DNA of 64,000 bases from an uncultured Candidatus Binatia bacterium (GTDB taxonomy: Bacteria; Desulfobacterota; Binatia; UBA9968; JAJDTQ01): assembly GCA_965242525.1 (NCBI GenBank), contig OZ251459.1, forward strand, positions 3,616,001 to 3,680,000. Reading direction: 5' to 3'. Position numbers and translations under genes: made by a program. The notes under the pieces were generated by a model. The model ran no database searches and was not told where the DNA came from. It saw nothing but the letters and a program-made list of their open reading frames with translations. Below, piece by piece: positions 1 to 64,000 of the stretch (the first letter of the stretch is position 1; each line of letters begins with the position of its first letter).

Positions 1-194
1 CCGACCCGGCCGAACGCTTCCGCCAAATCGGGATGCCGTTCCAGGTTCACGGCCACGAGTTCCCTGCCGGCGGCCTCGCAGAACAGTTCCACCAGAGTGG
101 ATTTGCCCACTTGCCGCGCGCCGCGAACGACCAGCGGCTTGCGCCGGGGGCTGCGCAGCCAGTCCTGCAAGGCGTGTAGCTGATGGCGGTGCAC
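1..194 (-). CDS. AAA+ ATPase (AAA_14/DUF4143-type), 5' part only; runs off the window edge
   Basis: Manual translation from GTG at 194: MHRHQLHALQDWLRSPRRKPLVVRGARQVGKSTLVELF, with Walker A GARQVGKST typical of this family. Confidence 0.8.
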   Translation of the reverse strand, partial: MHRHQLHALQDWLRSPRRKPLVVRGARQVGKSTLVELFCEAAGRELVAVNLERHPDLAEAFGRV

Positions 195-409
195 GACCTG
201 AGAGTAGCCGTTCACACCCGTTAAATCAACATGTGTTTATGATTTTATGGGTATGTTTTGGGCTTGTCATCATCAAGGAGACCCTGTTCGATGAGGATGT
301 CGAAGGGGATTCCCTCACCCGAACCCCTTCCGAAGGGAAAGCGGTTTGTGCCCGGACGGGATCCTGGCCTCGCACCCCGAGGCCCCGTCTGCTACAACGG
401 GTGCGTTTC

Positions 410-1570
410 ATGAGCGCCATCAGCTTCATCGCCGACACGAAGGAAGACGCCGCCTTTCGACAGGAGGTGCGGCGCTGGCTGGCGGAGAACCTGCCGCCGG
501 AGTTGCAGGGCTGGTCCACCCGCCCGCCGCCCGAGATGATCCGGCCCTGGCAGCGCAAGCTGTACGACCGCGGCTGGATCGCGCCCAACTGGCCGAAGCA
601 GTACGGCGGCATGGAGGCCAGCCTCAACCAGCAGCTCATCCTCCAGGAGGAGTTCGGCCGGGCGGGCGCGCCAGTGCTGTCCCGGCAGGCGGTGGGGCAC
701 ATCGGCCCGATCCTGATACGCCACGGCACCGAGGCGCAGAAGGCCGAGCACCTGCCCAGGATGCTCTCGGGCGAGGCCCTCTGGTGCCAAGGCTATTCCG
801 AGCCGGGGGCCGGATCGGACCTGGCCAGCCTGCGCACCCGGGGGGAGATCGACGGCGACCACATCGTCATCAACGGCCACAAGATCTGGACCACCTGGGG
901 GCACCACGCCGACTGGATGTACGCGCTGGTCCGCACCGACCCGGATGCGCCCAGGAAGCAACTGGGCATCTCCATGGTGCTCATCGACCTCAAGACTCCG
1001 GGCATCACCATCCGCCCCATCCGGACGCTGGCCGACGACGAGGAGTTCGCCGAAGAGTTCTTCGACGACGTGCGCGTGCCCCGGACCAACCTGGTGGGCG
1101 AACTGAACGACGGGTGGCGCGTGGCCAAGGCGCTGCTCGACTCGGAGCGGCTCGGCAACGCCAACCCGCAGTTGGCCATCGACGTGCTGGACCGGGTGCG
1201 CAAGGTCGCCGGGGCCACAGGCGTCCTCGACGACCCGGCGTTCCGGGACCGGCTCACCCAGGCCGAGCTCGACGTGCTCGCCCAGTCCGCGGTCTTCGCC
1301 CACGCCGTCCAGATGGCCAAGGCCGGCATGGAGGTCGGCGCGGACTCGTCCTTCATCAAGATCGTCTCCACCGACGTCGTGCAACGGATCGCCGACCTGC
1401 TGCTGGACGCCGCGGGCGAGCACGGGGCCGAAGCCGGGCCGCTGGACACGCCGGACGGCCCGGTGGACGTCTCGGTCCTGTGGCGCGAGGTCCGGCGCAT
1501 CTCCATATTCGCCGGAACCAGCGAGATCCAGCGCAACGTCACAGCCAAGCGGGTCCTGGGCCTGCCCTGA
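410..1570 (+). CDS. Acyl-CoA dehydrogenase family protein
   Basis: FRQEVRRWL N-terminus, WCQGYSEPGAGSDLASL, NGHKIWTT, C-terminal IFAGTSEIQRN; start placed at ATG 410. Confidence 0.93.
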   Translation: MSAISFIADTKEDAAFRQEVRRWLAENLPPELQGWSTRPPPEMIRPWQRKLYDRGWIAPNWPKQYGGMEASLNQQLILQEEFGRAGAPVLSRQAVGHIGPILIRHGTEAQKAEHLPRMLSGEALWCQGYSEPGAGSDLASLRTRGEIDGDHIVINGHKIWTTWGHHADWMYALVRTDPDAPRKQLGISMVLIDLKTPGITIRPIRTLADDEEFAEEFFDDVRVPRTNLVGELNDGWRVAKALLDSERLGNANPQLAIDVLDRVRKVAGATGVLDDPAFRDRLTQAELDVLAQSAVFAHAVQMAKAGMEVGADSSFIKIVSTDVVQRIADLLLDAAGEHGAEAGPLDTPDGPVDVSVLWREVRRISIFAGTSEIQRNVTAKRVLGLP

Positions 1571-1586
1571 GGACACGGCTCCGGGG

Positions 1587-2354
1587 CTACCGGATACCGG
1601 GACCCGTCCGGCGCTTTTCTTCCGCTGCCTTCCAGCCGTCCCGGGCGTACCATTCGACCTGCCGGAACAGGCCGCTCAGTATCTTCACGTCGCGCTCCTC
1701 CAGGCCGGCGCGGCCGAGGATGCGGCGCAAGGCCAGCAGGATGTGCTCGGGGTTCTGCGGGTCGAGGAACCCCACTTCGAGGAGGGTCTCCCTCATGCGG
1801 TCGAACAAGGCCTCCACGGCCTCCGCGGGCGCGCGGTCGAGGGGGTCGCTCGGCCCCGGGTCCAGGGCCGCCACGTAGATCTCATAGAGGCACACCATGA
1901 CCGCCTGGGCCAGGTTGAGGGACGGTTGCTGCGGGTGGCTCGGAATGGTGACGAGCCGATGGCAATGCCTGATGTCCAGGTTGCTGAGCCCGTTGTCCTC
2001 CGGCCCGAAGACGAGGGCGGCCGGCTTGGCGTCGGCGCCCCGGACGGACGCCACCAAGTCCCGGGCCGCCTCCCGCGGCGGCCGCACATGGTCCCTGTAC
2101 AGGCCCTTGCGGCACGTGGTCCCCACCACCAGGCCGCAGTCCGCCACCGCTTCGCGTATGGTGTCGAACCGCCGCGCCCGCTCCAGCACGTCCTCGGCGT
2201 GAGCGGCCATGGCCCGGGCCATGAAGCTCCGGGTGCGCCCCCCGCCCACCAGCGCCAAGTCGCACAGGCCGGTATTCTTCATGGCCCGGGCCACCGACCC
2301 GATGTTGCCGGACCCCTTGGGCCGCACCAGGATCACACGGATATTGTCGAGCAT
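1587..2354 (-). CDS. trmJ: tRNA/rRNA 2'-O-methyltransferase, TrmJ/LasT (SPOUT) family
   Basis: IRVILVRP..GNIGSVARAMKN, LVFGPEDNGL, SLNLAQAV motifs. Confidence 0.88.
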   Translation of the reverse strand: MLDNIRVILVRPKGSGNIGSVARAMKNTGLCDLALVGGGRTRSFMARAMAAHAEDVLERARRFDTIREAVADCGLVVGTTCRKGLYRDHVRPPREAARDLVASVRGADAKPAALVFGPEDNGLSNLDIRHCHRLVTIPSHPQQPSLNLAQAVMVCLYEIYVAALDPGPSDPLDRAPAEAVEALFDRMRETLLEVGFLDPQNPEHILLALRRILGRAGLEERDVKILSGLFRQVEWYARDGWKAAEEKRRTGPGIR

Positions 2355-2440
2355 CCTTCCGAATCTCACTCCCGCTGAACGGGCGCGCCGCGGGTCACGG
2401 CAACCGAAGCCGTTCGACAGGCATCCTCAAACCGTACTCA

Positions 2441-2608
2441 GGAACCTCTGAACAATCCGGACAGGGGCATGAGCGCGTCCTTCGACTTCGCTTCGCTCAG
2501 GATGAATGGGGGACTTCGCTTCGCTACGCTCAGGACGAACGGGGACAAGGGCGTCAGGGTGAGGGAATCGGGAATCCATCCCGGATGTCTCGATTGTCCA
2601 GAGGTTCC
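2441..2608. mobile_element. MITE-like element, family A, with internal REP-like hairpin units
   Basis: Terminal inverted repeats GGAACCTCTGAACAATC ... GATTGTCCAGAGGTTCC; related copies at 50416-50556 and 55568-55740. Confidence 0.75.
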
Positions 2609-2609
2609 A

Positions 2610-3350
2610 TTACTCGGAGCGGCGCCGGGACCGGGCGATCATCGCCTTGAGGTCGTCCAGGGGGACGGCGCCGCCGACCACTTGGTCGCCGACGATGAGC
2701 GCGGGAGTCCCGTCGATGCCCAGGGCTTCGGCGAGTTTGCGGTTCCTGCCGATGGCGTCGAGGATCTCCGGGGCCTGCATGTCCTGGCTCAGGCGGCCGG
2801 TGTCCAGACCCACGGACCGGGCCACGGTCATGATGGCCTGCTCGCTCAGGGGTCCCTCCGCGGCCATCAGCGCCTCGTGGAGCTCGCGGTAGCCTCCCTG
2901 GGTCCTCGCCGCGAGCGCGGCGCGGGCCGCGGTGAACGACTCCTCGCCGAGGATGGGGAGTTCCTTGTAGATGACCCGGACCTGTGGGTCCTGTTCCGTG
3001 ATTTGGCCGAGCACCGGCGCGAAACGCCGGCAGTAGCCGCAACGGTAATCGAAGAACTCCACCACGGTCACGTCCCCGCGGGGGTTGCCTCCCACGGGCG
3101 AGTCAGGGTCTGCGAATATCTCCTCGCGGTGCTCCCGGACCGCGGCCCGGCTGCGTTGGGCCTGTTCCTCGCGCGCCTTGGCCCGGTAACGTTCCACCGC
3201 GTCCAGGATTACCTTGGGGTCCCTGAGCAGGTACTCGCGGACGATCTTCTCGATCTCCTCCACCGACCGCTGCCCCGCGGCCTGGTCCGCGGCTGCGGCC
3301 GCGGTCATGCCCAGGAAGAAGACCAGCACACACCCTGAGAAACGTAGCAT
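2610..3350 (-). CDS. DsbA/Com1-like thioredoxin-fold protein
   Basis: Signal peptide, VVEFFDYRCGYC (CxxC), GIDGTP cis-Pro loop. Confidence 0.92.
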   Translation of the reverse strand: MLRFSGCVLVFFLGMTAAAAADQAAGQRSVEEIEKIVREYLLRDPKVILDAVERYRAKAREEQAQRSRAAVREHREEIFADPDSPVGGNPRGDVTVVEFFDYRCGYCRRFAPVLGQITEQDPQVRVIYKELPILGEESFTAARAALAARTQGGYRELHEALMAAEGPLSEQAIMTVARSVGLDTGRLSQDMQAPEILDAIGRNRKLAEALGIDGTPALIVGDQVVGGAVPLDDLKAMIARSRRRSE

Positions 3351-3521
3351 CGAGCACCCTCCTTGATGAATCGAGTCGGATCGAGTCGGTCCTGCACCCA
3401 TGCGGTCACTCTACGCGAGAACGCCCGGCCGCGCCACCCTTGCCGCACACCGCACCGGGTCGCCCGTGCCCTGCTCGCGCAGCTCCCGCGGCTGCTCATG
3501 TCCTGCCGTGTTGGAAAGGGG

Positions 3522-3827
3522 GACGCTTCAGGAATTCGTGTGAGTTGCGACACTCTCCATCCCGTCATCCCCGCGAAAGCCCCGACTCGTCATTCCCGCG
3601 AAAGCATGTCCTCGCGGAAGCGGGGGCGGGAATCCAGACCTTGCGAGCAAACCCCATGGCGCCCTGTATGAGAGGGTTGTACAACGAGAGCGAGGAAAGC
3701 GGATGGATTCCCGCTTTCGCGGGAATGACGGAGGGTGGGGCGTTTGCGGGAATGACGGGGGTGAGCGTCCGCGGTGATGTCGCTTCCCTTTCCCTCCTAC
3801 CTTACCCACAAGAAAGCCGGAAGAACC
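3522..3827. mobile_element. Composite element, family C: CGTCATTCCCGCGAAAGCGGGAATCC-type palindromes with a very decayed GIY-YIG tail
   Basis: Inverted REP-like units flank a stretch reading RGLYNESEE; ends resemble those of 34175-34393. Confidence 0.65.
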
Positions 3828-3907
3828 AAAAGGGGAAGGTCCGGGCAAACCCGTGTCCGGGACAGGCTCCCGGCTCGTGACCCGGCGTGAACCCGTTCGC
3901 TCAGCCG

Positions 3908-4576
3908 TTATCCGCCCAGCAACCAGAACAAAACCGCTGCCAACAACACTGCGCCCAGACAGCCCCACGCGCAACCTGATCCCGCTTCGCTCCATTCCCG
4001 CCAAGTTTCAGTTGCACGCCGTTCCTGGCGTTCCACCCAAGCCTCCAGGTTAGCACGCTGTGGAGAGTCCGTGATTTCGAACTTGAACTCCAACGTTACC
4101 TTGCCGGTGGTTGGAAGCCCTCGTCTTTCCAACGTGGCCACGGGGTCGCGCAGCGCTTCCGTGATTTCCCTTAGCATCCTCCGGATCTGGTTGAGCAGAT
4201 GGCGATGCATGTCGGCCAGCAGTCCCCGGACGACGTCGGCTTTCGGATCGTTACGCCAGGCGCGCACCTCGTCGAGGTTCTTTCGCGTGTGGTTGAGGAT
4301 CACCTCGATCCGACCCACGGACGAGAACACTTCCGCAGCGGCAGCTTCTCCTCCCAGGAGATAGTCCAGACGCGTGAACTCGTCGGACAGACGCCCGACA
4401 AGGTCATGGTAACGTTCCGTGTGATCGCATATGGCGTCCACCAAGTCGGCAGGCGCCGCAACGGATCTGCCGAACGTCTCCTCTCGTTCGGGCCCTTCGG
4501 GGAACTTCGTCAGCAAGCGTCCGGCAGCTTCGCAAAGGGCGCGAAGCGTAGGCGGCAGCGGTGAATCGTCGCTCAT
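3908..4576 (-). CDS. Hypothetical helical protein with C-terminal transmembrane anchor
   Basis: 222 aa ORF co-oriented 25 bp downstream of the HIRAN gene; hydrophobic tail GCLGAVLLAAVLFWLLGG. Confidence 0.75.
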   Translation of the reverse strand: MSDDSPLPPTLRALCEAAGRLLTKFPEGPEREETFGRSVAAPADLVDAICDHTERYHDLVGRLSDEFTRLDYLLGGEAAAAEVFSSVGRIEVILNHTRKNLDEVRAWRNDPKADVVRGLLADMHRHLLNQIRRMLREITEALRDPVATLERRGLPTTGKVTLEFKFEITDSPQRANLEAWVERQERRATETWREWSEAGSGCAWGCLGAVLLAAVLFWLLGG

Positions 4577-4601
4577 GGCGCCTCACGCCCTTCGAGCCGG
4601 C

Positions 4602-5027
4602 TTACGCCTGGACGCGGGCGGCGATGGAGATCCCCACCCGTTTCCAGGGGTCCTGTGACTGCCGCAGTCGCGCGACCCGGGCCGAGAGCGACTCCCCGCG
4701 GTCCATCATCTGCGCCACCGCGGTGTTGGCCACACGGGGGACGTAACCGAGCTTGGCGTCGCCCCAGTACACGGCGACCGCCTGCCCGTCGTAGGGGTTG
4801 TCCCGCTCGCGCAGGAGACGCAGCGAATCGCCCTCGGAAAGACGGGGCCACACGGTCTCTCCGTCGTGGTACTGGAACCCGGCCACGGGGCTCTCCTGGA
4901 CCAGCAGTTCGCGGACGGTCTCCCTGCCGCGCAGCCGGCCGGACTGCATGGATTCCCGTGCGTGGCCCACGAAGGGGAGCGCCACGAACCCGGTGACCAG
5001 GGAATTGAGAAAACGTCTGCGCTTCAT
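4602..5027 (-). CDS. Stand-alone HIRAN domain protein with twin-arginine-like N-terminal leader
   Basis: VAGFQYH, LxREPDNPYD-like LLRERDNPYDGQAVAV, KLGYVPR; leader MKRRRFLNSLVTGFVALPFVGHA; GGAGG RBS. Confidence 0.9.
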   Translation of the reverse strand: MKRRRFLNSLVTGFVALPFVGHARESMQSGRLRGRETVRELLVQESPVAGFQYHDGETVWPRLSEGDSLRLLRERDNPYDGQAVAVYWGDAKLGYVPRVANTAVAQMMDRGESLSARVARLRQSQDPWKRVGISIAARVQA

Positions 5028-5065
5028 GGCGCAATCCTCCTCCTCGTCGAAGTATCGACGTCCTC

Positions 5066-5099
5066 ATACTAATCCCCCCGGTGTCTCACTACGTGAGCC
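5066..5099 (-). promoter_or_regulatory. Putative -10 element plus palindromic operator upstream of the HIRAN gene
   Basis: Inverted repeat CTCAC-TAC-GTGAG (5085-5097); on the minus strand GAGACA-N10-TAGTAT. Confidence 0.45.
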
Positions 5100-5155
5100 T
5101 GCAAGCGAAAAATTCGCAGCGCCGGACCCGCCTCCGCGGGCCGGAACCTCCCGGC

Positions 5156-6133
5156 TCAGCTTCGCTCGTACCGCTCCAGCGCCGCGGCCAGCCTCGCGCG
5201 TATTTCCCTCCGGAGGCTCGCCGGGCGCACCACTTCCACGTGGGGGCCATGCTTGAGGATGTCCATCACCAGTTCCCGGGGGTCGTTGTAGGGGACGCGC
5301 AACTCGAACCTGCCGTCTTCCCGGAAGCGGCCCTGCTGGTCCCGGTGCCAGTGCTCCTCGGCCACCCATCGGGCGCGTTCGGGCGAGAACGACAGCACCG
5401 CGGTATTGCGGGGGGAACCCGAGAAGATGCCGTAGGCGCCCGCAAAATGCCGGTCCAAGCGCTCGTCGTCGATGTCCACCGCGGTCTCGCCCGTGTCCCG
5501 GCCCTTCCGGATCCGGTCCAGCGAGAAGCTGCGCAACCCCCGCCGGGTATGGCACCAGGCGTCCAGGTACCAGTTGTCCCGGTAGTGGACCAGGCGTTGG
5601 GGGGACACCGTGCGTTGGGTGGCGGCGTCCCGTTCCCGCCCGTGATAGAGCATGGACAGCCGCCGCCGCTGCATCAGGGCGCCGGCAACGAGTATGAACG
5701 TATGGGGAGAGGCGGCGCGCGAGGCCATGGAAAGGATCCGCACGCGCCGGGTCACGTCGCCCCTGCCCAGGCGCTCGTGGGCGAGAAGGTGCTCGATGCG
5801 GTCGCGCAGCGGAGCGATGAAACCGTCCAGCAGTCCCGGCTCGACGCCGGCCAGGAGCTTCTGGGCGGCGAGCAGGGCGTGGAGCTCGGAGGCGTTGAAC
5901 CAGAGTCCGGGGAGCTCGTAGGCGTGCTCGCCGTCCTTCTCGTCGTAGTAGTAGCCGTTGCGCCGGCGGTCGTACCGGAGCGGCGCCCACAACAAGTCCC
6001 GGAGGTCCTCGATGGCTCGGTTGACCGTCGCCCGTGAGCATTCGAGGTTTTCCTCCAGGGTCTTGCGCGGGACCGGACCGCGGGAACCCCGAAGGATTCG
6101 ATGGAGCAGGTAGATGCGGTCGAAACGGTCCAT
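5156..6133 (-). CDS. HTH-WYL-WCX transcriptional regulator (YafY/PafC-like)
   Basis: N-terminal wHTH (LECSRATVNRAIEDLRD), RTVSPQRLVHYRDNWYLDAWC, RSFSLDRI, C-terminal GPHVEVVRPASLR. Confidence 0.93.
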   Translation of the reverse strand: MDRFDRIYLLHRILRGSRGPVPRKTLEENLECSRATVNRAIEDLRDLLWAPLRYDRRRNGYYYDEKDGEHAYELPGLWFNASELHALLAAQKLLAGVEPGLLDGFIAPLRDRIEHLLAHERLGRGDVTRRVRILSMASRAASPHTFILVAGALMQRRRLSMLYHGRERDAATQRTVSPQRLVHYRDNWYLDAWCHTRRGLRSFSLDRIRKGRDTGETAVDIDDERLDRHFAGAYGIFSGSPRNTAVLSFSPERARWVAEEHWHRDQQGRFREDGRFELRVPYNDPRELVMDILKHGPHVEVVRPASLRREIRARLAAALERYERS

Positions 6134-6166
6134 CTTGCGCGACTCCTGATGCGGCAGGGCGGCGCC

Positions 6167-7555
6167 CTACGCGCCATAGACCACTCCCGGCAGCCACGTG
6201 ACCAGTTCCGGCCAGAACCACAACAGCAGCAGCGTCAGGAGCTGGATGAGGATGAAGGGGAACGCGCCCCTGTAGATCTGCATGGTGGTGACCGAGGGCG
6301 GCGCCACCCCTCTCAGGTAGAAGAGCGCGAAACCGAAGGGCGGCGTGAGGAACGAGGTTTGCAGGTTGATGGCGATCATGACCCCGAGCCACACCGGGTC
6401 GAGTCCCATCTGGAGCAGGATCGGCCCCACGATGGGCACCACCACGAAGGTGATCTCGAAGAAGTCGAGGAAGAACCCCATGAGGAACATGACCGCCATG
6501 ACCAGCAGGAAGGCGGTCAGCAGCCCTCCCGGCAACTGCGTCAGGAAGTCCTGCACCAGTTCGTCGCCCTCGTAGCCCCGGAAGACCAGCGAGAACATGC
6601 TCGCCCCCAGGAGGATGACGAACACCATGCAGTTGATCTGCGTGGTGCTCCGCATGACCTCCTTCAGCACGGGGAGGCGCAACTGCTTCTTGACCGCCGC
6701 CAGCGCCAGCGCCCCCATGCAGCCCACGGACGCGGCTTCGGTGGGCGTCGCCACCCCGCCCAGGATCGAGCCGAGCACGCCCACGATGAGGAGGATCGGC
6801 GGGACCAGGACCTTGAAGGTGCGCAGGAGGAGCTCCCGCGGGCTCACCAGCGCCCGCTCCGCCGCCGGGATGGCGGGCGCCATGTGCGGCTTCAGGAACG
6901 CGAGGACGCCGATGTAGAGGATGTAGAGGGACACCAGCACCAGGCCCGGAAAGATCGCCCCTACGAACAGGTCCCCCACCGAGACCGAGCCCGGCGAGTA
7001 GTTGCCCAGGGCCAGTTGCGCCTGCTGGTGGGCCGAGCTCATGACGTCGCCCAGGATGACCAGGATGATGCTGGGGGGGATGATCTGCCCCAGGGTGCCG
7101 GACGCGGTGATGATCCCCGTGGCCAGCGAGGGGTCGTAGCGGTAGCGGAGCAGCGCCGGCAGCGAGATGAGCCCCATGGTGACCACGGTGGCGCCGACGA
7201 TGCCGGTGGACGCGGCCAGCAGGGCGCCGACCACGCAGATGGAGATGCCGAGGCCGCCCTTGATGTTGCCGAACAGGAGGCCCATGGTGGTGAGCAACTC
7301 TTCCGAGATCCGCGACCGCTCCAGCATGACGCCCATGAAGATGAACAGCGGGATGGCGATCAGCGTCTCGTTGCCCATGATGCCGTAGATGCGCTGGGGG
7401 AACGCGCTGAGGAAGACGAGGTCGAAGTGGCCCGTCCAGGCGCCGATGAGGGCGAAGGCGATGGCCGCGCCCGAGAGGCTGAAGGCCACGGGGTAGCCCA
7501 TCATCAGGACCGCCACCGTGACGAGGAACATGAGGAGCGGCAGCCAGGTCTCCAC
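6167..7555 (-). CDS. TRAP transporter large permease (DctM)
   Basis: AIPLFIFMG, GTLGQIIPPS, ATPTEAA, TPPFGFALF motifs; polytopic. Confidence 0.95.
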   Translation of the reverse strand: METWLPLLMFLVTVAVLMMGYPVAFSLSGAAIAFALIGAWTGHFDLVFLSAFPQRIYGIMGNETLIAIPLFIFMGVMLERSRISEELLTTMGLLFGNIKGGLGISICVVGALLAASTGIVGATVVTMGLISLPALLRYRYDPSLATGIITASGTLGQIIPPSIILVILGDVMSSAHQQAQLALGNYSPGSVSVGDLFVGAIFPGLVLVSLYILYIGVLAFLKPHMAPAIPAAERALVSPRELLLRTFKVLVPPILLIVGVLGSILGGVATPTEAASVGCMGALALAAVKKQLRLPVLKEVMRSTTQINCMVFVILLGASMFSLVFRGYEGDELVQDFLTQLPGGLLTAFLLVMAVMFLMGFFLDFFEITFVVVPIVGPILLQMGLDPVWLGVMIAINLQTSFLTPPFGFALFYLRGVAPPSVTTMQIYRGAFPFILIQLLTLLLLWFWPELVTWLPGVVYGA

Positions 7556-7570
7556 GCAGGCTCTCCCGCG

Positions 7571-8107
7571 CTAGCGGGTCTCCTCGGGAGAAGGCGCCGG
7601 GCCGCCGGCCAGCACCAGGAGGCTGCGGGCCGCCTGGGACAGCCCCTGGAGGCCTAGCAGCGCCGCGGCGAGCAACAGGACGGACTTCAGCAGGAACACG
7701 CCGGGGAGGCCGCCGGCCTCCTTCGATCCCTCGAACACCTTCCAGGACTCCGCCACGTAGGGGTAGCCGTAGTACAGGATCAGGAAACAGGTGGGCAGGA
7801 CCAGCAGCAGGGCGCCCAGCAGGTCCACCGCGGCCTTGTACGCCGGGCCCTTCGGGCGGTAGAGGATATCCACCCGCACGTGGCCTTCCTTGAGCAGTGT
7901 GTAGCCTGCGGCCAGCATGAACAGGACGCCGTGCATGAAGACCACCGACTCCTGCATCCAGATCCACCCCGTGTTGAAGCCGTAACGCAGCGTCACCACG
8001 ATGAACGTCACCACCGCCATGGCCAGGGTGAGCCACGCCGCGGCGCGCCCCACGCAATCGTTCAACGCGTCGAGCCGGACTACGAGGGTATGCAGCACGG
8101 TCTTCAT
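7571..8107 (-). CDS. TRAP transporter small permease (DctQ)
   Basis: Four TM helices, GHVRVDILY motif, lies between dctP and dctM. Confidence 0.93.
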   Translation of the reverse strand: MKTVLHTLVVRLDALNDCVGRAAAWLTLAMAVVTFIVVTLRYGFNTGWIWMQESVVFMHGVLFMLAAGYTLLKEGHVRVDILYRPKGPAYKAAVDLLGALLLVLPTCFLILYYGYPYVAESWKVFEGSKEAGGLPGVFLLKSVLLLAAALLGLQGLSQAARSLLVLAGGPAPSPEETR

Positions 8108-8231
8108 GGTCGGACGCTCCGGGAGCCCGTCCGCTCGAGGTCCCGGACCGGAGGGCCGCAGGGAGGATGGGACCGCCTCCGGGCCGGGCCGACGCGCGAG
8201 GGCGCCGACCCGGCCCGGGGCGCGCGGGTCT

Positions 8232-9326
8232 TCAGCCCTTGACGGCCAGGCTTCTCGCGGCGCTGAAGCCGGCTTCCCCGATCCGGTTCCAGTTGGAGGA
8301 CTGGGCGCGGAACCTGTCGAAGGACTCGAACACGGCCCTGGAAGCGGGGTCCGCCTTGGCGGTCTCGGCCACCACCTCGAGGCTCAGGTCCGCCATCTTC
8401 TTGAGCACGGCCTCGGGGAACTTCCGCAGCTTGACCTTGTGCTTCTGCACCAGCTCCACCAGCGCCGCGTTGTTGCGCGCGGTGAACTCCGAGAACATGT
8501 CGTTGTAGGCCGCCTTGGTGGCCTGGGCCACCACCGCCTGCAAGTCCGCGGGCAACTCCTCGTAGGCCTTCCGGTTGACGAAGGCTTCCAGCACCGTGCC
8601 GGGCTCGTGCCAGCCGGGCCAGTAATAGTAGCTGGCGGCCTTGTAGAAGCCGAAGGCCAAGTCGTTGTAGGGACCCACCCACTCGGTGGCGTCGATGGCG
8701 CCGGATTGCAGCGACGGAAAGATCTCGCCGCCGGGCAGGTTCACCACCGTGGCCCCGGCCCGCTTGATGACCTCCCCGCCAAGCCCCGGCATGCGCATCT
8801 TGAGGCCCTTGTAGTCGTCCACCGACCCGATCTCCTTGTTGAACCACCCTCCCATCTGCACGCCGGTGTTGCCGGTGGCGAAGGGCTTGAGGTTGAAGTC
8901 GGCGTACAGGTCGTCCCACAGCTTCTGTCCGCCGCCGTAGTGGATCCAGCCGGCCATCTCGTCGGCGTTGAGCCCGAACGGGACCGCGGCGAAGAACTGC
9001 GCCGCGGGGCTCTTGCCCTTCCAGTAGTAGGCCGCGGCGTGCCCCATCTCCGCGGTCCCCTGGGACACCGCGTCGAAGGACTCGAAGGGAGGGACCAACT
9101 CGCCGCCGCCGAAGACCTTGACCGTCAGGCGTCCGCCGGACATCTTGCCCACGATGTCGGCCAGGTAGTTGGCGCCGGTGCCCAGGCCCGGAAAGTTCTT
9201 GGGCCAAGTGGTGACCATCTTCCAGCGGTAGGTCTTCTGGGCGTGCACCGCGGGGGCGCCGGAGACCAGCGCTCCCGTGGCCAGGCCCGCGGTTCCCAAC
9301 GTCTTGACGAACTGGCGTCGTTTCAT
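8232..9326 (-). CDS. TRAP substrate-binding protein (TakP/DctP, alpha-keto-acid type), Tat-exported
   Basis: RRQFVK leader, WKMVTTWP, GNTGVQMGGWF, GLKMRMPGLGG, EWVGPYND. Confidence 0.93.
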   Translation of the reverse strand: MKRRQFVKTLGTAGLATGALVSGAPAVHAQKTYRWKMVTTWPKNFPGLGTGANYLADIVGKMSGGRLTVKVFGGGELVPPFESFDAVSQGTAEMGHAAAYYWKGKSPAAQFFAAVPFGLNADEMAGWIHYGGGQKLWDDLYADFNLKPFATGNTGVQMGGWFNKEIGSVDDYKGLKMRMPGLGGEVIKRAGATVVNLPGGEIFPSLQSGAIDATEWVGPYNDLAFGFYKAASYYYWPGWHEPGTVLEAFVNRKAYEELPADLQAVVAQATKAAYNDMFSEFTARNNAALVELVQKHKVKLRKFPEAVLKKMADLSLEVVAETAKADPASRAVFESFDRFRAQSSNWNRIGEAGFSAARSLAVKG

Positions 9327-9664
9327 TTCCTTCCCTCCTTTTCGTTGTGGCCTCCCCGACCCGGGGACGGCGTCCGGCCGGCAAGGCGGCCGTCGGCCTT
9401 CCGGTCGAGGCGGATGGCGTCATACTAGAGAAACTCGTCGAATCGCGTCAAGTCCATGAAGGACCCGCGGCGCCCCCCCTCGACCCGGGGGTTATACGCT
9501 TGACCGGCCGGAATTTGCAAATCCACAACAGCGCTTGACACAGGGCCGGAAGGGAAGTTACGGAATAGCCGGGAAAGCACCGGGGCGAGCACACCGGAGG
9601 GAGGCGGCGGTGGCTGACTGGCTCAAGGCGTTCCCCGGCAACGAGAGCGCCGAAACCGAGATCG

Positions 9665-10570
9665 ATGTCTTCCAACGGGACTTTTCCCCTGTTCGGTACG
9701 GGCGGCAACGGGTATGGCGGGCTTGCTCCCTGTCGGCCTTTGATGAAGTGGCCTGGCGGGAAAAGCGAAGAACTGCCTGTCATCCGTTCCTGCATACCGC
9801 CGCATACGCGCTACTTCGAACCGTTCCTGGGTGGAGGCGCGGTCTTCTTCGACGCAATCCAGGTCCCTTCCTTCCTCAACGACAAGCATGAAGACCTGAT
9901 GAACTTCTACGCTTGCGTTCAGAGGCAGACCCATAACTTCTTCCGGTCGTTGGATGCCTGGATCGACAAGTGGGACGAAGCCTCCCTCGAAGCGCGAAAC
10001 GCCATGTACTACGAAGTGCGCGGACGGTACAACGCCAACGACCGCACTGCGACGGCCCAGGCGGTGGACTTCTTCCTGCTTCGCGAGTTGGCTTACGGGG
10101 GAATGTTTCGAGTCAATTCCCGCGGCGCTTTCAACGTTCCTTTCGGACGGGCGTATGCCCTGAACAAGAACCTCCGGGACAAGGTGGACAACCTGCGCTC
10201 GGAAAGCGTAGTCGCAAAGATGGGGCGCGCCACTTTGAGCGCAAGGGACTTCGGGGAGTTCATGGAAGGGTTCCGGTTTACCAAAGATGACTTCATGTTC
10301 GTCGATCCGCCCTACGACTCCCGATTCTCGAAATACGATCAGCACGACTTCGACTCTGCGGACCACGAACGGCTGGCGAATATGCTGGAAAAGTTTCCCG
10401 GACGGTTCATGCTGATCTGCAAATCGACCCCGTTCGTCGAACGGGTCTATCTCGATCATTCCCGGTGGCATGTCCATCGCTACCAGCGCAACTACCGTTT
10501 CAACATCAAAGGACGGTTCTCCCGTTCCGTTACCCATGTAATGGTAGTGAATTATGACGCGCATCCCTGA
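9665..10570 (+). CDS. Dam-family (D12 class) N6-adenine DNA methyltransferase, orphan
   Basis: KWPGGK, YFEPFLGGGAVFF (SAM binding), FRVNSRGAFNVPFG, FVDPPY; start uncertain. Confidence 0.9.
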   Translation: MSSNGTFPLFGTGGNGYGGLAPCRPLMKWPGGKSEELPVIRSCIPPHTRYFEPFLGGGAVFFDAIQVPSFLNDKHEDLMNFYACVQRQTHNFFRSLDAWIDKWDEASLEARNAMYYEVRGRYNANDRTATAQAVDFFLLRELAYGGMFRVNSRGAFNVPFGRAYALNKNLRDKVDNLRSESVVAKMGRATLSARDFGEFMEGFRFTKDDFMFVDPPYDSRFSKYDQHDFDSADHERLANMLEKFPGRFMLICKSTPFVERVYLDHSRWHVHRYQRNYRFNIKGRFSRSVTHVMVVNYDAHP

Positions 10571-10644
10571 GAGGGAGCTCGTCCTGCCCGCCTTGCCGTT
10601 GCTCGCACGGGCCAAGGACGCCGGCCTGACCACATCTGGAATCA

Positions 10645-11019
10645 GGCGCTTCGGGAATTTCTGTGGGTAATGCAGGAGCGAAAGGGATCAGGCCGTCATT
10701 GCTCGACAGACGCCTGCTCCGTCATTCCCGCAGATGCCCACTCCGTCATTCCCGCGAAAGCGGGAATCCATCCGGTTCCATCGATCTCCTTGTACAAACC
10801 TCTCCAGGTCGGATAACCCTTCTCGATCCACTCGATCTTCCTTGCCCGATACCATTGCCTGACCGCCTTTCCTCTCTGGATAGCGCTTTCCAGGGGTCCG
10901 GGAACCTCGTATCCAATCAACCGGTGCACAGTGATGCAGGGCGCCCTGGGGTTGGCCGGAAGGATGGATTCCCGCTTTCGCGGGAATGACGGGGGGTGGG
11001 GCGTCTGCGGGAATGACGG
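10645..11019. mobile_element. Composite element, family C, with inverted REP pair
   Basis: GGCGCTTCGG end; CGTCATTCCCGCGAAAGCGGGAATCC at 10744-10769 and its inverse near 10966-10991. Confidence 0.75.
10780..10929 (-). pseudogene. Remnant of the C-terminal half of a GIY-YIG endonuclease
   Basis: HRLIGYEVPGPLESAIQRGKAVRQWYRARKIEWIEKGYPTWRGLYKEI resembles the family tail LVxYE..AIxREKxIKxWxRAWKIxLIE..NPxWxDLY. Confidence 0.75.
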
Positions 11020-11021
11020 TC

Positions 11022-11471
11022 ATGGGCGAATGCATCCTGAACCGCCTGGGACGGGGGCGCCGGGCCTTCAGCGCCGGCAGCCAGCCCCGGGGCGAGATCA
11101 ACCCCCATACCGTCGAGCTCCTGAAGAAGCTCAACTACGTGACCGACGACCTACGCTGCAAGAGTTGGGACGAGTTCGCGGAACCCGGCGCCCCCGAGAT
11201 GCAATTCGTCTTCACGGTCTGCGACCAGGCCGCCCAGGAAGCCTGTCCGCTATGGCCCGGCCAACCCATGTCCGCCCACTGGGGCATTCCCGACCCGGCT
11301 GCGGCCCGGGGGAACGAAGCCGAGAGGCGGGTGGCCTTCGCCGACGCCTACCGGATGCTGTACAACCGGATCTCGATCTTCGTCAGCCTCCCGCTGGCCT
11401 CCCTCGACCGGCTGACGCTGCAACGGCGCCTGGACCACATCGGGCGGCAAGGCGGACCGGGGGGCGCGTAA
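11022..11471 (+). pseudogene. arsC: 5'-truncated arsenate reductase (LMW-PTP-type ArsC)
   Basis: SAGSQPRG, KSWDEF, FVFTVCDQAAQEACP, HWGIPDPA present; the N-terminal CX5R loop is absent and repeat DNA sits in its place. Confidence 0.8.
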
Positions 11472-11547
11472 CACGATTGCAACAAGCAGTTCATCCGCGT
11501 GTGATGCAAGGGCAACGAGGGCGTAATAAAAGTAATAGACGGTTCAT
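11468..11547 (+). promoter_or_regulatory. Pho-box-like array upstream of pstS
   Basis: GTCAT-like half-sites in 11-bp register: GTAAC 11468, GCAAC 11479, TTCAT 11490, GTGAT 11501, GCAAC 11512, GTAAT 11523; a further pair GTAAT 11532 / TTCAT 11543. Confidence 0.6.
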
Positions 11548-11638
11548 TCCCATCGGGTAGGTTCCCGCCAGGATCGGTGGGGTCCTGCGGCTCGCCGCGG
11601 ACCCGGCGACAAAGGCATCATCCAAGGAGGATCGGACC

Positions 11639-12682
11639 ATGTATGGGAAAGGTGTGCTGAAGGCCGCGGTAGCGGCGCTGGCCGCGGCGGGTCTGGCGGC
11701 CCCGGCGGCGGCGCAACAGCGGGATTACATCCAGATCGTGGGGTCGTCCACGGTCTATCCGTTTACCACGGTGGTGGCCGAGCAGTTCGGCAAGACCACC
11801 AAGTTCAGGACCCCCAAGGTCGAGTCCACGGGCTCGGGCGGCGGCCTGAAGCTCTTCTGCGCCGGCATAGGCGTGGAGCACCCGGACATGACCAACTCGT
11901 CCCGGCGCATCAAGAAGAGCGAGGTCGAGCGTTGCGCCAAAAACGGCGTGGCGGAGATCGTCGAGCTCAAGGTGGGCTACGACGGCATCGCGGTGGCCAA
12001 CTCGAAGAAGAGCGCGGCCCTGAGCCTCTCCCCCCGGGACCTCTACCTCGCTCTGGCCAAGGACGTGCCGGCCAACGCGGACGGGTCCAGGCGGAAGCCG
12101 AACCCCAACAAGATCTGGAAGGACGTGAACGCCAAGCTCCCGGACAAGAAGATCGAGGTGCTGGGGCCCCCGCCCACGTCCGGCACCCGGGACGCGTTCG
12201 TGGAGTTGGTGATGGACGCCGGCTGCAAGACCTTCGCCGGCATCGCGAAGCTCTCCAGGAAGCCCCGCAGGGCGGCCTGCCGCACCATGCGCGAGGACGG
12301 CGCCTTCATCGAGGCGGGCGAGAACGACAACCTCATCGTGCAGAAGCTCGACGCCAACCCCAACGCGTTCGGGATCTTCGGCTTCAGCTTCCTCGACCAG
12401 AACACGGACAAGCTCCGGGGCGCGTCCATCAACGGCGTGGAGCCCGTGTTCGAGACCATCGCCGACGGCAGCTACCCGGTCTCGCGTCCGCTCTACGTCT
12501 ATATCAAGAAGGCCCACCTGGACGTGATCGCCGGCATGAGGGAGTTCCTCGCCGAATACGCCAGCGAGAAGGCGTGGGGCGACGACGGCTACCTGTCCGA
12601 CAAGGGGCTGATCCCCATGCCCAAAGAGGAGCGGGAGCAGTTCTCCGCGGACGTGGAGAACCTGAAGAACCTGGCTCTGTAA
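11639..12682 (+). CDS. pstS: Phosphate ABC transporter substrate-binding protein
   Basis: IVGSSTVYPF, VESTGSGGG, GPPPTSGTRDAF, YPVSRPLY; first gene of a pst operon. Confidence 0.95.
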   Translation: MYGKGVLKAAVAALAAAGLAAPAAAQQRDYIQIVGSSTVYPFTTVVAEQFGKTTKFRTPKVESTGSGGGLKLFCAGIGVEHPDMTNSSRRIKKSEVERCAKNGVAEIVELKVGYDGIAVANSKKSAALSLSPRDLYLALAKDVPANADGSRRKPNPNKIWKDVNAKLPDKKIEVLGPPPTSGTRDAFVELVMDAGCKTFAGIAKLSRKPRRAACRTMREDGAFIEAGENDNLIVQKLDANPNAFGIFGFSFLDQNTDKLRGASINGVEPVFETIADGSYPVSRPLYVYIKKAHLDVIAGMREFLAEYASEKAWGDDGYLSDKGLIPMPKEEREQFSADVENLKNLAL

Positions 12683-12802
12683 CCCGGCCCCCGGCCACTG
12701 GCCCCGAGCTCGGCTGCGACGGGAGCGACCCGTCGCAGCCGGACCCTCGACCCGACCCCTCACAGCGAGGATGGAAACTGCCGACGCAACGGGCTCCCTG
12801 AC

Positions 12803-14182
12803 ATGGGCTCTCCAAGTTTGATCCTCGCGTTGCTGGGCTTGAGCTCGGTAAGCTACTACCTGGGCTGGAGACGGTCCATCTCCCTGGCCCGGGGGACCGT
12901 CCGCAACCTGCACTCCCTTCCCGGCTACCACGGCCTCTACACCGCCCTGTGGGTCGCGGTCCCGGCCCTGCTGCTGCTGGCCGTCGGAGTGACCCTCCAA
13001 GGCCCCGTCATCACCCGGATCGTGGTGGCCGACCTGCCCCAGGAGGTCCGGGACCTGCCGCCCGAGCGGCTCAACCTGGTCGTCAACGACATCCGGAACC
13101 TGGCGTCGGGCAACATCGCCTCCCGCAAGAGCCCCGCCATGATCGCCGCGGCGGAACGGTACGTGCGCTTGCAGGGCTACGGCGCCATCGCCCTCACCGT
13201 GGCGGTGCTCGCGCTGGCCACGGCCTGCGGCGCCCTGTCCTGGCGCACCATCCAACCCGGCAGGCGCGCGCGCAACTCGGTGGAGCGGATCATCCTGGGC
13301 TTCCTGATGGCCAGCTCCACCATCGCCATCCTCACCACCGTGGGCATCGTGCTGTCGGTGTTGTTCGAATCGCTCCGCTTCTTCCAGACGGTGCCGTTGC
13401 GCGAGTTCCTCTTCGGTGTCGAGTGGAGCCCCCAGACCGCCATCCGAGCCGACCAGGTGGGCGCGTCCGGGGCCTTCGGCGCGGTGCCGCTGTTCGCCGG
13501 CACCCTGCTCATCTCCTTCATCGCCATGCTGGTGGCCGTGCCCGTGGGCCTCATGTCGGCCATCTACCTCACCGAGTACGCCCGGCCCCGGGTGCGCGCA
13601 GTGGTCAAGCCCCTGCTGGAGGTGCTGGCCGGCATCCCCACCGTGGTCTATGGGTTCTTCGCGGCCCTGACGGTGGCGCCGGTCATCCGCGGATGGGGAG
13701 AGGCCCTGGGCCTCGACGTGGCGTCCGAGAGCGCCCTGACCGCGGGGCTGGTCATGGGGGTGATGATCATCCCGTTCGTCTCCTCGCTGTCCGACGACGT
13801 CATCAACGCCGTGCCCCAGGCCATGCGCGACGGCGCCTACGCCCTGGGGTCCACCCCGTCCGAGACCGTCAAGCGGGTGGTCATCCCCGCGGCCCTCCCC
13901 GGCATCGTCGGCGGCGTCCTGCTGGCCATCTCGCGGGCCATCGGGGAGACCATGATCGTGGTCATGGCCGCGGGGCTCGCCGCCAACCTGACGGCCAACC
14001 CGCTGCAGGCCGTCACCACGGTGACGGTGCAGATCGTGACCCTGCTGACCGGGGACCAGGAGTTCGACAGCCCCAAGACCCTGGCCGCGTTCGCCCTGGG
14101 CCTGGTGCTCTTCGTCGTGACCCTGGGACTGAACGTGGTGGCGCTGCACGTGGTGCGCAAGTACCGGGAGCAGTACGAATAA
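12803..14182 (+). CDS. pstC: Phosphate ABC transporter permease
   Basis: LAGIPTVVYGFF, SRAIGETMIV. Confidence 0.95.
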   Translation: MGSPSLILALLGLSSVSYYLGWRRSISLARGTVRNLHSLPGYHGLYTALWVAVPALLLLAVGVTLQGPVITRIVVADLPQEVRDLPPERLNLVVNDIRNLASGNIASRKSPAMIAAAERYVRLQGYGAIALTVAVLALATACGALSWRTIQPGRRARNSVERIILGFLMASSTIAILTTVGIVLSVLFESLRFFQTVPLREFLFGVEWSPQTAIRADQVGASGAFGAVPLFAGTLLISFIAMLVAVPVGLMSAIYLTEYARPRVRAVVKPLLEVLAGIPTVVYGFFAALTVAPVIRGWGEALGLDVASESALTAGLVMGVMIIPFVSSLSDDVINAVPQAMRDGAYALGSTPSETVKRVVIPAALPGIVGGVLLAISRAIGETMIVVMAAGLAANLTANPLQAVTTVTVQIVTLLTGDQEFDSPKTLAAFALGLVLFVVTLGLNVVALHVVRKYREQYE

Positions 14183-14186
14183 GCCC

Positions 14187-15476
14187 ATGGAACCGAGACC
14201 CGGCAACACCATGGAGAGCGTGCGCGGCACCCTTCCCCGCAGGCGCCGGGCCGAGCGCCGCTTCCGGAACATCGGGCGCTTGGCGGTGCTGGTGGGACTC
14301 GCGTTCCTGGCGCTGATGTTCGTCAGCATCGTCGCCAAGGGTTATCCCGCCTTCCGGCAGACCTGGGTGAAGCTGCCGGTCTTCTTCGACCCGCAGGTCA
14401 TCGACCCCAACGGCACGGGCGACGAGGAGGTCATCGGGGCGGCCGACTACGGCGCCCTGGTCAAGGCGTCCGTGCGCTCGCTCTTTCCCGAGGTGGGAGG
14501 CAGGAGGGACCGCCGGGACCTGGGCAAGCTCGTCAGCCCGGGCGCCGTCTTCCAGCTACGCCGCATGACCCTGGAGGACCCCTCGCTGGTGGGCGCCCGA
14601 GTCGAGGTATGGGCGCCCGCCAACGACGACTACGACATGCTCCGCAAGGGGAACGTCGATCGGAGCCTGCCGGAGAGCGACCGGCGGCTGTCCGACAGGC
14701 AGATCGGGTGGTTCGACCGGCTCGCCGCGGACGGGCGGGTGGAGTCGCGGTTCAACGAGACCTTCTTCACCGCGGGGGACTCCCGGGAGCCCGAGCTCGC
14801 GGGCGTCTGGGGCGCGGTCATGGGGTCGTTCTTCACCCTCACGGTCACCCTGCTGTTGTCGTTCCCGCTGGGGGCGGCCACCGCGGTCTATCTGGAGGAG
14901 TTCGCTCCCCGGAACCGCCTGACCGACCTGATCGAGGTGAACATCAACAACTTGGCCGCGGTGCCCTCCATCGTGTTCGGCCTGCTGGGCCTGGCGGTGT
15001 TCATCAACTTCTTCGGCCTGCCGCGCTCCGCGCCGCTGGTGGGAGGGCTGGTGCTCACCCTCATGACCCTCCCCACCATCATCATCGCCGGCCGCGCCGC
15101 GCTCAAGTCGGTGCCCCCTTCCATCCGGGACGCGGCGTTGGGGGTGGGCGCGTCGAAGATGCAGATGATCGTGCACCACGTGCTGCCTCTGGCCATGCCG
15201 GGCATGTTGACCGGCGCCATCATCGGCATGGCCCGGGCCCTGGGCGAGACCGCGCCGCTGCTGATGATCGGCATGGTGGCCTTCGTGGTGGACATCCCCC
15301 AGGGGGTCACGGACGCGGCCACCGCGCTTCCGGTGCAGATCTTCCTGTGGGCGGACAGCCCCGAACGCGCCTTCGTGGAGCGCACTTCCGCGGCCATCAT
15401 GGTGCTGCTGGCGTTCCTCCTCGCCATGAACGCCTTGGCCGTGGTGCTGCGGGGGCGCTTTGAAAGACGCTGGTAA
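14187..15476 (+). CDS. pstA: Phosphate ABC transporter permease
   Basis: NLAAVPSIVFGLLG, ARALGETAPL. Confidence 0.95.
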   Translation: MEPRPGNTMESVRGTLPRRRRAERRFRNIGRLAVLVGLAFLALMFVSIVAKGYPAFRQTWVKLPVFFDPQVIDPNGTGDEEVIGAADYGALVKASVRSLFPEVGGRRDRRDLGKLVSPGAVFQLRRMTLEDPSLVGARVEVWAPANDDYDMLRKGNVDRSLPESDRRLSDRQIGWFDRLAADGRVESRFNETFFTAGDSREPELAGVWGAVMGSFFTLTVTLLLSFPLGAATAVYLEEFAPRNRLTDLIEVNINNLAAVPSIVFGLLGLAVFINFFGLPRSAPLVGGLVLTLMTLPTIIIAGRAALKSVPPSIRDAALGVGASKMQMIVHHVLPLAMPGMLTGAIIGMARALGETAPLLMIGMVAFVVDIPQGVTDAATALPVQIFLWADSPERAFVERTSAAIMVLLAFLLAMNALAVVLRGRFERRW

Positions 15477-15491
15477 AACTGGCACAAGGGA

Positions 15492-15602
15492 GGAGCCCTG
15501 AACGACCGTCTCCGTTCGTCCTGAGCGTAGCGAAGCGAAGTCGAAGGACGCGCGCAAGGGACGCGCTTTCCCAGGGGAGAGACGGCGTCATTCAGCCGTT
15601 CC
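15492..15602. mobile_element. MITE-like element, family B, between pstA and pstB
   Basis: Ends GGAGCCCTGAAC ... TTCAGCCGTTCC; core CCGTTCGTCCTGAGCGTAGCGAAGCGAAGTCGAAGGAC. Confidence 0.65.
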
Positions 15603-15653
15603 ACGAAGAGGTTGCCCGCGCGTGCGGGATACACGGTCCGGGAGACGCCGACG

Positions 15654-16532
15654 ATGGCCAGCCAATCGAGTGCAGCAGTCATGGAAGCGGACACGCCGGA
15701 GTTCATGGAGACCGGGACGAGCGAGGCCGACGAGCGCCGGGAAAGCCGTGAGACCGTGGGCGCGCCGTTCATCGACGACCCGCGCATGACCTGCCGCGGG
15801 GTCAACGTCCATTACGGCGACAAGCAGGCCATCCGCAACGTGAGCCTGGACATCGGGCGGAAGCAGGTGCTGGCCATGATCGGGCCGTCCGGGTGCGGCA
15901 AGTCCACCTTCCTGCGCACCCTCAACCGGATGAACGACACCATCGACGGCTGCCGCGTGAGCGGCGAGATCAAGCTCGACGGCCTGGACATCTACGACAA
16001 GGACATGGACGTGGTGCCGCTCCGGGCGGAGGTGGGGATGGTGTTCCAGAAGCCCAACCCCTTCCCCAAGTCGATCTTCGACAACATCGCCTACGGCGTG
16101 CGCATCCACGGGTTGGCCGGGTCCAAGTCCGAACTGGACGGGATCGTCGAGAGCAGCCTGAAACGGGTGGGCCTGTGGGAAGAGGTGAACGACCGGCTCC
16201 ACCAGCCGGGCACCGGCCTTTCCGGCGGCCAGCAGCAGCGGCTATGCATCGCCCGGACCATCGCGGTGAGTCCCGAGGTCATCCTCATGGACGAGCCCTG
16301 TTCGTCCCTGGACCCCATCGCCACCGCCCGGGTGGAAGACCTGATCAACGAGCTGGGACGCGACTACGCCATCGCCATCGTCACCCACTCCATGCAGCAG
16401 GCCGCCCGGGTCTCGCAGCGGACCGCCTACTTCCACCTGGGAGACCTGCTGGAGATCGGCCCCACCGACCGGATCTTCACCAACCCCATCCACCCCCTCA
16501 CCGAGGACTACATCACCGGGCGCTTCGGCTGA
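15654..16532 (+). CDS. pstB: Phosphate ABC transporter ATPase
   Basis: [40 protein letters not shown]; start placed at ATG 15654. Confidence 0.96.
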
Positions 16533-16639
16533 CGGGCGGTATCGCGTCATCCGTTGGGAAGTCTGCACTACCGGCAGGGCGACTCGAAACGCAACGCCAG
16601 GAGGTTGCCCCATGCAGCGAGCAAAGAGAAGATCCTCTC

Positions 16640-16696
16640 TCCGTTCGTCCCGAGTCCCCTCTCCGTTCGTCCTGAGCGTAGCGAAGTCGAAGGACG
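16640..16696. repeat. REP-like hairpin unit (MITE core type)
   Basis: CCGTTCGTCCTGAGCGTAGCGAAGTCGAAGGACG between convergent genes. Confidence 0.7.
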
Positions 16697-16719
16697 CGAC
16701 CCCGACGCCACGTCCGAAA

Positions 16720-17649
16720 TCAGTTGCCGGTGACCGAGTCCAGCTTGCCGAAGAGGGCTTCGAGCCGGTCCAGGGCTTCGGGCGGAAGGGGCGGCTCGAG
16801 CGCCGCGGCCACGTTGGCGTCGAGGTGGCCTTCGTCCCCGGTGCCGGTGAGCACCACGTCCACCCCCGGCTCGTGTACGCAGAAGCGGTAGGCCGCCTCG
16901 GTGAGGGTTTCGGCGCAGCCGTCTTCGGTGAGGAACTCCAAAGACCCGGCGCCGGGCGCAACCAGCCCCCGCCGCTCCAGGTCCCGGAGCAGCGGCGCGA
17001 GCCGCGACGGGTCGCTCAAGGCTCGCCGGACCGCGAACATCACCAGCGTGCCCACCCCCTTCTTCGCCGTGACCGGGAAGACGCTGCGCCGTGCGGACGG
17101 GTTCAGCAGGTTGAAGCCCGCCATCACCACGCCCCAATAGGGGTCGCGCAGACCGCGCCGCAGCATCTCGTGGCGCGGGTTGGCCGGGAACTCCTCGGTA
17201 ATGCCCACGGCGCGGACCTTGCCCGCCTCCCGCAAGCGCATGAGGGGAGGCGCCAGGACGCTGGCCGCGAAGTCGTAGCGCGCGGCGCTCACGCCGTGGA
17301 GATGGTAGATGTCCACGTAATGGGCGCCGAGCCGCTTCAGGCTCGCGTCGAGCCCCGCCCGGATGGTGGCCGCAGGGTCGGGATCACCGGGATCGGGCAG
17401 GGTCTTCTTGGTGGACAACACCACCCGGTCCCGCGGGACCCCGCGGATGGCCGAGCCGACGATCTCCTCCGTCCCGTAGGACTCCGCGGTGTCGAGCAGG
17501 TTGACGCCCAGGTCCAGCGCCCTGCGCACCAAGCCGACGGACTGCTTCACGCTCTTTCCGCCGCGCTGTCCGAGCCGGCTCGGGCCGCCGCAACCAAGCC
17601 CGACGACGCTCACCGTGATCCCGGTGTTGCCGAGTTCCCTGTAGTTCAT
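16720..17649 (-). CDS. Aldo/keto reductase
   Basis: MNYRELGNTGITVSVVGLG, LDTAESYG, SLKRLG..YVDIYHLH. Confidence 0.9.
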   Translation of the reverse strand: MNYRELGNTGITVSVVGLGCGGPSRLGQRGGKSVKQSVGLVRRALDLGVNLLDTAESYGTEEIVGSAIRGVPRDRVVLSTKKTLPDPGDPDPAATIRAGLDASLKRLGAHYVDIYHLHGVSAARYDFAASVLAPPLMRLREAGKVRAVGITEEFPANPRHEMLRRGLRDPYWGVVMAGFNLLNPSARRSVFPVTAKKGVGTLVMFAVRRALSDPSRLAPLLRDLERRGLVAPGAGSLEFLTEDGCAETLTEAAYRFCVHEPGVDVVLTGTGDEGHLDANVAAALEPPLPPEALDRLEALFGKLDSVTGN

Positions 17650-17929
17650 GGAAAGCCTGGCATCGAATGATTCCACTTGCGCCCGCGCCCTTCCGCACGG
17701 TTCGGGGACCCTGCACGGACAGCGGACGTTTGACAGATTCCACCCGGATTTACAAATTGGCCAGGGTTTCCGAGAGAGTGCAGCCGTTCGACCTCGACGA
17801 GTTCCTGAACGACCCCCATGAGCCGCCGCTACGGGGACCATACGTCCATGCCCGTGCGGTTGATTACCGGCCTGCGTTTGCTGTAATCGTTGGCGGCATG
17901 AAGCGCCCGCGGACCCGACGGAGGGACTC

Positions 17930-18835
17930 ATGGCCCAGGTAGTGGGATGCATGGCCATGTCCCACGGCCCCCAGTTGATGATGCCTCCCAACCGCTGGCA
18001 GGTGCTGACGGCCAAGGACCGGCGGGAGCATGGCGCCGCCCTCGACGCCGCGCCCCGCGACGAACCCGATGAGGTCAGGTGGTCCAAGTGGCGGCGTTGC
18101 ATGGAGGCCATCGACGCGCTCCGGGCCAAGCTTCGGGAATGGGACCCGGACGCGTTGGTCGTGGTGGGGGACGACCAGCACGAGAACCTGCTGGAAGACG
18201 CCATGCCGCCCTTCACCGTCTATGTGGGCGCCGAGGCCGAAGCCAGCGTGAGCCTGCGCTACTTCGACGAGCCCCCGTCCGCCAACCGCTCGCGCTACGA
18301 CGTGCCGCAACGGCTGGGGGAGGCCCTGGTGGAGCGGCTCATGGAGGACGGGTTCGACGTGGCCTGCTCCCGGAACCTCCGCCATCCGGGCGGGTTGGGG
18401 CACGCCTTTGCCCGGCCCCTGAAGTTCCTCGCCTCCGACGGCCGCATCCCGGTCCTGCCGGTGATGGTGAACACCTATTTCCCGCCGGCCCCTTCGCCCC
18501 GCCGCTGCATCGAGTTCGGCCGGGCCCTGGGGCGGGCGGTGGCCGCGGACCGCGAGGTCGGCAAGGTGGCGGTGCTGGCTTCGGGCGGCCTGAGCCACAC
18601 CCGCATCGACGAGGACCTAGACCGCAGGGTCGTCCGCGCCCTGGAGGCCAACGACATGGACGCCCTGGCGGACATGCCCGCCAAGGCGCTGGTCCGGGGG
18701 ACCTCGGAGATACGCAACTGGATGGCGGTGGCGGCGCTGGCGGACAGGCCCGCGCGGATGATCGACTACCAGCCCCTCTACCGGTCACCGCCCAACGTGG
18801 GCTGCGCCATGGGCTTCGCGGTCTGGGAGGGGTGA
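17930..18835 (+). CDS. Class III extradiol ring-cleavage dioxygenase (LigB fold)
   Basis: MSHGP, VVGDDQHE, LGHAF, ASGGLSH, SEIRNW. Confidence 0.85.
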   Translation: MAQVVGCMAMSHGPQLMMPPNRWQVLTAKDRREHGAALDAAPRDEPDEVRWSKWRRCMEAIDALRAKLREWDPDALVVVGDDQHENLLEDAMPPFTVYVGAEAEASVSLRYFDEPPSANRSRYDVPQRLGEALVERLMEDGFDVACSRNLRHPGGLGHAFARPLKFLASDGRIPVLPVMVNTYFPPAPSPRRCIEFGRALGRAVAADREVGKVAVLASGGLSHTRIDEDLDRRVVRALEANDMDALADMPAKALVRGTSEIRNWMAVAALADRPARMIDYQPLYRSPPNVGCAMGFAVWEG

Positions 18836-18901
18836 AGCGGGGCTGTCCTGCGCGGCGCGGAACCGCGAACGGAAGGACACGGTCCGAGGAGTGAACGCGC
18901 C

Positions 18902-20173
18902 ATGATGACCGCCGAAGAGAACAGGCTGTTGACCTCCACGGAGCCGGGCTCGGCCTGCGGCGCGCTGCTGCGGCGTTACTGGCAACCGGTGGCGTTGTCC
19001 GAAGAGTTGGCGCCGGGAGGCGCGCCCCTGCCGGTGCGCGTCCTGGGCGAGGACCTGGTGCTCTTCCGCGACCACCGGGGCAGGCCCGGCCTCCTGGGCA
19101 TCCATTGCCGCCACCGAGGCGCCGACCTGAGCTACGGGCGGGTGGAAGACGGCGGGCTGCGGTGCATCTACCACGGCTGGCTCTACGACGTGGACGGCAA
19201 CTGCCTGGACCAGCCCGGCGAGCCCGAAGGCGGAAGGCACAGGGCGTCCCTGCGCCAGCCCGCCTATCCCTGCCAGGAACGGGTGGGCGTGGTCTTCGCC
19301 TATCTTGGCGGCGGCGAGCCGCCGCTGCTGCGCAACTTCGAGTTCCTCGACGCCGCCCCGGACCACGTCTTCGTCAGCAAGATCCACCACGAGTGCAACT
19401 ACCTCCAGGGCAACGAAGGCAACATCGACCCGGTGCACCTGTCGTTCCTGCACCGAAACCTCCGGGACAGCCCCCGTGACAGGACCCGGGTGGTGCGCGG
19501 CGGCGACTCCTCCCCCAACCGCCTGTTCAGCACGGACGTGGCTCCTTCCATCGACGTGGAGCTTACCGACTTTGGGGTGCGGATCTATACCACCCGGCAA
19601 CTCCGGGACCACCGGCAGTACCTGCGCGTCTCCTATTTCGTCATGCCCAACCTGAGCGCGTTTCCGGGCCAGACCGGCGGCGACGGCTATTCCGTCAACT
19701 GGCACGTCCCCATCGACGACACCCACCACTGGAAGTTCGTGTTCGTCTTCAGCCGCAGCAAGCCCATCGGCCGGGAAGCGGCCCTGAGGGACCGCTCGGA
19801 GATGACCGCGGACTACCGCCTGGTCCGGAGCAAGGCCAACCGCTACCTGCAGGACCGGGACTCCATGCGCAACCAGTCCTTCAGCGGCATCGGGTTCAAC
19901 TTCCAGGCCCAGGACCTGTGCGTGACCGAAGGCGAAGGGCCGATCCAGGACCGCACCCAAGAGCACTTGGCCACCTCCGACAAGGCCATCGTGGCCGCGC
20001 GCAAGCGCATCCTGAGCGGCATCCGGGACGTCCAGGACGGCGGCGAAGCCCCCAGCGTCCGGCGCGACCCCGGCTCCAACCGCTTCCCCGAACTGGCGGT
20101 GCTGTCGGAGGTGGTGCCCGCGTCCGTCTCCGTCAAGGAGCACACGAGGAAGAGGGCCGCGGAAACGGCTTGA
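18902..20173 (+). CDS. Rieske non-heme iron oxygenase (phthalate 4,5-dioxygenase/LigX-like)
   Basis: CRH..CIYHGW Rieske ligands; EGNIDPVHLSFLH mononuclear Fe motif. Confidence 0.92.
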   Translation: MMTAEENRLLTSTEPGSACGALLRRYWQPVALSEELAPGGAPLPVRVLGEDLVLFRDHRGRPGLLGIHCRHRGADLSYGRVEDGGLRCIYHGWLYDVDGNCLDQPGEPEGGRHRASLRQPAYPCQERVGVVFAYLGGGEPPLLRNFEFLDAAPDHVFVSKIHHECNYLQGNEGNIDPVHLSFLHRNLRDSPRDRTRVVRGGDSSPNRLFSTDVAPSIDVELTDFGVRIYTTRQLRDHRQYLRVSYFVMPNLSAFPGQTGGDGYSVNWHVPIDDTHHWKFVFVFSRSKPIGREAALRDRSEMTADYRLVRSKANRYLQDRDSMRNQSFSGIGFNFQAQDLCVTEGEGPIQDRTQEHLATSDKAIVAARKRILSGIRDVQDGGEAPSVRRDPGSNRFPELAVLSEVVPASVSVKEHTRKRAAETA

Positions 20174-20251
20174 ACGGTCCGCGGCTCTTTCGAGTTCCGT
20201 GCGGGCCGGGTTTCCCGGCATGTCGGCACGAGGTTTGCTTCTCGTAAGGTT

Positions 20252-21703
20252 ATGAGTTCACCGGCTACACGCAAATCGCTTGGTTCGTTCTATACACCGC
20301 CGGAGGTCGCGGATCGGCTCGTGCGGTGGGTCGTTCGGTCTCCGTCCGACCGTCTGCTGGATCCGGCCTGTGGCGACGGTCGATTTCTGGCGGCTCATTC
20401 CAACGTGGTCGGAGTAGATCGGGACGGTTCCGCGGTGGCCGCGGCAGCCGGACATGTACCGCACGCAACCGTCCACGCCGTCGATTTCTTCGATTGGGCG
20501 GATACTACCGAAGACCGCTTCGATTGCGTCGCCGGGAACCCTCCCTTCATCCGCTATCAGAGATTCAACGGTTACGTGCGCAAGACGGCCTTGAAACTCT
20601 GCGAACGGCTCGGCGCGAGGCTGACGGGACTGGCCTCCTCCTGGGCGCCGTTCGTTATCGTTGCCGCATCCCTGCTCAAGCGCGGCGGACGCTTGGCGTT
20701 CGTCGTTCCCGCGGAGATCGGCCATGCTCCTTACGCCCGGCCGGTGGTCCGATTCCTGCTCGACCATTTCTCCGATGTCCACGTGGTTGCGGTCAGAGAG
20801 AAGGTCTTCCCGGACCTGTCGGAAGCCGTCTGGCTCCTGTACGCAAGCGGCTTCGGCAAACCGTCGGATGGCGTCAACCTGTCTTCATACCGCTCTTTCC
20901 GTGACGTGCCGGGATCACCGCCCCGCGGCGAACGAATCAGCAGAACGGAACTGGAAACGTGGAACCACCGGCTCAGGCCCTTCCTTCTCTCCCGGACGAC
21001 ACGCGACTTGTACTCCCGCGTCGGCCGTATGGCCCGGCTCGGCGATTGCGCACGCGTCGGCATCGGTTATGTGACCGGAGCCAACGACTTCTTTCACATC
21101 AGTCCTTCCAAGGCTCGGCGGCTGAACCTTCCGGGAGAGTTCCTTACGCCTTCGTTGAGGCGATCCGCGTTCTTGCCGCGGAAGGCCGTGACGCACAGCA
21201 CCGTACAGAATTGGCTGGACCGGGACGCGCCGGTGCTGTTGCTCAACATCCCGGCGGAGGCGCGTCTTCCGACGGAAGTCCGCCATTATCTCGACTCTTC
21301 AGCGGGACAGAAAGCAAGGACTGCCTACAAGTGCCGCATGCGTTCGCCCTGGTACACCGTACCGGACGTCCGTGCGCCTGACGCCTTCCTTGGCTACATG
21401 AGCGGCCTGAGCCCTGCCCTCGTGGCAAACCACGCCAACTGTGTCTGCACCAATTCCGTTCACGCGGTCCATCTGACAGGCGGCGTATCGACGCCCGAGT
21501 TGGTGCAGCGGTGGTCGCACCCGCTGGTTGCCCTGAGCTGTGAAATCGAGGGGCATCCGCTCGGCGGAGGCATGCTCAAGCTGGAACCGAGGGAAGCGGC
21601 CCGCGTCGTTCTCCCGGCCCCGGACTTGCGGATGTCGAAGAACGATCGAGAGGCGGTTGAGGAAGGCATCGGCGCGCTTCGGAGGTGGCGGCTCCATGCA
21701 TGA
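20252..21703 (+). CDS. Type II N6-adenine DNA methyltransferase (gamma class)
   Basis: GSFYTP, LLDPACGDGRF, GNPPF, C-terminal GGGMLKLEP. Confidence 0.9.
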   Translation: MSSPATRKSLGSFYTPPEVADRLVRWVVRSPSDRLLDPACGDGRFLAAHSNVVGVDRDGSAVAAAAGHVPHATVHAVDFFDWADTTEDRFDCVAGNPPFIRYQRFNGYVRKTALKLCERLGARLTGLASSWAPFVIVAASLLKRGGRLAFVVPAEIGHAPYARPVVRFLLDHFSDVHVVAVREKVFPDLSEAVWLLYASGFGKPSDGVNLSSYRSFRDVPGSPPRGERISRTELETWNHRLRPFLLSRTTRDLYSRVGRMARLGDCARVGIGYVTGANDFFHISPSKARRLNLPGEFLTPSLRRSAFLPRKAVTHSTVQNWLDRDAPVLLLNIPAEARLPTEVRHYLDSSAGQKARTAYKCRMRSPWYTVPDVRAPDAFLGYMSGLSPALVANHANCVCTNSVHAVHLTGGVSTPELVQRWSHPLVALSCEIEGHPLGGGMLKLEPREAARVVLPAPDLRMSKNDREAVEEGIGALRRWRLHA

Positions 21704-22544
21704 TCGGCTCGTGGGTCTCCGTGATGCGCTTTGCAACTTCATCGACGCCCGGGAAACGCAAAGTCAATCCCATATCAGGCTGTTGCACTGGCACATCGCC
21801 GAACGGCTTGTGATCGAAGGCGGCTTCCATCCCGACTCTGTTGTGCCGCGTCCTCCGTTGAGAGTAGAAACCATACGGAGTGGAACGAGGCCAAGGCATC
21901 GGCTGGTCCATGACCCGGACGCGGCAGTTGATGGAGAGATGACGATCCTTGGCGGGCTCAAGACCAAGAACGTGGACATCGTTACAGTACAGCCTGGGGT
22001 GGGTCCCTGTATCGCGGTGTCGGTCAAGGGTACGCTCAACGCGTTCCGCAACCTGACCAACCGGATGGAGGAAGCCGCAGGCGACTGCACCAACATCCAC
22101 ATCTCATATCCGAATCTCGTTTACGGATTTTTCCACGTCATCAAGGCCGGACGAGAACCCGATGTTGACAGAAAGAACGACATGGCCATCGACGCCGACG
22201 GTGGTATCGTTGACAGTATCACGCGGTACCACGACGCGATGGCGCGTCTCACCGGCCGCAAGGACGTGCGCAACGACGTCAGCCGTTACGAAGCCGTCAG
22301 CCTGTCGCTGGTCAGCACCGAGGGATCTGCGCGAGGAACCGTCCTCCCGACGTTCCCGGCGAACGACAGTCCCATCCGTTTCGACCAGTTCTTCCGGACG
22401 ATCTTCGACTCTTACGATCTCCGATACGTCTATGCAGCGCCGGCGCTACGGAAAACGACGGAAAGGCTGCTCTGGGCGCCGGACTCGCCTGCCCTCGATG
22501 TGGACGGCGCTTCCGAATTCGGGCCTCGGGTCGGCGAAGGGTAG
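21696..22544 (+). CDS. Putative type II restriction endonuclease, PD-(D/E)XK, PaeR7I/XhoI-like
   Basis: Overlaps the MTase stop; KNVDIV..IAVSVKG..FRNLTNRMEEAAGD resembles the K.D..EFKS..NNRxEEAxG pattern. Confidence 0.65.
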   Translation: MHDRLVGLRDALCNFIDARETQSQSHIRLLHWHIAERLVIEGGFHPDSVVPRPPLRVETIRSGTRPRHRLVHDPDAAVDGEMTILGGLKTKNVDIVTVQPGVGPCIAVSVKGTLNAFRNLTNRMEEAAGDCTNIHISYPNLVYGFFHVIKAGREPDVDRKNDMAIDADGGIVDSITRYHDAMARLTGRKDVRNDVSRYEAVSLSLVSTEGSARGTVLPTFPANDSPIRFDQFFRTIFDSYDLRYVYAAPALRKTTERLLWAPDSPALDVDGASEFGPRVGEG

Positions 22545-22579
22545 CCGCCGCCCCGGGGATCCGAACTCCGCGAGCCTTC

Positions 22580-23839
22580 TCAGGACCGGCCTCCGGCCTT
22601 GCGGGCCGCGGCGGTCAGGAGGGCGTCCAGTTCGTCCAGGCAGGGGCTGTGGGCGCCGGTGTTCATGTAGCGGACGGCGCCGGGCTGGTAGTCCGTCATG
22701 CTGCCGCGGTCTTCCATGGAGAGCCGGATGCATTGGTTGTGTTGGGGGTCGCGGAACGTGTTCATGGGGTCGCCGCCGTTCCGCACCACCTCGATCTGTT
22801 CCTTCAGGAGTTCCCGGAACATGAGGATGCCCCGGTCCGACGACGCCAGCCGTTCCGCGGTGCGGTCCACGCATTCCCCCTGGGACGCCCACACCATCAG
22901 GTCCTGGCCCAGCACGAAATCGGGCATGTCTTCGATGGGGACCTCGAAGGCGGGCACCGGGTCCTGCCGGGGCGCCGCGGCGTCCGGCCCCGGGAAGAAG
23001 ACCTGGTAGCCCAGGTGCCAGGTGTGGGTGTCGTCCACGGGGACGCGCATCTGGAACTCGGCGTATCCGAGTTGCCCGATGCGCACGTAGTTGGGGAACA
23101 CCAGCGGGTGGCCCACCCGCCAACCCTCGGCGTCTTCCGGTTCTCCTTCCAGCAGCCGGTATTTCTGGATGCCCACCGGGACCCGCTCGAAATCGATCTT
23201 CAGGTGGCGGCGGCCCACCCGCCTGAACCGCTGGACCTGCCGCTGGTCCGTGCTCCCGAGCCGTTCCAGCACGTAGGCGCCGAACCGTCCGTGCAGGTGC
23301 TCGGTGTGGATGGTGTCCACCGAGTTCTCCTGGCACTGGAGCCAGTTGCAGGGGAGCATGGTCGTGCCGACCTGCCGGAAGACGCCGTCCAGGACGAAGA
23401 GGTCCCAGCGAGGCAGCAGCGGCTCGGGCCGGGGGCCGAGGTAGCCCCAGATCAACCCTCCCAACTCCTGCACGGGGTAGGACTCGATCCGCACGGTCTC
23501 CTTGAACTGGTGCTCGGGGGCCTCCCCCGGCTGCTCGATACATCGCCCCGCAGTGTCGTACATCCACCCGTGGTAGGGGCAGCGCAAGCCCTCGGGCTCC
23601 GGGATGCCGTGCTTCAGATCCACGCCCCGGTGGGCGCACCGCCGGGCGACCAGGCCGAGACGGCCCCGGCGGTCCCGGAAGAGCGTCAGCGATTCCCCTA
23701 GGAGCCGGACGCCCTTCACCGGGTTTGCGGCAAGCTCCGCGCTGGTGGCCACCGGGTGCCAGTAGCGCCGCAGCAACTCCCCCGCAGGGGTCCCCGGCCC
23801 CACCCGCGTGAGCCTCTCGTTCTCTTCGGCGCTCAGCAT
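22580..23839 (-). CDS. Rieske non-heme iron oxygenase (paralog 2)
   Basis: CAH..CPYHGW; ENSVDTIHTEHLH. Confidence 0.92.
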   Translation of the reverse strand: MLSAEENERLTRVGPGTPAGELLRRYWHPVATSAELAANPVKGVRLLGESLTLFRDRRGRLGLVARRCAHRGVDLKHGIPEPEGLRCPYHGWMYDTAGRCIEQPGEAPEHQFKETVRIESYPVQELGGLIWGYLGPRPEPLLPRWDLFVLDGVFRQVGTTMLPCNWLQCQENSVDTIHTEHLHGRFGAYVLERLGSTDQRQVQRFRRVGRRHLKIDFERVPVGIQKYRLLEGEPEDAEGWRVGHPLVFPNYVRIGQLGYAEFQMRVPVDDTHTWHLGYQVFFPGPDAAAPRQDPVPAFEVPIEDMPDFVLGQDLMVWASQGECVDRTAERLASSDRGILMFRELLKEQIEVVRNGGDPMNTFRDPQHNQCIRLSMEDRGSMTDYQPGAVRYMNTGAHSPCLDELDALLTAAARKAGGRS

Positions 23840-23964
23840 GACTGCGTGACCTTCCGCCGGGCGCCGCGCCCGACGGGTTGCTTCCTCCCGTCCATGATCA
23901 CGATTCCAGCATACCGGGACGGTTCCGTTGGCGTCGGCGCACGATCCGGCGACGAGGACATCAG

Positions 23965-24497
23965 GGAACGTCCGATCTATTCCGGCCGGAGTTTCCTCTC
24001 CCTGTGGGAAAGCGCGTCCTTCGACTTCGCTTCGCTACGCTCAGGACGAACGGAGTTCGTCGTTCAAGCTCTTTCGGCTTTTGTGTGGGCAAGGTGGGAG
24101 GGAAAGGGGATCGACAGGGGTCACGCCGTCATTGCTCCGCAGACGCCTGCCCCGTCATTCCCGCAGACGCCCCACCCCCCGTCATTCCCGCGAAAGCGGG
24201 AATCCATCCAGTTTCACCGCTCTCGTTGTACAACCCTTTCCAGCTCGGATCACCTTTCTCGATCCACTCGGTCTTCCTTGCCCGATTCCTGTTTCCTGAC
24301 CGCCCCTTCTCTCTGGATAGCGCTTTCCATGTATTCAGAACCTCGTTCCAACCAACCTGTGCACAGTGATGCAGGGCGCCATGAGGTTGGGTCGGAAGGA
24401 TGGAAACGCCGGGAGTTTTCATAAGAACGGATGGATTCCCGCTTTCGCGGGAATGACGGGGGCGGGCGTCTGCGGGAATGACGGGGTGGGGCGTCCG
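23965..24497. mobile_element. Nested repeats: family B MITE abutting a family C element with GIY-YIG remnant
   Basis: GGAACGTCCGATC end at 23965; REP pair at about 24180-24205 and 24433-24458 enclosing RARKTEWIEKGDPSWKGLYNE on the minus strand. Confidence 0.7.
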
Positions 24498-24591
24498 CGA
24501 CGCCAAACCGAGGACAGCTTTCTGTATCTCGGTGTTGCTGAGGATCACGGCAGCAGTATAGGCGTTTGGAAGAGCAAGCTCCAAGAACCCG

Positions 24592-24852
24592 TCACAGTTC
24601 GACGATGTTTGCCGCAGGCACGCTCACGAACCTTGACGACACCTCCAGGGGGTAGCCGGGCAAGCGGACCAGAAAAATATCCTGAGTTCTATCGATGATA
24701 TTGACCAACAGCAGGTTTCTGTCTTTCGAAAGGAAATCGTCCGAAGTGAACAAGGAAATCCTCTTTCCATCCGAGGTCATGGTTTCCACTGCGTACTCGG
24801 CCGGAAACATACCAGCCTCAAAAGTACACTTGAGCCCGACTGCGCCTTTCAT
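24592..24852 (-). CDS. Small hypothetical protein (86 aa), lower GC
   Basis: GGAGGA RBS before ATG 24852; MKGAVGLKCTFEAGMFPAEYAV... Confidence 0.65.
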   Translation of the reverse strand: MKGAVGLKCTFEAGMFPAEYAVETMTSDGKRISLFTSDDFLSKDRNLLLVNIIDRTQDIFLVRLPGYPLEVSSRFVSVPAANIVEL

Positions 24853-25104
24853 GTTTCCTCCTGCGTTTGAAGCCACCCGCAAGACGGCGGGGCCGACGAA
24901 ACCTGGACTGTAGTACATTCACTTGCCCCGGAAAGTCAAGAACCGGGCCGATCCCGAGAACCGGCACCCGGTCCTGGCGGTGTCACGCTTCCGACGGACG
25001 GCCAGGGCCGCCCATTAGCGGTTGACAAGCGGAAACGGCCCCACTACTACAACGTCTTGGCGTCCCTTCCTCGGGACGAGAGGCAGCCGGAACGTCAGGA
25101 GGCC

Positions 25105-26145
25105 ATGAGACCCCACCGGGAAAAGATCGACCTGGGACCTACTCCCTATGACCGGTTCGTGGAGGGGGAGGGGATCCCCGTGGTCACGGGATACCACGTC
25201 CCCGACGTCATGGACCTGGAGGTGGCGCCCTGGGCGCGCATGGGGGCGCGCGGGTGTTACCTGAACCTGGCCGAACAGCAGGACACGGACGGCTACGTGC
25301 TGGAGATCGCGCCGGGCCGGGAGGCCCTGCCGCAGCGGCACCTGTTCGAGGCCATCGTCTATGTGGCCCAGGGCCACGGGGCCACGTCCGTGTGGCAGGA
25401 AGGGACGCCGAGGAAGACCTTCGAGTGGAGCGCCGGGGCCGCCTTCGCCATCCCCCTGAACGCCTCCTACCAGCACTTCAACGCATCCGGCGCCGAACCC
25501 GTGCGCCTGATGGCTTCCACCACGTGCCCGCGCCTGCTCAACCTGTTCCACAACGAGGACTTCCTCTTCCGCAACCCGTTCGTGTTCCGGGACCGGCTCC
25601 GGGACGAGGACGACTACTTCCGGGCCAACAAGCGGCTCGCCACCCGCTGCTGGGAGACCAACCTGATCCCCGACGTGAACGAGTTCGCACTGGACGACTT
25701 CCCCATGAAGGGCAAAGGCGTGCGCATCATGCGCTTCACGCTGGCGGACACCACCTACGGCTGCCACATCCAGGAGTTCCCGGTGGGGAGCCGCAGCCAC
25801 TTCCACCGGCACGGACCCGGCGCGGTCCTGATCGTCACCGAGGGCCAAGGCTACGTGGTGCTGTGGCGCGAAGGCGACGCGGAACAGGGGGTTTACGAGA
25901 TCGGCCCGGGGACCATCTATTCGCCGGGGGACCTCATGTACCACGGGCACTTCAACACCGGCCACACCGCCATGCGCCACTTCGCCATACGCGGGCGCAG
26001 CCCCAAGTACACCAGCGACCGCTTCCCGAACCCCCTGTGGAACATGCTGATGATCGACGAGGAGCCCGCGGGGATCCACGACCGCTACCTGCGGGACCTC
26101 GAACGCAACAGGGTCCGGGCGGAGGTGTCGGTGGTGCGCGAGTGA
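25105..26145 (+). CDS. Bicupin protein (gentisate dioxygenase-like architecture)
   Basis: QRHLFEAIVYV..GHG, YQHFN, HRHGPGA, YHGHFN cupin motifs. Confidence 0.8.
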   Translation: MRPHREKIDLGPTPYDRFVEGEGIPVVTGYHVPDVMDLEVAPWARMGARGCYLNLAEQQDTDGYVLEIAPGREALPQRHLFEAIVYVAQGHGATSVWQEGTPRKTFEWSAGAAFAIPLNASYQHFNASGAEPVRLMASTTCPRLLNLFHNEDFLFRNPFVFRDRLRDEDDYFRANKRLATRCWETNLIPDVNEFALDDFPMKGKGVRIMRFTLADTTYGCHIQEFPVGSRSHFHRHGPGAVLIVTEGQGYVVLWREGDAEQGVYEIGPGTIYSPGDLMYHGHFNTGHTAMRHFAIRGRSPKYTSDRFPNPLWNMLMIDEEPAGIHDRYLRDLERNRVRAEVSVVRE

Positions 26146-26184
26146 AGCCGCGGGGGCGCGGCGCCCCCGGGAAAGGACACTCCA

Positions 26185-27642
26185 TTGGAAAACCCGGCGT
26201 ATGACGACCTGCGCGGCTTCATCGAGGAGGCCAAGAAGGTCAGCGAATGGCGCGAGGTGAAGGGCGCGGACTGGGACCGGGAGATCGGCGCCATCGTCGA
26301 GGCCGCGGCGGAGCTCATCCCCCAGGCCCCCATGCTCATCTTCGACCACATCAAGGGTTATCCCGCGGGTTACCGGCTCCTGAGCCTGCCCTATGCGTCG
26401 TACAAGCGCGTGGCCGTGGCCCTGGGGCTGCCCACGGACCTGCCGAAGCTGGAACTGTTGCGGCTCGCCGCCCGCAAGGTGAAGGCGGCCAAACCGCTGG
26501 CCCCCAGGGAAGTGGATTCGTCGCCGGTGATGGAGAACGTGTCCACGGGCGACGAAGTGGATCTGTTCCGCTTCCCCGCGCCGCGTTTCCACGAGCACGA
26601 CGGCGGCCGCTACCTGGGCACCGCGGACAGCCTGGTGAACGCGGACCCCGACAGCGGCTACGTCAACTCCGGGACCTACCGCATGCAGCTCCACGACCGT
26701 AACCTCCTGGGGCTGTGGATGAGCCCGGGGCAGCAGGGACGCCTGATCTGCATGCGCTACTGGGAGCAGGGCAAGAGTTGCCCCGCGGTGGCCACGTTCG
26801 GCCAGAACCCCCTGGTGTTCATGACCTCCTACTCCAAACTGCCCTGGGGGCGGTCCGAGCACGAGATGGTGGGGGGACTCATGGGCCGGCCCATGGAGTT
26901 CGTCCGCGGTCCGGTGACGGGGCTGCCCATCCCCGCCAGCGCCGAGATCGCCATCGAGGGCGAGATCCCGCCGCCCGCGGAGGAAGCCCGCGAGGAAGGC
27001 CCCTTCGGCGAGTGGCCGGGCTACTACTCCGGCGGCACCATCGGCACCGGCGCGCCCCAGCCGGTGATCCGGGTGAAGGCCCTGTACCACCGCAACGACC
27101 CCATCCTGGAGGACGCCGCGCCCATGTGGCCGGGGGCCGTCAAGATGGACCTGCACCTGTCCTCGGGGGTGCTCTGGGACCAGCTCGAGGCCGCGGGCAT
27201 CCAGGACATCACCGGCGTGTACAGCCACACTTCCTTCATGGTGGTCATCGCCATCCGGCAGCGGTACGCCGGGCACGCCAAGCAGGCCGGCATGGCCGCG
27301 CTGAGCTGCTCCGCGGCGGCGCGCAACGGCCGCTACGTGGTGGTGGTGGACGACGACATCGACCCCAGCAACCTGAAGGAAGTCATCTGGGCCATGATGA
27401 CGCGAGTCGATCCCAAGACCAACATCGACCTGGTGGACCACTGCTGGAGCACCCCGCTGGACCCGCGCATGCCCCCGGACCGGCGCGAGTCCGGCGACCA
27501 CACCAACAGCCGGGCGCTGGTCTGCGCGGTGCGGCCCTTCGAGTGGCGCGACCGGTTCCCGCGGGTGAGCCGGTCGAGCCGGGAGCTGCGGGAGCAGGTC
27601 ATGCGGAAGTTCCGGGACGTCATCCCGTTCCCGGGGGCCTGA
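26185..27642 (+). CDS. UbiD-family (prFMN-dependent) decarboxylase
   Basis: DLRGFI, HEHDGGRY, NSGTYRMQ, EGPFGEWPGYY, VVVDDDID. Confidence 0.92.
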   Translation: MENPAYDDLRGFIEEAKKVSEWREVKGADWDREIGAIVEAAAELIPQAPMLIFDHIKGYPAGYRLLSLPYASYKRVAVALGLPTDLPKLELLRLAARKVKAAKPLAPREVDSSPVMENVSTGDEVDLFRFPAPRFHEHDGGRYLGTADSLVNADPDSGYVNSGTYRMQLHDRNLLGLWMSPGQQGRLICMRYWEQGKSCPAVATFGQNPLVFMTSYSKLPWGRSEHEMVGGLMGRPMEFVRGPVTGLPIPASAEIAIEGEIPPPAEEAREEGPFGEWPGYYSGGTIGTGAPQPVIRVKALYHRNDPILEDAAPMWPGAVKMDLHLSSGVLWDQLEAAGIQDITGVYSHTSFMVVIAIRQRYAGHAKQAGMAALSCSAAARNGRYVVVVDDDIDPSNLKEVIWAMMTRVDPKTNIDLVDHCWSTPLDPRMPPDRRESGDHTNSRALVCAVRPFEWRDRFPRVSRSSRELREQVMRKFRDVIPFPGA

Positions 27643-27650
27643 GGAGCGGC

Positions 27651-28835
27651 ATGCCGCGGGTCTTGCGCATGGGCATGGCGGGGCTGGGAGTGGCGAGCAC
27701 CCAGATCCTTCCGGTGCTGCGGCAGGTGGAGCACATCGAGATCGCCGCGGCCGCAGACGTGCGCAAGGACGCCCTGGCCAAGTTCGCCCGGGAGTACGGC
27801 GCCGCGACCTTCGACGACGTGGACGCCCTGTGCGCCAGCCCCGACGTGGACTTCGTGTATGTGGCCACGCCCAACGAGCTCCACGCCGAACACGTCATCG
27901 CCGCGGCCCGCCACCGAAAGCACGCCATCGTGGAGAAGCCCATGGCCCTGTCCCTCGATCAGTGCGAGGCCATGAACCGGGCCGCGGAAGAGAACGGCAC
28001 AGTCCTCCTCTGCGGGCACACCCACAGCTTCGACCCCCCCATCCGCAAGATCCGGGAGATCGTCGAGAGCGGCGAGCTGGGCAGGCTCCGCATGCTCCAC
28101 TCGTGGAACTTCAACGAGTTCATTTACCGTCCGCGCATGAGGCACGAGCTGGCCACCAGCCACGGCGTGGTGCTCAACCAGGGGCCGCACCACGTGGACA
28201 TCGTCCGGCTCATCGGCGGCGGCATGCTGCGGAGCGTGCGCGCCGCCACCGGGGTGTGGGACCCCGAGCGGCCCCACGAAGGCAGCTACGTGTGCTACCT
28301 GGAGTTCGAGGACGGGGTCCCGGCGACCCTGGTCTATAACGGCTACGGGTTCTTCGACACCGCGGAGCTCTTCGACTGGGTGGGCGAAGGCGGGCAGCCG
28401 CGGGACCCCGGGCACAACCTGAAGGCCCGGCGGCGGCTCGGGAGCATCGGCAGCGCTTCCGAGGAGGAGCAGCTCAAGGAAGGGATGCGCTACGGGAGCA
28501 GCCGCGCGGGGGAGTTCAGCCACGTGTGGGACGGCCCCCGGCGCCAGCCCTTCTTCGGCTTCACCCTGGTGTCCTGCGAGCGGGGCGACATCCGCCAGTC
28601 CCCCGACGGCCTCGTGGTTTACGGCGAGGACGGACGCCGGGAGATCGACCTGTCGGTGGGGCGCCGGGGGCGCGAGGCCGAGGTGGAGGAGCTCTACGAG
28701 GCGGTGGTCCACCGGCGGCCGGTGTTCCACGACGGGCGCTGGGGGGAAGCCACGCTGGAGGTGTGCCTCGCCATGCTCCAGTCTTCCGCGGAGAAGCGCG
28801 AGGTGTTGCTGCGCCGGCAGGTGCGCTGCGATTGA
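27651..28835 (+). CDS. Gfo/Idh/MocA oxidoreductase (cis-dihydrodiol dehydrogenase-like)
   Basis: GMAGLG, YVATPNELH, VEKPMA, QGPHHVDIVR. Confidence 0.88.
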   Translation: MPRVLRMGMAGLGVASTQILPVLRQVEHIEIAAAADVRKDALAKFAREYGAATFDDVDALCASPDVDFVYVATPNELHAEHVIAAARHRKHAIVEKPMALSLDQCEAMNRAAEENGTVLLCGHTHSFDPPIRKIREIVESGELGRLRMLHSWNFNEFIYRPRMRHELATSHGVVLNQGPHHVDIVRLIGGGMLRSVRAATGVWDPERPHEGSYVCYLEFEDGVPATLVYNGYGFFDTAELFDWVGEGGQPRDPGHNLKARRRLGSIGSASEEEQLKEGMRYGSSRAGEFSHVWDGPRRQPFFGFTLVSCERGDIRQSPDGLVVYGEDGRREIDLSVGRRGREAEVEELYEAVVHRRPVFHDGRWGEATLEVCLAMLQSSAEKREVLLRRQVRCD

Positions 28836-28861
28836 AGGCCGGAGTTCGCATCGAGGGAAAG

Positions 28862-28966
28862 GGCGTCCTTCGACTTCGCTTCGCTACGCTCAGGACGAAC
28901 GGAGTAATTGTTCAGGCTCGGGACGAACGGGGGTAATTTTTCAGAGTTTCTTGTTCAGGGTTTCCG
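28862..28966. repeat. Family B MITE core plus right end
   Basis: GTCCTTCGACTTCGCTTCGCTACGCTCAGGACGAACGG followed by TTCAGGGTTTCC. Confidence 0.7.
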
Positions 28967-29004
28967 AAACCCGGAACAGGGGGAACGAACCGAAGGAGGA
29001 TGCA

Positions 29005-30090
29005 ATGAAGAAGCCGTTGATGGTGACGAGTCTGCTGGCGTGCCTGTCGTTGCTGGCCGGGTCCGCGGGCCTTGCGGCCATGGACGACATGCGCGCCAGG
29101 ATGATCGAGAAGGCCAAAAAGGAAGGCGTCTTCGTGGTGGCCGGCAGCAACGCCGCGGAGTTCCGGGACAAGCTCGAGGGGTTCCGCAAGAAATACCCCT
29201 GGCTCCAGGTCAAGGCGTTCGACGCCAACACCTCGGCCACCATCAACCGGGTGGTGACCGAAGCCAAGGCGGGGAAGCTCACCATCGACATGGTGGGCGT
29301 GGACGAGAGCGGCACCGAGTCCCTGGCCCAGAAGGGGCTGCTCGAGGGGTACGACTACCCCCACATGAAGGACATGATCGCCAACACCCAGCCCAGCCAC
29401 GGCCAGTACGTGGACGCGTTCATGAACCCCCGGGTGCAGGGCATCTACAACACCGACCTGGTGTCCCCCAAGGACGCCCCCCGGAGTTGGGACGACATGA
29501 AGTCGGCCAAGTGGAAGGGGCTGACCCTGCTGTCGCGGTCGAGCGAGGAGTTCCCCTCCCGGCTGGCGTGGCTGTGGGGCAGCACCGACGCCCTCGAATG
29601 GGAGAAGAGCTTCGAGTTCTTCACCGAGATGGTCCGGAACCAGAAACCGGCCATCGGGCGCGGCTATGCCGGAGGGACCAAGCGCGTGGCCGCGGGCGAT
29701 GTGGGCATCTTCTGGTTCCCCGCCCTGGGCACCTACTCGAAGCTCAAGTCCAAGGGCGCTCCCGTGGAGATGATCGCGTTCCCGAAGTTCCCCATGACGT
29801 TCCGCTCCTTCGCCATCATGAAGGACGCGCCCAACCCCGCGGGCTCCTGGCTCCTGATCGACTACCTCATGTCGCCCGAGGGCCAGTGGGAGTACACCGA
29901 CGTGGTGAGCGCCAAGGTGGTGGTGAACCGGAACGCCAAGTCCGGCAAGCTGGCCAAGGTGCTGGTGGAAGGCGGCGCCACCGAGAAGAACGCCGCGCTG
30001 GTGGACCCGGCCACCGCGGCGAAGATCTACACGCCGGCGGTGCTGAAGAAGTCCGAGGACTTCTTCTTCCGGCTGCTGGGGATCAAGTAG
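29005..30090 (+). CDS. ABC transporter substrate-binding protein (Fe3+/thiamine-like cluster)
   Basis: Signal peptide, IEKAKKEG, YNTDLV..PRSWDD, APNP; upstream of permease and ATPase. Confidence 0.85.
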   Translation: MKKPLMVTSLLACLSLLAGSAGLAAMDDMRARMIEKAKKEGVFVVAGSNAAEFRDKLEGFRKKYPWLQVKAFDANTSATINRVVTEAKAGKLTIDMVGVDESGTESLAQKGLLEGYDYPHMKDMIANTQPSHGQYVDAFMNPRVQGIYNTDLVSPKDAPRSWDDMKSAKWKGLTLLSRSSEEFPSRLAWLWGSTDALEWEKSFEFFTEMVRNQKPAIGRGYAGGTKRVAAGDVGIFWFPALGTYSKLKSKGAPVEMIAFPKFPMTFRSFAIMKDAPNPAGSWLLIDYLMSPEGQWEYTDVVSAKVVVNRNAKSGKLAKVLVEGGATEKNAALVDPATAAKIYTPAVLKKSEDFFFRLLGIK

Positions 30091-30152
30091 CGGACCGCCT
30101 CCCGGCGCTCGCGCCCGAGCGGCAGGAGCGCTGACGGCAGGCGGGTCGAACC

Positions 30153-31901
30153 GTGAGCAGCGTCGCAGCCACGCACGACGGCAGGGCCCCGCGGGGCCCT
30201 GCCGTGGACTTCCGGCTGGTGGCCTTCTGGAGCATCGCCGCGGTGGTCGGGGTGCTGGTGGTGGCGCCCCTGGGCCTGCTGGTGGTCAACAGCTTCCGCA
30301 GCGTCTCGGTGGGCGACCTGGAGTTCAGCCTGAAAGGGCTGACCCTGCACAACTACGTGGAGGCCTACAGCAGCCCGGCCACGTTCCGGATGCTGCTCAA
30401 CTCCCTGTGGTTCGCGGTGGGGTCCATGGTCCTGGCCATGGGCATGGGGGGCGTGCTGGCGTTCCTCTCGGAACGCACGGACCTGCGCTGGCGCCGCGCC
30501 ATCCCGCTGATGGTGATGATCCCGCTCATCATGCCCTCCGTCGTCAAGGGCATCGCGTGGATCTTCCTGCTCTCGCCCCGCATCGGGGTCATCAACCAGG
30601 CGGGCCGGTGGCTGGGCCTGGACGGCCCCATCCTGAGCGCCTACTCGCTCCCGGCCATGATCTGGGTCGAGGGCGTGAGCATGAGCCCGCTGGCCTTCCT
30701 GCTCATCGCGGGCACCATCCGCCGCATGGACCCGTCCCTGGAGGAAGCCGCCCTGGGCAGCGGCGCCTCCACCTGGAGCACGTTCTCCAAGGTGCTGCTG
30801 CCGTTGCTCAAGCCCGGCCTGGCGGGGGTGGCGATCCTGCTGTTCGTGCGCGGCATCGAAGCCTTCGAGATCCCCATGCTGCTGGGGTTCAGCTCGGGCA
30901 TCTTCGTGTTCAGCACCACCATCTACTACTCCATACGCGGCGCCTTCCCGCCCGACTACGGCCTGGGGTTCGCCTACAGCATGACGCTGGTGGTGGTCAC
31001 CCTGTGCGCCATCCTGCTCTACCAGCGCCAGCTCATGCACTCCGAGCGTTATACGGTGGTGGTGGGCAAGGGCTACCGGCCGCGGGTGGTGTCCCTGGGC
31101 GGATGGACTTGGCCCGCGTGGGGGTTCGTGGGCTTCTATCTGGTGTTCGCCGCGGTGCTGCCGCTGCTGATCCTCGTGTGGAGCTCGCTGCTGCCGTACT
31201 ACCGGCCCCCTTCCCTGCAGGCGCTCTCGGCCGTCAGCCTGGAGAACTACCGGGAACTGTTCGCCTCCCCCGCCCTCGCCAACGTGGCCGGCAACACGAT
31301 GCTGCTGGGAGGCATCAGCAGCGTGGCCATCATGTTCCTGGCCATCCTGTGCTCGTGGTTCGTGTACCGCACGCGCATCGCCGGCCGGAAGGTGCTGGAC
31401 GTGGTGGTGTTCCTGCCCTACGCCGTCTCCGGCATGGTCATCGGCGTGGCCTTCCTGGTGGTCTTCCTGTCGTTCCCCAACCCGCTGTACAACACCATAT
31501 GGATCATCGTGCTGGCCTACGTGGTCAACTACCTGCCCATCGGCACCCGCTTCACCAACGCCGCGGTGGTGCAGGTGCACAAGGAGCTGGAGGAGGCCGC
31601 CTGGGGCAGCGGCGCGGGTTTCTGGACCACGCTGCGGTTCGTGTGGTTCCCGCTGCTGCTCCCGGCGCTGGTGAACGGCTTCCTGTTCGTCCTGATCCTG
31701 AGCTTCAAGGTCATGTCCATCGCCATGTTGCTGCGCGGACCCGACAGCATGGTGCTGTCGGTCTATCTGTGGCACCTGTGGGACACCGGCAACCCGGGCA
31801 CGTCCTCGGCCCTCTCGGTGCTGTTGATCGTGGTGGTCACGGCCCTGAGCGTGCTGGCCCGGCGCCTGGGGGGCAGCGTGGCCGGAGGACGCGAGCTGTA
31901 G
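30153..31901 (+). CDS. ABC transporter fused double permease (FbpB-like)
   Basis: Two EAA loops (LEEAALGSGAS, LEEAAWGSGAG). Confidence 0.92.
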   Translation: MSSVAATHDGRAPRGPAVDFRLVAFWSIAAVVGVLVVAPLGLLVVNSFRSVSVGDLEFSLKGLTLHNYVEAYSSPATFRMLLNSLWFAVGSMVLAMGMGGVLAFLSERTDLRWRRAIPLMVMIPLIMPSVVKGIAWIFLLSPRIGVINQAGRWLGLDGPILSAYSLPAMIWVEGVSMSPLAFLLIAGTIRRMDPSLEEAALGSGASTWSTFSKVLLPLLKPGLAGVAILLFVRGIEAFEIPMLLGFSSGIFVFSTTIYYSIRGAFPPDYGLGFAYSMTLVVVTLCAILLYQRQLMHSERYTVVVGKGYRPRVVSLGGWTWPAWGFVGFYLVFAAVLPLLILVWSSLLPYYRPPSLQALSAVSLENYRELFASPALANVAGNTMLLGGISSVAIMFLAILCSWFVYRTRIAGRKVLDVVVFLPYAVSGMVIGVAFLVVFLSFPNPLYNTIWIIVLAYVVNYLPIGTRFTNAAVVQVHKELEEAAWGSGAGFWTTLRFVWFPLLLPALVNGFLFVLILSFKVMSIAMLLRGPDSMVLSVYLWHLWDTGNPGTSSALSVLLIVVVTALSVLARRLGGSVAGGREL

Positions 31902-31932
31902 CCCCCCGGCGGCTCGGCCAGGGACCCTGCGG

Positions 31933-33039
31933 ATGATACGAGTCAGCAGTCTCGAAAAGGTCTATGAAACCGCGGAGCGGGAGCGCGTCCGGGCGCTGGC
32001 GGGCATCGACTTCGAGGTCCGGGAGGGGGAGTTCTACGTGCTGCTGGGCCCCTCCGGCTGCGGCAAGAGCACGACCCTGCGCTGCATCGCCGGTTTCGAG
32101 GATCCCACGGGCGGCGCGATCCGTATCGGCGACCAGGTGGTGTTCTCCGCCGCCCACGGGGTCAACGTGCAGCCGGCCCGGAGGGACTTCGGCATCGTCT
32201 TCCAGTCCTACGCCATCTGGCCGCACATGGACGTGTTCCACAACGTGGCCTTCCCGCTGGTGCACGGACAGGGGAGCCGGCCGCCGCGGCGGGTGGTGCG
32301 GGAACGGGTGATGCGGGCGTTGGAGCTGACCCAGCTCCAGGACCTGGCGGAGCGGCCGGCCCCGTTCCTGAGCGGCGGCCAGCAGCAGCGGGTGGCGCTG
32401 GCCCGGGCCCTGGTGCGCGAGCCCGGCGTGCTCCTGCTCGACGAACCCCTGAGCAACCTGGACGCCAAGCTGCGGGAGGAGATGCGGGTGCAGATCCGCG
32501 ACATCACCAAGCGGCTCAACATCACCAGCATCTACGTCACCCACGACCAACTGGAGGCCCTCACCATGGCCGACCGGGTCTCGGTCATGAGCGGCGGGAA
32601 GATCATGCAGGAAGACTCGCCCCTGGAGATCTACAAGCACCCGGCCGGCCGGTTCGTGGCCCAGTTCATCGGCGTGGCCAACCTGATACCGGGCCGGGTC
32701 GAGTCCGTGGACGGCGCCGGCATGGGGCGGGTGGCCACCGACCTGGGCGCCTTCGCCTGCACCCTGTCCGCAGGACTCCGGGCGCAGGACTCGGTGTCGC
32801 TGATGATCCGTCCGGAGGACGTGGTGGTCCGCCCGGAGGACGCGGATGGCGCCGAGAACGTGGTGCGGGGGCAGGTCCGGTCCGTGGTCTTCGTGGGCGA
32901 GATGCTGGACTGCACCCTGTCGCTGCCCGGTACGGAGCTTCGCCTCAAGGTGCATCCCTCCACTCCCATGACGGTCGGGGACACGGTGTCGGTCCAGGCC
33001 CCGCCGGAGCGCTGCCACGCCATCGCCGGCGCGGTCTGA
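31933..33039 (+). CDS. ABC transporter ATPase with TOBE domain
   Basis: [37 protein letters not shown]. Confidence 0.95.
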   Translation: MIRVSSLEKVYETAERERVRALAGIDFEVREGEFYVLLGPSGCGKSTTLRCIAGFEDPTGGAIRIGDQVVFSAAHGVNVQPARRDFGIVFQSYAIWPHMDVFHNVAFPLVHGQGSRPPRRVVRERVMRALELTQLQDLAERPAPFLSGGQQQRVALARALVREPGVLLLDEPLSNLDAKLREEMRVQIRDITKRLNITSIYVTHDQLEALTMADRVSVMSGGKIMQEDSPLEIYKHPAGRFVAQFIGVANLIPGRVESVDGAGMGRVATDLGAFACTLSAGLRAQDSVSLMIRPEDVVVRPEDADGAENVVRGQVRSVVFVGEMLDCTLSLPGTELRLKVHPSTPMTVGDTVSVQAPPERCHAIAGAV

Positions 33040-33136
33040 GAAACTCGAAACCACATCCCCGTTCGTCCTGAGCGTAGCGAAGCGAAGTCGAAGGACGCGC
33101 TTTCCCAAGGGAGAGCCGGCATGGACCAGACGTTCC
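33040..33136. mobile_element. Family B MITE (reverse orientation)
   Basis: Core hairpin plus end CCAGACGTTCC. Confidence 0.65.
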
Positions 33137-33158
33137 GCAAACGGAAAGGAGACGCCCC

Positions 33159-34163
33159 GTGATCATCGACGTCCACAACCACATCGTCGCGGGCGAGGAG
33201 TTGAGCCGCTACCAAGCCAGCCTCATCAACAGCCGCGGCTTCCACGGCAAGCGCAAGTCCGGCGTCACCGAGGAGACCATCGCGGGCGCCACCTGGCAGG
33301 GCCACAAGCACACCGAGGTGCTGGACCAGGTGGGCACGGACATGGCCTTCATCTCCCCCCGCCCCTACACCATGATGCACTCGGAGAAGCCCGACAAGAT
33401 CGTCCACTGGTACTGCGAAGCGGTCAACGACGCCATCGCGCTCCAGGTGAAGGCGGAACCCCAACGGTTCCGCGGCATCGGGGGGCTGCCGCAATGCGCC
33501 GGGGTCGGACCCGGGAACACCTTCGACGAGCTCCACCGCTGCATCGACGAGCTGGGCATGGTGGGCGTCATGATCAACCCGGACCCGGGCGAAGGCGACG
33601 GCCTCACCCCGGGCATGGGCGACGAGTACTGGTACCCGCTCTACGAGAAGATGGTCGAGATGGACGTGCCCGGACTGGTCCATTCCGCAAGCTGCCGGAA
33701 CCCCCGGGAGTCGTTCCACGGCCACTTCATCACCGAGGAGAGCATCGCCATCCTGTCCCTGATGAACTCCAACGTGTTCACCGACTTCCCCGGGCTGAAG
33801 CTGGTCATCTCCCACGGCGGCGGGTCCGTGCCCTACCAGGTGGGGCGCTGGCGCTCGCAACTCCGGGGTCCCGGCAACACCGAAAACTTCGACGAGCGCC
33901 TGCGGCGCCTCTACTTCGACACCGCGCTCTACAACACCGAATCCCTGGAGCTGCTGTTCAAGGTGGTCCGGCCGGACCGCTGCCTGTTCGGCACCGAGCG
34001 CCCCGGCGCCGGTTCCAAGCCCAACCCCCGCACCGGCCGCTGGTACGACGACGTGAAGCCCCTCATCGACGAGATGGACTGGCTGACCGACGAGGAGAAA
34101 ACCGCGGTCCTCGGAGGCAACGCCGAGAAGGTGTTCAGCCGGTTCGAACCTCGTACCCTGTAA
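33159..34163 (+). CDS. Amidohydrolase_2 protein, 4-oxalomesaconate hydratase (LigJ)-like
   Basis: MIIDVHNH, ISPRP, INPDPG, HGGGSVPYQVGR, LFGTE. Confidence 0.8.
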   Translation: MIIDVHNHIVAGEELSRYQASLINSRGFHGKRKSGVTEETIAGATWQGHKHTEVLDQVGTDMAFISPRPYTMMHSEKPDKIVHWYCEAVNDAIALQVKAEPQRFRGIGGLPQCAGVGPGNTFDELHRCIDELGMVGVMINPDPGEGDGLTPGMGDEYWYPLYEKMVEMDVPGLVHSASCRNPRESFHGHFITEESIAILSLMNSNVFTDFPGLKLVISHGGGSVPYQVGRWRSQLRGPGNTENFDERLRRLYFDTALYNTESLELLFKVVRPDRCLFGTERPGAGSKPNPRTGRWYDDVKPLIDEMDWLTDEEKTAVLGGNAEKVFSRFEPRTL

Positions 34164-34174
34164 TACTTACTGGT

Positions 34175-34393
34175 GGCTCTTCCGGCTTTCGTGTGGATAA
34201 GGCAGGAGGGAAGGGGGAACGACAGAGGTCAGGCCGTCATTCCCGCGAAAGCGGGAATCCACTTTCCTCGCCCTCGTTGTACAAATCTTTCGTACAGGGC
34301 GCCCATGGGGTTTGCTCGGAAGGTCTGGATTCCCGCTTTCGCGGGAATGACGGGATGGGAAATGTCGCAACCCACACAAATTTCGGAAGCGCC
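34175..34393. mobile_element. Composite element, family C (clearest copy)
   Basis: Ends GGCTCTTCCG / CGGAAGCGCC (9 of 10 inverted match) enclosing an inverted REP pair. Confidence 0.75.
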
Positions 34394-34465
34394 AGGAATC
34401 CTGTCTCCGGTCGTCCTGGGCGAAGCGAAGTCGAAGGAGGATGAACGCCTGGAGGCCAAGCGGAG

Positions 34466-37453
34466 ATGAGTGAGTCGGCGCGCGCCGTCCGGGGTACGCA
34501 ACCCGCGGGAACGAGCCTTCAGGAGCAATGGGAGCAGTTGCTCGACTACGCGCGGGAATGCGTGGCCGCGGAGTCCTCGACCGCGATGGTTCCACTTGCG
34601 GAAGGACGGGGGCGACCGCGCTGGCACGTCGCCCCCGGCGCAGAGCGGCTCGTGACCGGACAGGCGGATTCCGTCCCCGCGCCATCCGATTTGGCCGCGC
34701 TGCTGGAATCTGCCTCGTCGCGGGACGAGCCCCGCCCGGTCGCCGTGGGCTGGCCTGCCATCGTCGTGCGGAACGGGCGCGAGGCGGGTCGTCCCGAGTC
34801 CATCGCTCCCCTTTTCGTCGTACAGGCCTCGCCCGCACGGGAGCGAAACGGGCGCTGGAGGCTGTACGCCGCCACCGAGCCGGAATTCAACCTCGCCATT
34901 GCCGCGGCGGGGTTGCACGACTCCTCCGTTACGGACGAGATCGAGGCGATCGGGGTCGGGACACTGATCGGTGATCCGTCCGCCATCGCACAAGCCGCGG
35001 TTCGCGCCTGCACCCTGCTCGGGCTTCCCGTCTCTGCGAACCTCGACCCCGCAGCCGTCACGGAGCGGCCTGCGGACGTTCCGCACGGCGCACCAGCCGT
35101 GCATAACCTCGCCGTCTCTGTCGCGGCCGAGTTCAGCGGATACCGCCTCTCCCTGCACCGTGAACTGCAAGCGCTGCGGAAACGGGGGGACTGGGGCGGT
35201 ACTGCCGCCGCCCTGCTCGTCAACGGTGCGGAGTCCTCGTCCGGGCAGGACAGGGAACGAAACGCACGGGGACCGCTCTCGGCGCCGCTTCCCGTGAACC
35301 GCTCGCATGAGGAGACGCTGGAGCGGATACGGCACGATCCGTTGACCGTCGTGACGGGGCCGCCCGGCACGGGCAAGACGCAGCTCGTCGTCAACGCCGT
35401 CGCGAACGCATGGCTGGACGGCGACACGGTGCTTGTCACTTCCACCAACAATGCCGCCGTGGACGTCGCCACCGATCGCGCGAATCGCGACGTTGCCGCA
35501 GGGCTGATGCTGCGGACCGGCAACCGCCACGAACGTGAGGCGCTACCGGACCGCGCAAACGCCGCTCGCAACCAGGCCAAGGGCGCCGTCGGCGAGCCGG
35601 AGCACGAGGCGCGCGGCAGGTTGGCCGCTGCTGCTGGCGCGCACACTGCCCTGCTGCGCCGCGTGGCGCGGCTGGCGGAACTCGATCGGGATCTCCTGAT
35701 CGCGAGCCGCTCTCTGGCCGAGGCGCGTATCGTGCTCGCGGGAGCGGCCGGCGCGCTCTGGCCCGACGGCGCTGCACCCATCGGCGTGGATCCCGCCCGG
35801 ACGCACACGCGGGCGTCCCGGCTGGGGAACGCCTGGTTGTTCGGGACTCGGCGGCGAGCCCGCTTACGGAACAAGATCGGCTGCTCGGCCAACGCGGCCA
35901 TGATGGAGGTCGTCCGATGGGCGGAGGCGGCGCTGGCCGAGGCGAGGCGGGCGGCGGACTTTGCGGAAGGGCGCGCCGAACGGGAGAGGCTGGCGGACGA
36001 GATGGGCGCCGAGTCCGTGGCAGAGGCGGCAGCGTCCGACGACTGGGCGGATGCGAGCCTCGCATCCGTTCGCGCACACGTTGCCGGCCGCATTCTGGCG
36101 GCCCCGCCTCCGGCGCTCGGCGCTGCGCTTGGACAACGCGGGATGTTCCCCAGAGCCGTCGCCAACTCGTTCGAGGCGTTTCGCGGCTGGGCGTGCACCA
36201 CGCTTTCCGCCAACCCGAATTTCCCGCTGCAACCGGGCCTGTTCGAACTCGCCATCGTTGACGAAGCCAGCCAGTGCGACCTCGCCGCCGTTCTGCCGAT
36301 TGCCTACCGCGCGAAGCGGCTTGCGGTCGTCGGCGACCCGGAGCAGCTACATCCGATCGCGAACGTCTCTGCCCGTTTTCTCGACGAAATCGCCGCGCGC
36401 CAGGGCTTGGACCCGGCGGAGTTACGACGGAACGGCCGACACCACAGCGAGGGTTCGGCCTACCGTGCGTTCGAGGTCGCGTCCGGGCGGCCCGCGTCCC
36501 TGCTCGACGAGCACTACCGTTGTCACCCGTACATCGCGCGCTGGTTCAACCAAGCCTTCTACGGGGGGCGGTTGACGGTGCTGACCGATGTCTCCCGCTT
36601 CGCATCCGGGCGTGTGATCGCTTGGCGTGACGTGCCCGGCCCTGCGCGTCGACCCACCAGCGGGAGCGGCTGGGAACACCCCGCACAGGCGAAGGCGGCA
36701 GTGAATGAGATCGGCGCGATGCTCGGACGAGGCCTCAGTGTTGGAGTGGTCACGCCCTATGCCGCACAGGCGCGGCTCATCGACCGTCTCGCGCGCCGAG
36801 AATACGGCAAGGAAGCCCTTGGCGAGGCGGATTTCATCTACGGGACGGCCCACGGGCTGCAAGGCGACGAACGCGACGCCGTGATCTTCGTCTCGGTGCT
36901 CTCGCCGGGTATGCCTTGGCGCTCTGCGGCGTGGGTCGAGAAGGAGCGCAACCTCCTGAACGTGGCAGTCAGCCGCGCCCGCCAAACGCTGATCGCCATC
37001 GGGCACCCGGGCGCCGGAACGGTGGACGGAAAGGTGGTCAGTCAGACGCTGGTCTCGTTGCGCGACTACCTGAAGCGGCACGGCGAGAACCGCGCCGCAG
37101 GCATGCGATCTGCCCCGGATCTGCTTGCCAGCGACGCCGAGCTGCGTGCGCTGGAGGCGATGCGGAAAGCCGGACTGGACCCGCTCTCCAAGGTGCACGA
37201 GGAAGGTTACGAACTGGATTTCGCACTGCTGGGCCCCGGCGGCGCCAAACTCGACATCGAGATCGACGGCGACCAGCACAGTGACGCACGGGGCGAGCAG
37301 CGCCGCATCGACCACGCGCGAGACCGCTTGCTGCAGAAACTCGGCTGGCGCGTCCTGCGCATTCCCGCGTGGCGCTGCCATGAAGACCCCGATGGCGTCG
37401 GGGATGAGATATTGCGTGCTTTCCGCGCTACGATTTCCGATCACGGACACTGA
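34466..37453 (+). CDS. SF1 (DNA2/NAM7-like) helicase fused to a C-terminal DUF559/Vsr-like nuclease
   Basis: GPPGTGKT, VDEASQ, VGDPEQL, EHYRCHP, VVTPY, QGDERD, NVAVSRAR; tail YELDFAL..IEIDGDQH..RD..L..GWRVLRI. Confidence 0.88.
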   Translation: MSESARAVRGTQPAGTSLQEQWEQLLDYARECVAAESSTAMVPLAEGRGRPRWHVAPGAERLVTGQADSVPAPSDLAALLESASSRDEPRPVAVGWPAIVVRNGREAGRPESIAPLFVVQASPARERNGRWRLYAATEPEFNLAIAAAGLHDSSVTDEIEAIGVGTLIGDPSAIAQAAVRACTLLGLPVSANLDPAAVTERPADVPHGAPAVHNLAVSVAAEFSGYRLSLHRELQALRKRGDWGGTAAALLVNGAESSSGQDRERNARGPLSAPLPVNRSHEETLERIRHDPLTVVTGPPGTGKTQLVVNAVANAWLDGDTVLVTSTNNAAVDVATDRANRDVAAGLMLRTGNRHEREALPDRANAARNQAKGAVGEPEHEARGRLAAAAGAHTALLRRVARLAELDRDLLIASRSLAEARIVLAGAAGALWPDGAAPIGVDPARTHTRASRLGNAWLFGTRRRARLRNKIGCSANAAMMEVVRWAEAALAEARRAADFAEGRAERERLADEMGAESVAEAAASDDWADASLASVRAHVAGRILAAPPPALGAALGQRGMFPRAVANSFEAFRGWACTTLSANPNFPLQPGLFELAIVDEASQCDLAAVLPIAYRAKRLAVVGDPEQLHPIANVSARFLDEIAARQGLDPAELRRNGRHHSEGSAYRAFEVASGRPASLLDEHYRCHPYIARWFNQAFYGGRLTVLTDVSRFASGRVIAWRDVPGPARRPTSGSGWEHPAQAKAAVNEIGAMLGRGLSVGVVTPYAAQARLIDRLARREYGKEALGEADFIYGTAHGLQGDERDAVIFVSVLSPGMPWRSAAWVEKERNLLNVAVSRARQTLIAIGHPGAGTVDGKVVSQTLVSLRDYLKRHGENRAAGMRSAPDLLASDAELRALEAMRKAGLDPLSKVHEEGYELDFALLGPGGAKLDIEIDGDQHSDARGEQRRIDHARDRLLQKLGWRVLRIPAWRCHEDPDGVGDEILRAFRATISDHGH

Positions 37454-37504
37454 GTCGGGGCGCGGGGCGGCGGATGGGAGACTTTCCTCCAAGCCCGTTG
37501 AACC

Positions 37505-37549
37505 TGCGGAGATTACAGGCTATAATCTACGCAAAAGATGCGGAGATTA
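37505..37549 (+). promoter_or_regulatory. Triple 11-bp operator overlapping TATAAT upstream of the Fic gene
   Basis: TGCGGAGATTA 37505-37515 and 37539-37549; inverted TAATCTACGCA 37523-37533; TATAAT 37521-37526. Confidence 0.6.
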
Positions 37550-38652
37550 TGGGTTACCTGTGGGAAGAAAAGGAATGGCCGGTCCTTCGCTGGGACGAAA
37601 AGCGCCTGGGGCCGATGGTGGCGGAAGTGCGGCATCAACAGGGGCGCTTGATCGGGCGCATGGAGGGGCTCGGCTTCGAGTTGCGCGAAGAGTCGGTCTT
37701 TCGGACGCTCACCCGCGAGGTGGTCAAGACCAGCGAGATCGAGGGAGAGATCCTGGACGTCGAGCAGGTGCGCTCGTCCCTTGCCCGTCGCCTCGGCATG
37801 GACACGGGCGCGTTGAAACCCTCGGAGCGGGAAGTGGACGGCATCGTCGAAATCGTGCTGGACGCCACGGCCAACTTCGACCGCCCCCTTACCCGAAGGC
37901 GGCTTTTCGGCTGGCACGCAGCGCTGTTCCCCACCGGTCACAGCGGCATCTTCAGGATACCGACGGGGAGATGGCGCGACGACTCGGAAGGGCCGATGCG
38001 CGTCGTATCCGGCGCCGCGGGACGGGAGAAGGTCCACTTCGTCGCCCCGCCCGCGGAACGGGTCGCCGCGGAGATGAAGGAGTTCCTCTCGTGGTTCAAC
38101 GCTCCTTCTTCCGAGGCTCCGGTGCTGAAAGCGGCGCTGGCCCACTTGAGGTTCGTCACCGTCCACCCGTTCGCCGACGGGAACGGGCGCATCGCCCGGG
38201 CCATCGCGGACATGGCGCTGGCCCGCTCCGAAGGCGAGTCGCAGCGCTTCTACGGCATGTCCGCACAGATACGACAGGAAAGGAGCGCGTACTACAAGGC
38301 GCTGGCGCGGGCGCAGGAGGTCGGCGTGGACGTCACCGAGTGGCTGGCGTGGTTCCTCGGTTGTCTGCAACGCGCCATTGTCGGCTCCTACCAGGAATTG
38401 TCCGTCGTACTGCGCAAGGCCCGTTTTTGGGAGACCCACGCAAGGACGCCGTTCAACCACCGACGGGCAAAGGTCCTGTCCCTTCTTCTGGAGGGTGACT
38501 TCAAGGGCAAGCTCACGTCGTCCAAGTGGGCGAAGATCGCAGGGTGCTCGCAAGACACCGCGCAACGGGACATCGCCGCACTCATGCAACGCAACGTCCT
38601 GAAGAGAGGCGCGTCGGGCGGTCGCAGCACGAGCTACGAACTCGGTCCGTGA
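37549..38652 (+). CDS. Fic family protein (DUF4172 N-terminus, C-terminal HTH)
   Basis: HPFADGNGRIAR; TSEIEGE; KWAKIAGCSQDTAQRDI; GGRSTSY. Confidence 0.92.
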   Translation: MGYLWEEKEWPVLRWDEKRLGPMVAEVRHQQGRLIGRMEGLGFELREESVFRTLTREVVKTSEIEGEILDVEQVRSSLARRLGMDTGALKPSEREVDGIVEIVLDATANFDRPLTRRRLFGWHAALFPTGHSGIFRIPTGRWRDDSEGPMRVVSGAAGREKVHFVAPPAERVAAEMKEFLSWFNAPSSEAPVLKAALAHLRFVTVHPFADGNGRIARAIADMALARSEGESQRFYGMSAQIRQERSAYYKALARAQEVGVDVTEWLAWFLGCLQRAIVGSYQELSVVLRKARFWETHARTPFNHRRAKVLSLLLEGDFKGKLTSSKWAKIAGCSQDTAQRDIAALMQRNVLKRGASGGRSTSYELGP

Positions 38653-38734
38653 ACGCCGGGCTTGCGACGAAGCGGGAAACGAGCCGCGGCTATCCGCGCT
38701 CGCACGCCTCATCGAACGCTCTCCATGCGCCGCG

Positions 38735-39676
38735 CTACGAGGCGTAGAGCCGGTCGATGAACCCGGTGCCGTCCAGTTCCCGCAGGTAGTGCAGGTCCCA
38801 CAGGGACATGGGACTCAACTCCTGGGCCTTGGGCGCGTCCATGCAACACAGGCGGTAGGCGTTGGCCACGCCCTGGATGTCCGGGTAGGGTTTGGACGCG
38901 AGCTTGGCCACGCTGGCGTAACGGCCGCCCGAGGCCGGTATGCGTTCCTTCAAGTCGGCGAGGATCGTCTCGGTCTCCGCCCGCCGGGTCTTGGCGAAGT
39001 GGATGCCCATGACCAGGGCCTTGACCAGCCGCTCGCCGAGACCCGGCCGTTCCCGGAGCACGTTCATGGCTGTGGTGATGGTGGGGCCGTTGATCATGGG
39101 CAGGGGCTCCAGCGGCAGGACGTGCAAGCCCGCCCGCTCGTAGGCGTCCGTGTTCCCGGTCACCAGCGCTGCATCGACCTTGCCCGCCTCGAAGGCTTGG
39201 GGGAGCACGCCGCGCAGCGCATGGGTGTCCTCCGCCAGCGGGACCCATTCCACGTCGTCCAGCGCCAACCCGGCCCGCAGGACGTAGAGCATGTGGTTGC
39301 CGCGCGGGTGGTGGTAGCCGCCCGCGGCGTCCCGGATCGCGGTGTCGCCCAGACGGTGCCCCTTGACCTCCGCCAGGGACTGGACCGGCTCCCGGGAGAC
39401 GAGGCGGTCGTTGACGCTGTTGCCCGGCGACGCCAGGGAGACGATGGGCTTGCCTTCGGCCACCAGGGCGTAGGGCGAGATGTGGTTGCCGGACACGAAG
39501 TCGATGTCGCCGCGGAACAGTGCCTCTTCCGTGGTGGCCGAGCTGTTGCAGTACTCGAACGCCGCCACCTTGATGCCCACGTCGCGCCAGATCCCCGCCT
39601 TGTCGAGCACCTCCCATATGGGCAGGTGGGTGGGGGAGCGGTAGATGCCGCGTATCCGGATGGGTTCCTCGCTCAT
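38735..39676 (-). CDS. NMT1/PBP2-fold protein without signal peptide
   Basis: EALFRGDIDF, AFEAGKVDAA, LVKALVMGIHFAK patterns; charged N-terminus with no leader. Confidence 0.7.
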   Translation of the reverse strand: MSEEPIRIRGIYRSPTHLPIWEVLDKAGIWRDVGIKVAAFEYCNSSATTEEALFRGDIDFVSGNHISPYALVAEGKPIVSLASPGNSVNDRLVSREPVQSLAEVKGHRLGDTAIRDAAGGYHHPRGNHMLYVLRAGLALDDVEWVPLAEDTHALRGVLPQAFEAGKVDAALVTGNTDAYERAGLHVLPLEPLPMINGPTITTAMNVLRERPGLGERLVKALVMGIHFAKTRRAETETILADLKERIPASGGRYASVAKLASKPYPDIQGVANAYRLCCMDAPKAQELSPMSLWDLHYLRELDGTGFIDRLYAS

Positions 39677-39726
39677 GGCCGTAGTTCCTTTCCTTGGACT
39701 GCGCCGCCCAATCCTGGCTTGAGGCG

Positions 39727-39797
39727 TGGGAAAGCGCGTCCTTCGACTTCGCTTCGCTACGCTCAGGACGAACGGGGGCAATTGTTCAGGGGTTTCC
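39727..39797. repeat. Family B MITE core plus right end
   Basis: GGGAAAGCGCGTCCTTCGAC...AATTGTTCAGGGGTTTCC. Confidence 0.7.
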
Positions 39798-39878
39798 TCT
39801 CCGCAGTCCGGCGTGGTCCGCCGCCCCTCTCCTTTCCGCGGTCCGGCGTAACCCGCCGTCCCTCTTCCCGGGCTCCCG

Positions 39879-40631
39879 CTACGGTTCGCCTGACCGGACC
39901 GCCTCCGGGTCTCCTTCGCCCACGAGCGCGCAATAGTAGCGCCAGGAGGACTCCACCGCGTTGCCCCGCTTGCGTTTCTGTCGGGTGATGACCGCGATCT
40001 CGTGGTCGGGGATCACGTGCGGCGCGCCCAGCAGCGCGGCGCGGTAGTTCATCTCCGCCAGCTCATTGACCTTGATGGCGGTGACCGTCGCCTCTTCCAC
40101 GCTGGCCCCTGCGGTGGTGAGGCCGTGGCTGCGCATGAGGCAGGCGGGCTTGTCGCCCATGACCCCGGCGAACTCGCGCCCGAGGTCGTGGTCGGACACC
40201 GTGACGCTCCGTTCGTAGGTGGGGATGCCCTGCGCCAGGAGCCGGATGCTGGTGGGGTCGTAGGCGCCGTAGATGGGCAACAGGGGCTTCCGGCAGATGG
40301 TGAAGAGCACCACCGTGGCCGGGTGCACGTGGATGACGCTGTGCACGTCCGTGCGGGTGCGGTAGAGCCAACCGTGGATGTGGACTTCCTGGGGCGGGTC
40401 CAGGTGGTCCGACCCGGACAGCTTGCGGCCTTCCCGGTCCACCAGGATCACGTCTTCGGGGCGGGTGAACCGCACCCCGGTCTCTCCCGGACCCCGGGCG
40501 CGGACGAGGAAGGTGTCGGTCCCGGGCACGCGCGCGCTCACGTGGCCGCTGGCGGCCTTGGTCAGGTCGAGCTTGCCCAGGATGCGCGAGGCGAGCGCCA
40601 CCCGGGCTCGGAGTTCCTCCGTCGAGTCCAT
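39879..40631 (-). CDS. Class II aldolase/adducin family protein
   Basis: GHVSAR, EVHIH..Y..R.DV.SVIHVHP, LMRSHG. Confidence 0.9.
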   Translation of the reverse strand: MDSTEELRARVALASRILGKLDLTKAASGHVSARVPGTDTFLVRARGPGETGVRFTRPEDVILVDREGRKLSGSDHLDPPQEVHIHGWLYRTRTDVHSVIHVHPATVVLFTICRKPLLPIYGAYDPTSIRLLAQGIPTYERSVTVSDHDLGREFAGVMGDKPACLMRSHGLTTAGASVEEATVTAIKVNELAEMNYRAALLGAPHVIPDHEIAVITRQKRKRGNAVESSWRYYCALVGEGDPEAVRSGEP

Positions 40632-40656
40632 CCCGTCCCCTGCGCCTCGGCCTCCG

Positions 40657-41826
40657 CTACCGGCTGGCGGCCTGGCGCAGGCGCTTGTTGAGCTCGGGAC
40701 CCACCAGGGACTCGGCCAACCTGGTGTCGAGCATCCGGTTCCGCTCCGGGTCGCGCATCACGCCCTTGGGGTCGTCCCCCGCCTCCATCCGGTCCATCTC
40801 CCGGTTCATCATCTCCCGCAGCATGACGATGCCGCGGTCCGAGGTGGCCAGCCGCTCGGTGGTGCGGTCGGCGATGGGTCCCTGGGTCTCCCAGGCCATG
40901 TGGTCCTGGCACTGCACTTGGTCCATGCGGAAGCGGGCGAAGGGGTGCAGCGCGTCGGGCGGGTCCTTGTAGGGGGCGACGTACTCCACCTCGGGCTCCG
41001 CGTCGTCCTCCATGCGTCCGTCTTCGTTGCGGTGGAAGCGGACGAAGAAGATCCGCGTGTGGGTGTCGTCGATGGGGACGCGGATCTGGGTGCAGTTGGC
41101 CTGCCGCAGGATGTTCGGAAAGATCAGCGGGTGCTCGTCGCTGTGGCCGCTGGTGTAGGTGCGGCGCTTCATGATCCCCAGCGGGAACTCGTAGAACTCG
41201 AAGCCGGCCACGTCGTCGGTGAACCCCCGCGCCACGCTCGCCGGCGTCCGTCCCCGCAACGCGGTGTCCTGGTGCAGCACCGGCAGGTGCGCCGGGTCCA
41301 CCGAGTTCTCCATGGCCTGGAACCAGTTGCAGTCGAGCCGGGGCTGCACGTGGATGGCGCGCTTGCCGTCCCGGCGCGCCCAGAGGTCGTAGTCGGGGAT
41401 CAACGGTTGCGGTTGCGGCCCCATGTAGGTCCAGTAGAGTCCGATGAAGCGTCGGACGGGATAGGCTTTCTGCCTGACGGTGAGGCGGAACCGGCTGTCC
41501 CGGGGCTCGGCCGGCGTCTCCAGGCAGTTGCCCTCCACGTCGTAGAGCCAGCCGTGGTAGGCGCAGGCGAGGCCCCGCTCTTCCACCCGCCCGTAGGAGA
41601 GGGAGGCGCCCCGGTGGGCGCAACGGTCGTCGATGAGTCCCACCGCTCCGCTACGGTCCCGGAACAGCGCCAAGTTCTCCCCGAGCATGCGCACCAGGTG
41701 GACCGGCTGCTCCTCCGTGAGTTCCCGGGCCGCCGCCACCGGCAGCCAGTAGCGCCGCAGCAGGTCGCCGGCCGGCGTCCCCGGGCCGACCCGGGTCAAG
41801 CGATCGTTCTGTTCCTGGGTCAGCAT
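40657..41826 (-). CDS. Rieske non-heme iron oxygenase (paralog 3)
   Basis: CAH..CAYHGW; ENSVDPAHLPVLH. Confidence 0.92.
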   Translation of the reverse strand: MLTQEQNDRLTRVGPGTPAGDLLRRYWLPVAAARELTEEQPVHLVRMLGENLALFRDRSGAVGLIDDRCAHRGASLSYGRVEERGLACAYHGWLYDVEGNCLETPAEPRDSRFRLTVRQKAYPVRRFIGLYWTYMGPQPQPLIPDYDLWARRDGKRAIHVQPRLDCNWFQAMENSVDPAHLPVLHQDTALRGRTPASVARGFTDDVAGFEFYEFPLGIMKRRTYTSGHSDEHPLIFPNILRQANCTQIRVPIDDTHTRIFFVRFHRNEDGRMEDDAEPEVEYVAPYKDPPDALHPFARFRMDQVQCQDHMAWETQGPIADRTTERLATSDRGIVMLREMMNREMDRMEAGDDPKGVMRDPERNRMLDTRLAESLVGPELNKRLRQAASR

Positions 41827-41850
41827 GGCTCGCAACTCCTTTCGGCCCCG

Positions 41851-42996
41851 TCAGAAGGGGCACGGCGCCTGGTGCTCCAGGCGGACCTCCCGCCGTTCCC
41901 TGGACGAGCGCAGCATGGCCAGGCAGACCTCCAGGGTCGCCTTGCCCCAGGTCCCGTCCGGGAACACCGGCCGTTCCTCCACCAGGGCCGCGCGAAGCTC
42001 CATGAGCTCCGCGGCCCGGCCGTGGCGCGGCCCGCAGGGCGCCTGCTCCCGGCCCTCCTGGGTATAGACGTAGAGTCCGTCCGGGGACTGGCGTATGACC
42101 CCGCGTTCGCAACTCACGATGGTCAGGCCGAAGAAGGGCTGGCTCATCCGGTCCCCGGACCGGGCCCTCTTTGCGGCGAGTCGATATTTTTCCCCGGGGT
42201 CCATGGCGCCGGCCAGCCGTTCCCCCCGCGCCTTCCGCTCCATCCGATACCCGCCTTCGCCGATGTCCCAGGTGAGCTCGGTCACGTCGAAATAGCCATA
42301 GCCGTTGAAACTCATACTGGCAACGGCGCCGTCCTCGAACTCCAGCATGGCCGCGAAGTTCCCTTCGGTGTCGAAGTTCGGGTCCCACCGCCCGGTGACC
42401 GCGCGCACGCTCCGTACCATGCCCCCGCCCAGGCACCGGACGATGTCGGTCTGGTGGGGGCCCTGGCGGTACACCAGTCCGCCGCCCTTGTCCGTGTCCA
42501 CCTCGGAAGCGATCCGCGGCCGCTGGAGCCAGTCGTTGTAGTTCATGGTCTGGATGTGGATGACGCGCCCCAACCGACCCGAACTCACGATCTCGCGCAT
42601 GCGGCGCACCGGCGGGTCATAGACCTTGGAGTGGCCCTGGAGTAGCTTGACCCCGTTCCGCGCAGCCGCGGCCACCATGCGGTCCGCCTCCTCCAGCGAC
42701 ACCGCCATGGGCTTCTCGGTGATGACGTGCTTGCCGTGCTCCGCGGCCACCACCGTATGCTCCGCATGGAGCACGTTGGGAGTCGCCACCCACACCGCGT
42801 CCACCGCCTCCGACCGGCACATGTCCGCCACGTTGTCGAAGGTCTCCGCCCCATGCCTCCCGGCGAACTCTTCGAGCGCTTCGGGGCGGATGTCCGCCCC
42901 CGCGGCAAGCTCCACCCCCGGCGCCTTGTGGACCACCGAAAGCACCTGCCGCGCCGCGGCTCCGAGTCCGGCAATGCCGAGCCTGAGACGTTCCAA
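41851..42996 (-). CDS. Gfo/Idh/MocA oxidoreductase (paralog of 27651-28835)
   Basis: GIAGLG, WVATPNVLH, TEKPMA, QGPHQTDIVR, QPFFG..SCERG. Confidence 0.88.
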   Translation of the reverse strand: MERLRLGIAGLGAAARQVLSVVHKAPGVELAAGADIRPEALEEFAGRHGAETFDNVADMCRSEAVDAVWVATPNVLHAEHTVVAAEHGKHVITEKPMAVSLEEADRMVAAAARNGVKLLQGHSKVYDPPVRRMREIVSSGRLGRVIHIQTMNYNDWLQRPRIASEVDTDKGGGLVYRQGPHQTDIVRCLGGGMVRSVRAVTGRWDPNFDTEGNFAAMLEFEDGAVASMSFNGYGYFDVTELTWDIGEGGYRMERKARGERLAGAMDPGEKYRLAAKRARSGDRMSQPFFGLTIVSCERGVIRQSPDGLYVYTQEGREQAPCGPRHGRAAELMELRAALVEERPVFPDGTWGKATLEVCLAMLRSSRERREVRLEHQAPCPF

Positions 42997-42998
42997 CC

Positions 42999-43085
42999 GA
43001 GACCTCCGAAAACACCCTGGCCAACCGCCTTTAAGCAGAGGGGTTTCGGGCTGTCAAGATTACCCGTACGAAAGCCGGAAGAGCC
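42999..43085. mobile_element. Short IS-end relic/MITE at the left edge of the defence island
   Basis: Right end GAAAGCCGGAAGAGCC equals the reverse complement of the family C end at 34175; left end GAGACCTCCGAAAA. Confidence 0.5.
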
Positions 43086-43098
43086 GTCCTGCTTCAAC

Positions 43099-43329
43099 CT
43101 ATCCGCTGCTCGAAGTTGCAAGTTCCCGCAGCATCTTCTCACGGATTCCCAGGATCGAGATTCCGACGACTTCCCCGCGCGCCTCGTCGTATCGGACAAC
43201 GATACCCTCTCCAATATCGACGCCTACAGCGGGTTTCGGCGTATCGACAGAGATGTAGAGGACATCCGCCTCCCCATCGTAATCCCAATCCAGATTGCGC
43301 TTGCTTTCGAGGATTCTCAACGCTTCCAT
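43099..43329 (-). CDS. DUF2283 family small protein
   Basis: DYDGEADVLYI, GIVVRYD..GEVVGISI. Confidence 0.85.
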   Translation of the reverse strand: MEALRILESKRNLDWDYDGEADVLYISVDTPKPAVGVDIGEGIVVRYDEARGEVVGISILGIREKMLRELATSSSG

Positions 43330-43393
43330 AGGGTTCCGGTCGCATTCCTTTCACTCTTGCGTTGCCACAGCAAAGTTGGAAGATGCCTTTCGT

Positions 43394-44545
43394 TCATCCG
43401 AAGAAACTCAACTGCTGCACATCTATGGGATTCGTCCTGGGCAGGGCCACCTCTCCAACGGTTAGTCCAGATTCAAGCAAGGTGCGAACTTCCGCAATGT
43501 CGGCCGCCACCTTGACTTCTGTGCCTTCTTTCGCTGGAGTGAGCAAAAGGACTTCACGGCCATCGATGCCCTGTTCCATCAGGAGAGCTTCACTGTGTGT
43601 ACTGACGAGGATCTGGCGACGGCGATTGCGCTGCATTCGGGAGATGAGAGCCGCAAGCTGCGAAACAATGGCCGCGTTCAGCGAAAGCTCCGGTTCCTCC
43701 AGCAACAGCAGCGAATCGCCCTCCAGTAGAGACCACAGAAACCCGATCAGCCGAAGGGTGCCGTCGGAAAACTGACCTTCCCTCTGCCAACCTGCCTTCG
43801 GACGCCAATGAGAGTACAGCGCCTGCAGATGCGGACGCCCTGTAGCCGAATCCCGGGTGAATTGGAGTTGTTCGAACTGCAGCACAGCGATTTTCAGCGC
43901 CTTTTCGATCTTGGACAGACGGGATCGGCGGGTTTTCTCGCTCGTTTTCGCCAAACGCTCCAGAAGCCCCTGTCCGAAAGGGTCGTCTTCGACAATACGG
44001 CCTTGTATGGAATCGGCAAAGCGAAGGAGTTGAGGAACCACGTGCAGATAGGTGATCGACTGGAAGAACCGCACAACGTCCCGGAACTCCCCATTGGAGT
44101 TTATCTGTTCCAAGAAAGTCTGGCTGAGTCGGTTCGGGTCCCTTTCGTCATCTTGATTTGGCCTGTCAAGCAGTTGTCGGCCTTCCTTCCACACCCGTTC
44201 ATGGGTGAGGTACGGGAGGCGGGCCCCTCGTGTTTCGTGGCGAAAACCAAGAGCATAGCGCCACAACGGATCCTCGCCCGAGTTGTTGGCAAGGTGGACT
44301 TCCATTGCGATTTCCGGGCGTCGCGCCGTCAGGCTCCGAATCTTCGACACGCCCCCCCGATCCTTGACCGCCTTCTGAAGCCCTCCCCCCTCGGACTTGG
44401 CGATGTCCCGGAGGAAACGGAATACGTCCAGCAGGTTCGACTTGCCCGAAGCGTTGGCTCCAACAATGAACTGGCGCTTGCGGAGATCGACATCCACTGC
44501 TTGGAAATTGCGCCAGTTCTTGACCCATATTCGGCTGACGATCAT
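43394..44545 (-). CDS. ABC-superfamily ATPase (AAA_21/AAA_15 type, non-transport)
   Basis: NWRNF, IVGANASGKSN, FSDGT signature, LLLLEEPE, VSTHS; no long coiled coil. Confidence 0.88.
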   Translation of the reverse strand: MIVSRIWVKNWRNFQAVDVDLRKRQFIVGANASGKSNLLDVFRFLRDIAKSEGGGLQKAVKDRGGVSKIRSLTARRPEIAMEVHLANNSGEDPLWRYALGFRHETRGARLPYLTHERVWKEGRQLLDRPNQDDERDPNRLSQTFLEQINSNGEFRDVVRFFQSITYLHVVPQLLRFADSIQGRIVEDDPFGQGLLERLAKTSEKTRRSRLSKIEKALKIAVLQFEQLQFTRDSATGRPHLQALYSHWRPKAGWQREGQFSDGTLRLIGFLWSLLEGDSLLLLEEPELSLNAAIVSQLAALISRMQRNRRRQILVSTHSEALLMEQGIDGREVLLLTPAKEGTEVKVAADIAEVRTLLESGLTVGEVALPRTNPIDVQQLSFFG

Positions 44546-44680
44546 GTCTGGTATCCTATCATTGGTACGACCAGGCCAAGGATTCGATCCTGACGGCGCC
44601 GTTATCCACCATGTCTATTTCCAGGTGATGCCCCTTGAGTAATCCCAGCGTGTGACGGGAAAATGTAGTGGGGTGGGCGG

Positions 44681-45610
44681 TCAAGGCCGCGCCGGTTCGC
44701 GGAAGACCTCCGTCTGATGCCATTTTACGAATTCGGGTTCGGGATCATGGCGGCGGTTTTGAGGGGTCCGGAGCGGTTTGTCGTGGAAGTCGAGGAACCA
44801 ATGGACCGGATAACTGCGGCCATTGACGTCGCTGGAAACGACGATCCGATAGCCTGAATCGCCCGCCTTCAGCCCCACGGCTCCCCGGTCGAAGGCCTTG
44901 TGGTGAAGCCCGCACAACGCCAATCCATTGGTGATTTCGTCCGGACCGCCAGCCGCATGCCACTTGATGTGAGCGGCTTCGAGACCGATCAGTTCGTTTC
45001 CGAGACGCACGTCGAAGTCGCAGATGGCGCAACGTTGCTCATATTCACGCAGGACTTCGACCCGGAAGGCCCGGTCACGCGGGCGAGCGGGACTGTCCCG
45101 CATTTCCCAAGAGTACGGAATACCGGTGACGTCACGGATCTCTTGATGCAGAGACTCGGGGAAGTGGCTGTCCAGGAGTCGCTGCGCGGCTTCGCGTGCG
45201 AGGTCCGGCCGTTGACGCAGAAGATCATACACCGGCTCAGGGAATCCGCCTTCCACGCCGCCCTTGTGCAGCTCCCGGACGAGAAGGTCTCCTCTGGCCG
45301 TGCGGGACAATTCCTCGCTGCTGGCAATCTCCCATAGCCCATCGGCGGGCAGACGACCGAACGGACGCTCCGGTTGCGGGCGTGTCCCCGGGCGCGTCTC
45401 GCGAGGCCGACCAAACCGTTGCAGCAGCTTCGTCAGCATCTCCTCGATCTCCCGATAGGGAGCGAAGCGTTCCCGTTCGTTGAGGAACCGACCGAGCGCC
45501 AGCAGGAGAAGCAGCGGCTTGTGCGGCGCGCGCTGCCCACGCTTCTTCCAGACGTTGATCCGCTCGATCCTCTCGAGGAAGTCGCTGCGCGTCGTGGGTA
45601 CAGGGGCCAT
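44681..45610 (-). CDS. Sulfur-binding-domain (SBD)-HNH endonuclease, PT-DNA-dependent restriction family
   Basis: N-terminal RAPHKPLLLL and P..PFxRL..DGLW; C-terminal CAIC..LEAAHI..GGPD..NGLALCGLHHKAFDRG. Confidence 0.85.
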   Translation of the reverse strand: MAPVPTTRSDFLERIERINVWKKRGQRAPHKPLLLLLALGRFLNERERFAPYREIEEMLTKLLQRFGRPRETRPGTRPQPERPFGRLPADGLWEIASSEELSRTARGDLLVRELHKGGVEGGFPEPVYDLLRQRPDLAREAAQRLLDSHFPESLHQEIRDVTGIPYSWEMRDSPARPRDRAFRVEVLREYEQRCAICDFDVRLGNELIGLEAAHIKWHAAGGPDEITNGLALCGLHHKAFDRGAVGLKAGDSGYRIVVSSDVNGRSYPVHWFLDFHDKPLRTPQNRRHDPEPEFVKWHQTEVFREPARP

Positions 45611-45668
45611 GAGCTGGTCTTGGAGCGCCTTTCACTGACCAAGGCGCACCGCGCCGCTCTCGAGGGCG

Positions 45669-46391
45669 TCAACGACCGGCAACGCCATTCCCGAGACTCT
45701 CCGAGACGTGGGTTCGTAGCCGGGGCTCGATGTGTTCCTTGCCGACACCCTGCATGGAGGCGTGGAAACGCTCGTCGCCGACAAGCCTGAAGAACCTGGA
45801 CCCGAGACGACCGGTCGCGCCGTAGAGGCCCAACCGTTCGATGCCGGATGCCAGGATCGAAGCCCTGGCTGCCTGCGTGAGCCTGCCAAGTTCCTCGACA
45901 TTCTCCTCGGCTACCGAGCCAAGGAAAACGTAACGTTTTCGGATTATCGGACGCATGCCCAGGATTTCGTCTATGCACGCTTCCACAGATCGCCCCGATC
46001 GTTCCCGGAGCTGTACGACTTGCTGAACTTCGCTGCTGTTGAGTCCGTGCGAGAGGATGGCCCGAGCGACGACGCGTTGTTCTTCGGCGTCTCGAACCCT
46101 CGCTAACTCTACAGCGGACGTGAAGCCAATAAAATGCTTTCCGGCGCCCCAACCGACTAGCCGCTGAAGGTCGTCGGGTAAGTCGAGAATGCGCAACAGA
46201 CGGCGGATGTGTCCAGTCCCGTTGAGGTGAATGGCCTTAGCGCAATCTTGCAGGGAAACACCTTCCTCACGAGCCTTACGAATAAGCGAGCCTACCGCTA
46301 TCGGTGATAGCGGCCGGCCTTTCTTGTGCGTCCCGTAACCAACGGACATTCGCAGATTCCCAAGCTCCAGAGCGTTCAACCCGGCGAGCAT
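45669..46391 (-). CDS. ParB/Spo0J-type HTH protein lacking the N-terminal CTPase domain
   Basis: LSPI..G.SLQDCAKAI..HIRRLLRILDLPDDLQRLV..IGFTSAVELAR..EEQ..A..I...GLNSSEV follows the ParB central-domain pattern; start placed at ATG 46391. Confidence 0.65.
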   Translation of the reverse strand: MLAGLNALELGNLRMSVGYGTHKKGRPLSPIAVGSLIRKAREEGVSLQDCAKAIHLNGTGHIRRLLRILDLPDDLQRLVGWGAGKHFIGFTSAVELARVRDAEEQRVVARAILSHGLNSSEVQQVVQLRERSGRSVEACIDEILGMRPIIRKRYVFLGSVAEENVEELGRLTQAARASILASGIERLGLYGATGRLGSRFFRLVGDERFHASMQGVGKEHIEPRLRTHVSESLGNGVAGR

Positions 46392-46455
46392 TCGTTCTAC
46401 TTTCCAAGGAAACACAAGATTTCCGAGACGAGATACACGTGGGAAGCAACCTTCG

Positions 46456-47652
46456 TCATGCCGCGACTCCGGTCTCCTCCGGTTCTTCGACCCCGGAGAA
46501 ACTCCGTTCGAGCGCCTGCCGTGCATCCTCGCGGATTTCGTCCCGCCACCAGACGTCTTCAATGGAGTCGATTTCCGCGGGCAGGATCAACGATTCTCCA
46601 ATCCGCCGTTCCAAAGTGCGGAGTCTTTCGAGTATCTCGCGCCGTACCGCCAAGGTGAAGGGGCCGAACACGAGGGACCCGTCGTCCCTTTGCTTCGGGT
46701 TCCCGTCTCTCCGAACCGGCAGGCGGTTGGCGTTGTCTTCCCGCAGTGCGATCAGCCACTCCCGGAAGTCGAACAGGGCCTCCATCTTCTCGGCTTCGGA
46801 GTGCCCGGAGTCGATCAGGCCGCGCAGGCTGCGGTCCTTCTTCACCACCGTGCAGGTCCAGCACCCGAAGCGGGGCGAAGTGCTGCCGCACGAAGGCGCC
46901 TGCTCCTTCGTCATCACCAGTGGGCATTCTCCGCCGCCCGCATTGCGGTAGAGCGTGATGAGGCGGCGGTGGGTCCCGCCCCACGGGGGTCTGCGCTGCA
47001 TGAGCGTCATCCAGACGTCATCGTCGTCCAGATCCGCGAGCGGAGCGAACATCCGGCAGCCGTCCACCGAACCGTGCGGGTTCATCCGATCCGCGGCCAC
47101 CTTGCGCCGGTCCATGGTCCGCTGCCGGTTCTGGGATTCGGCGCGCCGCGTGCCCACGAGGAGAACGGAGTGCTTGGTATCTCGCGTGATCCGTTCCAGG
47201 AGCTTGGTCGTGGGCAGGATCTTCATCCTGTCCGTGCACCACCGGAAGTTCCTCGTGGGCGGGATGTAGCCGCGTCCGATGACACAGACCCAGAAGGTCT
47301 GGTCGATGCAGGGTTCGGTGACGTGCGTCTCAATGGGAAGCTCTCCCTTTTCCGCGGCCTTGTCGATCATCTTCAGCGAGTCCCTGAGATGCCGGATGAC
47401 CAGGGGCGACTCCACCAAGGTGTCGTTCCCGACGACGTGCACTGGACGACGCTTTCGCTCTTCGGCGGGCAACTCCGCGACGGTCTCCCAGACCAACTGA
47501 AGCAGCAGGGTGGAGTCCTTCCCGCCGGAGTAGGCGACGACCCACGGGTGGCGGTGCCGCTTGCCGTACTCCTTCCGAAGCACGCGCCGGACGGCTTCGA
47601 GGCGACCCGGCAAGGTCGCGATGGCGTTGCTCGAACCTGCGGATGCGGTCAT
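46456..47652 (-). CDS. dndC: DNA phosphorothioation protein DndC (PAPS-reductase fold, Fe-S), short form
   Basis: PWVVAYSGGKDST, NDTLVESP, FWV..IGRGY, FRWCTDRMKI.P, GTRRAES, ECPLV, SCG..RFGCWTCTVVKKDRSL, GPFT. Confidence 0.92.
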   Translation of the reverse strand: MTASAGSSNAIATLPGRLEAVRRVLRKEYGKRHRHPWVVAYSGGKDSTLLLQLVWETVAELPAEERKRRPVHVVGNDTLVESPLVIRHLRDSLKMIDKAAEKGELPIETHVTEPCIDQTFWVCVIGRGYIPPTRNFRWCTDRMKILPTTKLLERITRDTKHSVLLVGTRRAESQNRQRTMDRRKVAADRMNPHGSVDGCRMFAPLADLDDDDVWMTLMQRRPPWGGTHRRLITLYRNAGGGECPLVMTKEQAPSCGSTSPRFGCWTCTVVKKDRSLRGLIDSGHSEAEKMEALFDFREWLIALREDNANRLPVRRDGNPKQRDDGSLVFGPFTLAVRREILERLRTLERRIGESLILPAEIDSIEDVWWRDEIREDARQALERSFSGVEEPEETGVAA

Positions 47653-48878
47653 CGTCCGATCCTCCTTAGGGCCGTCACCGTTTCCCGGACCGACCGTCCC
47701 GCGCGGTCGATCTCCCTGGCCGTCGTGAAGCGGCCAAAGCTGAACCGCACCGAGGACAGGGCCCGGTCCGTGTCGTAGCCGAGGGCGAGCAGCACGTGCG
47801 ACGGTTCGATGTCGGCCGAGGTGCAGGCGGAGCCCGACGAAACGGCGACGACGCCGAGGGCAACCATCAGCGCTTCCGCTTCGACGCCGGCAAAGGAGAC
47901 GCTGAGGATCCCGGGAACACGGTGCTGTGCGTTACCGTTGATTTCGACCTCCTCGACCCGGTCCAGGTGGGCGCGGAACCGGCGGTCCAGCGCTCGGACG
48001 TGCTTCGCGTCGGTCGTGCGGCGCTGCCGCACGAGGCGGGCTGCGTGGCCCATGCCCGCGATCTGGTGCGTGGGAAGCGTGCCCGAGCGCAGCCCGAACT
48101 CCTGCCCGCCCCCGTGAACTTGGGGAACCAACTCGGCGCGGAGGCGCCCGCGGACACGGAGCGCGCCGACCCCCTTCGGGCCGTACATCTTGTGCCCGCT
48201 GATAGAGATCATATCGGCAGCCGCGAGGGTTTCCATAGGGAGCCGCGCCGCACCCTGTACCGCGTCCACGTGGAGCAACGCCCCGTGCTGGTGGACGAGG
48301 GGCTCCAGGGCCGCAATGTCCGTGACGGTCCCGGTCTCGTTGTTCACGTGCATCAACGACACCAGGATGGTGCCCGGCCGCAACGCTTTCGAGAGGTTTT
48401 CCGGGGTGATCCTCCCGGTATCGTCAGGCTTGACACGGGACGCAGCGAACCCCTGCGTCTCCAGCCAGGCGGTCGAGTCCAGGACGGCCCGGTGTTCCAG
48501 CGCGGACGTGACTACGTGGTCGCCCCGGTCCCGGCGGGCGAGCGCGGCGCCCTTCAGGGCCAGGTTGATGGCTTCCGTCGCGCCGGAAGTCCAGACGACC
48601 TCCTCGGGTTGCGAGGACAGCAGCGCCGCGACCTCCCCCCGGGCGCTCTCGACCGCTTCCGACGCCGCATGGCCGAAGGCATGGGTCACCGACGCGGGGT
48701 TCCCGAAAGCCCCGTCCACCGTGAGGAAATCGCTCATGGTGCGGGCCACCGCAGGGTCCACGGGCGTGGTCGCCGCGTAATCGAGATAGATGGCGTCCCG
48801 GTCCGCAGGCTCCGCGGCCGGACCGGAAACGGCACAGGATGTTGATGAGTCGGCCTGCTGGAGAGGCATGTGGGTCAC
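47649..48878 (-). CDS. dndA: Cysteine desulfurase (DndA/IscS type)
   Basis: YLDYAATTP, SGATEA, SGHKMYGPKG, RSGT, SSGSACTS; 4-bp stop/start overlap with dndC. Confidence 0.88.
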   Translation of the reverse strand: MTHMPLQQADSSTSCAVSGPAAEPADRDAIYLDYAATTPVDPAVARTMSDFLTVDGAFGNPASVTHAFGHAASEAVESARGEVAALLSSQPEEVVWTSGATEAINLALKGAALARRDRGDHVVTSALEHRAVLDSTAWLETQGFAASRVKPDDTGRITPENLSKALRPGTILVSLMHVNNETGTVTDIAALEPLVHQHGALLHVDAVQGAARLPMETLAAADMISISGHKMYGPKGVGALRVRGRLRAELVPQVHGGGQEFGLRSGTLPTHQIAGMGHAARLVRQRRTTDAKHVRALDRRFRAHLDRVEEVEINGNAQHRVPGILSVSFAGVEAEALMVALGVVAVSSGSACTSADIEPSHVLLALGYDTDRALSSVRFSFGRFTTAREIDRAGRSVRETVTALRRIGR

Positions 48879-48982
48879 CGGGGTCTCCCTCGGGAGGCGG
48901 CCTGAGACAATTGTACCACCCTAGCACGGTCCGGGCCACCCGCGTCAACCGGCCCCCGGTAGCGCCCCATTCCCTGTGGACC

Positions 48983-49075
48983 GACGCTGCCGGAACGGCG
49001 TTGCTTGAAAACGGATCGGTTTTCGTTCAGGGTCCAACCGTGGGAGTTTGCCGGGAACGTCGCCTGCGCCGCGTG
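48983..49075 (+). repeat. Degenerate direct copy of the promoter and first codons of the AAA+ gene at 50692
   Basis: GACGCTG.CGGAACGGCGTTGC..TGAAAA...GCCGGGAACGTC.CCTGCGCCGCGTG shared with 50634-50727. Confidence 0.7.
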
Positions 49076-49164
49076 GGGCGGCGCAGGCGCGGCGGCTTCG
49101 TTGGGACGTTTCTCGTCCGCGGCATCACCGAGCCTGGAAACCTGCTCCCGTCATGGAGGGTCCC

Positions 49165-49659
49165 ATGTACACAAGGGCTTCGAAGATCGCCCTCGTCTGG
49201 GCGGTTGCGTTCTTCTCCACGCTGGTGGTGTGCAACAACGTCACCGATTACGACTCCAACTACCAGTTCGTCGTGCACGTGCTCAAGATGGATACGACCT
49301 TCCCCGACAACCGGGGGATGTGGCGGGCCCTGGATTCCCCCTTCGTCCACCACGCGCTGTATGGCCTCATCATCCTGGTGGAGGCGGTGGTCGCGGTCCT
49401 GTGCTGGCTGGGAGGCTGGCGTCTCTTCCGCTCCGTCCGTGACCCCGCGGATTTCAACCGGGCCAAGGGCATCGCCATCCTCGGTCTGACCCTGGGGATC
49501 CTCCTGTGGTTCTCCGGGTTCATCACCATCGGCGGGGAATGGTTCCTGATGTGGCAATCGGACGTATGGAACGGACAGCAGGCCGCCTTCCGCCTGGTGG
49601 TGGTCCTGGGCCTCACGCTCCTGTACCTCGTGCAACCCGACCACGAGAACCACGCCTGA
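49165..49659 (+). CDS. DUF2165 family membrane protein
   Basis: NNVTDYDSNYQFVVHVLKMDTTF, GGEWFLMWQS..WNGQQAAFR. Confidence 0.9.
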   Translation: MYTRASKIALVWAVAFFSTLVVCNNVTDYDSNYQFVVHVLKMDTTFPDNRGMWRALDSPFVHHALYGLIILVEAVVAVLCWLGGWRLFRSVRDPADFNRAKGIAILGLTLGILLWFSGFITIGGEWFLMWQSDVWNGQQAAFRLVVVLGLTLLYLVQPDHENHA

Positions 49660-49681
49660 CCGTCGAGGCAGTTGCCGGAAG

Positions 49682-49843
49682 GCGTCCTTCGACTTTGCTT
49701 CGCTACGCTCAGGATGAACGGGGGGACTTCGCTTCGCTACGCTCAGGACGAACGGAGGGATTTCACTTCGCCATGCTCGGGACGAACGGGGGACTTCGCT
49801 TTGCCATGCTCAGGACGAACGGGGATAATTGTTCAGAGCTTTT
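49682..49843. repeat. Family B MITE with four tandem internal units
   Basis: Repeated (A)CTT(C/T)GC..(C)GCTC(A/G)GGA(C/T)GAACGG units followed by AATTGTTCAGAG. Confidence 0.75.
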
Positions 49844-50201
49844 TCAGTCGCACCGCGGGCAGCTTCTTCAGTTGCTGGTTGAGCGGATCGACCTGGATAC
49901 CGAGGGACTCCAGCGCCGTTACTCCGAGCAGCGGCTCGGTGTCGATGTCCCCGAAAAGGACCGTTCCCCCGACCATCTCGCCCATGAGTTCGATTCGCAC
50001 CACCGCGACGTCCATCACGACTTCGCTGCCGTCCGCCAACAGATACGTCCGCCGTGCTTCGGGTTGAACGCCGATGGCGGCCAGATGCTGCCGCGGGACC
50101 AGGCTGTCGGTGGCCCCCGTATCGACCAGGAAACGCCCCTCCCAGCGCTTGGCTCGATCTGCCGGATTGCTGATGGTTACGTTGGCGTTGACCACACCCA
50201 T
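49833..50201 (-). CDS. Clan AA (retropepsin-like) aspartic protease
   Basis: FLVDTGAT catalytic motif, LADG, PLLGVTALE. Confidence 0.88.
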   Translation of the reverse strand: MGVVNANVTISNPADRAKRWEGRFLVDTGATDSLVPRQHLAAIGVQPEARRTYLLADGSEVVMDVAVVRIELMGEMVGGTVLFGDIDTEPLLGVTALESLGIQVDPLNQQLKKLPAVRLKKL

Positions 50202-50217
50202 GTTCGGCCTCCCTTGA

Positions 50218-50328
50218 GGAACGTCTGTTCCATTCCGGCTTGAACTCCCTCTCTCCTGTGGGAAAGCGCGTCCTTCGACTTCGCTTCGCTACGCTCAGGA
50301 CGAACGGGGACAATTGTTCAGAGTTTCC
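50218..50328. mobile_element. Family B MITE
   Basis: GGAACGTCTG ... TTCAGAGTTTCC ends with one internal unit. Confidence 0.75.
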
Positions 50329-50415
50329 TTCAGACGGATCCTCCCTTCGGAACCGCACCCACGACAGGCCCCGGCCCGTGTCGTAACCGAGGTAAGCCAT
50401 AGGCAACTGTACTAG

Positions 50416-50556
50416 GCAACCTCTGAACAATCGAGACATCCGGGATGGATTCCCGATTCCCTCACCCTGACGCCCCTATTCCCGTTCGTCCTGAGCGTAG
50501 CGTAGCGAAGTCGAAGGACGCTCTCATGCTCTCTGTCCCGATTGTTTAGAGGTTCC
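50416..50556. mobile_element. Family A MITE with CTAG target duplication
   Basis: CTAG|GCAACCTCTGAACAATCG ... CGATTGTTTAGAGGTTCC|CTAG. Confidence 0.8.
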
Positions 50557-50655
50557 CTAGCATAATCCGGGCCAACCGCGTGAACCACACCCGGCGGCGC
50601 CCGATCCGGCGCTACGACAGGGACCTGCGGATGGACGCTGGCGGAACGGCGTTGC

Positions 50656-50690
50656 CTTGAAAAATGAGCGGTTCCCGTTCATATTTCAAG
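50656..50690. promoter_or_regulatory. Palindrome directly upstream of the AAA+ ATPase start
   Basis: CTTGAAAAATGAGCGG-TTC-CCGTTCATATTTCAAG (14 of 16 arm match). Confidence 0.55.
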
Positions 50691-50691
50691 G

Positions 50692-51852
50692 ATGGAAGTT
50701 CGCCGGGAACGTCACCTGCGCCGCGTGAGCCTGTTGTTGCGGGAGTTTCCGGTGGTGGCGCTCCTCGGAGCGAGGCAGGTGGGGAAATCGACCCTCGCCC
50801 GGCAACTCGTGGCGTCGCGCCGCGGGCCCGCCACATGGTTCGACCTGGAGAACCCGGCCGACCTCGCCCGCCTGGAGGACCCCGGCCTGGAGTTGCGGCC
50901 GTTGCGGGGACTCGTGGTCCTCGACGAAATCCACCGGCTCCCCGGCGTGTTCCCGCTCCTGCGGGTCCTGGCGGACCGGCCCCGGACGCCGGCCCGCTTC
51001 CTCGTGTTGGGCAGCGCCTCTCCCGACCTCCTGAACCAGACATCGGAGACCCTCGCCGGGCGCGTGGCCTTCCACGAGCTCGACGGCCTCGGGTTGCACG
51101 AGGTCGGCGACCTGGAACGGCTCTGGTTGCGCGGCGGCTTTCCGTTGTCCTATCTCGCCCGGTCGGCGCCCGCGAGCCGGCGCTGGCGCGACAGCTTCGT
51201 TCGGACGTTCCTCACCCGCGACCTCCCCGAGCTGGGGAACCTGGTCCCGTCCACGACCTTGCGCCGCTTCTGGACGATGCTCGCCCACTGGCATGGCCAG
51301 TTGTGGAACGGCGCCGAATTCGGCCGCGCCTTCGGCGTTTCCCACACGACCGTAAGGCGCTACCTCGACCTCCTGTCGTCGGTCTTCGTGGTGCGCCAGT
51401 TGCAGCCTTGGCACGAGAACCTCGGCAAGCGGCAGGTGCGCTCCCCGAAGGTCTATATCGGCGACTCCGGCATCCTCCACGCGTTGCTGGGCCTGACCAC
51501 TCGCGAGGAAGTGGTTTCCCATCCCAAGGTAGGCGCATCCTGGGAGGGTTTCGTGATCCAGCAGGTGGTCCATCTGCTCGCCGCGGACAACGACCAGTGT
51601 TTCCACTGGAAGACGCATTCGGGAGCGGAACTCGACCTGCTGGTAGTGGCGGGCAACCGACGTTACGGCTTCGAGGTCAAGCGTACGGAGGCCCCGCGGT
51701 TGACGGCTTCCATGCACTCGGCCTTCGAGACCCTGGGACTCGATTCCCTGGACGTCGTGCACGCCGGGACCGAAGCCTACGCGCTGGCCCCCCGCATCCG
51801 GGCCGTGCCCGCCGCAGGGCTCGCCGCGAGGCTGCGTTCCCTGCGCCGGTAA
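50692..51852 (+). CDS. AAA+ ATPase (AAA_14) with DUF4143 / PD-(D/E)XK-like C-terminus
   Basis: GARQVGKST, VLDEIH, LAGR, RGGFP, SPKVYIGDSG, ELDL..FEVK. Confidence 0.92.
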   Translation: MEVRRERHLRRVSLLLREFPVVALLGARQVGKSTLARQLVASRRGPATWFDLENPADLARLEDPGLELRPLRGLVVLDEIHRLPGVFPLLRVLADRPRTPARFLVLGSASPDLLNQTSETLAGRVAFHELDGLGLHEVGDLERLWLRGGFPLSYLARSAPASRRWRDSFVRTFLTRDLPELGNLVPSTTLRRFWTMLAHWHGQLWNGAEFGRAFGVSHTTVRRYLDLLSSVFVVRQLQPWHENLGKRQVRSPKVYIGDSGILHALLGLTTREEVVSHPKVGASWEGFVIQQVVHLLAADNDQCFHWKTHSGAELDLLVVAGNRRYGFEVKRTEAPRLTASMHSAFETLGLDSLDVVHAGTEAYALAPRIRAVPAAGLAARLRSLRR

Positions 51853-51874
51853 CCACGACCGACGACCATCCTCG

Positions 51875-52054
51875 GGAACGTCTGATCAATTCCGGCCCGA
51901 ACTCCCTCTCCCTGTGGGAAAACGCGTCCTTCGACTTCGCTTCGCTACGCTCAGGACGAACGGGGGAGGACTTCACTTTGCCACGCTCAGGACGAACGGG
52001 GGGACTTCACTTTGCCGTGCTCAGGACGAACGGGGACAATCGTTCAGAGTTTCC
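51875..52054. mobile_element. Family B MITE with three internal units
   Basis: GGAACGTCTGATC ... GTTCAGAGTTTCC. Confidence 0.75.
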
Positions 52055-52055
52055 T

Positions 52056-53804
52056 TCAGAACCTGAGGCTGGCCTTCACGCCGACGTTGCCTTTACTTTT
52101 GACGTTGCCGGTCCGCAGCTTGCCGAAGACCTCCACCGCGCCGAGGCCGCGGCCGAAGCTGCGCTTCACTTGGCTTTCGAGTACGGCATGGCGGCCGGAG
52201 GCATTGCCCGGGACTCCGATCTTCTGCTCGCCGTAGATCTTGAAACTGAAATCCAGGCCGGGCAAGGCGGACGGCATCTTCAGGCGTGCGCCCATACGCA
52301 CCTTCGAAGGCCTGTGGGAAACCCTCAACTCGCTGAACGGCGTCAACCGGCTGCGTCCGTCCATGAACTTCACTTTGTAACCTGACCGCGCCTTCAGGGT
52401 CATGCGGGAGCCGTTCGGTCGAGCCTCCGCGGGCCAGGCCCCCTTCCACAGCGCCTCCTTGTCGAGGGACGCATTGCCCCAGGAGGGGGCGAGCGAGAGG
52501 TAGAGGCCCCGGCCGCGAGCGCCCGGGTCGAACACCGCAGTGACGCTTGCCCTCCACTCCCGCAGAGCCGAGGCCCGGTGCGCCGCCAGGAAGCGCCCGC
52601 GCGCCTTCAGGTCGATGCCCAGACTCCGGTCGGCGTAGTCCGCGGCCCCGCCCACCTCCAGGCCCGCGCCCGACTCCAGGTCGCCGCCGTCCAGGCGCCC
52701 GCCGAGTTCGAGGCTGCCCGAGAGCTTCCTCCTCCCGGCGAACCTTGCGCCCTTGCGGACCTCCAGGGCCAGACGCATCCGCCGGTAGTCGGCCTCGGTC
52801 TTCGGCAACAGGCCTTCCCGTTCCTCCGACCGGACCCGCACCAGGAAGCCGTCGGTCTTGAGCGCCCAATCGACGCCCGCGGCGTGCGCCAACACCCTGC
52901 GTCCGCCCGCCGCGGCCATCCACAGGTCCATGTCCGTGTCCCCGCCTTCGCCGAACGTGGCCTTGCCCCAGCCGTAGCCCAGCGTGGCCCACATCCCGAG
53001 TCCCGCCGCGGGCGACCAGTGCACGTAGGGATGCACGCTGGTGAGCGTAGCGTCCCCCTTGCCCCCCACCTCCCCGGCGCGGTAGTCCGTCTTGCCCTCG
53101 CTATAGCCCGCGGCGACGCCTGCGAGCAGGTCCCCACGCGTGCGGAAGTCGATGCCCGTCTGGCCGGACCAGGCTTTTCCGTCCATGGAGAAGTCCTCTT
53201 CCGGTCGGTCCTCGAAACCGGATGCGGCTCCGCGGCCCCACAGGGTCCAGGCCGCTCCGGCGCCGGCCGCGGTCCCGTCCTTCCCGTCGAAGGGGAGCCG
53301 GAAGGAGGTCCCGGACAGTGCGCCGACGGGGTTGCGGCGTCCGTTGCCGCCTGCACCGGCGCCGAGCACCCGCTCCAGGCGCCGCGCCAGCGCCGCAGGG
53401 CGGCCGCCCGAACCGAGCCGTTTCCCGGCCAGCTTCGCATGCAGGCCCCCGGGCGACAGGGCCGCCGCGGCGCGGTCGCCGATGGCGTCCGCCACGTCCG
53501 TCGCCACCGAACCCCCGAATGCTCCAAGCACGTACTCCTCCCCCGGCGTCGCCGCGTAGCCGGGACAGGAAGGATCGGGGTCGTCGGGGCCGCAGTGGTC
53601 CGGTATCGATCCGGTCACCCCCCAACCGAGGGCTGTCGCCTCGGTCTCTCCGGCCGCGGCGATCCGGGGAGTCGGACCGGGTTGCGCGGCCGCATTTCCG
53701 GGCAACGAACCCGGGAAGAGGAACAGAAGGAGCAGCGTCCCCGCGGCGCACGCCTCCGAAACGCGCATCATGGCGTCGTACTTCTCGGGCAAGCTCGGAA
53801 CCAT
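52056..53804 (-). CDS. Autotransporter-like outer-membrane beta-barrel protein with almost no passenger
   Basis: Signal-like N-terminus, WTLWGRG, LAGVA, SVHPY, alternating beta strands, terminal F; start 53804 or 53771. Confidence 0.75.
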   Translation of the reverse strand: MVPSLPEKYDAMMRVSEACAAGTLLLLFLFPGSLPGNAAAQPGPTPRIAAAGETEATALGWGVTGSIPDHCGPDDPDPSCPGYAATPGEEYVLGAFGGSVATDVADAIGDRAAAALSPGGLHAKLAGKRLGSGGRPAALARRLERVLGAGAGGNGRRNPVGALSGTSFRLPFDGKDGTAAGAGAAWTLWGRGAASGFEDRPEEDFSMDGKAWSGQTGIDFRTRGDLLAGVAAGYSEGKTDYRAGEVGGKGDATLTSVHPYVHWSPAAGLGMWATLGYGWGKATFGEGGDTDMDLWMAAAGGRRVLAHAAGVDWALKTDGFLVRVRSEEREGLLPKTEADYRRMRLALEVRKGARFAGRRKLSGSLELGGRLDGGDLESGAGLEVGGAADYADRSLGIDLKARGRFLAAHRASALREWRASVTAVFDPGARGRGLYLSLAPSWGNASLDKEALWKGAWPAEARPNGSRMTLKARSGYKVKFMDGRSRLTPFSELRVSHRPSKVRMGARLKMPSALPGLDFSFKIYGEQKIGVPGNASGRHAVLESQVKRSFGRGLGAVEVFGKLRTGNVKSKGNVGVKASLRF

Positions 53805-55408
53805 CAACCCCGCCGCTCGCGGTAGCGCCGGATCAGGGCGTTGGTGGAGCTGTCGTGGCGCAGTTCCGGCGAGCCCTCGCTCTCCAGTTCCGGGACGATG
53901 CGGTTGGCCAGGGCCTTGCCGAGCTCCACGCCCCACTGGTCGAAGGAGTTGATGCGCCACACCGCGCCCTGGACGAAGACCTTGTGCTCGTACAGGGCGA
54001 TGAGCCGGCCCAGGGCGTCCGGGGTCAGGCGCTCCGCCAGCAGGGTGTTGGTGGGGTGGTTGCCCGGGAAGGTCCGGTGCGGCGCCTGCGCGGCCGGAAT
54101 GCCCTCGGCCGCGGCCTCCTCCGCGGTCTTGCCGAAGGCCAGCGCCTCGGTCTGGGCCAGGAAGTTGGCCATCAGCAGGTCGTGGTGGTTGCCCAGGGGG
54201 TCCAGGGGCTGGCAGAAGCCGATGAAGTCGCAGGGGATGAGCCGGGTGCCCTGGTGGATCAACTGGTAGTAGGCGTGCTGCCCGTTGGCGCCGGGCTGTC
54301 CCCAGATCACCGGTCCGGTGTGGTAGTCCACGGGCGCGCCGTCGAGATCCACCCCCTTGCCGTTGCTCTCCATGTCGAGCTGCTGGCAGTAGGCGCTGAG
54401 CCGCCAGAGGTACTGGCTGTAGGGCAGGATGCAATGGGTCTCGGCGCCGAAGAAGTTGTTGTACCAGATGCCCAGGAGGGCCAGCAGCACCGGCAGGTTG
54501 CGCTCGAAGGGGGCGGTGCGGAAATGCTCGTCCATGGCGTGCAGGCCATCGAGCATGGCGCGGAAATGGGCCGGGCCCACCGCGACCATCAGTGACAGGC
54601 CAATGGCGGAATCGACCGAGTAGCGGCCTCCCACCCAGTCCCAGAAGCCGAACATGTTGGCGGTGTCGATGCCGAAGCGCTGCACCTCCCCGCGGTTGGT
54701 GGACACGGCCACGAAGTGCCGGGCCACCGCGTCCTCGTCCCGGAGCGCGCCGAGGCACCAGTCCCGCGCGGTGTGGGCGTTGGCGAGGGTCTCCTGGGTG
54801 GTGAAGGTCTTGGAGCTGACCACGAACAGGGTCTCCGCGGGGTCCATGTCCCGGGTGGTCTCGGCGAAGTCGGCGCCGTCCACGTTGGACACGAAGCCCA
54901 GGCGCAGGCTCCGGCGGCTGTAGTGCTTGAGCGCCTCGTAGCACATCACCGGCCCCAGGTCCGAGCCGCCGATGCCGATGTTGACCACGTTGCGGATGGG
55001 CCGTCCCGTGTGGCCGCGCCATTCCCCGTCGCGCACCCGATCCGCGAACGAGGCCATGCGGTCGAGCACCGAATGCACGGCCGGGACCACGTCCCGGCCG
55101 TCCACCACCACGGCTTGGCCCCGGGGCGCCCGCAACGCCACGTGCAGCACCGGGCGGCCCTCGGTGACGTTGATCCGGTCGCCCCGGAACATGGCCTCCG
55201 CGCGTTCTCCCACCCCCGCGGCCCGGGCCAAGTCCAGCAGCAGCCCCAGGGTCTCGTCCGTGACCCGGTTCTTGGAGTAGTCCAGGTAGATCCCCGCGGC
55301 GTCGAGGGCCAGCCGCTCCCCCCGCCGGGGGTCCTCGGCGAAGAGCGTGCGCAGGTGCAGGTCCCCGACCTTGCGGTAGTGCTCGGCGAGGCTCTGCCAC
55401 GCCGGCAA
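53804..55408 (-). CDS. pgi: Glucose-6-phosphate isomerase
   Basis: [53 protein letters not shown]; start uncertain. Confidence 0.97.
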
Positions 55409-55454
55409 CTCGGTGGGACGACGAGCGGCGATGATGCCCCCCTCTCTCGGTTCA

Positions 55455-55740
55455 GGAATCTCCGGTCAGTTCCGGCTCGATGCGCCTCTGCCTGCGGGAA
55501 AGCGCGTCCTTCGACTTCGCTTCGCTACGCTCAGGACGAACGGGGTGATGGTTCAGGGTTTCCTTCAGGAACCGCTGAACCATCGAGACATCCAGGATGG
55601 ATCCCGATTTTCTCACCCTGATACCCCTATTCCCGTTCATCCTGAGCGTAGCGAAGCGAAGTCCCCCGTTCATCCTGAGCGTAGCGAAGCGGAGTCGAAG
55701 GACGCGCTCATGCCCCCTGTCCCGATTGTTCAGAGGTTCC
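55455..55740. mobile_element. Tandem family B (55455-55563) and family A (55568-55740) MITEs
   Basis: TTCA|GGAATC...GGTTTCC|TTCA|GGAACC...GAGGTTCC. Confidence 0.78.
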
Positions 55741-55750
55741 TTCGGTCGGT

Positions 55751-57217
55751 TCAGTCCGTGCGGTCCAGGGTCAGGGCGATGTCGCCCTTGGCCACGCGCA
55801 CGTGCCCCAAGTCGTCCCTCTTGACCAATTCCTCCACCAGCGACACCACCGGCGGACGGGTGCTCACGTAGGCCCGGGGCGGCGCGGCCGCGCGCATTTC
55901 CGCGATCTCGGCCTCGCTCAGGAGCCAGCGCAGCAACAGCTCTTCGTCCGAGACCCCGTCGCCCCCCAGCCTCGCGCGCATTTCGGAGAGGGACGGCTCC
56001 ACCGGCTCCTGCGCGGCCAGTTCCCGGGCCCGGGGGCGGTCGAGGATCTTGTCCTTCACGTCCGGGTCCATGAGCCGGGCCCCTTCCTCTCCGGCCCGGC
56101 CCAGGGCGTAGCGGATGACCTGGTCGGTGACCTCCTTGTAGCGCTCCCCCACGATGACGTTCAGCGCCGCCTGGCTGCCCACGAACTGGGACAGCGGCGT
56201 CACCATGATGGGATAGCCGAACTCGGCCCGCACGCGGATGGTCTCTTCCAGCGCCTGTGGGAAACGGTCCCCCAGCCGCACCTTGTCGAGCTGGTGCTGG
56301 AGGTTGGAGCGCATGCCGCCGGGCACCTGGTGCTGGTACTGGGCGTAGTCGTACTCCACCGGCTTGCCCACGGGAAAGCCCTCGCGTTTGGCGATGGCGG
56401 TGAAATGCGCGGCCACGGGCTCCAGCACGGACTCGTCCACGAGGGGGTTGTAGCCCAGGGCCCGGGCGTTGCGGGCGACGTTGAAGACCGAGGGGTTGGA
56501 GGAACCGTCCGCCAGCGGCGGCACCGCGGTGTTGACGCTGCGGATGCCCAGGTCCATGGCCTCCAGGCAGCACAGGGGGCCGAGGCCGGTGGTGCAGTGG
56601 GTGTGGAGCTCGATGGGGATGCCGTTGCAGTTATCGAACATGGCCGGCACCAGCGTGCGCATGCGCTCCGGCGTGAGCAGCCCTCCGGGGTCCTTGAGGC
56701 AGATGACCGGCACTTCCAGCGAGGCGGCCTCGCGCGTCTTCCGGGCGTAGTACTCATCGGTGTGCTTGGGCGACACCGAGTAGATCATGTTGATGATGGG
56801 CTTGATGCCGACTTCGCGCGACACCTCCGCCTTGCGCTTCCAGCCCGCGAAGTCGTTCCATTCCTCGGAGATGCGCGCCTCCCGGACGCCGTTGGCGGCC
56901 ATGCGCTCCATGAACAGGCGGTACATGGACAGGGGGTTGAACTCGAAGGTGTTGACGCGCCCGGCGATGACCCGGAGCGGCGTCACGGTGATGCGTCGGG
57001 CCACCAGCCGCACCCGCTCCCAGGGGTCTTCCTTGAGCTCCCGCACGCACTTCTTCAAGTGCGAGCCGGAGATGAGCTCCATGGCCTCGAAGCCCGCCCG
57101 GTCCATTTGCTCGGCCACGGAAAGCATCATGCCCGTGGTCATGTTCTCCGCCCACAGGCTCTGGTGCCCGTCGCGCAGGGTGGTGTCAACGAAGCGGATG
57201 TCCTTGTTCACGTTCAC
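55751..57217 (-). CDS. Pyruvate/oxaloacetate carboxyltransferase domain protein (OadA/PycB-like), no biotinyl domain
   Basis: DTTLRDGHQSL, EDPWER, LKDPGGLL, HTHCTTG, HQVPGGM, GYPIMVTPLSQ. Confidence 0.88.
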   Translation of the reverse strand: MNVNKDIRFVDTTLRDGHQSLWAENMTTGMMLSVAEQMDRAGFEAMELISGSHLKKCVRELKEDPWERVRLVARRITVTPLRVIAGRVNTFEFNPLSMYRLFMERMAANGVREARISEEWNDFAGWKRKAEVSREVGIKPIINMIYSVSPKHTDEYYARKTREAASLEVPVICLKDPGGLLTPERMRTLVPAMFDNCNGIPIELHTHCTTGLGPLCCLEAMDLGIRSVNTAVPPLADGSSNPSVFNVARNARALGYNPLVDESVLEPVAAHFTAIAKREGFPVGKPVEYDYAQYQHQVPGGMRSNLQHQLDKVRLGDRFPQALEETIRVRAEFGYPIMVTPLSQFVGSQAALNVIVGERYKEVTDQVIRYALGRAGEEGARLMDPDVKDKILDRPRARELAAQEPVEPSLSEMRARLGGDGVSDEELLLRWLLSEAEIAEMRAAAPPRAYVSTRPPVVSLVEELVKRDDLGHVRVAKGDIALTLDRTD

Positions 57218-57414
57218 GGCCTCCTTCCGTACGCGCTGACTTTATTGCCCTGCGCCGCAAATCTCAACCGCTCTCGAACGCCGGCGGGCGCCGCGCCGGA
57301 CGGGACGCGGTGCGGAAGGCCGGCAGGCCGACGATTCCGTTTGACTGGCTCGGGCGGACGGGGATAAATGTCGGGGGCGGACGACGGTCGCCTCGCACGG
57401 AAGGAGGGCGTTCG

Positions 57415-58524
57415 ATGGGATGGGTTGACGCCGACGCGCACGTGGTGGAAAGCCCGAGGACGTGGGACTACCTCACGCCGTCGGAGCAGAAGCATCGGCC
57501 TTCCCTCTTCGATCCCGACGACGGGACGCAGCGGCAGAACTGGGTCATCGACGGGAAGATCCGCGGCCTGTTCCGGTTCGCCTTCACCGAGGAGGCGCTG
57601 GTGGAGCGGTCGCGGAAAGTCGGCCGGCAGATGACCACCAGCACCGAGACCCGGGACGTGGCCAACGTGGGCGCGCGCCTGCGGCACATGGACGAGCTCG
57701 GCATCGACGTGCAGGTCCTCTACCCCAGCATCTTCCTCGACCAGTGCACCGAGCGCACGGAAGTGGAAGTGGCGCTTTGCGGCGCCTACAACCGCTGGCT
57801 CGCCGACATCTGGAAGGAAAGCGGCGACCGCCTGCGCTGGATGTGCGTGCTCCCCTTCCTCAGCATGCCGGACGCACTGGACCAACTGCGCTTCGCCAGG
57901 GAGAACGGCGCCTGCGGGGTCTTCATGCGGCCTCTGGAGGGACCCCGGGGCGTGGACGACCCCTACTTCTTCCCGGTTTACGAGGAGGCGTCGAAACTCG
58001 ACCTGGCCATGGGCCTGCACCAGTCCAACGGCAACGCCGGCGTGGTGGACCTGCTGGCCAACTCCGACGGCACCCGCGACTTCTTCAACCAGTACCGCAT
58101 CTTCAACGTGGGCGCGTTCTTCCGGCTGGTGAACTCCGGCGTGCCCAAGGCCTTTCCCAAGCTCCGGTTCGGCTTCATCGAGACCGCGGCTTCGTGGATC
58201 CCCTGGGTCATCTACGAGCTGCGGCGCCGCATGGACACGGTGGACCACCGGCTGCCCGACGACCTCCTGGAGCAGTACGGCCTGTACGTCACCTGCCAGA
58301 TCGGCGACGACGTGCCGTACCTGATGCAGCACGCCGGCGAGGGCGCGCTGATGATCGGCACCGACTACGGACACGCCGATTCCTCCACGGAACTCGAAGC
58401 CCTCGCCTCGCTCAGGGAGACCGGCGGCATCAGCGCGGCCATGCACGCGAGGATCGTGGACGACAACCCGCGCCGCTTCTACGGGCTGCAGGACCACGGC
58501 GAACCGGGAAGGAACCCGCCATGA
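57415..58524 (+). CDS. Amidohydrolase_2 family protein
   Basis: VDADAHVVE, GIDVQVLYPS, AYNRWL, GTDYGHAD. Confidence 0.88.
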   Translation: MGWVDADAHVVESPRTWDYLTPSEQKHRPSLFDPDDGTQRQNWVIDGKIRGLFRFAFTEEALVERSRKVGRQMTTSTETRDVANVGARLRHMDELGIDVQVLYPSIFLDQCTERTEVEVALCGAYNRWLADIWKESGDRLRWMCVLPFLSMPDALDQLRFARENGACGVFMRPLEGPRGVDDPYFFPVYEEASKLDLAMGLHQSNGNAGVVDLLANSDGTRDFFNQYRIFNVGAFFRLVNSGVPKAFPKLRFGFIETAASWIPWVIYELRRRMDTVDHRLPDDLLEQYGLYVTCQIGDDVPYLMQHAGEGALMIGTDYGHADSSTELEALASLRETGGISAAMHARIVDDNPRRFYGLQDHGEPGRNPP

Positions 58525-59555
58525 TCGGCTACCCTGTCATCGACGCGGACGGACACCTGACCGAGCCCATGACGGCCTACCGGGAACGGATACCGGAGCC
58601 TTACAACACCGCCCGGGAGTTGTTCCCCCAGGACGGCTGGGACCGGGACCTGGGGCGCATGGGGCACCGGGTGGCGGACCCCGAGCGGGAGCTGTCGGAC
58701 ATGGACGCGGAGGGCATCGACACCGCGGTGCTCTTCCCCACCGCGGGCCTGAGCATCGGCAACGTGCGCGACCCGGCCCGGGCCCGGGTGCTGGCCAGCG
58801 CCTACAACCGGTGGCTCCACGAGTTCTGCAGCGCCGACCCCGCCCGCATCAAGGGCGTGGGCATCGTGGCGCTGCAGGAAGTCGAGAGCGCGGTGGAGGA
58901 GCTCGGTCGGCTGGTGGAGCTGGGCATGGTGGCGGTGCAGGCGCCGACCTACGTGGCTTGGCGCAAGCTGTCGGACCGGGAACTAGACCCGTTCTACGAG
59001 GCGGTGGAGCGGCTGGACGTGCCCATCGCCGTCCACAGCCAGCCCCGGGACGCCGCGGGCACGGACCGGTTCGACAAGTTCCTGGCCATCCATGCGGTGA
59101 CCCATCCGTTCGAGCAGATGATCGCCATGACCCAGCTCATCTTCGGCGGCGTGCTGGAGCGCTATCCCGGTTTGCGGGTGGGGTTCCTGGAGTCCGGCGC
59201 CGGTTGGGTCCCTTACTGGATGGACCGGCTGGACGAGGAGTGGGAGAAGCGGGGCGACGTGGAGGCGCCGCTGTGCACGCGCCCGCCCAGCGAGTACGTG
59301 CGCAGCGGCCGGTGCTACTTCGGCGTGGAGTGCGGGGAGCTCACCCTGCCCGACGCCATCCGACACATCGGCGACCGCTGCCTGTTGTATTCGTCGGACA
59401 ACCCCCACTGGGACACGGACTGGCCCCACTCGGTGGCGAAACTGCGCAAGCGCGACGACCTCACCGACGAGAACAAGCACCGCATCCTGTGCCGGAACGC
59501 CGCGGACTTCTACCGCGTGCCCGTATGCGAGACGGCCGCCGCGCCCGCGGCCTGA
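58521..59555 (+). CDS. Amidohydrolase_2 family protein
   Basis: IDADGHLTE, LESGAGW, SSDNPHWD; ATGA overlap with upstream gene. Confidence 0.88.
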   Translation: MIGYPVIDADGHLTEPMTAYRERIPEPYNTARELFPQDGWDRDLGRMGHRVADPERELSDMDAEGIDTAVLFPTAGLSIGNVRDPARARVLASAYNRWLHEFCSADPARIKGVGIVALQEVESAVEELGRLVELGMVAVQAPTYVAWRKLSDRELDPFYEAVERLDVPIAVHSQPRDAAGTDRFDKFLAIHAVTHPFEQMIAMTQLIFGGVLERYPGLRVGFLESGAGWVPYWMDRLDEEWEKRGDVEAPLCTRPPSEYVRSGRCYFGVECGELTLPDAIRHIGDRCLLYSSDNPHWDTDWPHSVAKLRKRDDLTDENKHRILCRNAADFYRVPVCETAAAPAA

Positions 59556-59556
59556 C

Positions 59557-59628
59557 CATTGCTCCGCAGACGCAACCCTCGTCTCCGCAGACGCCCACCC
59601 CCGTCATTCCCGCGAAAGCGGGAATCCA
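59557..59628. repeat. Family C REP half element
   Basis: CCGCAGACGCCCACCCCCGTCATTCCCGCGAAAGCGGGAATCC. Confidence 0.7.
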
Positions 59629-59667
59629 TCACCCGAACCGGTCGGAAGGCCGCCGGGGAGCGCCGGT

Positions 59668-59988
59668 TTACAGCGTCCCCGAACTCTTGACCGCGGGCAT
59701 GTGGACTTCCGGCCCTTCGTCCTCGTCGATCCAGCCGCCGGACTCCGCTTCCTTCAGCACGTTCAGGATGGTGTCCACCAGGTTCCGGGCGGACTCGACG
59801 CTCAACTCCACGGCCACGCGGGCGCCCGTCCCCTCCGCCTCGTTGACGAAGTCGATGTTGAGCGAGTGCTCCCGAAAGGCATGGTACGGGTGGTCGTAGG
59901 CGACGTTGGCCTGGTTCACCCGGAACCACTCCTCGGAGCTCTTGCCGCTGCCTTCCATGACGACCTTCCTGGCGATCATCGTGCACAT
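59668..59988 (-). CDS. Conserved small protein (DUF6295-like)
   Basis: MCT start, GSGK..WF, YDHP.H..EH.LNIDF, RVAVELS. Confidence 0.7.
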   Translation of the reverse strand: MCTMIARKVVMEGSGKSSEEWFRVNQANVAYDHPYHAFREHSLNIDFVNEAEGTGARVAVELSVESARNLVDTILNVLKEAESGGWIDEDEGPEVHMPAVKSSGTL

Positions 59989-60003
59989 GTGATTCTCCTT
60001 CGA

Positions 60004-60207
60004 GGAACGTCTGATCCATTCCGCCTTGGACTCCCCTTCCCTGCGGGAAAGCGCGTCCTTCGACTTCGCTTCGCTACGCTCAGGATGAACGGGGGACTAC
60101 GCTACGCTTAGCACGAACGGGGTACTTCACATTGCTACGCTCAGGATGAATGAAGAACTGCACTTCGCTACGCTCGGGACGAACGAGGATAATCGTTCAG
60201 GGTTTCC
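60004..60207. mobile_element. Family B MITE with TCGA target duplication and four internal units
   Basis: TCGA|GGAACGTCTGATC ... GTTCAGGGTTTCC|TCGA. Confidence 0.8.
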
Positions 60208-60279
60208 TCGACCGTCCTCGGCGTTCCGGGGAAGCCCGGGCCGAACCTCCGTTCGTGGGCTCGGCCCGGACCGCCCGCG

Positions 60280-61035
60280 CTAGGCAAGCTGTTTCGCGAA
60301 GAAACCGAGGAGCTTCTTCCAGCCGTCCACCGCCTGCTCCTGACGATAGACGGGACGGTCGTAATAGAAGAAGCCGTGGCCCGCTCCGTCGTAGCGATGG
60401 AACTCGTAGTCCTTGCCGTGCTTCTTGAGCTCGGCCTCGTGCTGGTCCACCTGTTCCGGGGTCGGGCTCTTGTCGTCGTTGCCGAACAGTCCCAGGATCG
60501 GGCACGAAAGGTCCGCGGTGTAGTCGATGGGGGCAACCGGCTGCTTCTCGGTGAGGTCGTCCTTGCCCGCCACCACGCGGCCGCCCCAGCACTCCACCAC
60601 CGCGTCGAAGCCCTTGGCGCGGCAGGCGGTCAGAAAGGCGTGGCGCCCCCCCGAGCAGGTGCCCCATATCCCCACCTTGCCGTTGTGGTAGGGAAGCGAG
60701 CGCAGGTAGTTCATGGCGCCGACGCAGTCCCCCACCACCTGGTCGTCGGCCACGCCTCCGTCGGCCCGCACCTTGGCCGCCACGTCTTCCGGCGTGCCGT
60801 GGCCGGCACGGAAGTAGAGGTTGGGCGAAAGGGTGGCGAAGCCGTGGTGCGCCAACCGCCGGGCGGCTTCCCGGTACCACTCGTCCCAGCCGGGCAGGTG
60901 GTGGATGGCCACCACTCCGGGGAACGGCCCCTTGCCCAGCGGACGCGCATAGTAGGCGTTGATGGTGTCGCCGTTGGCGCCGGTCATGGTGATGGTCTCG
61001 GCCAGCATCCCCTCGTATTGGTCGGTCTCGTACAT
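60280..61035 (-). CDS. Dienelactone hydrolase family protein
   Basis: GTCSGG nucleophile, FGNDDKSP, YDGAGHGF. Confidence 0.9.
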   Translation of the reverse strand: MYETDQYEGMLAETITMTGANGDTINAYYARPLGKGPFPGVVAIHHLPGWDEWYREAARRLAHHGFATLSPNLYFRAGHGTPEDVAAKVRADGGVADDQVVGDCVGAMNYLRSLPYHNGKVGIWGTCSGGRHAFLTACRAKGFDAVVECWGGRVVAGKDDLTEKQPVAPIDYTADLSCPILGLFGNDDKSPTPEQVDQHEAELKKHGKDYEFHRYDGAGHGFFYYDRPVYRQEQAVDGWKKLLGFFAKQLA

Positions 61036-61317
61036 GGTTTCCTCCTTGAGATTTTCTTTCCCGCGATTCCGAAGCCGCGGCGCCCGGACGCCCGATCCGG
61101 CGCCGCGGCCCGCGGACAGAACTAATAACAAGGCGCACGGAAATTCAACCCCTCGGCCCGGTCCGCGCGTCTTGACGCATCGCCGCGCCCTTCGGTAGAG
61201 TGGCAGGCGGTTGCCCGACACGGGCCATGACGAAGCCAGTATCCCGAAGCCGACCGTCCGGCCCGCGCATCCCGCGCCCCGGACCATCGGCCGCTCGGGC
61301 GCAAAGGAGGACTACCC

Positions 61318-62430
61318 ATGTTCGTCTGTCTATCCCCTGGAGGCCAGTTGCTGACCCAAGGCGAGAGCCCCTGCGAGAGGCTGCTGGTGGGCACGGTGGA
61401 AGGCGTCTTCTCGTTCCGCCGGGAAAACGGATCGTGGCGCCGCGACGGCGTGCACCTGCCCGGAAAGCACGCCAGCTCGGTCATCTTCGAGCCCGTCACC
61501 GGGACCCTCTTCGTGGGCACCTACGGCTGCGAGGTCTTCACCAGCGCCGACCGGGGCCGCACCTGGGAGAAACGGGACCGCGGCATCGGCGACAAGGAGG
61601 TCTATTCGTTGGCGGCCCAGACGGTGCGCGGCAAGCCCAGGGTCTATGCCGGCACCCAACCGGCGCACCTCTACTACAGCGACGACCTGGGCGAGAGCTG
61701 GACCGAGTTGCCGGGGCTGCGCCAAGCGCCGGGGGTCGAGAAGTGGACGTTCCCCGCGCCGCCGCACCAAGCCCACGCCAAGAGCATCACGTTCCATCCC
61801 GAGGACCCAGACGTCATCCACGTGGCGGTGGAAGTAGGGGGCTTCCTGCGCAGCACCGACGGCGGCGCCACCTGGACCACCATCGACAACATCAACCCGG
61901 ACGCCCACCGCGTGCTGATTCCATACAACGACCCGGACAAGCTGTACGGCACCGCGCCCACCACCAACTGCGGACCGGAGGTCACCGCGGGTTTCTGCGT
62001 CAGCAGCGACGGGGGCGCCACCTGGAAGAGCATGACGCCCCGGGACTTCCGTATCGGCTACGTGGACCCGTTCTTCGTCCACCCACAGGACCCCAACCTG
62101 TTGTTCGTGGCCGGCGCCAAGACCGGCCCCGGGACTTGGCGCAAGCTCCACACCGCGGACGCCCGGGTCGCCCGCAGCCGCGACGGCGGCGCCACCTGGG
62201 ACATCCTCGGCGAGGGTCTCCCCGAGCACATCCGCGCCAACATCGAGGGGATGGCCATGGACGCATGGAACGGCGGCTACGCCATCTTCGCCGGCACCAC
62301 CGACGGCGACATCTTCTACAGCGACGACGAGGGCGACCACTGGACCACCCTCGCCGCAGGCATCGGGCCGGTCTCCAAGTCCCACCACCACGTCAACCTC
62401 TCCCTGGAGGCCGCCGCGGCGCATCACTAG
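61318..62430 (+). CDS. BNR/Asp-box repeat beta-propeller protein
   Basis: Repeated S.D.G.(T/S/H)W boxes (SADRGRTW, SDDLGESW, STDGGATW, SSDGGATW, SRDGGATW, SDDEGDHW). Confidence 0.85.
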   Translation: MFVCLSPGGQLLTQGESPCERLLVGTVEGVFSFRRENGSWRRDGVHLPGKHASSVIFEPVTGTLFVGTYGCEVFTSADRGRTWEKRDRGIGDKEVYSLAAQTVRGKPRVYAGTQPAHLYYSDDLGESWTELPGLRQAPGVEKWTFPAPPHQAHAKSITFHPEDPDVIHVAVEVGGFLRSTDGGATWTTIDNINPDAHRVLIPYNDPDKLYGTAPTTNCGPEVTAGFCVSSDGGATWKSMTPRDFRIGYVDPFFVHPQDPNLLFVAGAKTGPGTWRKLHTADARVARSRDGGATWDILGEGLPEHIRANIEGMAMDAWNGGYAIFAGTTDGDIFYSDDEGDHWTTLAAGIGPVSKSHHHVNLSLEAAAAHH

Positions 62431-62595
62431 CGCCGCACCGAACCGTACCGCGGGCATGGCCCTGCCGTTCCCGTTCCCACGAGGAACAAGGGCCATGATT
62501 TCGCTCTTCCCGCTTCGTGTAGGCAGGTTTCACGGGTGTAGGCGCCCTCTCCCCTGAGACAGACGCGGCGAGAACTGGAGGCAGGCGGCAACGTT

Positions 62596-62768
62596 CCCTC
62601 CCCCCTTGAGGGGGAGGGCAGGGAGGGGGGTACGGCGAGGTTGCGGAGGGAGTCCTCTACACGGACCGATCCAACCCGTTTCAGCCGTCCGTCTGTTGGC
62701 GCTGACGTCGATCGGTCCGGTTGCACTGGGGACCCCCCACCCTAACCCTCCCCCTCAAGGGGGGAGGG
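62596..62768. repeat. Third palindromic repeat family (inverted pair)
   Basis: CCCTCCCCCCTTGAGGGGGAGGG... and CCCTAACCCTCCCCCTCAAGGGGGGAGGG. Confidence 0.65.
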
Positions 62769-62896
62769 AATCGGAGTTCTCCGCAATGCCGAACCGGGAC
62801 AGCAAAATGGGAATCGGACCTCATCGCATGGGAGGGAGACACAACCCACTCGAAATCCTGAAGCGCCACAAGGGATTACCCGGTTGACTGCATTGA

Positions 62897-62956
62897 GGAA
62901 ACTCTGAATCAATAACCCCGTTCGTCCTGAGCGTAGCGAAGCGAAGTCGAAGGACG
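62897..62956. repeat. Family B MITE half element
   Basis: GGAAACTCTGAA end plus core hairpin. Confidence 0.65.
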
Positions 62957-62979
62957 CCGGAACCGGCGGCGGGGCGTCC

Positions 62980-64000
62980 GTGGAAACGGTTGTGCTCATC
63001 CTGTCATACGTGCGGATTGCGGTCCTGAGCCTGCTGCTGCTTCTCGAGCAGTTGGGCGGCGAGGGGTTCCGGAGGCTCCGGCGGCGCTGGCGCCGGCGGC
63101 CCTCGGTGCGCTCGTTGACCGTGGTTTCACGGGGCCGGCGGCTGGCCGCGGACCTCCATGGGGTGGAGGGGACGGGGCCGCGTCCGGGCATCGTCCTGAC
63201 CCACGGTGTGATCGAGTCGGGCAAGGACGACCCGCGCCTGGTGGACTTGGCCGCACGGCTTGCGGGCTGCGGGTTCGTGGTCCTCGTGCCCGAACTCCCG
63301 GGCCTCAAGTCCCTCCGGCTGGAGATGGAGGAGTCGGAAGACGTGGCCGCGGCCTTCCGCCTGCTCCTGTCGCTGGACGAGGTGGACGAGGACCGGGCCG
63401 GCCTGTTCGGCTTCAGCTTCGGCGTCGGTCCCGCGCTCAAGGCGGCGACGGACCCGTCCATCCGGGAGAAGGTGAAGTTCGTGGTGTCGTTCGGCGGTTA
63501 CTTCGACGCCGTCAACGTGCTCCGCTACGTCACCACCGGCCGGGACGAGTTTCGGGGCCACCGGCACCTCCAGCCGCCGGCCGCGTACGCCCGCCGCGTA
63601 TTGACGGAGAACCTCCTGCACCGCGTACCCGGAGACCGGGACCGCGCCATCCTGTCCGGCCTGCTCGACCACGGACCCTCCGACCCGGAGCGGGAAGTCC
63701 CGCGGCCCTCGCCGGACCAGCTCACGGAAGGCGGGAGGGCCGTGTACGAGCTGATCCGCAACCGGGACCCGGCCCGGGTCCCGAGCCTGGCGGAGGCCGT
63801 GGACCCCGCGGTGCGTGACTACCTGGAGAGCCTTTCCCTGCGCACGGTGGCGCCGCAGGTCAAGGCCCGGGTGCTCATGGGCCACGGCGACACCGACCCG
63901 CTGGTTCCCTCCACCGAGAGCCTGCGGCTGGCGGACGCGCTGCCGGACCCGGGGCGGGTGCACACCGTCATCCTGAACGTGGTCACCCATGTGGACGCGC
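62980..64000 (+). CDS. Alpha/beta hydrolase with N-terminal hydrophobic segment; runs off the window edge
   Basis: Manual translation from GTG 62980: PGIVLTHG, GFSFG nucleophile elbow, HGDTDPLVP. Confidence 0.8.
   Translation, partial: METVVLILSYVRIAVLSLLLLLEQLGGEGFRRLRRRWRRRPSVRSLTVVSRGRRLAADLHGVEGTGPRPGIVLTHGVIESGKDDPRLVDLAARLAGCGFVVLVPELPGLKSLRLEMEESEDVAAAFRLLLSLDEVDEDRAGLFGFSFGVGPALKAATDPSIREKVKFVVSFGGYFDAVNVLRYVTTGRDEFRGHRHLQPPAAYARRVLTENLLHRVPGDRDRAILSGLLDHGPSDPEREVPRPSPDQLTEGGRAVYELIRNRDPARVPSLAEAVDPAVRDYLESLSLRTVAPQVKARVLMGHGDTDPLVPSTESLRLADALPDPGRVHTVILNVVTHVDA

Follow-up and report, generated by a model that had tools for sequence, protein, structure and literature searches.

Several described systems share components with the locus analyzed here. 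The IscS-DndBCDE-DndI system of Salmonella enterica Cerro 87, as described in PMC11662687, joins a cysteine desulfurase and DndC to a DUF262-DUF1524 nuclease that senses phosphorothioate (PT), a nuclease type shared with the intact relatives of the locus; however, the window (the whole 64,000-nucleotide stretch of DNA that was analyzed) is without DndB, DndD and DndE, its DndI-like gene is a 15-codon stub, and its type of DndC is about 400 aa long, missing approximately the last 110 positions of the TIGR03183 profile. In addition, DndI Tyr25 is aligned to a His in the DndI-like protein of L003, a related locus of the same genus. For TdpABC, a single PAPS-reductase-type gene is said to suffice for PT without DndD/E or SspB/C (PMC12914056), and by that description it can be likened to dndAC. 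The relatives of our locus share an effector of SspE architecture (DUF262-DUF1524) with SspABCD-SspE, and the dndA-like protein of the window scores highest on the PADLOC SspA model, but its DndC scores only 24.6 bits on SspD versus 364 bits on DndC. The nearest DndC proteins from cultured organisms (42-49% identity, 355-379 aa, a sister group in our tree) come from plasmid clusters of Mesorhizobium amorphae, Burkholderia glumae and Aureimonas, which combine a short DndC with a small protein, a DndD/CxC-type ABC ATPase and FtsK/HerA; whereas these clusters keep the ATPase, and one of them DndE, the window clade (at least 62% identity) has the DUF262-DUF1524 gene there instead. [quoted passage not shown] Finally, HEC-01 (bioRxiv 10.1101/2024.01.29.577857) is by definition an ATPase paired with a TOPRIM protein and conferred no protection against phage in the cited study; an ATPase of the window resembles HEC-01A and is not adjoined by an HEC-01B TOPRIM gene.

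Open reading frame and profile analyses bore out the six co-oriented minus-strand genes listed in the initial annotation. A dedicated extra copy of a PLP cysteine desulfurase (dndA-like, 47649-48878, 409 aa) overlaps by 4 bp (47649-47652) with dndC (46456-47652, 398 aa), which encodes a short PP-loop ATP pyrophosphatase/sulfurtransferase with Fe-S-type cysteines. These are followed by genes for a protein with only a ParB-type helix-turn-helix (ParB-HTH, 45669-46391, 240 aa), an SBD-HNH type IV, PT-dependent restriction endonuclease (44681-45610, 309 aa), an ABC-type ATPase (43394-44545, 383 aa) and a DUF2283 small protein (43099-43329, 76 aa). As had been suspected of the distal genes, their GC content has a foreign look, with values of 0.55-0.58 at 43000-44999 and 0.57-0.65 at 45000-47499 against 0.67-0.73 in the flank at 40000-42999. 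The layout is no assembly artefact, because a 5938-nt contig from another study (strain X6), about 97% identical, covers 43800-44568 and 44650-48990 and spans both of the deletion scars described below. In dndC and in the ATPase gene alike, the indels that distinguish the X6 strain total multiples of three. The co-orientation, the close spacing and the retention of this layout in a strain that has diverged by about 3% would also fit a working unit.

Both genes of the putative writer pair are intact. The dndA-like protein matched Aminotran_5 (258 bits) and the PADLOC models SspA (469 bits) and DndA (459 bits), scored 403 bits on TIGR03235, under its cutoff of 480, and retains all 64 columns that are at least 97% conserved in 61 relatives; a housekeeping IscS-like paralogue with 47% identity to it lies elsewhere in the genome. 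DndC scored 337 bits on TIGR03183 (cutoff 290.4), covering only positions 11-338 of 447. As the initial annotation had noted, it is short and motif-complete: its PP-loop (S42-G-G-K-D-S47) is present, as are six conserved cysteines (C139, C199, C243, C255, C264 and C267), 127 of 127 conserved columns are kept and none of 172 near-invariant columns deviates. Pairwise dN/dS was 0.17-0.21 for dndA and 0.135-0.175 for dndC, compared with 0.13-0.29 for flanking genes at similar dS. From these sequence comparisons we infer that dndA and dndC are under purifying selection, although the pairwise values also span the time before the deletion and are therefore no proof of selection after it.

Profile searches of the genome (98.96% complete) confirmed the locus as non-canonical. 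The best DndD match reached only 28 bits against a cutoff of 245.85, so that no dndD was found elsewhere in the genome; DndB (PF14072) gave no match, and neither did DndE or DndH (TIGR03238), for which the searches were also silent in the controls (for DndE, in every control genome). There is a single dndC copy. DndD was above the cutoff in none of 25 same-genus genomes, eight of which have DndC, and in one of the 10 genomes of family loci that were searched, where it is encoded at a distance of 80 kb, next to what remains of a decayed canonical dndC. Family context was taken from the best 80 loci (62-93% identity, 12 named phyla) among at least 516 DndC relatives, and no DndD-like cluster was found among the conserved dndC neighbors in these 80 loci, contrary to a dndD directly following dndC in close homologs. 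In the tree, the window DndC falls inside this DndD/E-less clade. The usual order among the best 80 is dndA (upstream of dndC in 63), dndC and a gene for a DndI/SspE-like DUF262-DUF1524 nuclease, found directly after dndC in 71 of the 80 by clustering of full-length ORFs and in 75 by tblastn at any length, the latter count including at least the L019 stub. The nuclease of the relatives scored 218 bits on PADLOC HEC-06 and 176 bits, over its full length, on 'Orf5', and its top PDB match was DndI (9JFL), followed by SspE. In 42 of the best 80 loci the nuclease is followed by SNF2, ParB_N, ParB-HTH and MBL nuclease genes (each present in 41-42), and in 30 by a DndB-like gene as the alternative.

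Comparison of the window with three same-genus genomes (blastn synteny) revealed four alleles at one site, a conserved slot of this Binatia-type genus that adjoins GFO/IDH/MocA oxidoreductase and Rieske oxygenase genes. L003 carries the full seven genes; L004 carries dndA, dndC, the DndI-like gene, a small ORF, a DndB-like gene and the ATPase gene; L019 carries only dndA and dndC; and the window is the fourth allele. Two vestigial ORFs on the minus strand mark what the window has lost. The first (46397-46459, 20 codons) joins the first 15 codons of a DndI-like gene to the final ParB_N codons without a change of reading frame: 13 of the 15 N-terminal residues equal those of the L003 DndI-like protein, the tail resembles the L003 ParB_N C-terminus, and the stub's start codon shares the sequence ATGA with the stop codon of dndC, as does the start codon of the L003 nuclease gene. 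Missing here are L003 positions 11237-15311, approximately 4.07 kb comprising three genes. The second (45632-45688, 18 codons) is the stub of an MBL/beta-CASP-like nuclease gene, in which 10 of 18 residues equal the L003 MBL N-terminus before a stop codon; homology to L003 ceases at position 45639. Thus, the suggestion of a relic that lost dndDE and gained unrelated genes came close as to loss and gain but not as to the part lost, which was the DUF262-DUF1524 nuclease (as the scar and its presence in 71-75 of the best 80 loci show) and not dndDE.

The scars also bear on the HTH protein. Its ParB-HTH-like nature was borne out by a match to HTH_ParB (E 3.5e-4, under the Pfam cutoff) and by an AF2 model (pLDDT 91) for which Foldseek aligned some 110 residues with the DNA-binding domain of Noc/ParB/Spo0J (E 4e-3; TM 0.80 against 6y93). 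The longest ORF is 45669-46562, and the start at 46391 is common to 29 orthologues. The gene is 75% identical to L003 15332-16054 and has orthologues in 42 of the best 80 loci, where it travels with SNF2, ParB_N and MBL and not with dndC per se, and it is absent from all 30 loci with a DndB-like gene. Given the deletion scars, its sequence marks it as the fourth gene of the SNF2, ParB_N, HTH and MBL accessory module and as that module's survivor, and there is therefore no sign of the DNA-engagement role in the writer that had been proposed for it.

The remaining genes appear to be additions to the slot. The SBD-HNH protein scored 312 bits on NF045808 ('PT-DNA_restrict', cutoff 180) and 39 bits on HNH_2, and part of it (residues 18-150) aligns with the sulfur-binding domain of ScoMcrA (PDB 5ZMM/5ZMO, E 2e-12). 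Copies 63-67% identical occur at other sites in the genus, in which eight of 25 genomes have the gene and five of these eight have no DndC match above E 1e-4, and intergenome DNA homology ends at the gene ends (44680-45603). From these patterns, SBD-HNH is an independent type IV unit consisting of one gene, so that a mark-then-cleave unit is unsupported. Nevertheless, a functional link with dndC may exist, since SBD-HNH lies within 10 kb of a family dndC in six of the best 80 loci (directly upstream of dndC, in dndA's place, in L009 and L049) and the Dnd loci of 698 taxa are reported to contain SBD-type HNH genes (PMC10853773). The ATPase scored 122 bits on AAA_21 and 512 bits, over its full length, on PADLOC HEC-01A (PDLC04180); neither neighboring gene encodes a TOPRIM domain. 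Its L004 orthologue (84% identity) occupies the same flank position after the DndB-like gene. DUF2283 (PF10049, 40.6 bits) is covered by X6 contigs and missing from the L004 allele, where the ATPase gene lies about 30 bp from the flank.

Taken together, the locus is likely a mosaic, in which an orphaned DndD/E-less writer pair sits beside unrelated defense genes in a slot where reader genes are swapped. DndA would draw sulfur from cysteine as a persulfide, and the short DndC would activate a backbone phosphate and insert the sulfur, a step proposed by analogy with known DndC and with TdpC, a writer encoded by a single gene. The DndI/SspE-like nuclease encoded next in intact relatives (DUF262 NTPase plus DUF1524 HNH nickase) would read PT to separate self from invader, and the SNF2, ParB_N, ParB-HTH and MBL genes would form an optional add-on. 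In the window, an in-frame deletion took out the genes for the DndI-like protein, SNF2 and ParB_N, and MBL was cut to a stub, leaving dndA, dndC and the ParB-HTH gene as the survivors of the cassette; the free-standing SBD-HNH, TOPRIM-less ATPase and DUF2283 genes would be unrelated additions, with SBD-HNH expected to cleave invading DNA that carries PT in other sequence contexts. With its reader genes lost, the writer would thus be orphaned, and would either keep a reader-less epigenetic PT mark or idle.

It is possible, although less likely, that dndA and dndC are instead inert relics, the DUF262-DUF1524 protein having been a part of the writer in place of DndD/DndE or SspB/SspC, so that its deletion ended PT writing. 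The published writers covered by PMC12707154 depend on an ATPase and on a DNA-recognizing or nicking part in addition to the PAPS-reductase-type enzyme, so dndAC alone may, by analogy, be inactive. The near-constant position of the nuclease gene after dndC and the ATGA overlap would fit this account, as would the mild relaxation of the HTH copy (four of 50 near-invariant columns changed, median 1, rank 3 of 30), and an inert writer would explain why a PT-dependent SBD-HNH is tolerated next door. However, the reading frames of dndA and dndC are free of stop codons and frameshifts, all of their conserved columns are retained, dndC is intact in the nuclease-less loci L019, L040, L044, L045 and L066, and TdpC, as described, provides a precedent for a single-gene writer. 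Moreover, in the L003 genome an SBD-HNH gene coexists with the complete cassette at a distance of 260 kb, so the tolerance of SBD-HNH here is no sign of an inactive writer.

The initial annotation proposed a minimal writer made up of dndA, dndC and the ParB-HTH gene, with SBD-HNH, and perhaps the ATPase, as its cognate cutter in mark-then-cleave or abortive-infection defense. Tight co-oriented spacing, its retention in the second strain, the predicted ParB/Noc-type DNA-binding fold and the six family loci with SBD-HNH near dndC are consistent with such a unit, but we consider it improbable: the adjacency of dndC and the HTH gene arose by the 4-kb deletion, the HTH gene keeps to its module, SBD-HNH behaves as a separate unit, the ATPase is shared with L004 and GC content falls across the distal genes. 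That the short DndC thiolates RNA or a cofactor, with the defense genes as mere neighbors, is highly improbable, for although its AF2 model (pLDDT 69) best matched tRNA thiolases (NcsA, TtuA), LarE and PAPS reductases, with no solved DndC or TdpC structure among the matches, its DndC score exceeds the equivalog cutoff, it groups with DndCs of dndD/dndE operons, and the conserved neighbors are DNA enzymes (DndI-like nuclease, SNF2, ParB, DndB-like). Under the mosaic reading, the putative writer has been left without its sulfur-sensing nuclease, and the locus would therefore constitute a natural test of whether such a writer works alone.

ORF and profile searches recovered the six minus-strand genes between 43099 and 48878 with the domains that the initial annotation had given them. 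A cysteine desulfurase (dndA-like, 47649-48878, minus strand) overlaps dndC (46456-47652, minus strand) by 4 bp. The DndC scores 337 bits against TIGR03183 (cut-off 290.4), which makes it a DndC by the equivalog model of canonical Dnd, with only positions 11-338 of the 447-position profile matched; it retains the PP-loop SGGKDS together with six conserved cysteines. It is not a PAPS reductase of the SspD (SspABCD) or BrxP (BREX type 4) type, a profile search with the same protein giving 24.6 bits for SspD and 42.5 bits for BrxP versus 364 bits for DndC. The third ORF has a maximum length of 297 aa, and alignment with 29 orthologues places its start at 46391, giving 240 aa. Its Pfam HTH_ParB match is weak (E 3.5e-4), and its AF2 model (pLDDT 91) matched the DNA-binding domains of Noc, ParB and Spo0J over ~110 residues (E 4e-3; TM 0.80 to 6y93); on these two results the label 'ParB-HTH-only' is fair, while the C-terminal alpha/beta half gave no match in the structure search. 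The fourth protein combines a ScoMcrA sulfur-binding domain (SBD) match at residues 18-150 (E 2e-12) with an HNH domain (NF045808, 312 bits versus a cut-off of 180; HNH_2, 39 bits versus 21) and is by sequence a candidate type IV endonuclease dependent on phosphorothioate (PT). An ABC-type ATPase (AAA_21; PADLOC HEC-01A, PDLC04180, 512 bits, residues 1-380 against profile positions 1-379 of 382) and a DUF2283 protein are encoded by the fifth and sixth genes. GC content is 0.55-0.58 over 43000-44999 versus 0.67-0.73 in the flank. Scans returned three promoter-like sites (0.8 expected), none usefully placed, and five terminator-like sites (5.4 expected).

A scan of one genome per species yielded at least 516 relatives of the window DndC, from which we kept the best 80 (62-93% identity), drawn from 12 named phyla, with five loci lacking a phylum assignment. 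These loci were searched with the window proteins and the genes of L003, a same-genus locus at the window's site, and all ORFs of at least 120 aa were clustered. The family DndCs are also short (median 397 aa), dndA lies upstream of dndC in 63 of the 80 loci, and a DUF262-DUF1524 gene (GmrSD_N plus GmrSD_C) lies directly 3' of dndC in 71 by clustering of full-length ORFs, or in 75 by tblastn at any length, a count that includes at least the stub in L019, another same-site locus. Further downstream, 41-42 loci carry an SNF2 helicase, a ParB_N protein, the HTH protein and an MBL/beta-CASP-like nuclease, and 30 carry an alternative set of a small ORF and a DndB-family (PF14072) protein. Against PADLOC the DUF262-DUF1524 nuclease hits HEC-06 and also 'Orf5', the latter at full length, and among solved structures it is closest to DndI (9JFL) and then to SspE, both of which are described as characterised PT-sensing DUF262-DUF1524 effectors in the text available from PMC11662687. 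No DndD-like gene cluster was found among the conserved dndC neighbours in any of the 80 loci, and the proposal that the locus is a relic that lost dndDE is therefore rejected; the DUF262-DUF1524 gene occupies that place in the relatives. The accessible part of PMC12914056 mentions small similarity clusters of dndC that have DUF262 as a neighbour. We found no paper on a DndD/E-less dndAC plus DUF262-DUF1524 cassette, and the supplements of PMC12914056 and PMC10853773 may list such neighbourhoods.

Five family loci (L019, L040, L044, L045 and L066) likewise keep dndC intact in the absence of the nuclease. Directly downstream of dndC in L040 (Vicinamibacterales), a methyltransferase-HNH_4 fusion of 588 aa (11243-13009) stands in the nuclease's place, with the HTH and MBL-like genes retained. 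In two loci (L009:8120-9028 and L049:8870-9829) dndA's usual position, immediately upstream of dndC, is taken by a same-strand SBD-HNH homologue (39% identity). The dndC of L053 (Nitrospirales, 10001-11143) has one internal stop codon and may be a pseudogene, and its row was left out of the DndC alignment.

Comparison with relatives at the same site showed that the window is a deleted copy of this cassette. Its flanks, which encode a GFO/IDH/MocA oxidoreductase and a Rieske oxygenase, are common to three Candidatus Binatia genomes (L003, L004 and L019), all of which carry dndA-dndC at the window's site. In L003 the pair is followed by DndI-like, SNF2, ParB_N, HTH and MBL genes, making a full seven-gene cassette; in L004 by DndI-like, small ORF, DndB-like and ATPase genes; and in L019 by nothing, the flank coming next. 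In the window, dndA-dndC is followed by a 20-codon stub, the HTH gene, an 18-codon MBL stub, SBD-HNH, the ATPase and DUF2283. About 4.07 kb of L003 (positions 11237-15311) is absent from the window. The first scar (46459-46397) is a 20-codon ORF whose ATG overlaps the dndC stop; 13 of its first 15 residues are those of the L003 DndI-like protein and its tail is the last ParB_N codons. The second scar (45688-45632), after the HTH gene, is an 18-codon stub of which 10 residues agree with the MBL N-terminus before a stop, and the rest of MBL is replaced by 2.6 kb containing SBD-HNH, the ATPase and DUF2283. The window thus retains a short DndC belonging to the clade with dndA overlapping upstream, and the DUF262-DUF1524 gene after dndC is reduced to a 15-codon stub. 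The accessory module is of the SNF2, ParB_N, ParB-HTH and MBL variant (one of two), and of its genes HTH alone is complete, SNF2 and ParB_N having been deleted. The adjacency of dndC and the HTH gene is accordingly a deletion product. An assembly artefact was rejected, since a 5938-nt contig from another study's run, labelled sponge metagenome, bridges both scars with the same deleted layout at ~97% identity; the indels that it shows within dndC and within the ATPase gene add up to multiples of three. Runs with that label contain the window's stretch, and no RNA run was among those listed for it.

The two genes upstream of the scars are well preserved. All columns that are at least 97% conserved among relatives are kept in the window (64 of 64 in dndA and 127 of 127 in dndC), and the window DndC deviates at none of 172 near-invariant columns, the fewest of 31 rows; the window HTH copy deviates at four of 50 (rank 3 of 30). 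Pairwise dN/dS against the three same-site genomes, a measure that pools time before and after the deletion, falls at 0.135-0.21 for the dndA-dndC pair; the two flanking genes give 0.13-0.29, and their dS is similar. On these values dndA-dndC has been resident and constrained in the genus.

The initial annotation had described the locus as lacking dndB, dndD and dndE, and the genome-wide searches (the genome is 98.96% complete) uphold this for two of the three. The best DndD match in the window's own genome reached 28 bits versus a cut-off of 245.85, and DndB was absent both by PF14072, to which a control genome responded, and by tblastn with the DndB-like protein of L004. DndE gave no match, a blank that is weak given that the control genomes were also silent and small proteins are easily overlooked, although the model gave 52 bits in L087; the DndH blank is weak for the same silence of the controls. 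DndC is present as a single copy, and no orthologue of the DndI-like, ParB_N, MBL or DndB-like genes was found elsewhere in the genome (best DndI-like match, 27% identity). Among 25 same-genus genomes, DndC is carried by eight and DndD above the cut-off by none. DndD exceeded the cut-off in one of the 10 family-locus genomes searched, 80 kb from the family dndC and beside a decayed canonical dndC fragment, and in one of 41 genomes overall (G035, of another genus), 2.2 kb downstream of a short DndC gene. A decayed canonical dnd cluster occupies 8432-11246 of L087 (G006:C8:20000-36000), with only a 166-aa C-terminal DndC fragment followed by an intact DndD and a DndE-like ORF; an AIPR/MzaE-like gene on the opposite strand takes the place of the missing part of dndC, and a DndD/E-less cassette lies 80 kb off in that genome. 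One same-genus genome, G031, has two short DndC copies (C1:3003754-3004749 and C18:18979-19971), both above the cut-off.

A tree of 82 DndCs places the 31 family rows in a single group (SH-aLRT 99), in which the window is nearest to L004 and L003. The group is sister to other short DndCs, and beyond those lie three plasmid DndCs of 355-379 aa whose genes precede those of a small protein, a DndD/CxC-type ABC ATPase (plus DndE in one) and FtsK; long DndCs of the dndBCDE type lie on the opposite side of the tree. The plasmid records served as the canonical DndC reference, the G006 cluster offering only its fragment. Shortness of DndC alone does not imply independence of DndD/E; what defines the clade is that the DUF262-DUF1524 gene has taken the place of the ATPase (and DndE). 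Branching within the clade does not track phyla, a pattern indicative of horizontal spread. Searches of PDB sequences, run with DndC as a single sequence and as a 31-row profile, gave no meaningful match, and Foldseek with the DndC model returned only generic PP-loop and Fe-S thiolase folds. A representative-protein search returned 2391 DndC-like representatives with a best full-length identity of 49%; its matches at 54-81% identity were all shorter than 330 aa, so this search is no measure of clade size. With the window DndC, tblastn matched 2516 plasmid records (identity <60%), of which 1903 are typed conjugative. One of these matches, on a Streptomyces plasmid (L091:5938-7362), is a solitary 474-aa DndC; DndD is not found nearby, and 1 kb downstream lies a gene for an HNH endonuclease.

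The genes of the 2.6-kb replacement behave as separate pieces. SBD-HNH and DndC each occur in eight of 25 same-genus genomes and show no mutual exclusion, both being found in two genomes versus ~2.6 expected if independent, in a small sample of related genomes; in one of the two, the L003 genome, they lie 260 kb apart. The window's copy shares 63-67% identity with five others in the genus, which occupy other sites and whose DNA homology with it does not extend beyond the gene. By its distribution SBD-HNH is a free-standing unit, and by its sequence a predicted type IV enzyme. Its position beside dnd genes is not new, because SBD-type HNH genes inside Dnd loci of 698 taxa are already on record in the part of PMC10853773 available. 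The ATPase, which by its profile match is of the HEC-01A type, is common to L004 at the same flank position (85% nucleotide identity), and DUF2283 is not. HEC-01 consists of an ABC ATPase and a TOPRIM protein and, in the available portion of the preprint, gave no protection when tested (bioRxiv 10.1101/2024.01.29.577857). No TOPRIM gene (HEC-01B) adjoins the window ATPase, its neighbours SBD-HNH and DUF2283 having no TOPRIM match, and the L004 ATPase likewise has no TOPRIM partner. In L094 (G024:C1:2441000-2458000), from another same-genus genome, one that lacks DndC, SBD-HNH (8227-9117) and a 50%-identical ATPase homologue (11410-12528) lie 2.3 kb apart on opposite strands, a pair which hints that the two may sometimes travel together.

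A REP-like element of ~44 nt, its ends complementary, is repeated in the intergenic DNA to either side of the locus (39733-39776, 49682-49722, 49725-49755, 49792-49827, 50265-50308, 50481-50524 (inverted), 51924-51964, 51969-52000 and 52003-52034) and at three sites in L004. Two neighbouring cassettes, one with a DUF2165 membrane protein and an aspartyl-protease-like ORF and the other with an AAA_14-DUF4143 ATPase, have a common ~100-nt leader (48973-49075 and 50624-50727) and a common tail (50218-50253 and 51875-51910), the copies lying ~1.65 kb apart, and look as if they were inserted by one mechanism.

PT writers are described as needing a PAPS-reductase-type enzyme, an ATPase and a DNA-recognition subunit (PMC12707154, in the portion available). 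Tentatively, we propose that dndA-dndC may be a self-sufficient two-gene PT writer with neither an ATPase nor a DNA-recognition partner, like TdpC, which the genus would keep as a resident epigenetic mark at one slot while 'reader' cassettes swap. DndA would hand persulfide sulfur to DndC, and DndC would write PT without DndD/E, a route suggested because the three-gene core of the family is conserved and tdpC alone is said to suffice in the Tdp system (PMC12914056, in the text accessible). The swapped readers would be the DndI-like protein with SNF2/ParB/HTH/MBL, the DndI-like protein with a DndB-like protein, SBD-HNH, the methyltransferase-HNH fusion, or none. In the main rival reading, which is less likely than not, writing depends on the DUF262-DUF1524 protein as NTPase and nickase, and the window pair would be inert; this alternative agrees with review statements that every known writer needs an ATPase and a DNA-recognition part (PMC12707154, as far as available), and the intact state of the window pair speaks against it. 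The integrated unit of the initial annotation, in which dndA, dndC and the HTH protein write and SBD-HNH cuts, is very improbable and was not borne out, the two scars showing that dndC and HTH became neighbours secondarily.

What is new here is the decayed allele and a natural series of four alleles at one site: one with the full cassette, one with an alternative reader, one lacking any reader, and one that has lost its reader and carries a type IV nuclease. Two short scars were enough to show that adjacency is secondary, so co-oriented defence genes are not necessarily one system, a caution for annotation. If dndA-dndC is indeed a self-sufficient writer, the window would be a natural knock-out in which the writer is maintained without its cognate nuclease. 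More broadly, the short-DndC clade (12 named phyla and 62-93% identity among the best 80 of at least 516 relatives) has neither textbook partner, which hints at a simpler chemistry of writing or else at a nuclease that doubles as the writer's DNA handler.
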